A stretch of 24,015 nucleotides of DNA from the IMG/VR virus record IMGVR_UViG_2563366887_000004; one strand, 5' to 3'. Below the pieces are notes generated by a model, which made no database searches, was not told where the DNA came from, and saw nothing but the letters and a program-made list of their open reading frames with translations. Made by a program: the position numbers and the translations under genes. How positions within the stretch are numbered: the stretch's first letter is position 1; the number at the start of each line of letters is the position of its first letter. Shown one piece after another: positions 1-24,015 of this stretch. Source of the stretch: a virus. Taxonomy: Duplodnaviria; Heunggongvirae; Uroviricota; Caudoviricetes.

Positions 1-1284
1 TTACAGACTTCTGGAAGGTTGCGCAGCTCTTACAACACGCGGTTGATCTTCCGCAGCGTCTTCCAGCGCACTTAAATCACGGTCTTTCACCTCTGGCATT
101 TTCAGCGCAGAGATTAAACCAATCACTGAATATGCCATGATCATAATGGCGATCGGATACCAGGATTCCGTCATGGTGCAGAAAATACCCGCCAGGATAG
201 GACCAAAACCGGAAGCGATAAGACCACCAATTTCTTTAGAAATAGCCATCCGGGTAAAGCGGTTTTTACAGCCGAACATTTCTGCCATGGTAATGTTTTC
301 CAGAGCAAATAATCCCAGCACCGCACAGTTATGAATCACAATCAGTGCAACCATAATGGTGCTCGGGGCATAGCTTTTATCTACAATGATAGAAAGCATT
401 GGCCATGCCAGCACAATCGCGGAGGTATTCATAATAATATACGGGATCCGGCGACCAATTTTATCGGATAACCAACCAAGGAACGGAATGGTCATAAAGC
501 CGAGAATCGAACTGATCATCAATGCATCTGTTGGAATTGCTTTGTTAAACAATAACGTCTGCACTAAATAGCCTGCAAGGAAAGTCTGAATTAACCCGGA
601 GTTACCCGCCTGACCAAAACGCAGCCCTGTTGCCAGCCAGAAGGATTTGCTCTGGAACATGCTACCAGCAGGTGCAGGTTTTGCTGTCGGTTGGTTACTG
701 TCGTTAACCTTCTCAAAGACCGGGCTTTCTTTCAGATTCATACGCAACCAGATAGCAAAGACCATCACGACAACACTCGCCAGGAACGGTATACGCCATC
801 CCCACGCCAGCAGTTCCTCTTTACTGAGAATGAAGAACATAAAGGCCCAGATTGCCGTTGCGCTCAAGGTTCCGCAGTTAGTTCCCATAGCCACAAATGA
901 GGAGATAATTCCGCGCTTACCTTTTGGCGCATATTCCGCCAGCATCGTACCGGCACCGGAAATTTCCGCACCTGCACCCAACCCCTGAATAATACGCAAC
1001 GTCACCAGCAAGATGGGTGCAAAAACACCAATCTGTGCATAGGTCGGTAACACACCAATTAAGGTGGTACAGATCCCCATCATGGTGATGGTAATAAAGA
1101 GCACTTTTTTACGCCCTATTCTGTCGCCCATTTTGCCGAAAATAAATGCTCCGACAATACGCGCCACATAACCTGCACCGTAGGTTCCCATTGCCAGAAT
1201 TAACGCCATTGCCGTTGATGATTCAGGAAAAAATATTTCATGAAACACTAACGCTGCGCCGAGCGAATATAACTGGAAATCCAT
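1..1284 (-). CDS. ydfJ: MFS transporter (metabolite:H+ symporter family), apparently 5'-truncated at the prophage junction
   Basis: 427-aa ORF with multiple hydrophobic segments and the MFS motif G-x-x-x-D-R-x-G-R-K (GKMGDRIGRKK) at residues 50-60. The N-terminal MDFQLYSLG resembles the conserved (W)YDFxxYg TM1 motif, so about 25-30 residues seem to be missing. An in-frame stop lies two codons upstream of the ATG. Stop codon is at window positions 1-3. Confidence 0.8.
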   Translation of the reverse strand: MDFQLYSLGAALVFHEIFFPESSTAMALILAMGTYGAGYVARIVGAFIFGKMGDRIGRKKVLFITITMMGICTTLIGVLPTYAQIGVFAPILLVTLRIIQGLGAGAEISGAGTMLAEYAPKGKRGIISSFVAMGTNCGTLSATAIWAFMFFILSKEELLAWGWRIPFLASVVVMVFAIWLRMNLKESPVFEKVNDSNQPTAKPAPAGSMFQSKSFWLATGLRFGQAGNSGLIQTFLAGYLVQTLLFNKAIPTDALMISSILGFMTIPFLGWLSDKIGRRIPYIIMNTSAIVLAWPMLSIIVDKSYAPSTIMVALIVIHNCAVLGLFALENITMAEMFGCKNRFTRMAISKEIGGLIASGFGPILAGIFCTMTESWYPIAIMIMAYSVIGLISALKMPEVKDRDLSALEDAAEDQPRVVRAAQPSRSL

Positions 1285-1887
1285 AATTCACAGGTGTTTT
1301 TTCCCATCCTGTGGTTTCCTTGGCGTTTTCTAGGTTTTTTCAGATAGTTGCATTTTTTAAAAAGCATCCTAAGTTCGATCTCAGTGTCTATCTGGGGCCC
1401 ATTTCTGTCCCATATATGCCCCAAAAAAACTCCTCAACAGATAAGTAGTTTTTTCATGGAGTTACGCGTAAAATCAATAACGGCTGGAAATCATTCAATA
1501 CTCGCACTATCGAAAAATTTACCAGCCAACCGCAGCACGTTCTTGCATAAGGCGTGTCTGCGGTTTTTCAACTATTCAGATACATCACTCCCATCACATT
1601 CATTCCTCCACATCAAAGGCATATAGGCTATATCACCTTGATATTTTTCTTCTTCAGATAAAAACTGTTATCTATGTATACTTTTAAACCCAATCCGTGT
1701 AGAGTCTCTGCATAAGATAGTTTGCAGTTGCCACTTCAGCTTGCGCCATAAACCGCCTGATTTTTGCCGCCATCTGTTAGCATTCCTGTATACCTGAAAC
1801 GACAATGTTTATCTACGAACTTTAAGAACACCCAGGATAAAAATTGTCAACTATATCATATATAACACATTACTAATTCGAGGCTAT

Positions 1888-2001
1888 ATGAACAGCATAC
1901 TGATAATCACTTCGCTCCTTATCATATTCAGCATTTTTAGTCATGCTCTAATAAAATTAGGGATTGGCATATCCAATAACCCAGACAAAACCGATGTATA
2001 A
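1888..2001 (+). CDS. candidate small hydrophobic peptide (37 aa, single predicted TM)
   Basis: ATG at 1888 with GAGG about 7 nt upstream; translation [37 protein letters not shown]. Below the 60-aa cutoff of the ORF track. No homology evidence. Confidence 0.2.
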
Positions 2002-2069
2002 GTCAACATATCCTGAATCAGACATACAATATCGCAATGAAAATCAATAATATTTTAAGGAATATATTC

Positions 2070-2303
2070 ATGAAATCAAAAGACACCCTAAAGTGGTTCC
2101 CTGCGCAGCTTCCTGAAGTCAGAATTATCCTAGGGGATGCTGTAGTGGAAGTAGCAAAACAGGGAAGACCTATCAATACCAGAACATTGCTTGATTACAT
2201 TGAAGGAAACATAAAGAAAAAATCATGGCTGGATAACAAAGAATTATTACAAACAGCGATATCAGTTCTTAAAGACAACCAAAATTTAAATGGTAAAATG
2301 TAA
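2070..2303 (+). CDS. ydfK: YdfK-like small prophage protein (77 aa)
   Basis: ORF-track ORF 2037..2303; the internal Met (MKSKDTLKWFPAQLPEV...) gives a 77-aa product that I recognise as YdfK of Qin. Position between ydfJ and pin matches the Qin gene order. Confidence 0.7.
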   Translation: MKSKDTLKWFPAQLPEVRIILGDAVVEVAKQGRPINTRTLLDYIEGNIKKKSWLDNKELLQTAISVLKDNQNLNGKM

Positions 2304-2619
2304 TATAATAAACTTACTTTTTTATCATTTTTCCACTTTAACAACATTTTGCTCCACTTTTCCACGACCAAACAACTTGAAATCTGGTTAAAATAACACG
2401 CAACACTATTCTTCTTCCTTGAGTCCGCCCGGAACTCGAAAAACAAACCGAGTTAAAGCCATTTTTCACAAAATCGATTTTGGGTCTCACCAAAGTTACG
2501 GGGTTGCATACGCATTCGTTTATTTTCGAACGTGTACATACAAATATGCACAAAAATAATCAAAATTATTTTCTGAGATGCATTATGATATGAACACCAA
2601 TTTCGTATAGAGTCTCACT

Positions 2620-3210
2620 ATGTCTCGAATTTTTGCTTACTGTCGGATATCAACGCTGGATCAGACCACCGAAAATCAACGCCGGGAAATCGAAAGTGCA
2701 GGTTTTAAAATCAAACCTCAGCAAATAATCGAAGAACACATTAGCGGCTCAGCAGCAACCAGTGAGCGTCCTGGTTTTAACCGGTTGCTTGCTCGCCTGA
2801 AATGTGGTGATCAATTGATTGTGACAAAACTGGATCGCCTTGGTTGTAATGCAATGGATATCAGGAAAACAGTGGAACAACTGACCGAAACAGGTATCAG
2901 AGTGCATTGCTTAGCATTGGGGGGCATTGACCTGACCAGTCCAACAGGAAAAATGATGATGCACGTAATTTCAGCAGTCGCTGAATTTGAACGAGACCTT
3001 TTACTTGAACGCACTCATTCCGGGATAGTAAGAGCCCGCGGCGCAGGGAAACGTTTTGGTCGACCACCTGTGTTAAATGAAGAACAGAAACAGGTGGTAT
3101 TCGAACGAATTAAGTCAGGTGTAAGTATAAGTGCCATTGCCCGGGAATTCAAAACCTCGCGGCAAACCATTTTAAGAGCCAAAGCAAAACTTCAGACACC
3201 TGACATATAA
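2620..3210 (+). CDS. pinQ: serine recombinase, Pin/Gin/Hin/Cin-type DNA invertase
   Basis: 196 aa; N-terminal catalytic region [16 protein letters not shown] (active-site Ser in the R-x-S-T motif) and C-terminal HTH; adjacent to tail fibre and tfa genes as in e14/Mu/P1 inversion systems. Confidence 0.9.
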
Positions 3211-3307
3211 AAAATAATCTCGGTGTGAGATGCTTTACGTCTTCCAAGCCCCCTTCCTTGCCGTAAATGGAGAGATACATCTAATTATAGAATTTATATG
3301 TTTTACC

Positions 3308-3883
3308 CTACGGCAGTGCTGGCCATTCAATATCCGGTGCAGTTGATGTATCAACACGGTTCAGCAACACCCGATACTTTTTCCAGGCTTCCAGCAACAA
3401 GGTTTCTTCCTCCGTTGCGATCTCCAGATCCACAGCATCCTGAAGCGGCGCTATATGCTCACTGGCTATCTGCATCAGGCTGTTTTTTGTTTCTTCCGCC
3501 TCCCGGATCCGGAACAGTTTTTCTGCTTCCGTATCCTTCACCCAGGCTGTGCCGTTCCACTTCTGATATTCCCCTCCCGGCGATAACCAGGTAACATTTT
3601 CCGGTAACGGACCGAGTTCAGAAATAAATAACGCGTCCCCTGATGCCACGTCATAAACCGTTTTACCCCGATGATCTTCAACGAGATGCCACGATGCCTC
3701 ATCACTGTTGAAAACAGCCACGAAGCCTGCCGGAATATCTGGCGGTGCAATATCGGTACTGTTTGCTGGCAGACCTGTATGAGGCGGAATATATGCGTCA
3801 CCTTCACCAATAAATTCATTAGTTCCGGCCAGCAGATTATAAATTTTTATGGTCCGTGGTTGTTCACTCATTCTGAATGCCAT
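3308..3883 (-). CDS. tfaQ: tail fiber assembly protein
   Basis: 191-aa ORF immediately downstream of a tail-fibre C-terminal fragment on the same strand; recognised as Tfa-family sequence with the Qin TfaQ length. Confidence 0.85.
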
Positions 3884-4191
3884 TACGCAAGCCTCACAAT
3901 ATAGTTAAATGCGATGTTTTTGACGGTGTTTTCCGCGTTACCAGCAGCGTTAACGGTGATGGTATGTCCATGTGAACCAATCGCAACGGAGTGCGTATGA
4001 GCACCAATGCCGACAGTATGTGCGTGTGCACCTGCGCTTGCAGCAGTACCCGATACAGAGTGCGTATGAGCGCCTGCAGAAGAAGTGTTAACACTGTATT
4101 CAGAATAATCAGGTGATCCACTTCCCGGAGCACCACTGGAACCACCTGAAACAAATGTCATCGAATGGGTATGTGCACCGGCTGTCCCCAT
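3883..4191 (-). pseudogene. stfQ: side tail fiber C-terminal fragment with repeated G-A-H-T-H-S (HxH) motifs
   Basis: 102-aa ORF containing GAHTHS x3 plus GAHAHT and GSHGHT, typical of distal tail-fibre tips; far too short for a complete fibre; abuts tfaQ with a 1-nt overlap. Confidence 0.7.
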
Positions 4192-4480
4192 GCATTTACC
4201 GCCCGGACTGTCAGCCTGTAATTTCCCAGCGCCAGCTGCGTGAAGCGATATGTGGTTTCCGTCGTCCGGGCCGTGCTGACCAACCGCTCACTGCCGTCGT
4301 CCGCTGCCACGGTCAGGCGAAGCATAAAGCTCACCCCCTTCACCACCTTCGGCGTGTCCCAGCGCGCCAGCACCTGGTATTCCCCGCTGTCTGCGGTGAC
4401 TTCTGCGGTCAGGTGCTGAACTGCTGGCGGCGTGACACCATTCACCGTGCCGCTCTGGTCACCGTCAAAGTGCGCCCCGT
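4186..4480 (-). pseudogene. internal fragment of a lambda J-like host-specificity (central tail fibre) protein
   Basis: Translation ...FDGDQSGTVNGVTPPAVQHLTAEVTADSGEYQVLARWDTPKVVKGVSF...[12 protein letters not shown] matches my recollection of an internal region of lambda J; bounded on both sides by frame breaks (junctions with the nohA 3' end and the stf fragment). Confidence 0.6.
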
Positions 4481-4987
4481 TATCAGTTCATCCAGCGCGG
4501 CTGCTTTGTTCATGGCTTTGATGATATCCCGTTTCAGGAAATCAACATGTCGGTTTTCCAGTTCCGGAAAACGCCGCTGCACCGACAGGGGGATCCCGTC
4601 GAGAATACTGGCAATTTCACCTGCGATCCGCGACAGCACGAAAGTACAGAATGCGGTTTCCACCACTTCAGCGGAGTCTCTGGCATTTTTCAGCTCCTGT
4701 GCGTCGGCCTGCGCACGCGTAAGTCGATGGCGTTCGTACTCAATAGTCCCTGGCTGGAGATCTGTCTCGCTGGCCTGCCGCAGTTCTTCAACTTCCCGGC
4801 GCAGCTTTTCGTTCTCAATTTCAGCATCCCTTTCGGCATACCATTTTATGACGGCGGCAGAATCATAAAGCACCTCATTACCCTTGCCACCGCCTCGCAG
4901 AACGGGCATTCCCTGTTCCTGCCAGTTCTGAATGGTACGGATACTCGCACCGAAAATGTCAGCCAGCTGCTTTTTGTTGACTTCCAT
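4442..4987 (-). CDS. nohA: terminase small subunit Nu1 homolog; C-terminal tail replaced at a deletion junction
   Basis: 181-aa ORF MEVNKKQLADIFGASIRTIQNWQEQGMPVLRGG... appears near-identical to lambda Nu1 (from memory) up to ...AALDELI, then diverges (TGRTLTVTRAAR) where the sequence continues into a J fragment. No terminase large subunit follows. Confidence 0.85.
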   Translation of the reverse strand: MEVNKKQLADIFGASIRTIQNWQEQGMPVLRGGGKGNEVLYDSAAVIKWYAERDAEIENEKLRREVEELRQASETDLQPGTIEYERHRLTRAQADAQELKNARDSAEVVETAFCTFVLSRIAGEIASILDGIPLSVQRRFPELENRHVDFLKRDIIKAMNKAAALDELITGRTLTVTRAAR

Positions 4988-5200
4988 TGTTCATTCCACG
5001 GACAAAAACAGAGAAAGGAAACGACAAAGGCCAAAAAGCCCGCTTTCAGCACCTGTCGTTTCCTTTCTTTTCAGGGGGTATTTTAAATAAAAACATTAAG
5101 TTACGACGAAGAAGAACGGAAACACCTTAAACCGGAAAATTTTCATAAATAGCGAAAACCCGCGAGGTCGCCGCCCCGTAACCTGTCGGATCACCGGAAA
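4988..5200 (-). other. lambda-type cos region: cosB (inverted R-site repeats) and cosN with the 12-nt cohesive-end sequence GGGCGGCGACCT
   Basis: Minus strand at 5176..5165 reads GGGCGGCGACCT, the known lambda cohesive end. Between cosN and the Nu1 start, inverted copies of AGGAAACGACAG-like R elements occur (about 5013-5066). Position immediately upstream of Nu1 is canonical. Confidence 0.7.
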
Positions 5201-5375
5201 GGACCCGTAAAGTGATAATGATTATCATCTACATATCACAACGTGCGTGGAGGCCATCAAACCACGTCAAATAATCAATTATGACGCAGGTATCGTATTA
5301 ATTGATCTGCATCAACTTAACGTAAAAACAACTTCAGACAATACAAATCAGCGACACTGAATACGGGGCAACCTC

Positions 5376-5609
5376 ATGTCAACGAAGAACAGAACCCGCA
5401 GAACAACAACCCGCAACATCCGCTTTCCTAACCAAATGATTGAACAAATTAACATCGCTCTTGAGCAAAAAGGGTCCGGGAATTTCTCAGCCTGGGTCAT
5501 TGAAGCCTGCCGCCGGAGACTGTGCTCAGAAAAAAGAGTTTCTTCTGAAGCAAACAAAGAAAAGAGTGACATTACTGAATTGCTCAGAAAACAGGTCAGA
5601 CCAGATTGA
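5376..5609 (+). CDS. ynfO: small prophage protein YnfO-like (77 aa)
   Basis: 77-aa ORF at the Qin-equivalent position between cos and ydfO; assignment from recalled gene order, not from a recognised domain. Confidence 0.55.
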   Translation: MSTKNRTRRTTTRNIRFPNQMIEQINIALEQKGSGNFSAWVIEACRRRLCSEKRVSSEANKEKSDITELLRKQVRPD

Positions 5610-5666
5610 AGCAATTTAGATAATCGTGCAGACTACGCCCCCTCATATCACATGGAAGGTTTATCT

Positions 5667-6077
5667 ATGGATCAGGTAGTCATTTTTAAACAAATATTTG
5701 ATAAAGTTCGAAACGATTTAAACTATCAATGGTTTTATTCTGAGCTAAAACGTCACAATGTCTCACATTACATTTACTATTTAGCCACAGAGAATGTTCA
5801 TATTGTATTAAAAAATGATAATACAGTGTTATTAAAGGGCCTAAAAAACATTGTGTCTGTCAAATTTTCAAAGGATAGGCATCTTATAGAAACGACCTCT
5901 AATAAGCTGAAATCCAGAGAGATCACATTTCAGGAATACAGAAGAAACCTTGCTAAAGCAGGAGTTTTTCGGTGGGTTACAAATATCCACGAACAAAAAA
6001 GATATTACTATACCTTTGATAATTCATTACTATTTACTGAAAGCATCCAGAAAACTACACAGATCTTACCACGCTAA
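5667..6077 (+). CDS. ydfO: DUF1398-family prophage protein YdfO
   Basis: ORF 5652..6077; the start at 5667 (MDQVVIFKQ...) is preferred because GGAAGG lies about 8 nt upstream; 136 aa. Confidence 0.65.
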
Positions 6078-6228
6078 ACCATAACGTCCGGCTTCTCTCA
6101 CTCCTGAGCCGGACTGCATTGGTTTAATAAAAACCATCAACAATTGTGATTTAGATATTCGGAACCATTCAAATATAACAAAACCCCGTAAAAACGAGGT
6201 TTATGGATAAATTTTATTATTGAATACA

Positions 6229-6402
6229 TCAGATTAAATTAATCTTGACATCATAGCTTTCAAGACCCGTCATTTTTTCCCGTGCGGTAAACTGAATACT
6301 GGTAACTTCTTTCCCGGTCTTTTTCTTAAGTTCAATAATTTTTTTTGTTATATATTCAGAAATATCTGCTTCTGCTTTTGTTTTTAAGTTTTCAATATTC
6401 AT
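6229..6402 (-). CDS. gnsB: GnsB (57 aa), GnsA/GnsB family small protein
   Basis: Hand-translated from the minus strand: MNIENLKTKAEADISEYITKKIIELKKKTGKEVTSIQFTAREKMTGLESYDVKINLI, stop TGA at 6231..6229. Missed by the ORF track because it is under 60 aa. Confidence 0.75.
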   Translation of the reverse strand: MNIENLKTKAEADISEYITKKIIELKKKTGKEVTSIQFTAREKMTGLESYDVKINLI

Positions 6403-6573
6403 CATTTCCTCTTTTAGTCTGTTATGACTTTCCAGTTACACAGTAAGTCGATTATATGGTGCAAACGTGTAAAAGATAAGATGAAACATCGCAATAATCA
6501 ACATACGATAGTCTAAATTTTACACAAACAGACAAAGAGAATTTTCCTGAATTATCAATGCAATAGCATCAAA

Positions 6574-6846
6574 TCAACTCAAGAGCCTTATTGCTGCTTC
6601 CAGAATTTCTTCTGAAGTAACATGTCGATCCGCGGCTACATAAATGACTTTATGATCTCCGGTCAGAGATGGAAACCCTGCGGCCATTACAGTAAGGTGT
6701 GTTTTTTCGCCATTTGGATATTCACGCATGATGGTGTTAACTCCAGTCATCGCTGGCACTACCACTGCTGGTTCAGAGTTAAAAAAAACTATGATTTTTT
6801 TCATGATGTTACCGTAGTATGTGAGTATCCATCGAATAGACACCAA
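6574..6846 (-). CDS. hypothetical prophage protein (YnfN-position ORF); true start uncertain (6846 or internal Met at 6804)
   Basis: 90-aa ORF with protein-like composition between gnsB and cspI; internal start MKKIIVFF would give 76 aa. No recognisable domain. Confidence 0.4.
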   Translation of the reverse strand: MVSIRWILTYYGNIMKKIIVFFNSEPAVVVPAMTGVNTIMREYPNGEKTHLTVMAAGFPSLTGDHKVIYVAADRHVTSEEILEAAIRLLS

Positions 6847-7075
6847 GCAAAAAAGCTCCCGAAGGAGCCTTCATTTTCACTTTTTTAAATCCAACGACAG
6901 ACGGCTGGCATTTAAGTATTGTGAAATATTATCAAATGTAATCATCATTGATTTACAAAAGATACATTTTGCCCCGAAAGGATTCATGTCAGAAACATCA
7001 AAAGATGATGTTCTATACTGGGAACCATGACAACACGGGCATCTAAAGTGAATATGGTTTGTAATATTGTCTACC

Positions 7076-7288
7076 TCAAAGCGCCACTACATGAACAGCG
7101 GCAGGACCTTTAGGTCCGTTCTCAATACCAAATTCAACTTCCTGATTCTCAGTTAATGTTTTGAAATCGTTGCTCTGAATTGCTGAGAAATGGACAAACA
7201 CATCTTTGCTGCCATCTTTCGGCGTGATGAAACCAAAACCTTTTTCAGGGTTAAACCATTTCACTAAACCAGTCATTTTGTTAGACAT
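7076..7288 (-). CDS. cspI: cold-shock protein (CspA family)
   Basis: 70 aa with RNP1/RNP2-like motifs KGFGFI and VFVHF; sequence [23 protein letters not shown]...; long 5' UTR upstream. Confidence 0.9.
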
Positions 7289-7650
7289 AATTATTACCTT
7301 TTGAAGAAATTAGCCCTTGGGCAGAATGGTCCGAAAAAAAATATCAGAGAGAAAAACCAACAAGGAAATCTCAAGAGGTACAAATAATAAAATTATAACA
7401 ATGACTGCTTCAGATAAATTTGTAACAAACCAGAACACCATTAACGCATGATTAACCACCCATAGCAAGGATTACTTTTGTAAAGAAAAACACAGCAATG
7501 AAAGAATAGCTTTATTTATTAATAAAACGTGTCATTCTGATTAAGACCTTTTATCTTACCCTTAAGATTTCAGGAATTTTGGCTCATGGAAGAGTCCTTT
7601 TTATTTAAATTTTACATTCCGCGATGTAAATGTTCCGATTTAATATTACC

Positions 7651-8674
<1,024 letters not shown>

Positions 8675-8678
<4 letters not shown>

Positions 8679-8986
8679 AGATATTTATGATGAGGACGCT
8701 CGTGCTTATTGGCAGGATTTTCAATCTTAAAGGAGTACTGATGCTGCAGATAAGACTCAACTTTTTCTGACAATTTTTCTGCTACTTCCAGGAAGACTTG
8801 CCGGACGCTCCTTCTGGCTGCTGCCTCATAAAACTCCAGCGCAGCTCCTTCAACACGGTCCATGGCGACATCCAGGTCAAAAATTTCACCGTCAAAGCGT
8901 TCTTTGTCCTGTAAGGCTACAGTTACCGTAACTTTATTCTCAAAATTACGGACTCCTTTCACAACCAGTTCATAGTCTTGAGTCAT
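8675..8986 (-). CDS. ydfR: YdfR, prophage protein of unknown function inside the lysis cassette
   Basis: 103-aa ORF, translationally coupled (overlapping stop/start) with the endolysin gene; between holin and endolysin. Confidence 0.65.
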
Positions 8987-8990
8987 TGGA

Positions 8991-9206
8991 TTACTCTCCT
9001 CTCGCAGCCTTACGCCTGTCTTCTTTAATCTTGAAATAAAGATTTGTCAGATACGTCAGCAGGCCAAAAACCAGGCTACCCAGCACACCGATTGCAGCCC
9101 ACTGTGACGGAGTTACTTTATCGAGTAACTGCAATGCCCAGAAACCAGCATTACCCGCCGATGTGCCATAGGCAACACCTGTTGTTAACTTATCCATTGA
9201 TTTCAT
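8991..9206 (-). CDS. essQ: class II holin (pinholin, phage 21 S21-like) with dual-start motif MKSMDK
   Basis: The ORF-track ORF (8991..9281) begins at a GTG; the internal start gives a 71-aa product [26 protein letters not shown]...[15 protein letters not shown] with two TM segments, resembling S21. The exact start coordinate carries +/-1-2 nt uncertainty from hand counting. Confidence 0.8.
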
Positions 9207-9425
9207 ATCCTCACCCCGATGTACACGGATGGTGCAATATGTTTGAAAAGATCGGAGTCTACGGGGTAGTTTTGACAGCACACGTTGTTCTCAACGGCGC
9301 TAAAAAAACATACACATTAAAAATGTGGGTAATTATTTTGAAAGAAAGTCATATATAAAATAATAATACGAGAAATGTTTTCATATTTAGTGTACTGTAT
9401 ACGGCCATTTATACAGGAAAAGCCT

Positions 9426-9596
9426 ATGTCAGAACGTAAAAACTCAAAATCACGCCGTAATTATCTCGTTAAATGTTCCTGCCCAAACTGCACCCAAGAG
9501 TCAGAACACAGTTTTTCAAGAGTACAAAAAGGTGCCCTTTTGATCTGCCCTCATTGCAACAAAGTATTCCAGACAAATCTTAAAGCTGTAGCCTGA
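9426..9596 (+). CDS. small zinc-ribbon protein (56 aa, two CxxC pairs)
   Basis: ATG at 9426 preceded by AGGAAA; translation MSERKNSKSRRNYLVKCSCPNCTQESEHSFSRVQKGALLICPHCNKVFQTNLKAVA; followed by a hairpin terminator. Possibly the Qin small protein YnfU, but I am not certain. Confidence 0.45.
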   Translation: MSERKNSKSRRNYLVKCSCPNCTQESEHSFSRVQKGALLICPHCNKVFQTNLKAVA

Positions 9597-9652
9597 TTGA
9601 TTTTATTAGTAACAAGTATTTTTTATATTTTAATAATATATTTAAAGCAGAT

Positions 9653-9680
9653 AATAAAAAACCCGCCTGAGCGGGTTTGA
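9653..9680. terminator. bidirectional intrinsic terminator (stem ACCCGC/GCGGGT, loop CTGA) flanked by an A-tract and a T-rich tract
   Basis: AAAAAACCCGCCTGAGCGGGTTTGAG; on the minus strand the hairpin is followed by a strong U-run, so it fits a cspB terminator and also lies downstream of the small + strand ORF. Confidence 0.6.
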
Positions 9681-9959
9681 GATTGTGGTGCTTTTTGTGG
9701 GAGTCATCCACTTACGCACTTTGTTTTGCCATGCCAGCAGTTAGCTTCTGCTGTAAAACTATTCATGCAGCAAACCTGCACTTCACCACAATGGTTAGCA
9801 TACTTTTCCTGATTAAGATTTTGCCAAATATGCTAGCCATTGTTTCATGTATTGGACCTCCTTACTTTTTATTAAAGAGATCCAATATTCACTACTCTGT
9901 CCGTATCTCTACTCAGGCATCAGCCTTCTTCGTTATCGTATACAGACGAGCGATGAATT

Positions 9960-10175
9960 TTAATCAGTAATGATGACATTTGCTGCTGCAGGACCTTTAG
10001 CACCACTCTCTATAGAGAAGGTAACCTTTTGACCTTCAAATAAGGTTCGATAATTATCATTCTGAATCGCAGAAAAATGCACAAACACATCTTTACTACC
10101 ATCAACAGGAGAAATAAAGCCGAAACCTTTATCAGCGTTAAACCATTTTACTAAACCAGTCATTTTATTTGACAT
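9960..10175 (-). CDS. cspB: cold-shock protein (CspA family)
   Basis: 71 aa [23 protein letters not shown]...; recognised as the CspB sequence. Confidence 0.9.
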
Positions 10176-10475
10176 TCTACATTCCTTAACTTGAGCCTTT
10201 CGGCATAAATGGTTTGCATAACAGAAACGACTTCGTACTTAATTGGAGAGACTCAAAGAAGGAATAAGTGAATAACACCTGAAATGAGAACTGCTTTAGT
10301 AAACTACTTCGTATATCGTCTGTTCTTCAAACCGACGCAATCATTAACGCATAGTTGAACATATGAAGCAATGTTTATTTTAGACATCCAGCCATCTTCA
10401 ACCCCATCAAAAAACTATAGCTTTCTTCAGGAACGTGTGTATAGTGCGCCAAGTTATCAGTATTAAGGAATTTTT

Positions 10476-10688
10476 TTGTCCCGTAAAATGACAGGAATTG
10501 TCAAAACCTTTGACGGCAAAAGCGGCAAGGGTCTTATCACCCCATCCGATGGTCGTATCGATGTCCAGCTTCATGTTTCAGCGCTCAATCTCCGCGATGC
10601 AGAAGAAATTACCACCGGATTACGCGTGGAATTTTGCCGGATAAATGGTCTGCGTGGCCCTTCAGCTGCCAATGTTTACCTTTCATGA
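10476..10688 (+). CDS. cspF: cold-shock protein family member
   Basis: 70 aa [37 protein letters not shown]...; a divergent Csp paralog recognised as CspF. Confidence 0.85.
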
Positions 10689-10978
10689 GCTATATTAAAG
10701 CTTTAATTTCAGGCCCCATCGGATCACACATGGAGAGTTTTTATGAATAACCCCGTCTGTCTTGATGACTGGTTGATTGGCTTTAAAAGCTTATGCTGTA
10801 CTTTGGCCGTAATAGCTCTGCTAATAATATAATAAGCAGACTCATTGTGTTTAGGGACATTGTACTGGAAGAAAACATTTTAAACATCAGGCAAATAACC
10901 AAGTCACCAGCTAAATAATAAGTTAACAGACATGAGTCCCGGGATGAGATTCAACATTACCATTGCCCCATTTAAAGC

Positions 10979-11012
10979 ACAAAACCCGCTCATCAGCGGG
11001 TTTTCTACTTTT
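10979..11012. terminator. hairpin terminator (AACCCGCT / AGCGGGTT) with flanking T-tracts on both strands; candidate tR'-like terminator for the late promoter
   Basis: AAAACCCGCTCATCAGCGGGTTTTCTACTTTTTCTT; on the minus strand the hairpin is followed by UUUUGUGC. Lies about 65 nt downstream of the predicted pR'-like promoter. Confidence 0.5.
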
Positions 11013-11049
11013 TCTTAACGTCGGGTATACAAAGCCCATCGTTGAAAAA

Positions 11050-11078
11050 ATTTTATCCATATTTTTTGAAAAATGCAA
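11050..11078 (-). promoter_or_regulatory. candidate late promoter (pR'-like): -35 TTGCAT, 17-bp spacer, -10 TAAAAT, immediately downstream of the Q gene
   Basis: Minus strand reads TTGCAT-N17-TAAAAT; location just 3' of the Q-family gene and 5' of the hairpin terminator mirrors lambda Q/pR'/tR' organisation. Confidence 0.45.
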
Positions 11079-11109
11079 ACATCATGTCGCCATCTTCAGC
11101 AAAAATCAT

Positions 11110-11740
11110 TTATCTCGTCACCTTCCTCAATTGCGCTTCCGCGTATGCTTCTTCCTGCCAGCACTTTGTTACCAGTTTACCAATGACGTCCGCATACCCC
11201 TTATACCACTGATAATCGGTCAGGTCTGGTACCAGCTTCTGGACATGACGTCGTGCCAGCGTGGTCGGTAAACGACTAAACCGGTTTCCATTACAACGCC
11301 CACAAATCTTATATACCGGTACGCCATGAAACCGGGTTCTTTTTTCATCCAGAACAATCCCTTTACCCTTACACCCTCTGCACGCTGTGCTGGCTTCGCC
11401 CTTACCATGGCAATGCTGACATAGTTCCTTCACCAGAACAGGTCTAAGTAATACCCGCACGTTACCTCCAGATCCGTTGCTGGAAAGTGCGGGACGCACG
11501 TGGTGGGCGTTCGGAATAAGGCAGCCTGACAGAGATTATCCAGTGCCGATAGTCGAGACTGAGAGCTTTCTTAACCTCGAACCCGCGCCTGCGGTAAGAA
11601 TGAATCAGCCATTCGGCCTGTTCTGCAGTGCATGGAGGGTGCTGGAACCATTCAGACTTGAATGCGTGAGAATACCGCCCGTGCGTGCAGGCAAGAACGG
11701 GCGAATTATCAGAATTGTAATATTTTGCGTTGCGTGCCAT
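11110..11740 (-). pseudogene. quuQ: Q-family late antiterminator, split into two overlapping frames (apparent frameshift)
   Basis: The C-terminal ORF (11110..11499) carries lambda-Q-like zinc-finger and C-terminal motifs (CQHCHGKG...CRGCKGKG, CGRCNGNRFSRLP). The N-terminal 92-aa ORF (11462..11740) is in a different frame; the 631-nt span is not a multiple of 3 and together the two pieces total about 210 aa, like lambda Q (207 aa). Confidence 0.6.
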
Positions 11741-11806
11741 CGGTTTTCTCCGGTGGCACGGTGTTACTCAGCGGGAGTTCAGCCCCGCGCAAGATTGTAG
11801 ATGAGT

Positions 11807-12058
11807 TTATTCTCCTGAAAAAGCAGAAAAGCCAGCTTTTATTCCGATCTCTTTCAATGCCTGTAATGAAGTGACAAACTCACCTTCGCGCAAGATAAAT
11901 CCGTCCGTGACCCGAGCATCCACAAAATTAATTAACGCAGCCCCATTCTTTCGCAAACACATAATGCGGTAATGACTAACAAGATTTCCATTTTCAACGC
12001 ACACAGCATAGAGGCCATCTTCACAAAAAATTTTACGCAGTTCTTCGATGTTCATCAT
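11807..12058 (-). CDS. rem: Rem, small prophage protein of unknown function (83 aa)
   Basis: 83-aa ORF MMNIEELRKIFCEDGLYAV...; length and position match Qin rem; assignment from memory. Confidence 0.65.
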   Translation of the reverse strand: MMNIEELRKIFCEDGLYAVCVENGNLVSHYRIMCLRKNGAALINFVDARVTDGFILREGEFVTSLQALKEIGIKAGFSAFSGE

Positions 12059-12180
12059 CAGAATCCTTCCGGATAATTAGCTCTCCCCTTTAAGGGACCA
12101 TCCCTCTTATCCCTGCGCGCTACTTAAGTATTTTTGATTCTATTCCGGCACCGTCCAGAACTTCAAACGCGTTGAAAATA

Positions 12181-12206
12181 AAAACAAAAACCCGCCGAAG
12201 CGGGTT
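12181..12206 (-). terminator. intrinsic terminator downstream of hokD on the minus strand (stem CCCGC/GCGGG, loop CGAA, U-run)
   Basis: Plus strand AAAACAAAAACCCGCCGAAGCGGGTT; the minus-strand RNA forms the hairpin followed by UUUUUGUUUUU. Confidence 0.55.
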
Positions 12207-12274
12207 AAGTGCGGGTGCGTTGAGGATGCCTGCCACATCAGAGGTGGCGAGGGATTTCTCCCCCGCCGGGTCTC

Positions 12275-12430
12275 TTACTCCTCAGGTTCGTAAGCTGTGA
12301 AGACAGCGACCTCCGTCTGGCCGGTTCGGATTCGTACCTCGCAGAGGTCTTTCCTCGTTACCAGTGCCGTCACTATGACGGTTAAACAGATGACGATCAG
12401 GGCGATTAACATCGCCTTTTGCTGCTTCAT
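12275..12430 (-). CDS. hokD: Hok-family type I toxin (51 aa), third gene of the relBEF operon
   Basis: Hand-translated: MKQQKAMLIALIVICLTVIVTALVTRKDLCEVRIRTGQTEVAVFTAYEPEE, stop TAA at 12277..12275. Under 60 aa, so absent from the ORF track; two antisense ORF-track ORFs overlap it and are rejected. Confidence 0.8.
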   Translation of the reverse strand: MKQQKAMLIALIVICLTVIVTALVTRKDLCEVRIRTGQTEVAVFTAYEPEE

Positions 12431-12501
12431 AGCCTGCTTCTCCTGTCAACGCAAAGCAGAAGTGTCACCTTCGGTGCGAAACAGAGATGTCATGCTTTGG
12501 T

Positions 12502-12789
12502 TCAGAGAATGCGTTTGACCGCCTCGCTATATACTTCCGAGCGTTCTCTTTTCCCAACAGAAATCACGAAAACGACAACTTTCTCGTCTATAACCTGGTA
12601 TACAAGGCGATAGCCTGAAGACCGGAGCTTAATCTTGTAACAATCAGGCATACCACGGAGCTTGTTTGCTTCAATCCGGGGTGACTCAAGTACTTCAACC
12701 AGCTTCTTTTTCAACTGTTCACGTACCGTCGAGCCCAGCTTTCGCCATTCCTTTAGTGCCCGCTCGTCAAAATCCAGAAAATACGCCAT
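12502..12789 (-). CDS. relE: RelE mRNA-interferase toxin
   Basis: 95 aa MAYFLDFDERALKEWRKLGSTVREQLKKKL...; recognised RelE sequence; start overlaps the relB stop (ATGA). Confidence 0.95.
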   Translation of the reverse strand: MAYFLDFDERALKEWRKLGSTVREQLKKKLVEVLESPRIEANKLRGMPDCYKIKLRSSGYRLVYQVIDEKVVVFVISVGKRERSEVYSEAVKRIL

Positions 12790-13028
12790 CAGAGTTCATC
12801 CAGCGTCACACGTACTGGCTTAGGATTACGAAGCCGTTCTTTCACTATCTCCACAAGTTCAGCATCTTCATCACTCAGGAGTGTCTGTTTGAACGGCAAG
12901 CGTTCATTGTCAGCGATATACTCGAGCATGAGACGAAGCGCTTCAGAAGGAGTTACACCCATTTTTTCAAGCGCGGCGTAAGAACGCGCTTTAAGTTCAT
13001 CGTCAATACGCAGGTTAATGCTACCCAT
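12789..13028 (-). CDS. relB: RelB antitoxin
   Basis: 79 aa MGSINLRIDDELKARSYAALEKMGVTPSEALRLMLEY...; recognised RelB sequence. Confidence 0.95.
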   Translation of the reverse strand: MGSINLRIDDELKARSYAALEKMGVTPSEALRLMLEYIADNERLPFKQTLLSDEDAELVEIVKERLRNPKPVRVTLDEL

Positions 13029-13039
13029 GTCTTACACCT

Positions 13040-13092
13040 CTTGTAATTACAAATGTCATTACAAGTATCGCACTACAACATGCTTAGGGCAA
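13040..13092 (-). promoter_or_regulatory. relBE promoter (-35 TTGCCC, -10 GATACT, 17-bp spacer) with overlapping operator inverted repeats
   Basis: Plus strand 13040-13065 CTTGTAAT TACAAATGTC ATTACAAG is a perfect 8-bp inverted repeat overlapping the -10 hexamer (13064-13069 on plus); -35 at 13087-13092. Matches the known relO architecture. Confidence 0.7.
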
Positions 13093-13510
13093 GTCACGAA
13101 GGAAGTCAGAAAGTAGTCGTAAGAACGGTGATCACTGTCCGCTTTGTGCCAGGAGCAGCCATTGCTAAGTCCATCCTGTATTGTGCAGGTCAGCTCGTTT
13201 TTAAAGAGTCCGGCCATCATCTTACTGGTACAGACACCATATACTTTGTGACGGTCAGGCTACATATGCACAACTCAACTTATTCATCTATTTTTTGCTT
13301 TAGCATGTCAGTGTTGCTTTCTCGTCGGCGGGTGAGCGGTGACCTGACCTGTCGATAAAGGAACGTAACACGTTTTATGCAACACCCGCATGCGGCAGAA
13401 AATTATTGCCGAACGTTTACCCCTGTCAACAAGCTTTACTTTCTGAGGCGCGCCAGCCCGCGAGGAAAACAATCTGAACATCAAACAATTAATGACACAA
13501 GAAATACGAT

Positions 13511-13537
13511 TAAAGATTTTTTTGTGCATGCCGATAG
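13511..13537 (+). promoter_or_regulatory. sigma-28 (FliA) class promoter: TAAAGATT-N11-GCCGATAG upstream of flxA
   Basis: Matches the sigma-28 consensus TAAAGTTT-N11-GCCGATAA at 7/8 and 7/8 positions with exact spacing; about 24 nt upstream of the flxA start with AGGAG-like SD. Confidence 0.6.
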
Positions 13538-13560
13538 TGCTTTTTTAAAAGGAGAAATCT

Positions 13561-13893
13561 ATGTCTGTCACAATTCAGGGAAATACCTCAACCGTTATTT
13601 CAAACAACTCCGCCCCGGAAGGAACATCAGAAATAGCCAAAATCACAAGACAAATTCAGGTGCTGACTGAAAAGCTTGGGAAAATCTCATCGGAAGAGGG
13701 GATGACGACACAGCAGAAAAAAGAAATGGCTGCATTGGTACAGAAGCAAATTGAAAGCCTCTGGGCTCAACTGGAGCAGTTGTTAAGGCAGCAGGCAGAG
13801 AAAAAGAATGAAGACGCGACAGTTCAGCCTGATAAAAAAGAAGAGAAAAAAGACGATACAAATACCGCTGGCACCATTGATATTTACGTCTAA
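13561..13893 (+). CDS. flxA: FlxA (FliA-regulated protein of unknown function)
   Basis: 110 aa MSVTIQGNTSTVISNNSAPEG...; recognised; preceded by a sigma-28 promoter and followed by a terminator. Confidence 0.85.
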   Translation: MSVTIQGNTSTVISNNSAPEGTSEIAKITRQIQVLTEKLGKISSEEGMTTQQKKEMAALVQKQIESLWAQLEQLLRQQAEKKNEDATVQPDKKEEKKDDTNTAGTIDIYV

Positions 13894-13907
13894 GTGACAG
13901 CCGTATT

Positions 13908-13932
13908 GTGGCCCTCATCGGGCCACTTTTCG
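13908..13932 (+). terminator. intrinsic terminator of flxA (stem GTGGCCC/GGGCCAC, loop TCATC, then TTTTCG)
   Basis: GTGGCCCTCATCGGGCCACTTTTCG starting 15 nt after the flxA stop codon. Confidence 0.6.
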
Positions 13933-14329
13933 CCATCAGCCTTTTCTTTAAAGACATATTATCTTTGTATCATTTCTGATAGTTAACATTACAAGATATA
14001 AGTAATGGACGCACTCCCAATTAGTCTATTTAAATCGCCACGAGTTTAACTGACAACCCATGATCAATTATGAATTGCAACTATTTCTGTAGTCACTTTT
14101 GTGGGGACAGTCCACAAAACTGCCAACTTCCGCTTCTTGCTCTTAGCGGACATTAGCATAGGCTATTTACCATAACGCCTCATTACGCGCACCGCCCAGA
14201 CTGACTCAGCGCGTTTCTGGCATATCCCCGGTAAAACAAGTAACAAACCACCCGAAAATGAACACCAGAAACGCGACTTAAGAATCTACCCTATGAATGG
14301 ATATGCACTCAACCGAATCGATCTTGGTT

Positions 14330-15643
14330 TCAATCTTTTTTATCGGGATCAGGCTTCTTTTTAGGTAACTTCGGGGGCTTAACTTGCTGATGACTTTGCG
14401 TTCGGCGCGTAAGCCAGGGATGGTCAGCTTTAGGTTTAACATAGTATTTTGAGCGTAAATCAATACGGGCATTATCCACTCGTTCATGGACACTCTTTTC
14501 ATCATCCAGTGGTATAGGCTCCGGGCCATCAACATACTTTTCCCAGCCCAGCGCTTTCCCGTCATACAGAACGTTAATTTCACCGTCAAAGTTCTCGCAT
14601 ACAGTAACAACCGAATGCCTAAGTCGATATCCCCGGCCCTCACTGCGTACCTGAAACGCACTGCTTTTGTACTGGAAAGTGAGATTTTTAGACAGAACGC
14701 GCTTCGCCTGTAGGCTGAAGATATAACCCAGTTCCTCTTCAGAATGGTGCACATCAAGATGAGCATTATCAGTAGTACGAGGCGACGTAGCGAACCGGTT
14801 GTTATAGGCTTCAATAAAGGTCGGCAACCATGCATTTGCTGTTTCAATATCACTGATATTCTGAAGCCGCATTTCTTTGACCAGCCTGTCCTGTAGTGTC
14901 TGATTGGCGCGCTCTACCCGCCCTTTTGCCTGCGGGCTGTTGGCATGGATTGGCTCGATGCCCAGTGTCTTTATCGCACGAGTGAACTGGGTCAGCTCAC
15001 CTTCCCGCTCTGGGTTATTTACCCTGAATATACTGTGTCTATCAGAGTAGAGAGCGAGCGGTACGCCATGATCATTAAGGTAACCCCGGAGGGTTTCCAT
15101 GTAAGCCCGGGTTGTTTCAGCAGGCACAAAACGCAACGCCATCAACGCACTGGTGGCATCATCAATGAAAACGATCAGTGTACATCTGGGGCCTCGATTT
15201 TCAAACCAGTCATGAGGTGAGCCATCAATCTGGATCAGTTCACCGTAAGATGGTCGTCGCATGCGGCGTTGATATATACGGGCAATTTTACGACGGCGTT
15301 CACGCCATAACCCCTCTTCTATCATCCACTTTCTGAGAGTTTCAACGGATAAAGATAAACCGTGTATCTCGCGCAATTTTTCGCACGCAAACGTAGGTCC
15401 AAAATCAGCGTAACGGCCTTTGAGGAGTGAAATTACTGTTGCTCTGAATTCAGTAGAAAAGGAATTATTAGGACGCTTTCCACGTCGGTGGGAAACCAGA
15501 CCAGAAGGCCCTTCATTTCTATACCGTTGCACCAGACGTTTAACCTGCCGAATAGAAATGCCAATGCGTGCCGCAGCTTGTTCCTGAATAATCTGAAGTC
15601 GGTGGAGTTCCTTATGACTCATCGTAACAGTCTCTTTGATCAT
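14330..15643 (-). CDS. DDE-type transposase/integrase with N-terminal HTH and rve-like catalytic core (IS481/ISNCY-like; family not resolved)
   Basis: 437 aa; HTH-like N-terminus (IGISIRQVKRLVQRY) and catalytic-core motifs (IQIDGSPHDW, VFIDDATSA, YSDRHSIF, KGRVERANQTL); strong SD GGGGGA 7 nt upstream of the ATG. Element termini not resolved. Confidence 0.8.
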   Translation of the reverse strand: MIKETVTMSHKELHRLQIIQEQAAARIGISIRQVKRLVQRYRNEGPSGLVSHRRGKRPNNSFSTEFRATVISLLKGRYADFGPTFACEKLREIHGLSLSVETLRKWMIEEGLWRERRRKIARIYQRRMRRPSYGELIQIDGSPHDWFENRGPRCTLIVFIDDATSALMALRFVPAETTRAYMETLRGYLNDHGVPLALYSDRHSIFRVNNPEREGELTQFTRAIKTLGIEPIHANSPQAKGRVERANQTLQDRLVKEMRLQNISDIETANAWLPTFIEAYNNRFATSPRTTDNAHLDVHHSEEELGYIFSLQAKRVLSKNLTFQYKSSAFQVRSEGRGYRLRHSVVTVCENFDGEINVLYDGKALGWEKYVDGPEPIPLDDEKSVHERVDNARIDLRSKYYVKPKADHPWLTRRTQSHQQVKPPKLPKKKPDPDKKD

Positions 15644-15977
15644 GAAAAATCCCCCAGAGAATTGTCTGGGGACATTTTAGAATGGTTCAAAGGGGACATT
15701 ACAGCTTGGTGTTAACAATAGCCTGCTTCTCCGTGCCTTTCGGCACGTAAGAGGCTAACCTACATGTGTCTAGCATGAAATTGGCCTCAGATTAATGTTA
15801 AGCGTCTTGCAGGACGCGTAATGTTAACTGGGGCTTTTCTCTATCTGCCGTTGGTGTCCATGCCCGAGGCAGATAGCCTCAAGCACCCGCAGTCATTCTA
15901 CTTAACTAAGATTTCCCCGCAAACCGTTTTTGTCCAGCACAGTAAATATCCAACTAAACCAATGGAGTTCGCTGTAT

Positions 15978-16157
15978 TTACCGCCAGTATTCAATGCACA
16001 TGACCGCCATGAACACCCCTAAAAAAAGGGCATTTATATATCCAAATATTAATATCAAAACATCAACTTTTTCCATATACCTTGCTGTGAAGATGATGGG
16101 CATACATGATGCGAACAACCAGAACGCAACAAACAAAAACTGCAATGCGTTTTTCAT
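15978..16157 (-). CDS. candidate small membrane protein (59 aa, two predicted TM helices)
   Basis: Internal ATG of ORF-track ORF 15978..16196 preceded by a near-perfect SD (TAGGAGGAATA-ATG); product MKNALQFLFVAFWLFASCMPIIFTARYMEKVDVLILIFGYINALFLGVFMAVMCIEYWR. No homology evidence. Confidence 0.3.
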   Translation of the reverse strand: MKNALQFLFVAFWLFASCMPIIFTARYMEKVDVLILIFGYINALFLGVFMAVMCIEYWR

Positions 16158-16259
16158 TATTCCTCCTACAATCAATGTGCAATTACATTTAAACACACCT
16201 CAATTTGGCCGGACATATAAATATCTAAACCAGAAAAAATCACTTACATAGCGTTACAA

Positions 16260-16920
16260 ACTCTTTAGTCTAAAGGTTCATCGTAAAACATTCCCCATAC
16301 TTATCAGTCCGTTCCGCGCCAGGTAGCTCATTGCCTTATCTGGCAACCTGTAATCAGGTTTCCGCTTTTTCAGTTGGCTGGTCGTTTAACCGACATAGTT
16401 AATCCATTAATCTAGTTGCCGGATGTTGGTGGATTTTCGCGTTTTAGTTGTTCATAAAAGTGCACAGCTTTAACCAGTTCTTCTGATGTAACTGGGACTG
16501 GTGAGGCAGTGAATAAGGCCTGAATTTGATAGTTCGGCCTGTCGTTACAATCCTCTTTTTTCGGTACATATTTCCAGTCACCAGACCACTACTTCCCCTG
16601 AAAGTCCGTAACGCCTTTTTTCACGTAGCGATATCGCCATGCCACTGGTTTTGCTTGCCCCGCCGTTTCATGCCCTTCCTGATAATTAATCTCGCTCATT
16701 CATCGCCCCACTCATCACAATATGCTTCGACCGGAGTTTTTCCCGCTTCATAGTCATCACGCTAGGATTCGACATCAGCAGCACTTCCACCGCGTAACTC
16801 ACCATAGTCCATTAATAGTTCATCCCGCTCTTCAAAACTGATGTTATATTTAGCTGAACAAAAATCAGCCACTTTGTTCTTCCTCATCGTCTTTTATTTC
16901 GTGGTATGAGTAATTGCAGT
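16260..16920 (-). pseudogene. degraded coding remnant: protein-like segments in shifting frames interrupted by stops
   Basis: Minus-strand translation gives protein-like pieces in consecutive frames (MRKNKVADFCSAKYNISFEERDELLMDYGELRGGSAADVES*RDDYEAGKTPVEAYCDEWGDE*; MSEINYQEGHETAGQAKPVAWRYRYVKKGVTDFQGK*; WSGDWKYVPKKEDCNDRPNYQIQALFTASPVPVTSEELVKAVHFYEQLKRENPPTSGN*), consistent with a frameshifted/nonsense-disrupted gene. Confidence 0.3.
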
Positions 16921-17309
16921 AGTTAAAGAAAATTTCTTATGCTCCGTCATGAATTTCCTCAGGTGTTGCGTCATCGTCCACTTCGAATACATCCTCAAAA
17001 TCTCCACCAGCTATTCCCGTTTCAATAATAATTTTGAACTTTCGCATTTCACTACCGCCCTTTCGGGCGGCCTCCTGATGTTCTGAGGGTGCAGAAATCC
17101 ATCCGGTTAAGGATTAAATTTTATTTACAGAACTGAATTTAATTATTCAGATATACGTATCTGTAGCCTTACGAATCTACTCACTGGATGCCTCTTTCAT
17201 AAAAATAATCCAGTGGGTTTTATCGTTTTTTCCCTGTTCGTTGACAGATAACAGGTTTTCTGTCTGTCAGTGCCAGAATCTGGCTTACCGGTATTTGCGT
17301 TTCATTCCA

Positions 17310-17666
17310 TTAAAAAATCAGAACGCCGTGCGGCCTCAACACCCGAAAGGCTTCTTTAAATCTCTGTCGCGAATCATCACGCCAGGCATCTTTATTCAGC
17401 CGTCCATATTTCTTTCCCATCCAGGCGTTATCACCAACACTCTCAAGATGCGGAGGGTCTAATACAACCATCGAAAAAGATGCGTCTGCAAATGATAATG
17501 CACGAAAATCTGCGATAATGTCAGGGCTGATAATCAAGCGTCTCCCATTGCGTAATGTGTATCCTTCTTTTCTGATATCGCTGAATATCGCCCGTTCGTC
17601 AGACTTATCGAACCAGAACATGCGGCTGCCACAGCACATATCAAGAATGGTTGCCGGTGCACTCAC
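17310..17666 (-). CDS. small amino-methyltransferase, likely phage DNA N6-adenine (Dam-like) methylase; possibly truncated
   Basis: 118 aa with SAM-binding motif I-like ILDMCCGS and a DPPH (NPPY-type) motif about 60 residues later, ending ...LRPHGVLIF; GTG start overlaps the stop of the upstream ORF (translational coupling). Confidence 0.55.
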   Translation of the reverse strand: MSAPATILDMCCGSRMFWFDKSDERAIFSDIRKEGYTLRNGRRLIISPDIIADFRALSFADASFSMVVLDPPHLESVGDNAWMGKKYGRLNKDAWRDDSRQRFKEAFRVLRPHGVLIF

Positions 17667-17929
17667 TGCGCCACGTCCTGAAAATTACCCTGATAGAAAG
17701 CCAGTATGCGCTGCATAACTTCGCTCTTCCGGCACTCGCGACAGATTATGTTTAGGCGACTGTCGTAGCGACGTATTTCTCCGTCAGGTGATGACCAGAT
17801 AAGGTCCGGATCAACCACAGCAGGTTTCTTCACCTTTGCCCTCGAGAGTTTTTTGCGGGCGTTTTGCCAGTCCTTACGCGCCTGTTCAGAGGGGAATAAC
17901 CCGTATCCGGAGCTTAAGTTGCACGCCAT
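17663..17929 (-). CDS. hypothetical protein (88 aa) upstream of and coupled to the methyltransferase
   Basis: ATG-initiated ORF with protein-like basic/charged composition and a CxxC pair (CRECRK); its stop overlaps the methyltransferase GTG start. Its 5' end overlaps the divergent exonuclease-gene frame. Confidence 0.35.
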   Translation of the reverse strand: MACNLSSGYGLFPSEQARKDWQNARKKLSRAKVKKPAVVDPDLIWSSPDGEIRRYDSRLNIICRECRKSEVMQRILAFYQGNFQDVAQ

Positions 17930-18283
17930 TGGGTGGGTTAAGCATAAATGTATTCCTGGTGCTAAATGGCCCGAAATTCAGGCAGAGATGCGCATCTGGA
18001 AAAAACGTCGCGAAGGTGAACGCAAGGAAACCGGAAAATACACGTCTGTTGTTGATCTCGCCCGCGCCAGAGCCAATCAACAGTACACTGAAAATTCAAC
18101 AGGAAAAATCAGCCCGGTCATTGCTGCCATTCATCGCGAATACAAGCAGACATGGAAAACACTGGATGACGAACTGGCCTACGCTCTCTGGCCTAGTGAT
18201 GTGGATGCCGGAAACATTGACGGCAGCATCCATCGCTGGGCAAAAAAAGAAGTTATCGACAACGACCGCGAAGACTGGAAGCG
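17853..18283 (+). pseudogene. 5' part of an insertion-disrupted exonuclease-family gene (upstream of the IS600-like insertion)
   Basis: Open frame from 17853 (TTG) with a candidate ATG at 17988; the frame runs into the IS terminal repeat, which supplies the last five codons (EVYWQ*). Continues in-frame at 20771 once the IS and one copy of the GCG duplication are removed. Confidence 0.6.
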
Positions 18284-18326
18284 TGAGGTGTACTGGCAAT
18301 AGCGGACACTACCATTTGTTCTTTTT

Positions 18327-19145
18327 TTAAGCAGCCATCTGATGATATTTTTCCCTGAAGGCTGCCGGGGAGATATTCCCCAGACGAGAGTGACGACGCT
18401 GACGATTGTAGAAAATCTCAATGTATTCCCGTATTACTGAGATGGCTTCATCCCGGTTATTAAAACGATAGTGGCTCAGGCTCTCATTTTTCAGCGTTCC
18501 CCAGAAGCTTTCCATCGGAGCGTTGTCGTAACAGTTACCTTTACGCGACATTGATGTTTTCAGACCAAACTGCTCCTGTATGACCCGGTAATCGTATGCG
18601 CAGTACTGTGAACCTCGATCAGAGTGGTGGATTAGCCCGGCAGGTGGGCGCTGGCTCCTGAGCGCCATAAACAGGGCTTTACCTGTCAGCTCTTTTGTCA
18701 TGCACTCTCCCATGGCGTAGCCGACAATTTCGCACGTATAAACATCTTTGATGCCAGCGAGGTACAACCATCCCTCCTGTGTGGCAACATACGTCAGGTC
18801 CGCCACCCAGACCTGATTTGGTGCTGTAGGAGCGAACGTCTGGTTCAGCAGATTTGGCGCAACTGGCAGATTGTGGTTCGAGTTCGTAGTCGCTCTGAAC
18901 TTGCGTTTCTGCTTACAGCGTAGCCTTAGCTCCTTACGAAGACGTGCCAGTCGGTCACGACCAACGATGATGCCATTCTCTGCCAGCTCCGTCTGGAGCC
19001 GCCGGGTTCCATATGTTTCGCGAGTGCGGATATGTGCCACCTTAATCTCCAGTTTTAGCCGCTCATCACTTTGTTTTCTGTCTGAGGGTTCATGCTGTAC
19101 CCAGTTGTAATAACCGCTCCTGGATACACCAAATACCTGACACAT
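18327..19145 (-). CDS. IS3-family (IS600-like) transposase OrfB, DDE catalytic domain
   Basis: 272-aa ORF MCQVFGVSRSGYYNWVQHEP... with DDE motifs (WVADLTYV, HHSDRGSQY, NCYDNAPMESFWGTLK); the frame overlaps the 3' end of orfA as expected for a -1 frameshift fusion. Confidence 0.85.
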   Translation of the reverse strand: MCQVFGVSRSGYYNWVQHEPSDRKQSDERLKLEIKVAHIRTRETYGTRRLQTELAENGIIVGRDRLARLRKELRLRCKQKRKFRATTNSNHNLPVAPNLLNQTFAPTAPNQVWVADLTYVATQEGWLYLAGIKDVYTCEIVGYAMGECMTKELTGKALFMALRSQRPPAGLIHHSDRGSQYCAYDYRVIQEQFGLKTSMSRKGNCYDNAPMESFWGTLKNESLSHYRFNNRDEAISVIREYIEIFYNRQRRHSRLGNISPAAFREKYHQMAA

Positions 19146-19222
19146 CGCTTCAATGGGAAATTGTTGTCGCCATTGTTCGATTAACGCGTATTTTTCAGCG
19201 ACTCCTGTGCAAAATACGCTGT

Positions 19223-20443
19223 TGTAGATTCAATCTGTCAATGCAACACCCCTTTCAATTATCTCTTTCGGTGTTTTGAACTTCAGTGTCTTTCTCGGTC
19301 TGTTGTTTAGCTGAGCAGCAACCAGATCTAGTTCATGTTGAGTATATTGGGCAAGACATGTCTTTTTAGGAAAGTACTGCCGAATTAGCCCATTTGTGTT
19401 CTCATTTGTTCCCCGCTGCCAAGGACTCTGAGGATCGCAGAAGTAAACTTTAACGCCGGTGCTGACAGTAAATTCTAGATGTCTGGCCAGTTCCATTCCT
19501 CTGTCCCATGTCAGTGATTTTCTGAGTTCTGACGGTAAACTCAGGAATTTGTCGGTAAGAGCCTGATTTACTGAGACAGAATCTTTGCCCCTGAGTCTAA
19601 GGATGATCGTATAACGTGATTTTCGGTCTACAAGTGTGGCTATATGAGAGTTTTTTGTACCTGAGACTAAATCGCCCTCCCAATGTCCCAGAGAGCGTCT
19701 GTTATCGATATTTCGGGAACGTTCGTGAATTGGTGTTCCGTTCACTATGTTAATCGTACCTCTTTCGCCTTTGCGGGTATGACGCCTGCCATGGCGAAGG
19801 CTATGCGACCGTCGCAGATGCTGTATATTCAGGTGGTGTAGCGCTTCACGGCTACGAAAGTACAGCGTTTTATAAATTGTCTCAGGTGATATTCGCAGCG
19901 TTTTTTGACGTGGTTTTGTTCGCCTTAACCATCCTGATATTTGCTCTGGAGACCATTTCATCTCCAGCTTTTCCAGAACAAGCTTTCGCAATGGTAAATT
20001 TTGATCCAGTAAGCACGGTTTTGGCCTTTTCGCCATTCTGTTGGCTCGGTTATTAGCATCAACAGCTTTGTAATAGCGTCTGCCCCGATTACGCTGAACT
20101 TCACGTGAGATCGTCGAAGGACTGCGATTCAGCGCAGTAGCTATCGCACGAATGCTCATTTTGGCTGACAAACCAGCTCGTATCTCCTCGCGCTCAGACA
20201 GTGTCAGGTGAGCTACAGCCCGCTTACGCTCATGGGGTTTTATGCCGCCAGTATCCCTTAACATAGTGAAGATCGTTCCGGGTTTTGAACCCAGGATATT
20301 CGCTATTTCACTGAAGCCTGTTCCGTTCTTCCATAGTTCAAAAACAGAGGCTTTTTCCTCTGCTGTAAATGTTCGTCTCATTCAAAAAACCTCCGCAACC
20401 CCATGTTTTCACATAACTGTTGCGTTGACCAATTGAATCTACA
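19223..20443 (-). mobile_element. IS30, complete (1221 bp) with terminal inverted repeats and 2-bp target-site duplication GT
   Basis: Ends TGTAGATTCAAT... (19223) and ...ATTGAATCTACA (20443); the 20443 end on the minus strand reads TGTAGATTCAATTGGTCAACGCAACAGTTATGTG, matching the IS30 IR as I recall it; length exactly 1221 bp; GT at 19221-19222 and 20444-20445. Confidence 0.9.
19230..20381 (-). CDS. insI: IS30 transposase (383 aa)
   Basis: 383-aa ORF MRRTFTAEEKASVFELWKNGTGFSEIANILG... recognised as IS30 transposase; lies within the IS30 boundaries. Confidence 0.95.
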   Translation of the reverse strand: MRRTFTAEEKASVFELWKNGTGFSEIANILGSKPGTIFTMLRDTGGIKPHERKRAVAHLTLSEREEIRAGLSAKMSIRAIATALNRSPSTISREVQRNRGRRYYKAVDANNRANRMAKRPKPCLLDQNLPLRKLVLEKLEMKWSPEQISGWLRRTKPRQKTLRISPETIYKTLYFRSREALHHLNIQHLRRSHSLRHGRRHTRKGERGTINIVNGTPIHERSRNIDNRRSLGHWEGDLVSGTKNSHIATLVDRKSRYTIILRLRGKDSVSVNQALTDKFLSLPSELRKSLTWDRGMELARHLEFTVSTGVKVYFCDPQSPWQRGTNENTNGLIRQYFPKKTCLAQYTQHELDLVAAQLNNRPRKTLKFKTPKEIIERGVALTD

Positions 20444-20770
20444 GTTGCTTTTTTTAATATATCTCGCTCAAGGCGAGCTTCATTTAACGCCTTACGCAGT
20501 TGCAGAATTTCAGATTCCAGTTCAGCCACCGTGCGGGAACCAGGAGTACCGAGCCCTTTTCTGGCGGCGGTAACCCATTGTCCTAAAGTGCCTTCAGGAA
20601 GAGATAATCGGGAAGCGCCTTCACTGATCGAAAGTTGATTTTCAAGAACCGTTCTGACAGCTTCGGCTTTGAACTCTTTAGAGTAACGTTGGGTTTTTCT
20701 GCTCATTATTAGCTCCTTCTGATGCCATTCTATTTCAGGAAGGAGTGTCCGTTAAACTCAGGCTACCTCA

Positions 20771-22376
20771 GCGTATCTCGGCATCAATGCGCAAACAGCC
20801 TGATGCCCTTCGCTACGACCGCCAAACTATTTTTGGCCTTGTCCGTGAGCGTCCGATCGACATTCACAAAGATCCCGTAGCACTGAACAAATATATCTGC
20901 GAATACCTGACGACAAAGGGCGTGTTTGAGAATGAAGAAACAGACCTGGGCACTGTTGATGTTCTCCAGTCATCAGAAACACAAACTGATGCAGTGGAAA
21001 CTGAGGTATCTGATATCCCAAAAAATGAAACCGCGCCGGAAGCTGAACCATCTGTAGAGCGTGAGGGGCCGTTCTATTTCCTCTTCGCAGATAAGGACGG
21101 AGAAAAATACGGTCGCGCAAACAAACTCTCTGGTCTGGATAAGGCACTGGCTGCTGGCGCCACTGAAATCACAAAAGAAGAATATTTTGCCCGAAAAAAT
21201 GGCACATACACGGGCTTACCGCAAAATGTAGATACCGCTGAAGATTCAGAACAACCAGAGCCGATAAAAGTTACCGCTGACGAAGTAAACAAAATTATGC
21301 AGGCAGCCAATATCAGCCAGCCTGACGCCGATAAGTTGCTTGCTGCATCACGTGGTGAATTTGTTGAAGGGATTAGTGACCCGAATGATCCGAAATGGGT
21401 TAAGGGGCTCCAGACCCGCGATTCTGTGAACCAGAACCAGCATGAATCGGAACGGAACTACCAAAAAGCGGAACAAAACAGTCCAAATGCGTTACAAAAC
21501 GAGCCAGAAACGAAACAGCCTGAACCAGTAGCGCAACAGGAAGTGGAAAAAGTCTGCACCGCCTGCGGTCAGACCGGCGGCGGCAACTGCCCTGATTGTG
21601 GCGCGGTGATGGGCGACGCAACATACCAAGAAACATTCGATGAAGAGTATCAGGTTGAAGTTCAGGAAGATGATCCGGAGGAAATGGAAGGCGCTGAACA
21701 TCCACACAAGGAGAACACTGGCGGCAATCAGCATCACAATAGCGATAATGAAACTGGCGAGACGGCAGATCACCCAATTAAGGTGAACGGTCATCACGAA
21801 ATCACATCCACCAGCAGGACGTGTGACCATCTAATGATCGACCTTGAAACCATGGGAAAAAATCCTGATGCCCCGATCATCTCAATAGGTGCAATATTTT
21901 TCGATCCGCAAACCGGAGATATGGGACCGGAATTTAGTAAGACTATCGATCTGGAAACTGCTGGCGGAGTCATTGATCGGGACACCATTAAATGGTGGCT
22001 TAAGCAATCACGCGAAGCGCAATCTGCCATTATGACCGATGAAATCCCGTTAGATGATGCACTGTTACAATTGCGAGAATTTATCGACGAAAACTCCGGT
22101 GAATTTTTTGTTCAGGTTTGGGGAAATGGAGCCAACTTCGACAACACGATTTTGCGCCGTTCATACGAACGGCAGGGGATCCCCTGCCCGTGGCGTTACT
22201 ACAACGATCGCGATGTACGCACAATCGTTGAGCTGGGGAAAGCCATAGACTTCGATGCCAGAACGGCTATTCCATTCGAAGGTGAGCGCCATAATGCACT
22301 TGATGACGCCCGTTACCAGGCAAAATACGTTTCAGTTATCTGGCAAAAACTGATCCCGAGTCAGGCTGATTCTTAA
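20771..22376 (+). pseudogene. 3' part of the insertion-disrupted gene: acidic linker, C4 zinc ribbon and C-terminal DEDDh 3'-5' exonuclease domain
   Basis: In frame with 17853..18283 across the IS. Contains CTACGQTGGGNCPDCG (zinc ribbon) and exonuclease motifs Exo I MIDLETMG, Exo II WGNGANFDNTIL, Exo III HNALDDARY. The ORF-track start at 20745 is a GTG inside the IS terminal repeat and is artefactual. Confidence 0.65.
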
Positions 22377-22448
22377 TGTTCAACTGTCGCCGGTTGTGAC
22401 TGGTATTCTGCAACCGGCGCTCGTCTGATGTAAGAGATAAAGAAATCG

Positions 22449-22700
22449 ATGAGCGAAGTAATCATGATTGTCTCTCCCGGCAAATGGGTATCCGAAGAGC
22501 AGTTAATTGCGCTGAAAGGAATAAAAAAAGGTACGTTAAAAAAGGCCCGGGAAAAATCGTTTATGGAAGGAAGGGAATATAAGCATGTCGCTCATGACGG
22601 TATGCCATGGGATAACAGTCCATGCTTTTACAACCTGGAAGAAATTGATCGCTGGATTGAGCGCCAGGCATCAGCGAGACCAAGACGTCATCTTACTTGA
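22449..22700 (+). CDS. excisionase-like small protein (putative Xis) upstream of the integrase
   Basis: 83-aa ORF immediately upstream of, and co-oriented with, the integrase gene. Assignment by position and size only. Confidence 0.5.
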   Translation: MSEVIMIVSPGKWVSEEQLIALKGIKKGTLKKAREKSFMEGREYKHVAHDGMPWDNSPCFYNLEEIDRWIERQASARPRRHLT

Positions 22701-22719
22701 CTAAAAGCCACACTAACTA

Positions 22720-24015
22720 ATGAGAGAAGTTGAAATGAAATATCCGACAGGCGTGGAAAACCATGGAGGGAAATTACGTATCTGGTTTGTTTATAAAGAC
22801 GTAAGAGTCAGGGAAAATCTGGGGGTTCCTGACACAGCAAAAAACAGGCGCGTTGCAGGTGAACTACGCTCCTCTGTTTGTTACGCAATAAAAACTGGTG
22901 TTTTCGACTATGCAAAACAGTTTCCCTCCTCACGCAATCTGGAAAAATTTGGTGAGGCCCGACAAGATTTAACCATAAAAGAACTGGCTGAAAAATTTCT
23001 GGCACTGAAAGAAACTGAAGTCGCCAAAACATCACTCAACACATACCGTGCCGTCATCAAAAATATCCTGAGCATAATCGGTGAAAAAAATCTTGCCTCA
23101 TCGATTAATAAAGAAAAATTACTGGAGGTTCGTAAAGAGTTACTGACTGGATACCAGATCCCCAAAAGTAACTATATTGTTACACAACCAGGGAGATCGG
23201 CTGTAACTGTAAATAATTACATGACAAATCTTAACGCCGTGTTCCAGTTTGGTGTTGATAACGGTTACCTGGCAGATAATCCGTTTAAGGGGATCTCGCC
23301 ATTAAAGGAATCAAGAACCATTCCGGATCCTCTTTCGCGGGAAGAATTTATCCGTCTTATCGATGCGTGCAGAAATCAGCAAGCAAAAAATTTATGGTGT
23401 GTTTCTGTTTATACTGGAGTTCGCCCTGGTGAGCTGTGTGCACTTGGATGGGAGGACATAGATCTGAAAAATGGAACAATGATGATCAGGAGAAATTTAG
23501 CAAAAGACCGTTTCACGGTACCAAAAACACAGGCGGGAACCAATCGGGTCATTCATCTTATTAAGCCAGCAATCGACGCTCTCCGGAGTCAGATGACATT
23601 AACGAGACTGAGCAAAGAGCATATCATTGATGTTCACCTCAGAGAGTATGGCAGAACAGAAAAACAAAAATGCACCTTTGTTTTTCAACCTGAAGTGTCA
23701 GCGAGAGTAAAAAATTATGGTGACCATTTTACCGTTGACTCAATAAGGCAGATGTGGGACGCAGCGATAAAACGTGCCGGACTCCGCCATCGAAAATCAT
23801 ATCAGTCGAGACATACTTATGCCTGCTGGTCGCTGACAGCTGGTGCTAACCCGGCATTTATAGCAAACCAGATGGGCCATGCAGATGCGCAAATGGTATT
23901 TCAGGTATACGGAAAATGGATGTCTGAAAACAATAATGCACAGGTAGCTTTGTTAAATACACAGTTAAGCGAGTTTGCCCCAACCATGCCCCATAACGAA
24001 GCAATGAAAAATTAA
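22720..24015 (+). CDS. intQ: tyrosine recombinase, phage integrase family (lambda Int-like)
   Basis: 431-aa ORF ending at the window edge; C-terminal catalytic region with SRHTYA and GHADAQMVFQVYGKW (putative His and Tyr nucleophile). An alternative start at 22735 (MKYPTGVENHGG...) has a better SD. The gene symbol is an inference from the Qin-like context. Confidence 0.85.
   Translation: MREVEMKYPTGVENHGGKLRIWFVYKDVRVRENLGVPDTAKNRRVAGELRSSVCYAIKTGVFDYAKQFPSSRNLEKFGEARQDLTIKELAEKFLALKETEVAKTSLNTYRAVIKNILSIIGEKNLASSINKEKLLEVRKELLTGYQIPKSNYIVTQPGRSAVTVNNYMTNLNAVFQFGVDNGYLADNPFKGISPLKESRTIPDPLSREEFIRLIDACRNQQAKNLWCVSVYTGVRPGELCALGWEDIDLKNGTMMIRRNLAKDRFTVPKTQAGTNRVIHLIKPAIDALRSQMTLTRLSKEHIIDVHLREYGRTEKQKCTFVFQPEVSARVKNYGDHFTVDSIRQMWDAAIKRAGLRHRKSYQSRHTYACWSLTAGANPAFIANQMGHADAQMVFQVYGKWMSENNNAQVALLNTQLSEFAPTMPHNEAMKN

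Follow-up and report, generated by a model that had tools for sequence, protein, structure and literature searches.

What has to happen to a lambda-like prophage for its packaging site and small-terminase gene to survive where nearly all head and tail genes have gone, and could a phage still make use of such a site? The question is raised by a locus within a 24,015-nucleotide stretch of DNA (IMG/VR virus record IMGVR_UViG_2563366887_000004), referred to here over its whole length as the window. The locus is a non-K-12 allele of Qin (Kim), a cryptic lambda-like prophage of E. coli. This assignment follows from its 100% identity to E. coli FORC_081, whose RefSeq annotation places tfaQ, a tail-fibre pseudogene, a J-related pseudogene, nohA and ynfO between ydfJ and the remainder of Qin, and from the annotation of the K-12 counterpart as "cryptic prophage Qin". 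The element has ydfJ on one side and rspB on the other, and contains the Qin gene set. Very probably, the segment analysed here is the cos and left-arm stump of this defective lambdoid prophage beside ydfJ, in a non-K-12 allele from which the morphogenesis module was deleted stepwise. The Qin remnant has long been known, and the observation made earlier from the letters of the DNA alone (the sequence-only reading) is real and correctly interpreted, although the finding itself is ordinary.

Positions 5538..4475 on the minus strand are collinear with lambda 48141–48502 followed by lambda 1–703, at 98% identity. The homologue of the lambda right end (5177..5538, minus strand) corresponds to lambda 48141–48502 at 98.3% identity, and 5176..4475 corresponds to lambda 1–703 at 98.2% identity (E = 0). 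The 12-nt cohesive-end sequence of cosN, GGGCGGCGACCT, lies at 5165..5176 on the minus strand, exactly where the sequence-only reading had put it, as a perfect match and the sole copy in the window. cosQ is a 7-bp termination element located about 30 bp or less upstream of cosN. Since the 124 bp preceding cosN show no difference from lambda 48379–48502, cosQ is identical to that of lambda, provided that it falls inside this stretch.

The stretch equivalent to cosB (lambda bp 13–190) was located by alignment to lambda at 4988..5164, minus strand, and differs from lambda in five places (C53T, A73G, T102C, delA137 and C151T). cosB carries three TerS-binding R elements, with R2 in the orientation opposite to that of R3 and R1 (PMC4669245). 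A search with GTTTCCKTTCT recovered the R3 core GTTTCCGTTCT at 5113..5123 (minus strand), the inverted R2 core GTTTCCTTTCT at 5058..5068 (plus strand) and the R1 core, again GTTTCCTTTCT, at 5012..5022 (minus strand). The motif occurs exactly three times in the 24 kb, against 0.04 expected, and three occurrences were reached in none of 100 shuffles. The cores are unchanged and lie at the lambda positions in the orientation −, +, −, and the inverted R elements of cosB type that had been proposed are thus present in the lambda arrangement. Their spacing equals that of lambda except that 1 bp is deleted between R2 and R1. When the window is aligned with lambda and seven phages, R3 bp 56, 58 and 59, which matter for recognition (PMC4669245), are invariant. 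The interval between R3 and R2, with the putative IHF site I1, has the lambda length and differs only by A73G and T102C. Chance or artefact is ruled out by these R cores together with E-values of 0 and the single exact cosN.

All five cosB variants, including the two in the R3–R2 interval, are carried by the isolated phage 2H10, and the cosB haplotype of the window is therefore one in use by a viable phage. Two of the variants, C53T at the 5' edge of R3 and A73G near the IHF site, are taken to be neutral solely from their occurrence in 2H10. Judged from its sequence, the site is intact as cosQ–cosN–cosB, and is probably cleavable by a helper terminase, given that every cosB difference is found in 2H10. 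The proposal that this cos could be recognised by the terminase of a superinfecting lambdoid phage is likewise supported as far as sequence can tell, by the identity of cosN and the 124 bp upstream, the unchanged R cores and R3 bases, and the 2H10 variants.

Beyond cosB lies nohA (4442..4987, minus strand), identified from its open reading frame, PF07471 and alignment to lambda Nu1, which codes for a 181-aa homologue of Nu1, the small terminase subunit (TerS). It matches PF07471 over the full length of the profile (1–164 of 164, E = 3.9e-101). The near-identity to lambda Nu1 that had been noted over about 168 residues corresponds to 168 matches over residues 1–171. Residues 1–169 are those of lambda Nu1 with A75T and L132I (98–99% identity), and the N-terminal winged-HTH DNA-binding domain (residues 1–74) is 100% identical. 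Native Nu1 sequence stops at about residue 169–171, beyond which read-through into a fragment of gene J supplies the final 10–12 residues; the description of Nu1 as intact is accordingly accurate for nearly all of the protein, but not for this terminal segment, which has been replaced. The domain with which TerS binds TerL is assigned to the C-terminal 40 residues (PMC9026076), and the corresponding gpA-binding domain of NohA is incomplete, with about 28 of the 40 retained. By alignment, NohA is a Nu1 derivative with an unchanged DNA-binding domain and an altered extreme C-terminus. No homologue of gpA was detected in the window by tblastn with lambda gpA, and no A gene adjoins nohA.

The J fragment, an internal part of this tail-tip gene, occupies 4178..4484 (minus strand) and corresponds to lambda 17302–17608 at 91.9% identity. 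It covers J residues 600–702 approximately, includes the Ig_J domain (E = 6e-35) and retains a residual ORF at 4445..4158. The junction of Nu1 to J (junction 1), mapped by collinearity with lambda, reads GATAACGGGG at 4475..4484 on the minus strand, with the crossover within GATA at lambda Nu1 nt 694–697 and J nt 17302–17305; it had been placed at 4470–4481, at CGGGG. Junction 2, from J to the side tail fibre gene stf, reads CAGCCGG at 4178..4184 (minus strand), close to the earlier estimate of about 4186, and leaves the two frames out of phase. It leads into a C-terminal stf fragment (3883..4191, minus strand) with GAHTHS repeats and the C-terminus, of which a residual ORF of 102 aa remains. 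The alignment to lambda that had been suggested for mapping the deletion endpoints thus shows cos and Nu1 to be collinear and fixes both junctions at base resolution. That the J-like and Nu1-like segments are parts of another gene is ruled out, as each is collinear with lambda, the junctions are abrupt and junction 2 is out of phase; they are adjacent remnants, as had been read. Apart from Tfa, tblastn with 23 lambda morphogenesis proteins detected no other morphogenesis gene in the window. The loss of the large terminase subunit and of the head and tail genes is thereby confirmed, with the exception of the tail-related tfaQ (3308..3883, minus strand), a tail-fibre assembly gene that is intact and shares 96% identity with lambda Tfa. 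An intact serine invertase gene, pinQ (2620..3210, plus strand), flanks the remnant.

Identity to lambda is uneven along the locus, at 98% for cos–Nu1 versus 92% for the J fragment and 84% on the ydfO side. Such differences might be expected if the cos–Nu1 segment, instead of being an old remnant, had been patched in recently through homologous recombination with a lambda-like phage; its intact appearance would then be accounted for. Phages and cryptic prophages are documented to exchange DNA in this region (PMC3945230), and the pattern of phage PhiR34_1 and K-12 Qin switches exactly at cosN. Mosaic identity levels are, however, normal among lambdoid genomes, and A73G, T102C and delA137, spread across cosB, are common to the window and K-12 Qin, which fits common descent. 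A recent patch is therefore highly improbable, and the present structure and the expected behaviour of the site would be the same under either history.

K-12 Qin has the same site beside ydfJ, with cos and a Nu1 homologue, and flanks that are 98.5–99.8% identical and share pinQ, tfaQ, ynfO, ydfO, gnsB, cspI, rzpQ, rrrQ, essQ, cspB/F, rem, hokD, relBE and flxA. Identity of the two alleles is nevertheless ruled out, because the nohA–stfQ junction differs in both breakpoint and partner. The K-12 order is nohA (b1548), stfQ (b1547), tfaQ, pinQ. Here nohA breaks at about lambda nt 719, some 22 bp later than in the window (nt ~697), and is joined directly to a longer stf remnant (the 320-aa stfQ) without any J fragment, whereas the window allele keeps 307 bp of J and a shorter stf stump. 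Window positions 4072..4474 are represented in K-12 by 781 bp, which include stf sequence absent from the window. The different Nu1 breakpoint, the lack of J and this additional stf sequence mark the window and K-12 alleles as independent decay lineages.

A less collapsed form of the window allele is found at the same locus in strain 300709, where the order is Nu1–A'–W–B'–C'–G'–T–H'–J' and junction 2 is identical. Of 5426 complete genomes, 91 have junction 2 and 52 have junction 1; the Nu1–A' junction occurs in 5–6. Up to 372 genomes are of the K-12 type, and about 455 carry Qin. This intermediate with the same J–stf junction suggests stepwise decay, in which the lambda-type morphogenesis module would have been lost by successive microhomology-mediated deletions. 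The older deletion would have brought the 3' part of stf next to J at lambda-equivalent nt 17608, with CAGC(C)GG as the point of fusion. In a later one, most likely starting from a 300709-like intermediate, J nt 17302 would have become joined to Nu1 at codon ~169, through GATA(A)CGGGG. The J site, GATAACGGGG, and the Nu1–A' junction of 300709, GATAAAGGGG, agree in 9 of their 10 bases. The deletions may also have been independent events at the same GATA rather than sequential ones. The deletions, probably nested, account for the loss of nearly all head and tail genes, and spared the packaging site together with a small-terminase gene that is slightly truncated.

All three allelic forms (K-12, 300709 and the window) keep cos–Nu1, and their left breakpoints all lie in the last ~40 nt of Nu1. 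These shared breakpoints could hint at selection or at a deletion hotspot, instead of neutral decay. Under selection, the cos–nohA block might have been domesticated, either as a chromosomal cos that titrates terminase or with NohA as a decoy or dominant-negative anti-phage factor. By analogy with the Rpp protein of phage-inducible chromosomal islands (PICIs), NohA would bind cosB or form heterodimers with incoming TerS and recruit TerL poorly. The recurrent retention of cos and most of Nu1 is consistent with this, as is a DNA-binding domain 100% identical to that of Nu1 in a protein that has lost the end of its TerL-binding region; Rpp, a TerS-like winged-HTH protein without a TerL-binding tail, can redirect packaging (PMC9026076). 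On the other hand, an IS66 interrupts the cosB of 300709 between R2 and R1 without apparent counter-selection, junction-1 alleles are rare (52 of 5426 genomes), the gene for the Q antiterminator, the would-be driver of late transcription, is truncated in the window allele, and NohA still has some 28 of the 40 TerL-binding residues. K-12, which carries both nohA and nohD, is a standard permissive host for lambda, and this permissiveness too speaks against an anti-phage role. Domestication is thus very unlikely, and the survival of the region is best explained by incomplete decay.

In the element, which measures about 22.8 kb, an excisionase gene (22449..22700) and an integrase gene (22720..24015, an ORF of 431 aa) are intact, the latter in contrast to the intQ pseudogene of K-12. 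The whole Qin allele could on these grounds be pictured as a helper-dependent satellite that excises, forms dimers of about 45.6 kb and is transduced by a lambda-type helper; the dimers would be cosmid-like and within the capacity of the lambda head. Besides int and xis, the sequence-intact cos and the element size, taken from comparison with K-12 Qin, would suit this scheme. The window allele, however, lacks part of ydfT/ydfU and the dicBF region, immunity and dicBF being replaced by IS debris; the element shows no recognised replication module, its annotation lists no replication genes, and without replication dimers would be rare. Furthermore, the element has no Rpp-like gene, and a cosB of phage type implies that it would compete with a helper instead of hijacking it. 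A satellite of this kind is extremely unlikely.

Cos-type PICIs such as EcCICFT073 resemble the window in having an integrase, no morphogenesis genes, and a lambda-like cosQ and cosN beside a winged-HTH gene. Their cos differs in that it has no R sequences and another specificity, and the adjoining gene encodes Rpp, not TerS (PMC9026076); PICIs also replicate and block their helper. With phage-type R3, R2 and R1 and a genuine Nu1 in place of Rpp, the window is ruled out as a cos-type PICI. A further parallel is the cos–nohD region of DLP12 (qsr'), where a lambda-type cos and a Nu1 homologue are likewise stranded in a defective prophage. The 3.3 kb that DLP12 has in common with lambda include R, Rz and part of A, whereas homology to the right of cos in the window stops inside Nu1 at nt 703, with no A sequence. 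Recombinants of lambda and DLP12 cluster at cos, the nu1 gene of DLP12 is functional in lambda, and lambda recombines with Qin through stf–tfa homology; exchange between lambda and cryptic prophages at cos/Nu1 regions is thus already documented (PMC3945230). Within the library covered, the literature search found no paper specifically on Qin cos or nohA function. Two reports (PMC12946183 and PMC4752277) contain nothing specific to the cos of cryptic prophages, and PinQ acts on the P segment of e14, a region different from Qin cos–nohA (PMC12529663).

Compared with cos and gpNu1 of lambda, the Qin locus lacks gpA, a second cos in cis and the last ~12 native residues of Nu1. With no TerL, head or tail genes and a truncated Q antiterminator, the remnant alone would package nothing. 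In a cell in which a phage of lambda specificity is growing, its terminase should bind R3–I1–R2–R1 and nick cosN. The resulting chromosomal double-strand break would stimulate recombination between phage and prophage across the cos–Nu1 homology, and abortive packaging might proceed towards nohA, tfaQ, ydfJ and marRAB. No second exact cosN occurs within 50 kb downstream, and matches with two mismatches over the same distance are at chance level (5 observed versus 3.1 expected). Mature transducing particles are not expected, since packaging could not end without a second cos downstream, and specialised or lateral transduction of marRAB and its neighbours from Qin cos is unlikely for the same reason.

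Cryptic lambdoid prophages with stranded cos and Nu1 have long been familiar as a source of recombinant phages and as a nuisance in the genetics of lambda packaging, and the importance of the present finding extends little beyond bookkeeping. What it adds is a non-K-12 Qin allele mapped to base level and, through the 300709 intermediate, evidence for nested microhomology deletions independent of the K-12 lineage. It is a long shot that the allele is mobilised like a cosmid by helpers of lambda specificity, or that cos–NohA is kept for interference or module exchange with incoming phages; if it were kept, the breakpoints at the end of Nu1 would reflect selection for cos and for the DNA-binding and oligomerisation domains of TerS. 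Should helper terminase cut Qin cos in vivo, the site would constitute a fixed point of chromosome breakage and a recombination hotspot beside ydfJ–marRAB during the growth of lambdoid phages.

Over its 2.1 kb, the cos–nohA region has the same sequence as E. coli FORC_081 (100% identity), and at least 80% of it is covered in ~455 of 5426 complete E. coli genomes. RefSeq annotation lists tfaQ, a tail-fibre pseudogene, a 'phage tail tip protein J-related' pseudogene, nohA and ynfO, and the same element in K-12 MG1655 is annotated as 'cryptic prophage Qin'. The region is thus what remains of the cos / left arm of a defective lambdoid prophage that has long been known. The block is flanked by ydfJ on one side and by the rest of the Qin gene set on the other (ydfO, gnsB, cspI, rzpQ, rrrQ, essQ, cspB, cspF, rem, hokD, relBE, flxA), and the locus is an allelic variant within the Qin prophage family. 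Just within the ydfJ-proximal prophage end, 96 bp (window 1468..1563) are 84% identical to lambda b-region nt 24162–24256.

The right end of lambda (nt 48141–48502) aligns to window 5538..5177 (minus strand, 98.3%), and the match continues uninterrupted into lambda nt 1–703 at 5176..4475 (minus strand, 98.2%, one 1-bp gap), which bears out the collinearity expected from the sequence-only reading. As that reading also had it, the 12-nt cohesive-end sequence of cosN, GGGCGGCGACCT, lies at 5176..5165 (minus strand); it is the sole copy in the 24-kb window. The 124 bp preceding cosN do not differ from lambda, and cosQ lies inside this stretch. The proposed cosB-like inverted R elements are represented by three matches to the core GTTTCCKTTCT (0.04 expected by chance), namely R3 at 5123..5113 (minus), R2 at 5058..5068 (plus) and R1 at 5022..5012 (minus). 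Their order and orientation are those of lambda, R3→, R2←, R1→, as described by Feiss and colleagues (PMC4669245). The cosB of the window differs from that of lambda by C53T, A73G, T102C, ΔA137 and C151T; the critical R3 bp 56, 58 and 59 (PMC4669245) are the lambda bases. In cosN, the 124 bp before it, the R elements and the R3 recognition bases this is, by sequence, a lambda-type cos. A cos-type PICI was ruled out for the locus, as such elements have no R sequences and carry Rpp in place of TerS (PMC9026076). On the ynfO/ydfO side of cos, window 5593..6096 matches lambda 47023–47527 (lambdap78 region) at only 84%, giving a sharp mosaic boundary with the 98% cos–Nu1 block at about 5540–5590.

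The Nu1 homologue nohA (4987..4442, minus strand, 181 aa) gives a full-length Phage_Nu1 profile match (E = 4e-101). Its product has 168 matches to lambda Nu1 within residues 1–171, with residues 1–74 unchanged and differences at A75T, L132I and P170T, the last at the junction described below. The near-identity seen earlier therefore stands, but the gene is not intact: the native last ~12 residues of Nu1 are gone, and the last 10 of NohA are read-through into foreign sequence. TerL binding has been assigned to the C-terminal 40 residues of TerS (PMC9026076), and NohA lacks the end of this region. The homologue has neither an intact TerL-binding tail nor an adjacent A gene. In a tblastn search of the window with 23 lambda morphogenesis proteins, only Nu1, a J fragment, the Stf C-terminus and Tfa were matched, and none of A, portal, capsid or tail-shaft genes was found. 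The suggested loss of the large terminase subunit and all head and tail genes holds for these, but not for tfaQ, which survives intact (3883..3308, minus strand, 96% identity to lambda Tfa). The J fragment (4484..4178, minus strand; lambda 17302–17608, 91.9%) covers J residues ~600–702 with the Ig_J domain, and is followed by a tail-fibre C-terminal stump (4191..3883, minus strand), a 102-aa ORF with a phage tail-fibre repeat. pinQ lies at 2620..3210 (plus strand). Within the tfaQ coding region, 3342..3540 (minus strand) matches the Rfam RNA family IS009 at 221 bits.

Both predicted fusions were located. At 4484..4475 Nu1 changes to J, and comparison of the window (CTGATAACGGGGCGC) with lambda Nu1 (CTGATACCGGGGTTG) and lambda J (GTGGATAACGGGGCGC) places the crossover within GATA (earlier put at about 4470–4481, at a CGGGG microhomology). 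J changes to tail-fibre sequence at 4184..4178 (CAGCCGG; earlier put at about 4186): lambda J matches the window as far as ...GGGGACAGC, and the intact tail-fibre gene of strain Z1323CEC0009 matches from CAGCCGGTGCACAT on. The two reading frames are out of phase at this point. Junction-spanning probes, counted at a minimum of 80% probe coverage in 5426 complete genomes, detected the J–stf junction in 91 and the Nu1–J junction in 52; the K-12-type Nu1–stf join was found in up to 372, some of them two-piece joins, and a Nu1–A' join in 5–6.

The last type is that of E. coli strain 300709, which carries a less-collapsed Qin at the same locus. Here, the cos end comprises lambda 1–146, an IS66 insertion and lambda 138–703, followed by lambda 2177–3501 (A', W, B'), 5294–5626 (C'), 9780–10687 (G', T, H') and 15668–17608 (J'), a J–stf junction identical to that of the window, stf' and tfaQ. 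The IS66-family element (tnpA, tnpB, transposase; 12315–15012 of the locus record, L004) interrupts cosB between R2 and R1 and is bordered by a duplication of lambda bp 138–146; the cos of this allele is therefore physically split. The Nu1–A' junction reads GATAAAGGGG, directly after the same GATA, and the J site used in the window reads GATAACGGGG, a 9/10 match. A further deletion of ~4.2 kb between these decamers in a 300709-like ancestor would give exactly the sequence of the window. Alternatively, an independent deletion could have occurred at the same Nu1 GATA. Under either history, the morphogenesis module was lost stepwise through short-homology deletions. The left breakpoint after GATA (window 4481..4484, lambda Nu1 nt 694–697) was used by both junctions (L004 sites 15570–15580 and 19762–19771), and the K-12 Nu1 breakpoint is only ~22 bp further on. 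Sequential deletions could account for this pattern, as could a deletion hotspot or selection keeping most of Nu1.

K-12 Qin has flanks 98.5–99.8% identical to those of the window, but an unrelated 781 bp stands in place of window 4072..4474. Its nohA tracks lambda Nu1 to ~nt 719 and then joins stf directly. Since the J fragment is absent from K-12, and stfQ there retains stf sequence (lambda 21245–21523 equivalent) missing from the window, the K-12 form never passed through the J–stf junction, and the two alleles are independent decay lineages. Elsewhere, a 1461-bp deletion relative to K-12 (breakpoint ~11431..11434; K-12 locus record L003 14815–16275) has taken away most of ydfU together with the 5' part of ydfT, the Q-antiterminator gene, so the prophage's own late-gene activator is dead in the window allele. 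Window 14515..22855 is mostly unlike K-12 Qin: the dicC–dicA–dicF–dicB immunity/cell-division region is absent and is replaced by transposase genes or fragments of ISNCY, IS600 and IS30, by a SAM-dependent methyltransferase, by pseudogenes of DUF977 and DUF7167, and by a truncated gene with a 3'-5' exoribonuclease domain. In this non-K-12 part, 15717..15888 (minus strand) matches the Rfam sok antitoxin RNA at 104 bits and would be a second hok/sok-type locus besides hokD. Two cspA-thermoregulator 5'-UTR matches (7049..7434 and 9944..10336, minus strand) lie upstream of cspI and cspB, cold-shock genes of the prophage. The excisionase (22449..22700, plus strand) is intact, and a 431-aa ORF annotated 'site-specific integrase' (22720..24015, plus strand) ends with the window at its stop codon; in K-12, by contrast, intQ is an IS2-disrupted pseudogene.

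In an alignment of cosB from the window, lambda, K-12 Qin and seven phage genomes, all five window differences from lambda recur in the isolated phage 2H10, which over this stretch differs from the window only at bp 134, and an Stx1a phage has most of them. The cos region of the window is 98.2% identical to lambda, compared with 94–97% for many viable lambda-group phages. A lambda-specificity terminase supplied in trans would thus be predicted to bind and nick this cos, and the earlier suggestion of recognition by a superinfecting lambdoid phage gains support from the 2H10 variants, with precedent in K-12 defective prophages. These recombine with lambda; in lambda × DLP12 crosses the homology spans cos, 10/19 junctions were right at cos, and DLP12 nu1 is functional in lambda, while lambda × Qin recombination went via stf–tfa homology (PMC3945230). 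The Feiss laboratory uses E. coli C for the very reason that it avoids recombination with the cos DNA of defective prophages (PMC4669245). Rightwards of and including cosN, through Nu1 as far as ~nt 719, phage PhiR34_1 (PV340559; recorded host MG1655) and K-12 Qin are nearly identical and have the Qin-specific variants G134A, T145G and T176G in common, but over the ~80 bp to the left of cosN they differ. Such a switch at cosN resembles the product of recombination between phage and Qin, or may reflect shared ancestry; whichever origin holds, a viable phage functions with cosB–Nu1 of the Qin type.

The window has neither TerL nor structural genes by tblastn, and its Q antiterminator gene is truncated. 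Packaging would proceed cosN→nohA→tfaQ→ydfJ→dcp→marRAB→lsr→hipBA, and within 50 kb in this direction there is no second exact cosN, with 2-mismatch matches at chance level. Since termination of lambda packaging requires cosQ and cosN (PMC4669245), packaging begun at this cos would be abortive and should yield no mature transducing particles. It is very improbable that the intact int/xis, intact cos and ~22.8-kb size permit helper-dependent mobilisation, or that selection retains the cos–NohA pair. The object itself was known and annotated before, and there is experimental precedent for the idea of cos recognition. What is new is of a descriptive kind: a Qin allele other than that of K-12, an intermediate allele documenting nested deletions, and the repeated use of one Nu1 breakpoint.

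Follow-up and report, generated by a model that had tools for sequence, protein, structure and literature searches.

The window, which is the whole 24,015-base stretch of DNA analysed here, carries on its minus strand the truncated end of a Q-type antiterminator gene, a predicted late promoter and terminator resembling phage lambda pR′ and tR′, and a lysis cassette. The question raised by this locus is how the Q gene came to be broken and what its loss would mean for the genes downstream. A preliminary description made from the letters alone had proposed that two overlapping open reading frames (ORFs) are the halves of one Q gene split by a frameshift, with a sequencing error or a deletion fusing an upstream nin-region gene to the Q C terminus as alternatives, and had suggested that silencing of the late operon could explain how intact lysis genes are tolerated. 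Here we compare the locus with Escherichia coli K-12, with related phages and with the lambda Q protein (Qλ).

Identity of the window

By megablast, E. coli FORC_081 matches the full length of the window in a single piece with 100% identity. Among the matches listed, the other best-matching genomes align in two or three pieces, and in most of them the aligned span exceeds the length of the window by 1,465 bp. The gene order and the near-identity to the Qin region of K-12 (ydfK to cspI, the lysis genes, cspB, cspF, ydfT, rem, hokD, relBE and flxA) identify the window as the Qin cryptic prophage of E. coli, with cspI, essQ-ydfR-rrrQ-rzpQ, cspB, cspF, rem, hokD, relE, relB, ydfV and flxA as the neighbours that point to it. 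The locus under study is of a known kind, being a pseudogene that a deletion created in a cryptic prophage already well studied; RefSeq flags it. A literature search for quuQ and ydfT gave mostly unrelated strings, with neither term in the title or abstract of the matches listed.

A 1,465-bp deletion between ydfU and quuQ

On the minus strand, K-12 Qin has the order 92-amino-acid (aa) gene (WP_012304870.1), ydfU (349 aa, DUF968), ydfT, also named quuQ (250 aa, antitermination protein), an intergenic region, cspF and cspB. The window has this gene order too; to the left and right of the junction its nucleotides are 100% identical to those of K-12, and its flanking and lysis genes have the same RefSeq protein accessions, but it lacks 1,465 bp (bases 3736–5200 of the K-12 locus). 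Base-by-base walks against K-12 from both sides gave a perfect match from the left up to 11434 and from the right down to 11431, with an offset of 1,465 bp, placing the deletion junction at 11431–11434 in a 4-bp microhomology, CACC (GGTG on the coding strand). Alignment to intact Q relatives, which the preliminary description had proposed as a check, thus located a large gap at these positions instead of a small indel. The codons lost are 11–349 of ydfU and 1–143 of quuQ. For the Q gene, the loss amounts to the front 57%.

Among 5,426 complete E. coli genomes, two have this exact junction (FORC_081 and CM2010-0578/1, each of chicken origin), and about 1,545 match the intact segment from the 92-aa gene through ydfU to ydfT with at least 80% coverage. 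In phages SfV and Tritos, the Q gene is full length (753 bp) and lies just downstream of a DUF968/HNH gene, and the N terminus of QuuQ aligns with Qλ residues 1–125. From these genome counts, the phage genes and the Qλ alignment, it follows that the intact state is ancestral and that the deletion in the window is rare and recent. The converse, in which the window would be ancestral and K-12 would carry an insertion, was rejected on the same phage genes and on the alignment of Qλ to the missing part. A single illegitimate, microhomology-mediated deletion would account for the loss of all 1,465 bp.

An in-frame ydfU′-′quuQ fusion

The deletion joins what is left of two genes in frame. The first 9 codons of ydfU, a DUF968/HNH nuclease gene of which the rest is deleted, remain at 11435–11460 (minus strand), and the C-terminal 106–107 codons and the stop codon of quuQ remain at 11110–11434 (minus strand), 100% identical to K-12 ydfT up to 11434. 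Together they form a 116-aa ORF, ydfU′-′quuQ (11110–11460, minus strand), in which YdfU 1–10 is followed by QuuQ 145–250 and the junction valine is shared. The ORF starts at the surviving ydfU start codon (GTG, 11460–11458), preceded by a Shine–Dalgarno sequence GGAGG (11469–11465) and, 1 nt before the GTG, by the TAA (11464–11462) that ends the 92-aa gene, and it reads V/M-RVLLRPVLV-KELCQHCHGKG... to the normal Q stop (TAA, 11112–11110). PGAP annotates 11110–11433 as an antitermination protein, incomplete and missing its N terminus.

As the preliminary description had stated and the ORF list confirms, an ORF of 92 aa (11462–11740, minus strand) and one of 129 aa (11110–11499, minus strand) overlap in different frames at 11462–11499. 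The 129-aa ORF is the fusion frame run mechanically upstream to a GTG at 11499, inside the 92-aa gene; the 38-nt overlap is therefore only apparent, because the mechanical call extends past the real ydfU start at 11460. The 116-aa fusion protein is already present in public databases, with an exact match in protein collections (ELH47689.1, E. coli KTE197) and 13 contigs, and the 129-aa ORF has no exact match in the protein collection. The 116-aa chimera would now take its translation signals, a start codon and a ribosome-binding site, from ydfU, with coupling to the 92-aa stop codon, and an in-frame fusion with intact start signals leaves open that the protein could be made.

Frameshift, artefact or deletion

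The reading of the two ORFs as one Q gene, with the 92-aa ORF as its N-terminal and the 129-aa ORF as its C-terminal part after a small indel, draws on their overlap in different frames and on their total length of 221 aa, close to the 207 aa of Qλ. It is nevertheless almost certainly wrong. The 92-aa ORF is a complete prophage gene with no assigned function, untouched by the deletion, identical to the K-12 gene upstream of ydfU and annotated as an intact coding sequence in FORC_081. It belongs to another protein family, matching phrog_1212 (E = 1.7 × 10−35), whereas Q matches phrog_127, and BLASTP of the 92-aa protein against QuuQ gave no alignment even at E ≤ 100. The protein stands alone on at least 1,000 contigs, and phage Tritos has a 279-bp gene at the equivalent position, upstream of YdfU. 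Membership of the 92-aa ORF in an unrelated gene was the finding that the preliminary description had itself named as decisive against a frameshift. Moreover, the true Q N terminus (residues 1–143, homologous to Qλ 1–125) is absent together with the 1,465 bp, a gap that is no indel-type frameshift. The locus offers a caution for readings made from sequence alone, in that an overlapping ORF beside a truncated gene may not be its lost half.

Repeat-bearing prophage regions tend to be misassembled, and the deletion could in principle be an assembly or sequencing error that is absent from the living strain. We regard this as very unlikely, because two independent complete assemblies (FORC_081 and CM2010-0578/1) share the junction and the exact fusion protein is found on the 13 contigs, that of KTE197 included; the junction is also a clean 4-bp microhomology, without a long repeat that would collapse an assembly. 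The sequencing error considered in the preliminary description is thus unlikely, and its other alternative, a deletion that fused the start of an upstream gene to the Q C terminus, was essentially right, except that the fused part is the first 10 codons of ydfU and not the 92-aa ORF. With high confidence, we favour the explanation that the window holds Qin in a rare derived state, in which the deletion created an in-frame YdfU–QuuQ chimera with the very probable loss of Q activity and left the pR′/tR′ cassette untouched.

What the chimera keeps of Q

The remnant is still recognizable as a member of the Qλ family. Its match to PF03589 (Antiterm) scores 109.8 bits, where the gathering score is 26.7 and intact K-12 QuuQ reaches 181.3 bits, and the CxxC motifs and Q C-terminal domain that had been noticed in the second ORF are indeed there. 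QuuQ matches the Qλ chain of PDB entry 7ubm (7ubm_Q) with E = 4.6 × 10−36, QuuQ 1–120 aligning with Qλ 1–125 and QuuQ 160–250 with Qλ 117–207. Residue mapping between the two is approximate around the arm, owing to an insert of about 43 aa in QuuQ with two extra CxxCxGxG motifs, which is absent from Qλ.

In the structure of Qλ, residues 1–44 form a torus or nozzle in the RNA-exit channel that is needed for antitermination, residues 61–113 and 153–207 form a four-helix body that bears the helix-turn-helix (HTH), and residues 114–152 form a zinc-ribbon arm; without residues 1–38, antitermination is abolished and binding to the Q-binding element (QBE) is kept (Yin et al. 2022, PMC9388147). Of these parts, the nozzle is missing altogether from the remnant, the deleted QuuQ residues 1–143 being those that align with Qλ 1–125. 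By alignment, only the second half of the four-helix body (the equivalent of Qλ 153–207) is kept, and the flap-tip-contacting helix is gone as well. The zinc ribbon is present, with CRGC...CGRC (QuuQ C161/C164/C187/C190) aligning with the CxxC pair of the Qλ arm (C118/C121/C144/C147, counted from the alignment). The chimera would keep the zinc ribbon together with the C-terminal helices that bear the HTH, without the nozzle segment and the first half of the body. Antitermination by the 116-aa chimera has very likely been lost, because the nozzle-forming N terminus and half of the helical body are gone, and its stable folding is doubtful.

A predicted late promoter homologous to lambda pR′

Q-dependent late cassettes are laid out as Q gene, pR′, sigma-dependent pause element, terminator and late genes (PMC9388147). 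Directly downstream of the Q gene, the window has a predicted sigma-70 promoter (11050–11078, minus strand), with the −35 element TTGCAT (11078–11073) 31 nt past the Q stop codon, a 17-nt spacer and the −10 element TAAAAT (11055–11050), as the preliminary description had reported. A promoter scan reports this site in an adjacent register, and a match to the promoter consensus is not in itself above chance (12 sites versus 6.7 expected in 3.3 kb); the promoter call rests on homology to lambda pR′ and on conservation in phages.

The two promoters can be placed in register without gaps, lambda reading TTGACT-TATTGAATAAAATTGGG-TAAATT-TGACTC-AACGATGGG and Qin reading TTGCAT-TTTTCAAAAAATATGGA-TAAAAT-TTTTTC-AACGATGGG, with AACGATGGG beginning at 11043. 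The spacer, which corresponds to the position of the lambda Q-binding element, has 11 of 17 bases identical to lambda by our own count and is nearly invariant among QuuQ-type phages. By homology to lambda pR′, the transcription start would be the A at 11043, within a start and pause site at 11035–11045 (minus strand) that consists of the sigma-dependent pause element AACGAT and then GGG. The 11-mer TCAACGATGGG matches lambda pR′ at every base and occurs just once in the window, with 0 occurrences expected by chance. AACGAT itself (11043–11038), at +1 to +6 of pR′ the −10-like sigma-dependent pause element, agrees fully with lambda and does not vary among four phage or prophage sequences. The −35 element, spacer, pause element and terminator hairpin are conserved in Tritos, SfV and one Stx2c-converting phage, the compared sequences being drawn from 35 phage records that match the region. 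Judged by its sequence, the predicted promoter is clearly a true homologue of lambda pR′.

A predicted terminator close to the start

A tR′-like intrinsic terminator is predicted at 10974–11004 (minus strand) from its fold and conservation, comprising a hairpin (11004–10981) and a U-rich tail that extends to about 10974. The RNA reads AAAACCCGCU-GAUG-AGCGGGUUUU from 11004 to 10981 and then GUGCUUU, which corresponds to AAAACCCGCT-GATG-AGCGGGTTTT and then GTGCTTT in the minus-strand DNA. The folding energy computed for the leader, which runs from 11043 to about 10976, is −30.4 kcal/mol (z = −6.7 versus shuffles), and the predicted short transcript is about 64–70 nt long; the hairpin and U-tract that had been placed about 65 nt beyond the promoter lie about 64 nt from the start at 11043. 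Being bidirectional, the hairpin faces the convergent cspF as well. A terminator scan reports it on the plus strand only; the minus strand is absent from the scan list because A/U pairs are taken into the stem, leaving too few T in the counted tail. The SfV annotation labels the homologous hairpin a putative rho-independent terminator, and stem and T-run are conserved. An Rfam scan of the whole window gave no match in the leader between pR′ and tR′. Elsewhere in the window, the Rfam matches were cspA-type thermoregulators, IS009 and sok, with no others.

The proposal of a pR′/tR′ unit is thus strengthened by the homology to lambda pR′ and by the conservation in SfV, Tritos and Stx2c phages. 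At the sequence level, the downstream unit has a predicted intrinsic terminator between promoter and late genes and the other features of a Q-dependent cassette, the Q-binding element being putative, save for an intact Q gene upstream, which is reduced to its last 106–107 codons. With pR′, the pause element AACGAT and the tR′ hairpin untouched, the locus would still make the short terminated RNA, and there would be no resident Q to take RNA polymerase past tR′, across the cspF/cspB region and on to the lysis genes.

Lysis genes and the decay of the Q interval

The presumed target of transcription modified by Q is the lysis cassette at 7651–9206 (minus strand), which is separated from pR′ by cspF (plus strand), cspB (minus strand) and ynfU (plus strand). 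Its genes are intact, as had been noted: an essQ/essD-type P21 holin (PF04971, 8991–9206), ydfR (DUF1327, 8675–8986), the phage lysozyme gene rrrQ with an SAR-like N terminus (8145–8678) and rzpQ, encoding an Rz-like DUF2514 protein (7651–8148), assigned by Pfam matches and translation. The suggestion that loss of Q explains how these genes are tolerated is not supported. The lysis proteins have the same RefSeq accessions as those of K-12, where quuQ is intact and the pR′ region is 100% identical, and K-12 is one of the roughly 1,545 complete genomes with the intact segment. The cassette is thus tolerated alongside an intact Q gene in hundreds of genomes, and loss of Q is not needed for tolerance. 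In lambdoid prophages generally, repression of the early operons keeps Q from being made. Loss of Q here is a consequence of decay rather than a requirement for tolerance.

Other alleles show decay of the same interval in Qin: deletions in SW07091, in SCZE5/ECJXMCRH7/XH993 and in N61, and IS1 insertions in ydfT. Like the allele in the window, they have the 5′ part of Q removed or interrupted, with pR′ and the 3′ end of Q left and a PGAP pseudogene that is missing its N terminus; their end points and sizes differ, which marks them as independent events. Only the allele in the window keeps the 92-aa gene intact and joins the ydfU start in frame to Q. The varied deletions and IS1 insertions are consistent with ongoing neutral decay.

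An in-frame product raises one further possibility, in which cells produce the 116-aa chimera and it works as a nozzle-less fragment of Q, binding the QBE or the paused complex and blocking activation of the late genes. Such a fragment would shield the host from its own lysis cassette or from superinfecting SfV-, Tritos- or Stx2c-type phages with this pR′. The Shine–Dalgarno sequence, start codon and translational coupling of the fusion, its retained zinc ribbon and HTH region, the presence of the same pR′ in active phages, and the behaviour of Qλ without residues 1–38, which binds the QBE yet cannot antiterminate (PMC9388147), all speak for such a dominant-negative role. Against it, half of the four-helix body (the equivalents of Qλ 61–113) is gone, which makes stable folding doubtful; the allele is very rare, at two of the complete genomes, with no sign of selection; and other strains have different, out-of-register deletions of the interval, as neutral decay would produce. 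We consider a dominant-negative chimera highly improbable. The locus is a textbook case of cryptic-prophage decay, in which a deletion has wrecked the gene that regulates the late operon and spared the promoter on which it acts, along with the pause site, the terminator and the lysis genes. Its importance is small beyond correct annotation.

Comparison with known systems

Among the closest known phage systems are SfV, Tritos, 2H10, PhiR42_1 and Stx2c-converting phages, with 86–100% DNA identity over the 3′ end of Q and the pR′/tR′ region. Tritos also has the same order of 92-aa gene, YdfU, Q, cspB and S. SfV and Tritos differ from the window in their full-length Q genes and in a −10 element of TAAGAT rather than TAAAAT.

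Ancestral QuuQ aligns with lambda Q (PF03589; structures 7ubm and 4mo1) over its N- and C-terminal parts, and the promoter shares with lambda pR′ its register of −35, 17-nt spacer and −10, an unchanged TCAACGATGGG over the start and pause site, and an intrinsic terminator after it. In lambda, however, the terminator hairpin lies about 190 nt downstream, compared with about 64 nt from the start in Qin, and Qin differs further in the cold-shock genes between tR′ and the lysis genes and, here, in its truncated Q. As a by-product, the sequence comparison shows clearly that the Qin/SfV/Stx2c-type late promoter is a close homologue of lambda pR′, in which the sigma-dependent pause element is unchanged and the leader far shorter than in lambda.

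Further deletions in the quuQ–ydfU interval

The quuQ–ydfU interval of Qin carries at least three further independent deletions in other strains (loci L004, L005 and L006, compared over the region corresponding to window 11110–11740). In SW07091, 399 bp of Q remain, along with 300 bp of ydfU. The SCZE5, ECJXMCRH7 and XH993 alleles have Q reduced to 162 bp, and in N61 a 654-bp stretch of Q is fused to what is left of rem; ydfT is additionally interrupted by IS1 in several strains. The late promoter pR′ is intact in all of these alleles. Among the PHROG matches of QuuQ, separate families correspond to pieces of the protein, namely phrog_19003 (114 aa; Q residues 142–250), phrog_25523 (residues 1–123) and phrog_21867 (residues 1–55), so that truncation or splitting of Q seems to recur among deposited phage and prophage genomes.

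Terminator tR′ and the cold-shock genes

The tR′ hairpin (10981–11004), which the terminator scan lists on the plus strand only, is bidirectional, with A-runs and T-runs flanking both sides, and also faces the convergent cspF and a small 29-aa ORF at 10743–10832. Because cspF and ynfU lie, together with cspB, between pR′/tR′ and the lysis cassette, Q-modified transcription from pR′ would be antisense to both. Matches to the cspA-type thermoregulator 5′ UTR (RF01766) are found on the minus strand at 9944–10336 and 7049–7434, upstream of cspB and cspI, two cold-shock genes of the prophage.

Decay of the integrase-proximal part

Heavy decay is also seen in the integrase-proximal part of Qin (14330–22400), which contains ISNCY, IS600 and IS30 elements and, in the FORC_081 annotation, several frameshifted or truncated genes. 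An Rfam match to the sok antitoxin RNA (15717–15888, minus strand, 104 bits) adjoins a truncated ISNCY transposase (14600–15622). No Hok-like ORF was found beside it, and the match looks like an orphaned hok/sok remnant, separate from hokD at 12275–12430. Elsewhere, an Rfam match to the IS009 RNA (3342–3540, minus strand, 221 bits) lies within the tail-fibre assembly gene tfaQ.

Additional cysteine motifs in QuuQ

Q proteins of the QuuQ type carry an insert of approximately 43 aa relative to Q-lambda (within K-12 QuuQ residues 113–190), which adds two CxxCxGxG motifs for a total of four. Full-length QuuQ scores 35.4 bits against Pfam DnaJ_CXXCXGXG, above the gathering score of 32.7 bits, which suggests that the arm of these Q proteins holds a double zinc site resembling that of DnaJ. 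The first motif was lost in the window deletion, the remnant at 11110–11434 comprising residues 145–250. Q-lambda itself has neither the insert nor the two extra motifs.

Follow-up and report, generated by a model that had tools for sequence, protein, structure and literature searches.

The damaged gene upstream of the integrase in the window (the whole 24,015-nucleotide stretch of DNA analysed here) is very probably a dead ydfE remnant, wrecked by three events, whose intact form is an 823-aa protein that joins a RecE-like scaffold to a DEDDh exonuclease. ydfE is a catalogued prophage gene, consisting of a RecE-like scaffold and a DnaQ/DexA-type 3'-5' exonuclease, and is damaged twice in the window; it closes the early-left (dicB) operon in a Qin-type lambdoid prophage of E. 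coli. Orthology with K-12 ydfE is shown by 253 identical residues out of 256 and by the same neighbours, ydfD and intQ, and the gene sits where its K-12 counterpart does, upstream of the Qin xis/int genes at rspB. Once repaired in silico, the window sequence is 86-92% identical to the 823-aa proteins and colinear with them over its whole retained length, residues 164-823; Tritos gp27, its intact counterpart, shows 97% identity over these residues. The in-silico repair proposed in an earlier sequence-only reading was correct, but the window gene is incomplete and not new, the family being already catalogued. The papers found mention ydfE solely as a dicB-operon pseudogene, and a literature search on Rv2179c in phages returned nothing relevant; a 2025 paper in Genome Research described DnaQ-like 3'-5' nucleases in the Rec modules of lambdoid phages (PMC12315714).

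The remnant consists of two parts on the plus strand. The first (17904..18283) begins at residue 164, at YPELKLHAIGW in the 823-aa homologue P0001, where the helical YdfE_C region starts; what had been taken for an N-terminal domain is thus an internal helical stretch of the 823-aa protein. The second (20774..22376) joins it in frame, runs to a TAA stop and is approximately 91% identical to P0001. According to the AF2 domain map the helical region is completed in this second part, which also contains the disordered acidic linkers, a small beta-alpha domain, the zinc ribbon and the DEDDh domain. That the two halves form one gene, as had been proposed, is borne out by other E. coli chromosomes, in which the uninterrupted junction is present at 100% identity. 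The gene indeed adjoins xis-int on the same strand, in the early-left position, and is followed by an excisionase gene of the DUF1233 family (22449..22700, plus strand) and the tyrosine integrase gene of a Qin-type prophage (22720..24015, plus strand), which runs to the window edge, with the rspB side of the attachment site beyond.

The 5' end of the gene is missing. Two blastn segments against the PhiR42_1 locus (L004) overlap at 17903..17912, a 10 bp microhomology that marks a deletion junction, and approximately 4.6 kb of PhiR42_1 is absent, comprising O, cII, dicC, dicA, ydfABC, dicF, dicB, ydfD and ydfE codons 1-163. Window positions 17000-17912 match L004 3519-4431 at 99.8% and include, at 17663..17912 on the minus strand, the 3' remnant of a DUF977 (LygF-like) gene that lost its N-terminal part in the deletion and is annotated by NCBI as 'DUF977 family protein, missing N-terminus'. 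Homology to ydfE starts at 17903/17904, which corresponds to residue Y164 of the 823-aa protein. The start previously assigned at 17853 is spurious: its first 17 codons (17853-17902) are the antisense of the DUF977 gene remnant. Because homology begins only at Y164 and this start is spurious, the gene is 5'-truncated, and what had been described as a complete, reconstructable gene of about 675 aa lacks the 163 N-terminal codons of the 823-aa ydfE. The YdfE_N domain and the start codon are absent, and since codons 1-163 are deleted, the window copy is a fragment of a YdfE family member, not an intact member. The IS-free copy, too, is a pseudogene 'missing N-terminus' in the NCBI annotation. In junction-specific queries, 90 of 5426 complete E. 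coli genomes spanned the deletion junction. The first event would have been a 4.6-kb microhomology-mediated deletion that fused codon 164 head-to-head with the DUF977 gene remnant, leaving ydfE without its promoter, start codon and YdfE_N domain and the prophage without its entire immunity/dicB region.

The retained frame is split by an IS600 element (IS3 family), itself interrupted by IS30, at 18284..20770 on the minus strand, with terminal inverted repeats at 18284-18310 and 20744-20770 and a 3 bp target-site duplication, GCG, on the left (18281-18283) and right (20771-20773). By length arithmetic IS600's own sequence comes to 1264 bp once the nested IS30 is taken out of the insert. The latter (19223..20443, minus strand, 1221 bp) carries a transposase ORF at 19230..20381 and is flanked by a 2-bp duplication, GT, at 19221-19222 and 20444-20445; both elements show canonical lengths, inverted repeats and duplications (3 bp for IS600, 2 bp for IS30). 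In matching genomes the IS600 copy is annotated as a pseudogene, 'IS3-like element IS600 family transposase', and the nested element as IS30, and junction-specific queries found the IS600 junction in 45 complete E. coli genomes. The frame proposed earlier, 17853..18283 plus 20771..22376, was right in that the flanks join in frame, but the exact join is from 18283 to 20774, and the proposed one contains an extra codon because both copies of the GCG duplication were kept. The second event would thus be the insertion of IS600 with duplication of GCG, and the third the insertion of IS30 into IS600. Given three wrecking events, no functional protein is expected from the window copy.

It could nevertheless be argued that the window copy is partly functional, with a 543-aa ORF (20745..22376) that uses a GTG start in the IS600 end yielding, from an IS-driven transcript, a truncated protein with the DEDDh domain. 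The ORF is indeed uninterrupted and includes a complete DEDDh domain, and IS3-family ends can drive outward transcription. However, the IS600 genes lie on the opposite strand, NCBI calls the gene a pseudogene in every genome among the matches listed, and a promoter scan of 17400-22800 found no promoter-like site anywhere on the plus strand, including upstream of the window gene, and fewer sites overall than in shuffled sequence. We consider such partial function highly improbable and, with no plus-strand site in the promoter scan, rejected residual expression.

Intact genes were found in phages Tritos, HannyBb and PhiR42_1, so the search for intact orthologues proposed in the sequence-only reading succeeded in the form of full-length 823-aa relatives. 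These carry the Pfam domains YdfE_N, YdfE_C and Rv2179c-like. The alpha/beta YdfE_N domain comes first and the helical YdfE_C domain second; next come disordered acidic linkers that flank a small beta-alpha domain, and a C4 zinc ribbon precedes the C-terminal DEDDh domain. PHROG 2082 ('exonuclease') matches P0001 end to end (1-823 of 823). The acidity reported for the linker is confirmed by residue counts, which give 16 D/E and 3 K/R over 61 aa, and 20 D/E and 3 K/R over 71 aa, and the linkers are predicted to be disordered. The C4 zinc ribbon, CTACGQTGGGNCPDC (21555..21599, plus strand), which RecE and Shigella phage 75/02 Stx gp06 also conserve, has the spacing CxxC-N7-CxxC rather than the CxxC-N9-CxxC given before. 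The YdfE family is common in E. coli prophages and viable phages and is routinely mislabelled 'exonuclease VIII'.

The C-terminal domain (21828..22343, plus strand) was correctly recognised as a DEDDh (DnaQ-like, Rv2179c/DexA-type) 3'-5' exonuclease. PF16473 (Rv2179c-like) matches residues 496-667 of the repaired protein with an E-value of 1.9e-67 (226.8 bits against a gathering cut-off of 27), and the motifs DLET, NGANFDNTIL and HNALDDA are present. All five catalytic residues (D, E, D, H, D) align with D7, E9, D119, H186 and D191 of T4 DexA and are invariant in our alignment. Structure prediction, which the sequence-only reading had called for, agrees: in an AF2 model of the intact homologue P0001, not of the window copy, residues 640-820 adopt an RNase-H-like DEDD fold with block-mean pLDDT mostly above 90, and Foldseek finds their best matches in DexA, RNase T and Orn. 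The closest solved structure both by sequence (phmmer E 1.5e-6) and by fold (Foldseek E 8e-10) is T4 DexA, 8kel, a 3'-5' DNA exonuclease according to PMC12315337. From sequence and model, 3'-5' exonuclease activity is predicted for the domain.

Intact YdfE would be a metal-dependent 3'-to-5' exonuclease that acts on DNA 3' ends during lytic growth and works without a phage annealing protein. RNA has to be considered as a substrate because the Pfam domain is named for an exoribonuclease ('3'-5' exoribonuclease Rv2179c-like'), the NCBI gene name is '3'-5' exoribonuclease domain-containing protein', and the fold is similar to that of RNase T, Orn and REXO2 as well. The intact protein might then degrade host or phage RNA, nanoRNA or second messengers, for example in counter-defence, and be unrelated to DNA ends. 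We regard this as unlikely, since the nearest solved relative by both measures is a DNA exonuclease, the DEDDh domain sits on a RecE-type scaffold in the place otherwise taken by a PD-(D/E)XK DNA exonuclease domain, the gene lies within the DNA-transaction part of the early-left operon, and PADLOC returned no match to known defence or counter-defence models.

The kinship with DexA also raises the question of a defence role, as E. coli EcD, a DexA homologue, cleaves 5hmC DNA and protects against T4 (PMC12315337) and the window domain is related to DexA and has its catalytic residues intact. An EcD-like prophage nuclease, of the 'HREX' kind, would act on superinfecting T-even phages by destroying their cytosine-modified DNA. 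However, the DexA 5hmC-recognition residues W152 and D169 are not conserved, being Tyr and Ala in the window domain (the alignment near D169 is less certain), and EcD appears to be short and stand-alone rather than an 823-aa fusion, because its A78 aligns with DexA D90 in the numbering used in PMC12315337. In addition, the K-12 gene belongs to the DicA-repressed dicB operon (PMC11430063), so ydfE should be silent in the lysogen. A nuclease of this kind is very unlikely, and a defence role was rejected on the lack of a PADLOC match and of conserved 5hmC-recognition residues.

In a species-level census, recT follows 11 of 11 PD-(D/E)XK versions and none of 5 DEDDh versions, a contrast that counts more observations than are independent, since nearly identical Rac copies make up many of the census loci. 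The same split was seen in a separate comparison of loci. Searched by tblastn with Rac RecT and two other RecT proteins, with Bet, Exo and Gam of lambda and with the nuclease domain of RecE, the complete Tritos and HannyBb genomes and all loci with a DEDDh version gave no homologue. The window has no recT gene either. The recT/bet partner that had been sought elsewhere is thus lacking from the complete phages with an intact gene and from the vicinity of every DEDDh version. Together with the 5' truncation and the catalogued family, which refute completeness and novelty, this leaves almost no room for reading the gene as a complete and novel RecE replacement of about 675 aa with a recT/bet-like partner encoded elsewhere, a proposal favoured by the position next to xis-int and by partial homology to RecE. 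According to PMC12315714, Tritos is the prototype of a nuclease-only Rec module, lacking both an annealing and an anti-RecBCD protein and having many Chi sites; by our analysis its nuclease is of the DEDDh type. We counted 9 Chi sites on the top strand of Tritos and 2 on the bottom strand, against approximately 0.86 expected per strand. Intact YdfE would probably trim ends for the host RecBCD-Chi pathway rather than make 3' tails for RecT-type annealing, a link to RecBCD and Chi suggested by co-occurrence in a handful of related phages.

The relation to Rac RecE lies in the central part of the protein. Residues 262-625 of P0001 align with RecE 278-591 (E 4e-63), with a nearly identical ribbon, and in the window the segment shared with Rac recE, comprising linker, zinc ribbon and acidic tail, is 21329..21771 (plus strand), with 78% nucleotide identity to K-12 recE over 443 bp. 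The sequence-only reading had left open a match to RecE: the linker and zinc ribbon are homologous to RecE 278-591, but the N-terminal Exonuc_VIII domain is absent. PF12684 (PD-(D/E)XK) matches neither P0001 nor the repaired protein, whereas RecE matches at 4.1e-28; PF06630 (Exonuc_VIII) is absent from P0001, whereas RecE matches at 6e-98; and the NCBIfam equivalog PRK09709 gives a partial match over residues 246-625, at 286 bits against a cut-off of 1269. Membership of RecE/exonuclease VIII was rejected on these three results and the lack of recT, the central region being partial homology. The suspicion that the architecture differs from Rac RecE was well founded, since the RecE nuclease is PD-(D/E)XK (Pfam PF12684) and that of YdfE is DEDDh. 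Next to the homologous linker and ribbon, it is the nuclease domain alone that is swapped relative to RecE, from PD-(D/E)XK to DEDDh. All four pairings of N-terminal type (YdfE_N or RecE-type) with nuclease type (PD-(D/E)XK or DEDDh) exist, and one hybrid with RecE_N and DEDDh shows 93.6% DNA identity to the window from 21351 to 22376. Segment 21329..21771 appears to act as a crossover region between modules.

A tentative and rather doubtful extension is that the RecE-type scaffold, made up of the N-terminal and helical domains, the acidic linkers and the zinc ribbon, is a nuclease-agnostic delivery platform. Lambdoid phages would exchange its C-terminal cartridge by crossover within the conserved linker and ribbon, between PD-(D/E)XK with RecT and DEDDh without an annealing protein. 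The PD-(D/E)XK 5'-3' nuclease with RecT would then be a self-sufficient annealing strategy, and the DEDDh enzyme would blunt or trim 3' ends such that host RecBCD could load and then use the many Chi sites of the phage. The central part of RecE that YdfE shares is termed a region of unknown function in reviews and recombineering studies, yet it enhances linear-linear recombination (PMC11611040). If the platform existed, a function would have to be assigned to the N-terminal two-thirds of RecE, regarded as 'dispensable', and it would be testable via the DEDDh-bearing cousins. The window itself matters little, as a pseudogene already flagged by standard annotation in a well-known cryptic prophage. 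The recT split, always with PD-(D/E)XK and never with DEDDh versions, offers a concrete handle on the scaffold's role and on DNA-end processing in lambdoid phages without annealing and anti-RecBCD proteins.

One of the closest known counterparts is K-12 ydfE (b1577, a Qin pseudogene), which is the same gene at the same site, between ydfD and xis/int next to rspB, with 100% DNA identity to the window over the common part, 17903-18181. K-12 retains residues 1-256 and is cut by IS2, whereas the window retains 164-823 and is cut by IS600::IS30; neither is intact. T4 DexA (PDB 8kel/8ken) shares all five catalytic residues with the window domain but is a stand-alone 227-aa protein with extra loops, unlike the C-terminal domain of YdfE. 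Rac RecE (exonuclease VIII, 866 aa) is, like YdfE, a large early-left-operon protein with a homologous linker, C4 ribbon and acidic tail, but it combines an Exonuc_VIII N-terminus with a PD-(D/E)XK 5'-3' nuclease and is followed by recT, whereas in the ydfE family YdfE_N is combined with a DEDDh 3'-5' nuclease and recT is missing. Shigella phage 75/02 Stx gp06 (682 aa) shares the central region and zinc ribbon (E 1e-47) but has an Exonuc_VIII N-terminus and no nuclease domain, with gam, recT-like and exo following as genes of their own; it is probably one of the 'RecE-2' proteins described in PMC12315714. The Tritos-type Rec module, whose domain mosaic is not dissected in PMC12315714, is intact in that phage, whereas the window holds only its wreck.

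The window is a stretch of E. coli chromosome with a Qin-type cryptic lambdoid prophage, and its gene order is common to near-identical loci in complete genomes: essD, cspB, cspF, ydfT, ydfU, rem, hokD, relBE, flxA, IS remnants, a methyltransferase, a DUF977 remnant, the ydfE remnant, xis, int and rspB. The gene next to xis is a 5'-truncated pseudogene of ydfE, an already catalogued family. Over its first 256 residues the intact 823-aa homologue shares 99% identity with the K-12 pseudogene ydfE (b1577), which follows dicB and ydfD and is interrupted by IS2 before intQ, and the K-12 gene and the window show 100% DNA identity over the part they share. Intact orthologues, which the sequence-only reading had proposed to search for, are carried by phages with sequenced genomes, namely Tritos, HannyBb, PhiR42_1 and mEp460, where the usual label is 'exonuclease VIII'. 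Intact copies carry the precomputed Pfam annotations YdfE_N, YdfE_C and Rv2179c-like, and PHROG 2082 matches the intact protein end to end. A DnaQ-type nuclease in the early-left slot has already been described (PMC12315714). K-12 ydfE (6079-6999 of its locus, L005) retains residues 1-256 and the window (17904-22376) residues 164-823, jointly the full protein length; the same gene has been wrecked from opposite ends in the two lineages. The toxin-antitoxin pair relBE, together with hokD, and a partial transposase of the ISNCY family were placed at 12502-13030 and 14330-15643 by position relative to the annotated loci L001 and L002.

The insert that had been proposed from the sequence to split the gene was confirmed, with exact boundaries. 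IS600 (IS3 family; 18284-20770, 1264 bp of its own sequence) has IS3-family terminal inverted repeats and a 3-bp GCG direct repeat at both flanks, and IS30 (19223-20443, 1221 bp) is nested within it with a 2-bp duplication (GT); matching genomes annotate the insert alike. Because IS30 interrupts the transposase genes of IS600, the outer element is disabled as well. Joining 18283 to 20774 produced a single open frame as far as the stop at 22376, and a 677-nt query across the repaired junction matched other E. coli chromosomes without interruption and at 100% identity. Both halves therefore belong to one gene, and the in-silico repair was correct. In 992 complete E. coli genomes, IS600 and IS30 sequence covered at least 80% of a 2551-nt query at a single site, whereas the IS600 junction at ydfE was spanned in only 45 of 5426; the nested pair may therefore occur at other loci as well.

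The repaired gene of about 675 aa had been taken as complete, but its full-length relatives have 823 aa, codons 1-163 are deleted, and the first 17 codons assigned to it (17853-17902) are antisense DUF977 sequence. In the alignment with phage PhiR42_1, 17000-17912 corresponds to the 3' portion of a minus-strand DUF977 gene and 17903-18283 to the interior of the 823-aa gene, beginning at residue 164. The two segments share a 10-bp overlap (17903-17912), a microhomology at the deletion junction, and a deletion of approximately 4.6 kb was thus probably mediated by it. Missing relative to PhiR42_1 are O (a replication gene), cII, dicC, dicA, ydfABC, dicF, dicB, ydfD and ydfE codons 1-163. The deletion took the whole immunity region as well as the cell-division inhibitors dicF and dicB, together with ydfD; the toxic dicB operon, kept under DicA repression in K-12 Qin, is gone from this Qin variant. 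Of 5426 complete E. coli genomes, 90 had matches across the deletion junction and 45 across the IS600 junction. The deletion preceded the IS600 insertion. The IS-free copy, too, is marked as a pseudogene 'missing N-terminus' in the NCBI annotation, and a promoter scan of the upstream plus strand found no promoter-like site. Adjoining the DUF977 remnant on the minus strand is an intact 118-aa ORF for a class I SAM-dependent methyltransferase (17310-17666), also present in PhiR42_1.

The C-terminal DEDDh exonuclease recognized from its motifs was borne out by Pfam (Rv2179c-like, E 1.9e-67) and by alignment of five of five catalytic residues with phage T4 DexA, its best match, followed by RNase T and oligoribonucleases. 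T4 DexA is a 3'-5' DNA exonuclease, and EcD, a homologue from E. coli, has been put forward as a defence against T4 (PMC12315337); the window's domain does not conserve the residues reported necessary for 5hmC recognition in DexA. Four regions of the intact protein were modelled confidently by AF2 (1-205, 240-345, 385-435 and 640-820); the linkers between them are strongly acidic, as had been described, and are predicted to be disordered. The C4 zinc ribbon is present, at modest confidence in the model, with the spacing CxxC-N7-CxxC and not the N9 first claimed. No solved relatives were found for the N-terminal domains.

In a census of 20 species-representative loci, retrieved via the conserved segment, recT lay directly downstream in 11 of 11 loci with a PD-(D/E)XK C-terminus and neither recT nor bet lay within 6 kb in the five with a DEDDh C-terminus, although several Rac-type loci are near-identical and these are not 16 independent observations. 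Further loci outside the census showed the same split. The complete Tritos and HannyBb genomes also had no homologues of RecT, Bet, lambda Exo or Gam; the recT/bet-like partner to be looked for beside intact orthologues was found neither there nor at the DEDDh loci. In PMC12315714, Tritos typifies phages that have a nuclease and abundant Chi sites but lack both an annealing protein and an anti-RecBCD protein, and it is listed as the prototype of that class; our own count in Tritos was 9 on the top strand and 2 on the bottom, against an expected ~0.86 per strand. The intact protein is likely a 3'-5' DNA-end exonuclease that would work without a phage annealing protein, and its end processing might feed the host RecBCD-Chi pathway. 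Chi octamers occur three times on the window's minus strand (8253, 17004 and 21808) and not at all on its plus strand (expected ~0.16 per strand); the one at 21808 falls within the exonuclease remnant, and the Chi-rich top strand of Tritos corresponds to the window's minus strand.

Residues 262-625 of the intact protein aligned with residues 278-591 of Rac RecE (E 4e-63), with near-identity over the zinc ribbon and acidic tail and 78% nucleotide identity across 443 bp; the score against the NCBIfam exonuclease VIII equivalog was far under its cut-off. Homologues number roughly 11,800, and a cluster-representative search with Pfam scans found all four combinations of N-terminal and nuclease type: RecE_N with PD-(D/E)XK (Rac RecE), RecE_N with DEDDh (P0123, P0126 and P0136), YdfE_N with DEDDh (the ydfE family) and YdfE_N with PD-(D/E)XK (P0141 and locus L033). 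In the hybrid P0123 (L009 6001-8418, a Rac-like prophage lacking recT), a RecE-type N-terminus (PF06630, 9e-99) precedes a 3' half with 93.6% DNA identity to the Qin-type DEDDh half over window 21351-22376 (stop), so the conserved linker/ribbon segment is where modules cross over. P0123 itself resembles a recent crossover within that segment. A relative in Citrobacter murliniae (L039, ~4975-5970) has YdfE_N-like and helical regions, with no nuclease domain or recT detected with the seeds used, and may represent a further form of the scaffold, either lacking a nuclease or armed in some other way.

RecE-like proteins without a nuclease domain are also noted in PMC12315714, and Shigella phage 75/02 Stx has such a scaffold beside separate gam, recT-like and exo genes. 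The N-terminal region of RecE is a domain of unknown function, yet it boosts linear-linear recombination (reviewed in PMC11611040). Whether the gene matched a RecE-family N-terminal domain had been left undecided: the centre and ribbon are homologous to RecE, and the N-terminus of the intact protein is YdfE_N rather than Exonuc_VIII. The anticipated difference in architecture held, as Rac RecE combines an Exonuc_VIII N-terminal domain with a PD-(D/E)XK C-terminal domain, whereas the ydfE family combines YdfE_N with DEDDh.

Follow-up and report, generated by a model that had tools for sequence, protein, structure and literature searches.

Nested insertion of IS30 into IS600 within a truncated exonuclease gene of a Qin-like cryptic prophage

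Within the stretch of viral DNA analysed here (24,015 nucleotides, hereafter the window), a complete IS30 lies inside an IS600, which in turn lies inside what is left of a prophage exonuclease gene (Table 1). We consider it likely that this arrangement arose as a Qin-like cryptic prophage, situated between ydfJ' and rspB, decayed step by step, with a truncation of the gene coming first, the insertion of IS600 second and that of IS30 last. Sequential insertion is supported by sequenced genomes in which each of the earlier states is found, and the order of the steps would follow from the nested series that these states form. In the first step, a rearrangement would have cost the exonuclease gene its first 163 codons, removed the dicB-ydfD region upstream of it as well, and left the remainder of the gene joined at position 17903 to a DUF977/methyltransferase segment. 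IS600 would then have inserted behind nt 869 of the dead gene, duplicating GCG, and IS30 would subsequently have entered IS600 at nt 326-327, duplicating AC (GT on the plus strand of the window). Being a pseudogene already, the host gene would have suffered no further loss from the two insertions. The structure as such is already known and annotated, and it is a case of ordinary genome decay.

Table 1. Features of the nested insertion and of the interrupted gene, in window coordinates
Feature	Position	Strand	Remarks
Exonuclease, upstream fragment	17903..18283	+	codons 164 to 290 of an 823-aa gene; start and first 163 codons gone
GCG duplication made by IS600, left copy	18281..18283		single GCG in the uninterrupted gene
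IS600 including IS30	18284..20770	-	2487 bp with IS30
IS600, distal part (nt 326-1264)	18284..19222	-	end of orfA/orfB overlap, orfB, right inverted repeat
orfB, ATG-delimited ORF	18327..19145	-	Pfam rve, HTH_21
GT duplication made by IS30, left copy	19221..19222		single GT in AST198
IS30, complete	19223..20443	-	1221 bp, read from sequence
IS30, right inverted repeat	19223..19248
IS30 transposase CDS	19230..20381	-	single intact 383-aa ORF
OrfA'-IS30 read-through ORF	20338..20706	-	OrfA residues 1-87 plus 35 residues from the IS30 end
IS30, left inverted repeat	20418..20443
GT duplication made by IS30, right copy	20444..20445		single GT in AST198
IS600, proximal part (nt 1-325)	20446..20770	-	left inverted repeat; orfA start at 20706
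A7 slippery run	20449..20455		IS600 nt 316-322; IS30 target dinucleotide 3 nt downstream
GCG duplication made by IS600, right copy	20771..20773		single GCG in the uninterrupted gene
Exonuclease, downstream part	20771..22376	+	codon 290 to stop; Rv2179c-like 3'-5' exoribonuclease domain

The inner element shows the hallmarks of the IS30 family, namely a length of about 1.2 kb, inverted repeats of about 26 bp, an ORF for a DDE transposase, a 2-bp duplication and near-identity to the K-12 copies. Its terminal inverted repeats (TGTAGATTCAATCTGTCAATGCAACA and TGTAGATTCAATTGGTCAACGCAACA) agree at 23 of 26 positions, and the transposase carries the Pfam domains HTH_38 (1.6e-23) and rve (4.1e-14). IS30 cuts its target with a 2-bp stagger and transposes by a copy-out-paste-in route (PMC9333248). 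The GT duplicated here reads AC on the sense strand of IS600, and the IS30 gene runs in the same direction as the IS600 genes. The IS30 of K-12 (IS30A/C/D; insI) shares the 1221-bp length, the 26-bp inverted repeats, the 383-aa DDE transposase and the 2-bp duplication, so that in these features location alone sets the window copy apart, the K-12 copies lying in IS911A, in ydbA and between IS911B and an IS600 remnant. At the nucleotide level, the window copy differs from IS30A/C/D at 2 to 3 positions in 1221; from IS30C and IS30D it is separated by two synonymous changes, the protein being identical. The element is intact and may be active.

The outer element was recovered by removing IS30 and one GT in silico, which leaves a 1264-bp IS600 (18284..19222 plus 20446..20770) with TG...CA termini (TGAGGT...ACCTCA) and imperfect inverted repeats matched at 19 of 27 positions. 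In the excised element orfA returns to 100 aa, ending in DILKKATAYFAQESLKNTR before the stop, and the restored OrfA is recognised as Pfam HTH_Tnp_1; as read from the sequence, the -1 frame after the A7 run leads into orfB by a predicted frameshift. An earlier sequence-only reading had described this element as IS600-like; its assignment stands, but the likeness understates the case, the element being IS600 proper at 99.9% identity to copies on Shigella sonnei plasmids (e.g., NC_016833.1), with 1 mismatch in 1264. The alignment against reference elements that the same reading had proposed as a check thus returned near-identical matches for both IS600 and IS30. Length, ends, orfA/orfB frames, slippery heptamer, 3-bp duplication and near-identity to Shigella copies all agree with IS600 of the IS3 family. 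Compared with the IS600 of Shigella sonnei, with which it has in common the 1264 bp, the TG..CA ends, orfA and orfB in the 0 and -1 frames, the A7 run and the 3-bp duplication, the window copy differs in its interruption by IS30 at nt 326-327 and in a private missense change in orfB (R148C, at 18704). In FORC_081, PGAP labels the distal stretch "IS3-like element IS600 family transposase, partial".

Because IS30 comes between orfA and orfB and parts the A7 slippery site from the latter, the OrfAB fusion transposase would be abolished, and this loss weighs more than the removal of the last 13 codons of orfA. With both of its ends kept, the window IS600 would be immobile unless another copy supplied OrfAB.

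The surrounding DNA corresponds, at 100% identity, to the Qin region (ydfJ' ... xis-int, adjoining rspB) of E. coli genomes. In the identical region of FORC_081 and SHP24, the PGAP annotation gives integration in ydfJ by rspB, cspB/F/I, relBE and hokD, as well as the lysis genes essD-rrrQ-rzpQ and xis-int. An Rfam scan of the window returned no RNA family in 17900..22400. E. coli C carries an intact exonuclease gene of 2472 nt downstream of dicB-ydfD; the window differs from it in lacking codons 1-163 and the upstream dicB-ydfD and in carrying the nested insertion sequences. The upstream fragment is identical to E. coli C L005 (2420..2801) at 382 of 382 positions, the breakpoint at 17903 corresponds to nt 489 (codon 164) of the intact gene, and the joined fragments match residues 164-823 of the E. 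coli C protein WP_081508834.1 (823 aa) with 99.85% identity. The C-terminal domain is detected as PF16473 (1.8e-67).

Joining the flanks leaves the host reading frame uninterrupted (...EDWKR-ISASMRKQ...), and the joint is identical at 600 of 600 positions to uninterrupted genes; the claim that both the orfA frame and the host frame are restored was borne out. The further expectation that excision would yield a continuous ORF holds for the frame but not for the gene: codons 1-163 are absent upstream of the breakpoint, and removal of the insertion sequences would not restore the gene, since these codons were lost earlier. Indeed, at least 25 genomes carry the 5' truncation without any insertion sequence, which indicates that the exonuclease gene was already dead when IS600 arrived. 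The insertions also account for three annotation artefacts of the clade, two of which had been correctly recognised from the sequence: the EVYWQ tail, which closes ORF 17853..18302, and the apparent GTG start of the downstream half at 20745, which lies within IS600. The third is the 122-aa OrfA'-IS30 read-through ORF.

A junction-specific query of 5426 complete genomes places the nested state at the prophage locus in exactly 33 of them, which come from many hosts and countries and include several NCTC collection strains; it may serve as a lineage marker. A larger figure, the 205 genomes matching 80% or more of the window, was discarded as a count of the nested insertion, as the remaining genomes share the prophage only. 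The nested junctions bear directly on the possibility of an assembly artefact, in which repeated IS sequences, classic sites of misassembly, would have been chimerically joined. The junctions are base-identical in 33 independently finished genomes from different laboratories, the two copies of each duplication agree exactly, and so do the empty sites, base by base, so that we regard such an artefact as next to inconceivable. The insertions are clade-wide rather than strain-specific. The earlier description of them as relatively recent is therefore apt as far as the near-zero divergence goes, and otherwise does not hold for a state common to 33 genomes from so many sources.

The three structures and all of the precursor states are observed, the groups comprising 33 nested genomes, two with IS600 only (AST198 and H3) and about 45 that are truncated and free of insertion sequences. 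The host joint without insertion sequences is found 600/600 identical in many genomes and is at least 80% covered in 3550; the truncated joint without insertion sequences is 784/784 identical in the at least 25 genomes mentioned above. AST198 carries an intact IS600, annotated with a programmed frameshift, at the identical site in the truncated context, with one GT in place of the GT-IS30-GT of the window, and H3 carries IS600 without IS30 at the prophage site, with an apparent 3-bp deletion. Since real empty sites thus exist at both levels, the boundaries of the elements do not depend on short repeats alone, and those proposed for IS30 (1221 bp, GT/GT) and for the outer element (1264 bp after excision, GCG/GCG) were right to the base. 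Two other candidates for the IS600-only intermediate were set aside: in EH031 the IS600 lies elsewhere in the gene (267 nt in) and the match consists of two joined BLAST pieces, and 7_26_9A, with a similar two-piece match, was left uncounted.

IS30 is reported not to excise precisely and not to regenerate its hot-spot target (PMC9333248). On this published evidence we rejected precise excision of IS30 as the origin of AST198, and take AST198 to precede the insertion rather than to have reverted from it. It is perhaps not a simple ancestor, as its IS600 differs from that of the window at three orfB positions, where it has the alleles 18495A, 18704G and 18755T, compared with one difference in about 4.5 kb of flanks, and this IS600 may have been converted by another copy of the element.

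The occupation of IS600 nt 326-327 by IS30 is far from confined to this prophage. The IS600-IS30 junction as it stands in the window is found at unrelated loci, its left side in 1070 genomes and its right side in 1237, and a synthetic query for the junction in the opposite orientation is matched at 400 of 400 positions in 588 genomes; in FORC 064, a full IS30 in the opposite orientation, with its GT duplication, was confirmed at the IS600 site. Taking both orientations, IS30 is present at this site in about 1/5 to 1/3 of complete genomes. That IS30 enters the site in either orientation is a direct observation, and its recurrent presence there through repeated insertion is close to certain.

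This recurrence complicates the reading of the duplications. A pre-formed IS600::IS30 composite of 2487 bp might have inserted in the prophage in a single event, mobilised by OrfAB supplied in trans from another IS600, in which case this insertion would have made the GCG duplication, and the GT duplication would be inherited from an older IS30 insertion elsewhere. Strain 439 indeed carries the complete composite beside sat, with its own GTT/GTT duplication and with an IS30 identical to that of the window at 1221 of 1221 positions, including an A at nt 758 that is absent from the other copies compared, and the junction occurs at several loci in more than 1000 genomes. However, independent hits on the hot spot explain the strain 439 composite equally well, and the many loci require no movement of the composite as a unit, because the opposite-orientation insertions prove that the IS600 site is hit independently. 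Moreover, AST198 and H3 carry IS600 without IS30 at the exact prophage site, from which IS30 would not have been lost precisely (PMC9333248), and FORC_081, nested at the same prophage locus, has an IS30 allele different from that of the window. A comparison of IS600 copies from the window, AST198, H3, EH031, strain 439, W5-6 and an ETEC plasmid yields no position that tells composite from intact elements, so that single-nucleotide differences have no power to distinguish movement as a unit from independent hits; the IS30 alleles are likewise uninformative on this point. All considered, we judge single-event arrival improbable. The sequence-only reading had taken the two intact duplications as a sign of two sequential insertions; the insertions themselves are supported by the empty-site genomes, but the duplications alone are no proof of two events here, because the composite is also found elsewhere, with a GTT/GTT duplication of its own. 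More generally, where a hot spot exists, target-site duplications alone fix neither the order nor the place of events.

Related arrangements in K-12 and other strains illustrate how these elements combine. In the K-12 IS911A::IS30A (insN split by insI1), IS30 stands just past the A6G slippery run, with an AC duplication and in the same relative orientation as in the window, at the IS911 position homologous to the IS600 site (TTAAAAAAGGCT followed by AC); it differs in that the host element is IS911 and lies within the CP4-6 prophage. In the KpLE2 region of K-12 the order is IS911B, IS30D, a 327-bp IS600 remnant (insM) and IS911B, with the left end of IS30 joined to IS600 nt 1-327 exactly as in window 20444..20770, whereas the other end of IS30D adjoins an inverted part of IS911 orfA. 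The 327-bp stretch beside IS30D (nt 1-327, AC included) is annotated simply as "IS600" (insM). Recombination between two IS30 copies, each inserted at a hot spot, produced this arrangement. Its reciprocal counterpart, in which IS911 orfB, IS30 and IS600 orfB follow one another, is found in W5-6, in 30COLEC and in an ETEC eltAB plasmid, and the presence of reciprocal hybrids in K-12 and W5-6 shows that IS911/IS30/IS600 copies recombine.

Such exchange raises another alternative to direct insertion, in which IS30 reached the prophage IS600 by homologous recombination or gene conversion from a composite located elsewhere in the cell or on incoming DNA, through IS600 arms of 939 bp and 325 bp, or in which AST198 lost IS30 by conversion from an intact IS600. 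IS600 copies are many and nearly identical, of the four positions at which AST198 and the window differ three are clustered in IS600 orfB, IS30 alleles are shared independently of locus, and the reciprocal hybrids of K-12 and W5-6 testify to recombination of this kind. On the other hand, no donor copy was identified, the result would be structurally the same as that of direct insertion, and direct insertion at a hot spot, which is demonstrated for the IS600 site, suffices. We therefore see little likelihood in conversion, and retain truncation followed by the insertion of IS600 and then of IS30.

As an example of cryptic prophage decay by truncation and subsequent nested insertion, the window carries little general weight. 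Of possible specialist interest is that IS30 repeatedly lands 3 nt beyond the slippery run in both IS600 and IS911. Known targets of IS30 are near-palindromic hot spots and the inverted repeats of the element itself (PMC9333248), and a target motif was derived from our data on six independent sites. One half-site of the IS600 target, TTAAAAAAAGCA directly followed by AC, resembles half-sites at the IS30 insertions in IS911, ydbA, late-control-D and nfsA-rimK, a resemblance that points to sequence-directed hot-spot targeting. It is conceivable, although we put it forward with some doubt, that the region 3' of the slippery A-run in IS600 and IS911 (TTAAAAAA(A/G)GC(A/T) followed by AC) constitutes a natural high-affinity IS30 hot spot that has not yet been described. 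If so, IS30 would recurrently and site-specifically disable the unrelated IS600 and IS911 across E. coli, one mobile element systematically inactivating another, and its copies at such sites would seed IS30-mediated inversions, as in KpLE2 of K-12, making it a source of IS30-flanked inversions. The palindromy of the IS600 target is modest, with 7 of 12 inner positions symmetric. Scored with a crude, symmetric weight matrix derived from five other IS30 targets, the IS600 site ranks 8th of 22,762 window positions, and 24th of 22,762 when IS911 is left out of the matrix.

A complete IS30 lies within IS600, which itself lies within a fragment of a prophage exonuclease gene, and both levels have exactly the boundaries that a sequence-only reading had claimed. 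GT directly abuts the two ends of IS30 (19221-2 and 20444-5), and GCG flanks the outer element, spanning 18284..20770, at 18281-3 and 20771-3. To judge by its sequence, IS30 is intact: its terminal inverted repeats agree at 23 of 26 positions, its transposase has HTH_38 and rve domains (Pfam), and the only two base differences from K-12 IS30C and IS30D are synonymous, leaving the same protein. The outer element, with TG..CA termini and imperfect inverted repeats, had been described as IS600-like. Its IS3-family identity holds, and a 99.9% identity over the full 1264 bp with IS600 copies of Shigella sonnei plasmids points to IS600 itself; against the consensus of the other compared copies, the sole difference is a private R148C in orfB, at 18704.

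Coordinates of the two elements and their reading frames in the window
Feature	Position	Strand	Size	Remark
IS600, restored	18284..19222 + 20446..20770		1264 bp	after removal of the 1221-bp IS30 and one GT
IS30	19223..20443		1221 bp	read from the sequence
IS30 transposase ORF	19230..20381	minus	383 aa	intact
Hybrid ORF	20338..20706		122 aa	truncated orfA plus 35 codons from IS30

As had also been claimed, joining the flanks restores both interrupted frames. The restored orfA has 100 aa and ends in ...DILKKATAYFAQESLKNTR*, orfB follows in the -1 frame, entered via an A7 run at IS600 nt 316-322, and the domains found by Pfam are HTH_Tnp_1 in OrfA and HTH_21 with rve in OrfB. Because IS30 stands between orfB on one side and orfA with the slippery site on the other, this copy would be unable to make OrfAB, although its intact ends make mobilisation by the transposase of another copy conceivable. 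The two elements are co-oriented, so that the IS30 transposase gene might receive read-through from IS600. In the host gene, in silico removal of IS600 with its IS30 and one GCG fuses ...EDWKR and ISASMRKQ... in frame, and the EVYWQ* tail and the GTG start at 20745, rightly suspected to be artefacts, are both encoded by IS600. The frame is continuous, as expected, but a complete gene is not recovered, since the gene had been truncated before IS600: excision gives back a reading frame, not a gene. Homology to the intact exonuclease gene starts only at 17903 (nt 489, codon 164), upstream of which lie a DUF977 fragment and, on the opposite strand, a SAM-dependent methyltransferase gene, while the C-terminus retains a Rv2179c-like 3'-5' exoribonuclease domain (Pfam, 1.8e-67). 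The fragment and the methyltransferase gene stand in place of the dicA-dicB-ydfD region of E. coli C; the joint at 17650..17945, around this breakpoint, contains no IS and is also present in genomes lacking the nested insertion.

Four states of the locus occur among 5426 complete E. coli genomes. The intact gene is found in E. coli C as an 'exonuclease' gene of 2472 nt downstream of dicB-ydfD; the IS-free joint matches it, and many other genomes, at 600/600 positions, and is covered by at least 80% in 3550 genomes. A query joining the breakpoint to the IS-free joint detects the truncated gene without IS, with 784/784 identity in at least 25 genomes; 80 genomes reach at least 80% coverage, 35 of them IS-bearing, which leaves about 45 that are IS-free. 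IS600 alone occurs in strain AST198, intact, at the exact site and within the truncated gene; the GT that the window has on both sides of IS30 is present there only once. Finally, a junction-specific query finds the nested state in exactly 33 genomes, from humans, pigs, chickens, a dog, an opossum, a crow, food and several NCTC collection strains. A whole clade, not a single strain, carries the nested insertion, whose presence in 33 independent finished genomes excludes an assembly artefact.

IS30 transposes by a copy-out-paste-in mechanism with a 2-bp staggered attack on the target, and its hot-spot target is not regenerated through precise excision (Olasz laboratory, PMC9333248); on these grounds the IS600-alone state is most readily taken for a precursor. 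Gene truncation, then IS600, then IS30 would be the most economical order, one in which IS600 landed in an already dead gene. The two duplications had been taken as a sign of two sequential events; AST198 supports that order, but duplications alone do not prove that the events were local. A pre-formed IS600::IS30 composite may have arrived as one unit, or IS30 may have been gained or lost by recombination between IS600 copies. The IS30 of a composite in strain 439 is identical to that of the window, AST198 and the window show four differences, three of them within orfB, and reciprocal IS911/IS30/IS600 hybrids indicate that such copies do recombine; SNPs have no power to separate the two routes. 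With four corrections, the sequence-only interpretation of successive insertions is supported. Strain H3 (NZ_CP028732.1) resembles AST198, plus a 3-bp deletion precisely at the IS30 target (about 2695..2700 of the extracted locus, window 19220..19222 / 20446..20448), where ACGCTGTTGC becomes ACGCTGC; candidate causes are an imprecise loss of IS30 that left this footprint, slippage at TGTTG and a sequencing error. An independent IS600 interrupts the same exonuclease gene in EH031 (1762..3025 of its locus) at a different point, about 267 nt in.

The exact IS600/IS30 junction is far commoner than the window locus, its left side being present in 1070 genomes and its right side in 1237, and it turns up at loci with no relation to this one. 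Strain 439 carries its complete composite adjoining sat, with its own GTT/GTT duplication; the junction adjoins eltAB in an ETEC plasmid and the fec operon in W5-6; and in K-12 an annotated 327-bp 'IS600' remnant (insM) abuts IS30D. A junction constructed for IS30 in the opposite orientation at the same IS600 dinucleotide matches 400/400 in 588 genomes, and FORC 064 has a complete 1221-bp IS30 so oriented, with the same GT duplication, in an IS600 adjoining a porin gene. As IS30 is found in both orientations, the site has been struck at least twice independently. On the sense strand of IS600, this IS30 hot spot has AC (nt 326-327) as its target dinucleotide, 3 nt beyond the A7 run. IS30A of K-12 occupies the homologous position in IS911, where AC follows TTAAAAAAGGCT, as it follows TTAAAAAAAGCA in IS600, and a comparable half-site lies one base away from the duplication at the independent IS30 sites in ydbA, a phage late-control-D gene and the nfsA-rimK spacer. 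In a crude symmetric weight matrix from five other IS30 sites, the IS600 target ranks 8th among 22,762 window positions (24th without IS911). Half-site and rank appear to fit the described hot-spot targeting by IS30, despite only moderate palindromy. The recurrent use of IS600 and IS911 frameshift regions by IS30, in both orientations, is the sole mildly novel angle here; we found no description of it in the searchable literature, though older papers may well contain one.

In K-12 (NC_000913.3 4507125..4509801), IS30D lies between part of IS600 orfA and an inverted part of IS911 orfA, and the reciprocal arrangement, IS911 orfB, IS30 and IS600 orfB, is seen in W5-6, 30COLEC and the ETEC eltAB plasmid; together they bear the marks of an inversion in which two IS30 copies took part, each already inserted in an IS3-family hot spot. 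In O157:H7 TR01, an oppositely oriented IS30 within IS600 is in turn split by ISEc8, of the IS66 family (3262..4558 and 7000..7247 of the locus), a third nesting level, adjoining chromosomal traT.

The structure itself was already known: the two insertion sequences and the cryptic prophage around them are textbook cases, RefSeq annotates the arrangement, and the same IS30/IS600 junction is annotated in K-12. The whole window is a Qin-like prophage, from a ydfJ fragment to xis-int, adjoining rspB, with about 100% identity to many E. coli chromosomes. The NCBI pipeline already has four features at the locus, 'IS3-like element IS600 family transposase (partial)', 'IS30-like element IS30 family transposase', 'transposase (partial)' and '3'-5' exoribonuclease domain-containing protein (partial)'. 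Elsewhere in the prophage, hokD (about 12275..12430) may not be the only hok/sok-type locus: Rfam matches a sok antitoxin RNA at 15717..15888 on the minus strand, with 104 bits against a gathering score of 59, in a stretch where PGAP has no feature and whose neighbours are a fragment of an ISNCY transposase and a hypothetical gene with a frameshift. Most relatives that are otherwise identical, SHP24 among them, have 1465 bp that the window and FORC_081 lack at about 11110..11460; through this deletion ydfT, the Q antiterminator gene, has lost its 5' part and ydfU is gone entirely. Two cspA-type thermoregulator leaders, upstream of cspI and cspB, and an IS009 sRNA candidate (7049..7434, 9944..10336 and 3342..3540, all on the minus strand) appear to be ordinary Qin content.
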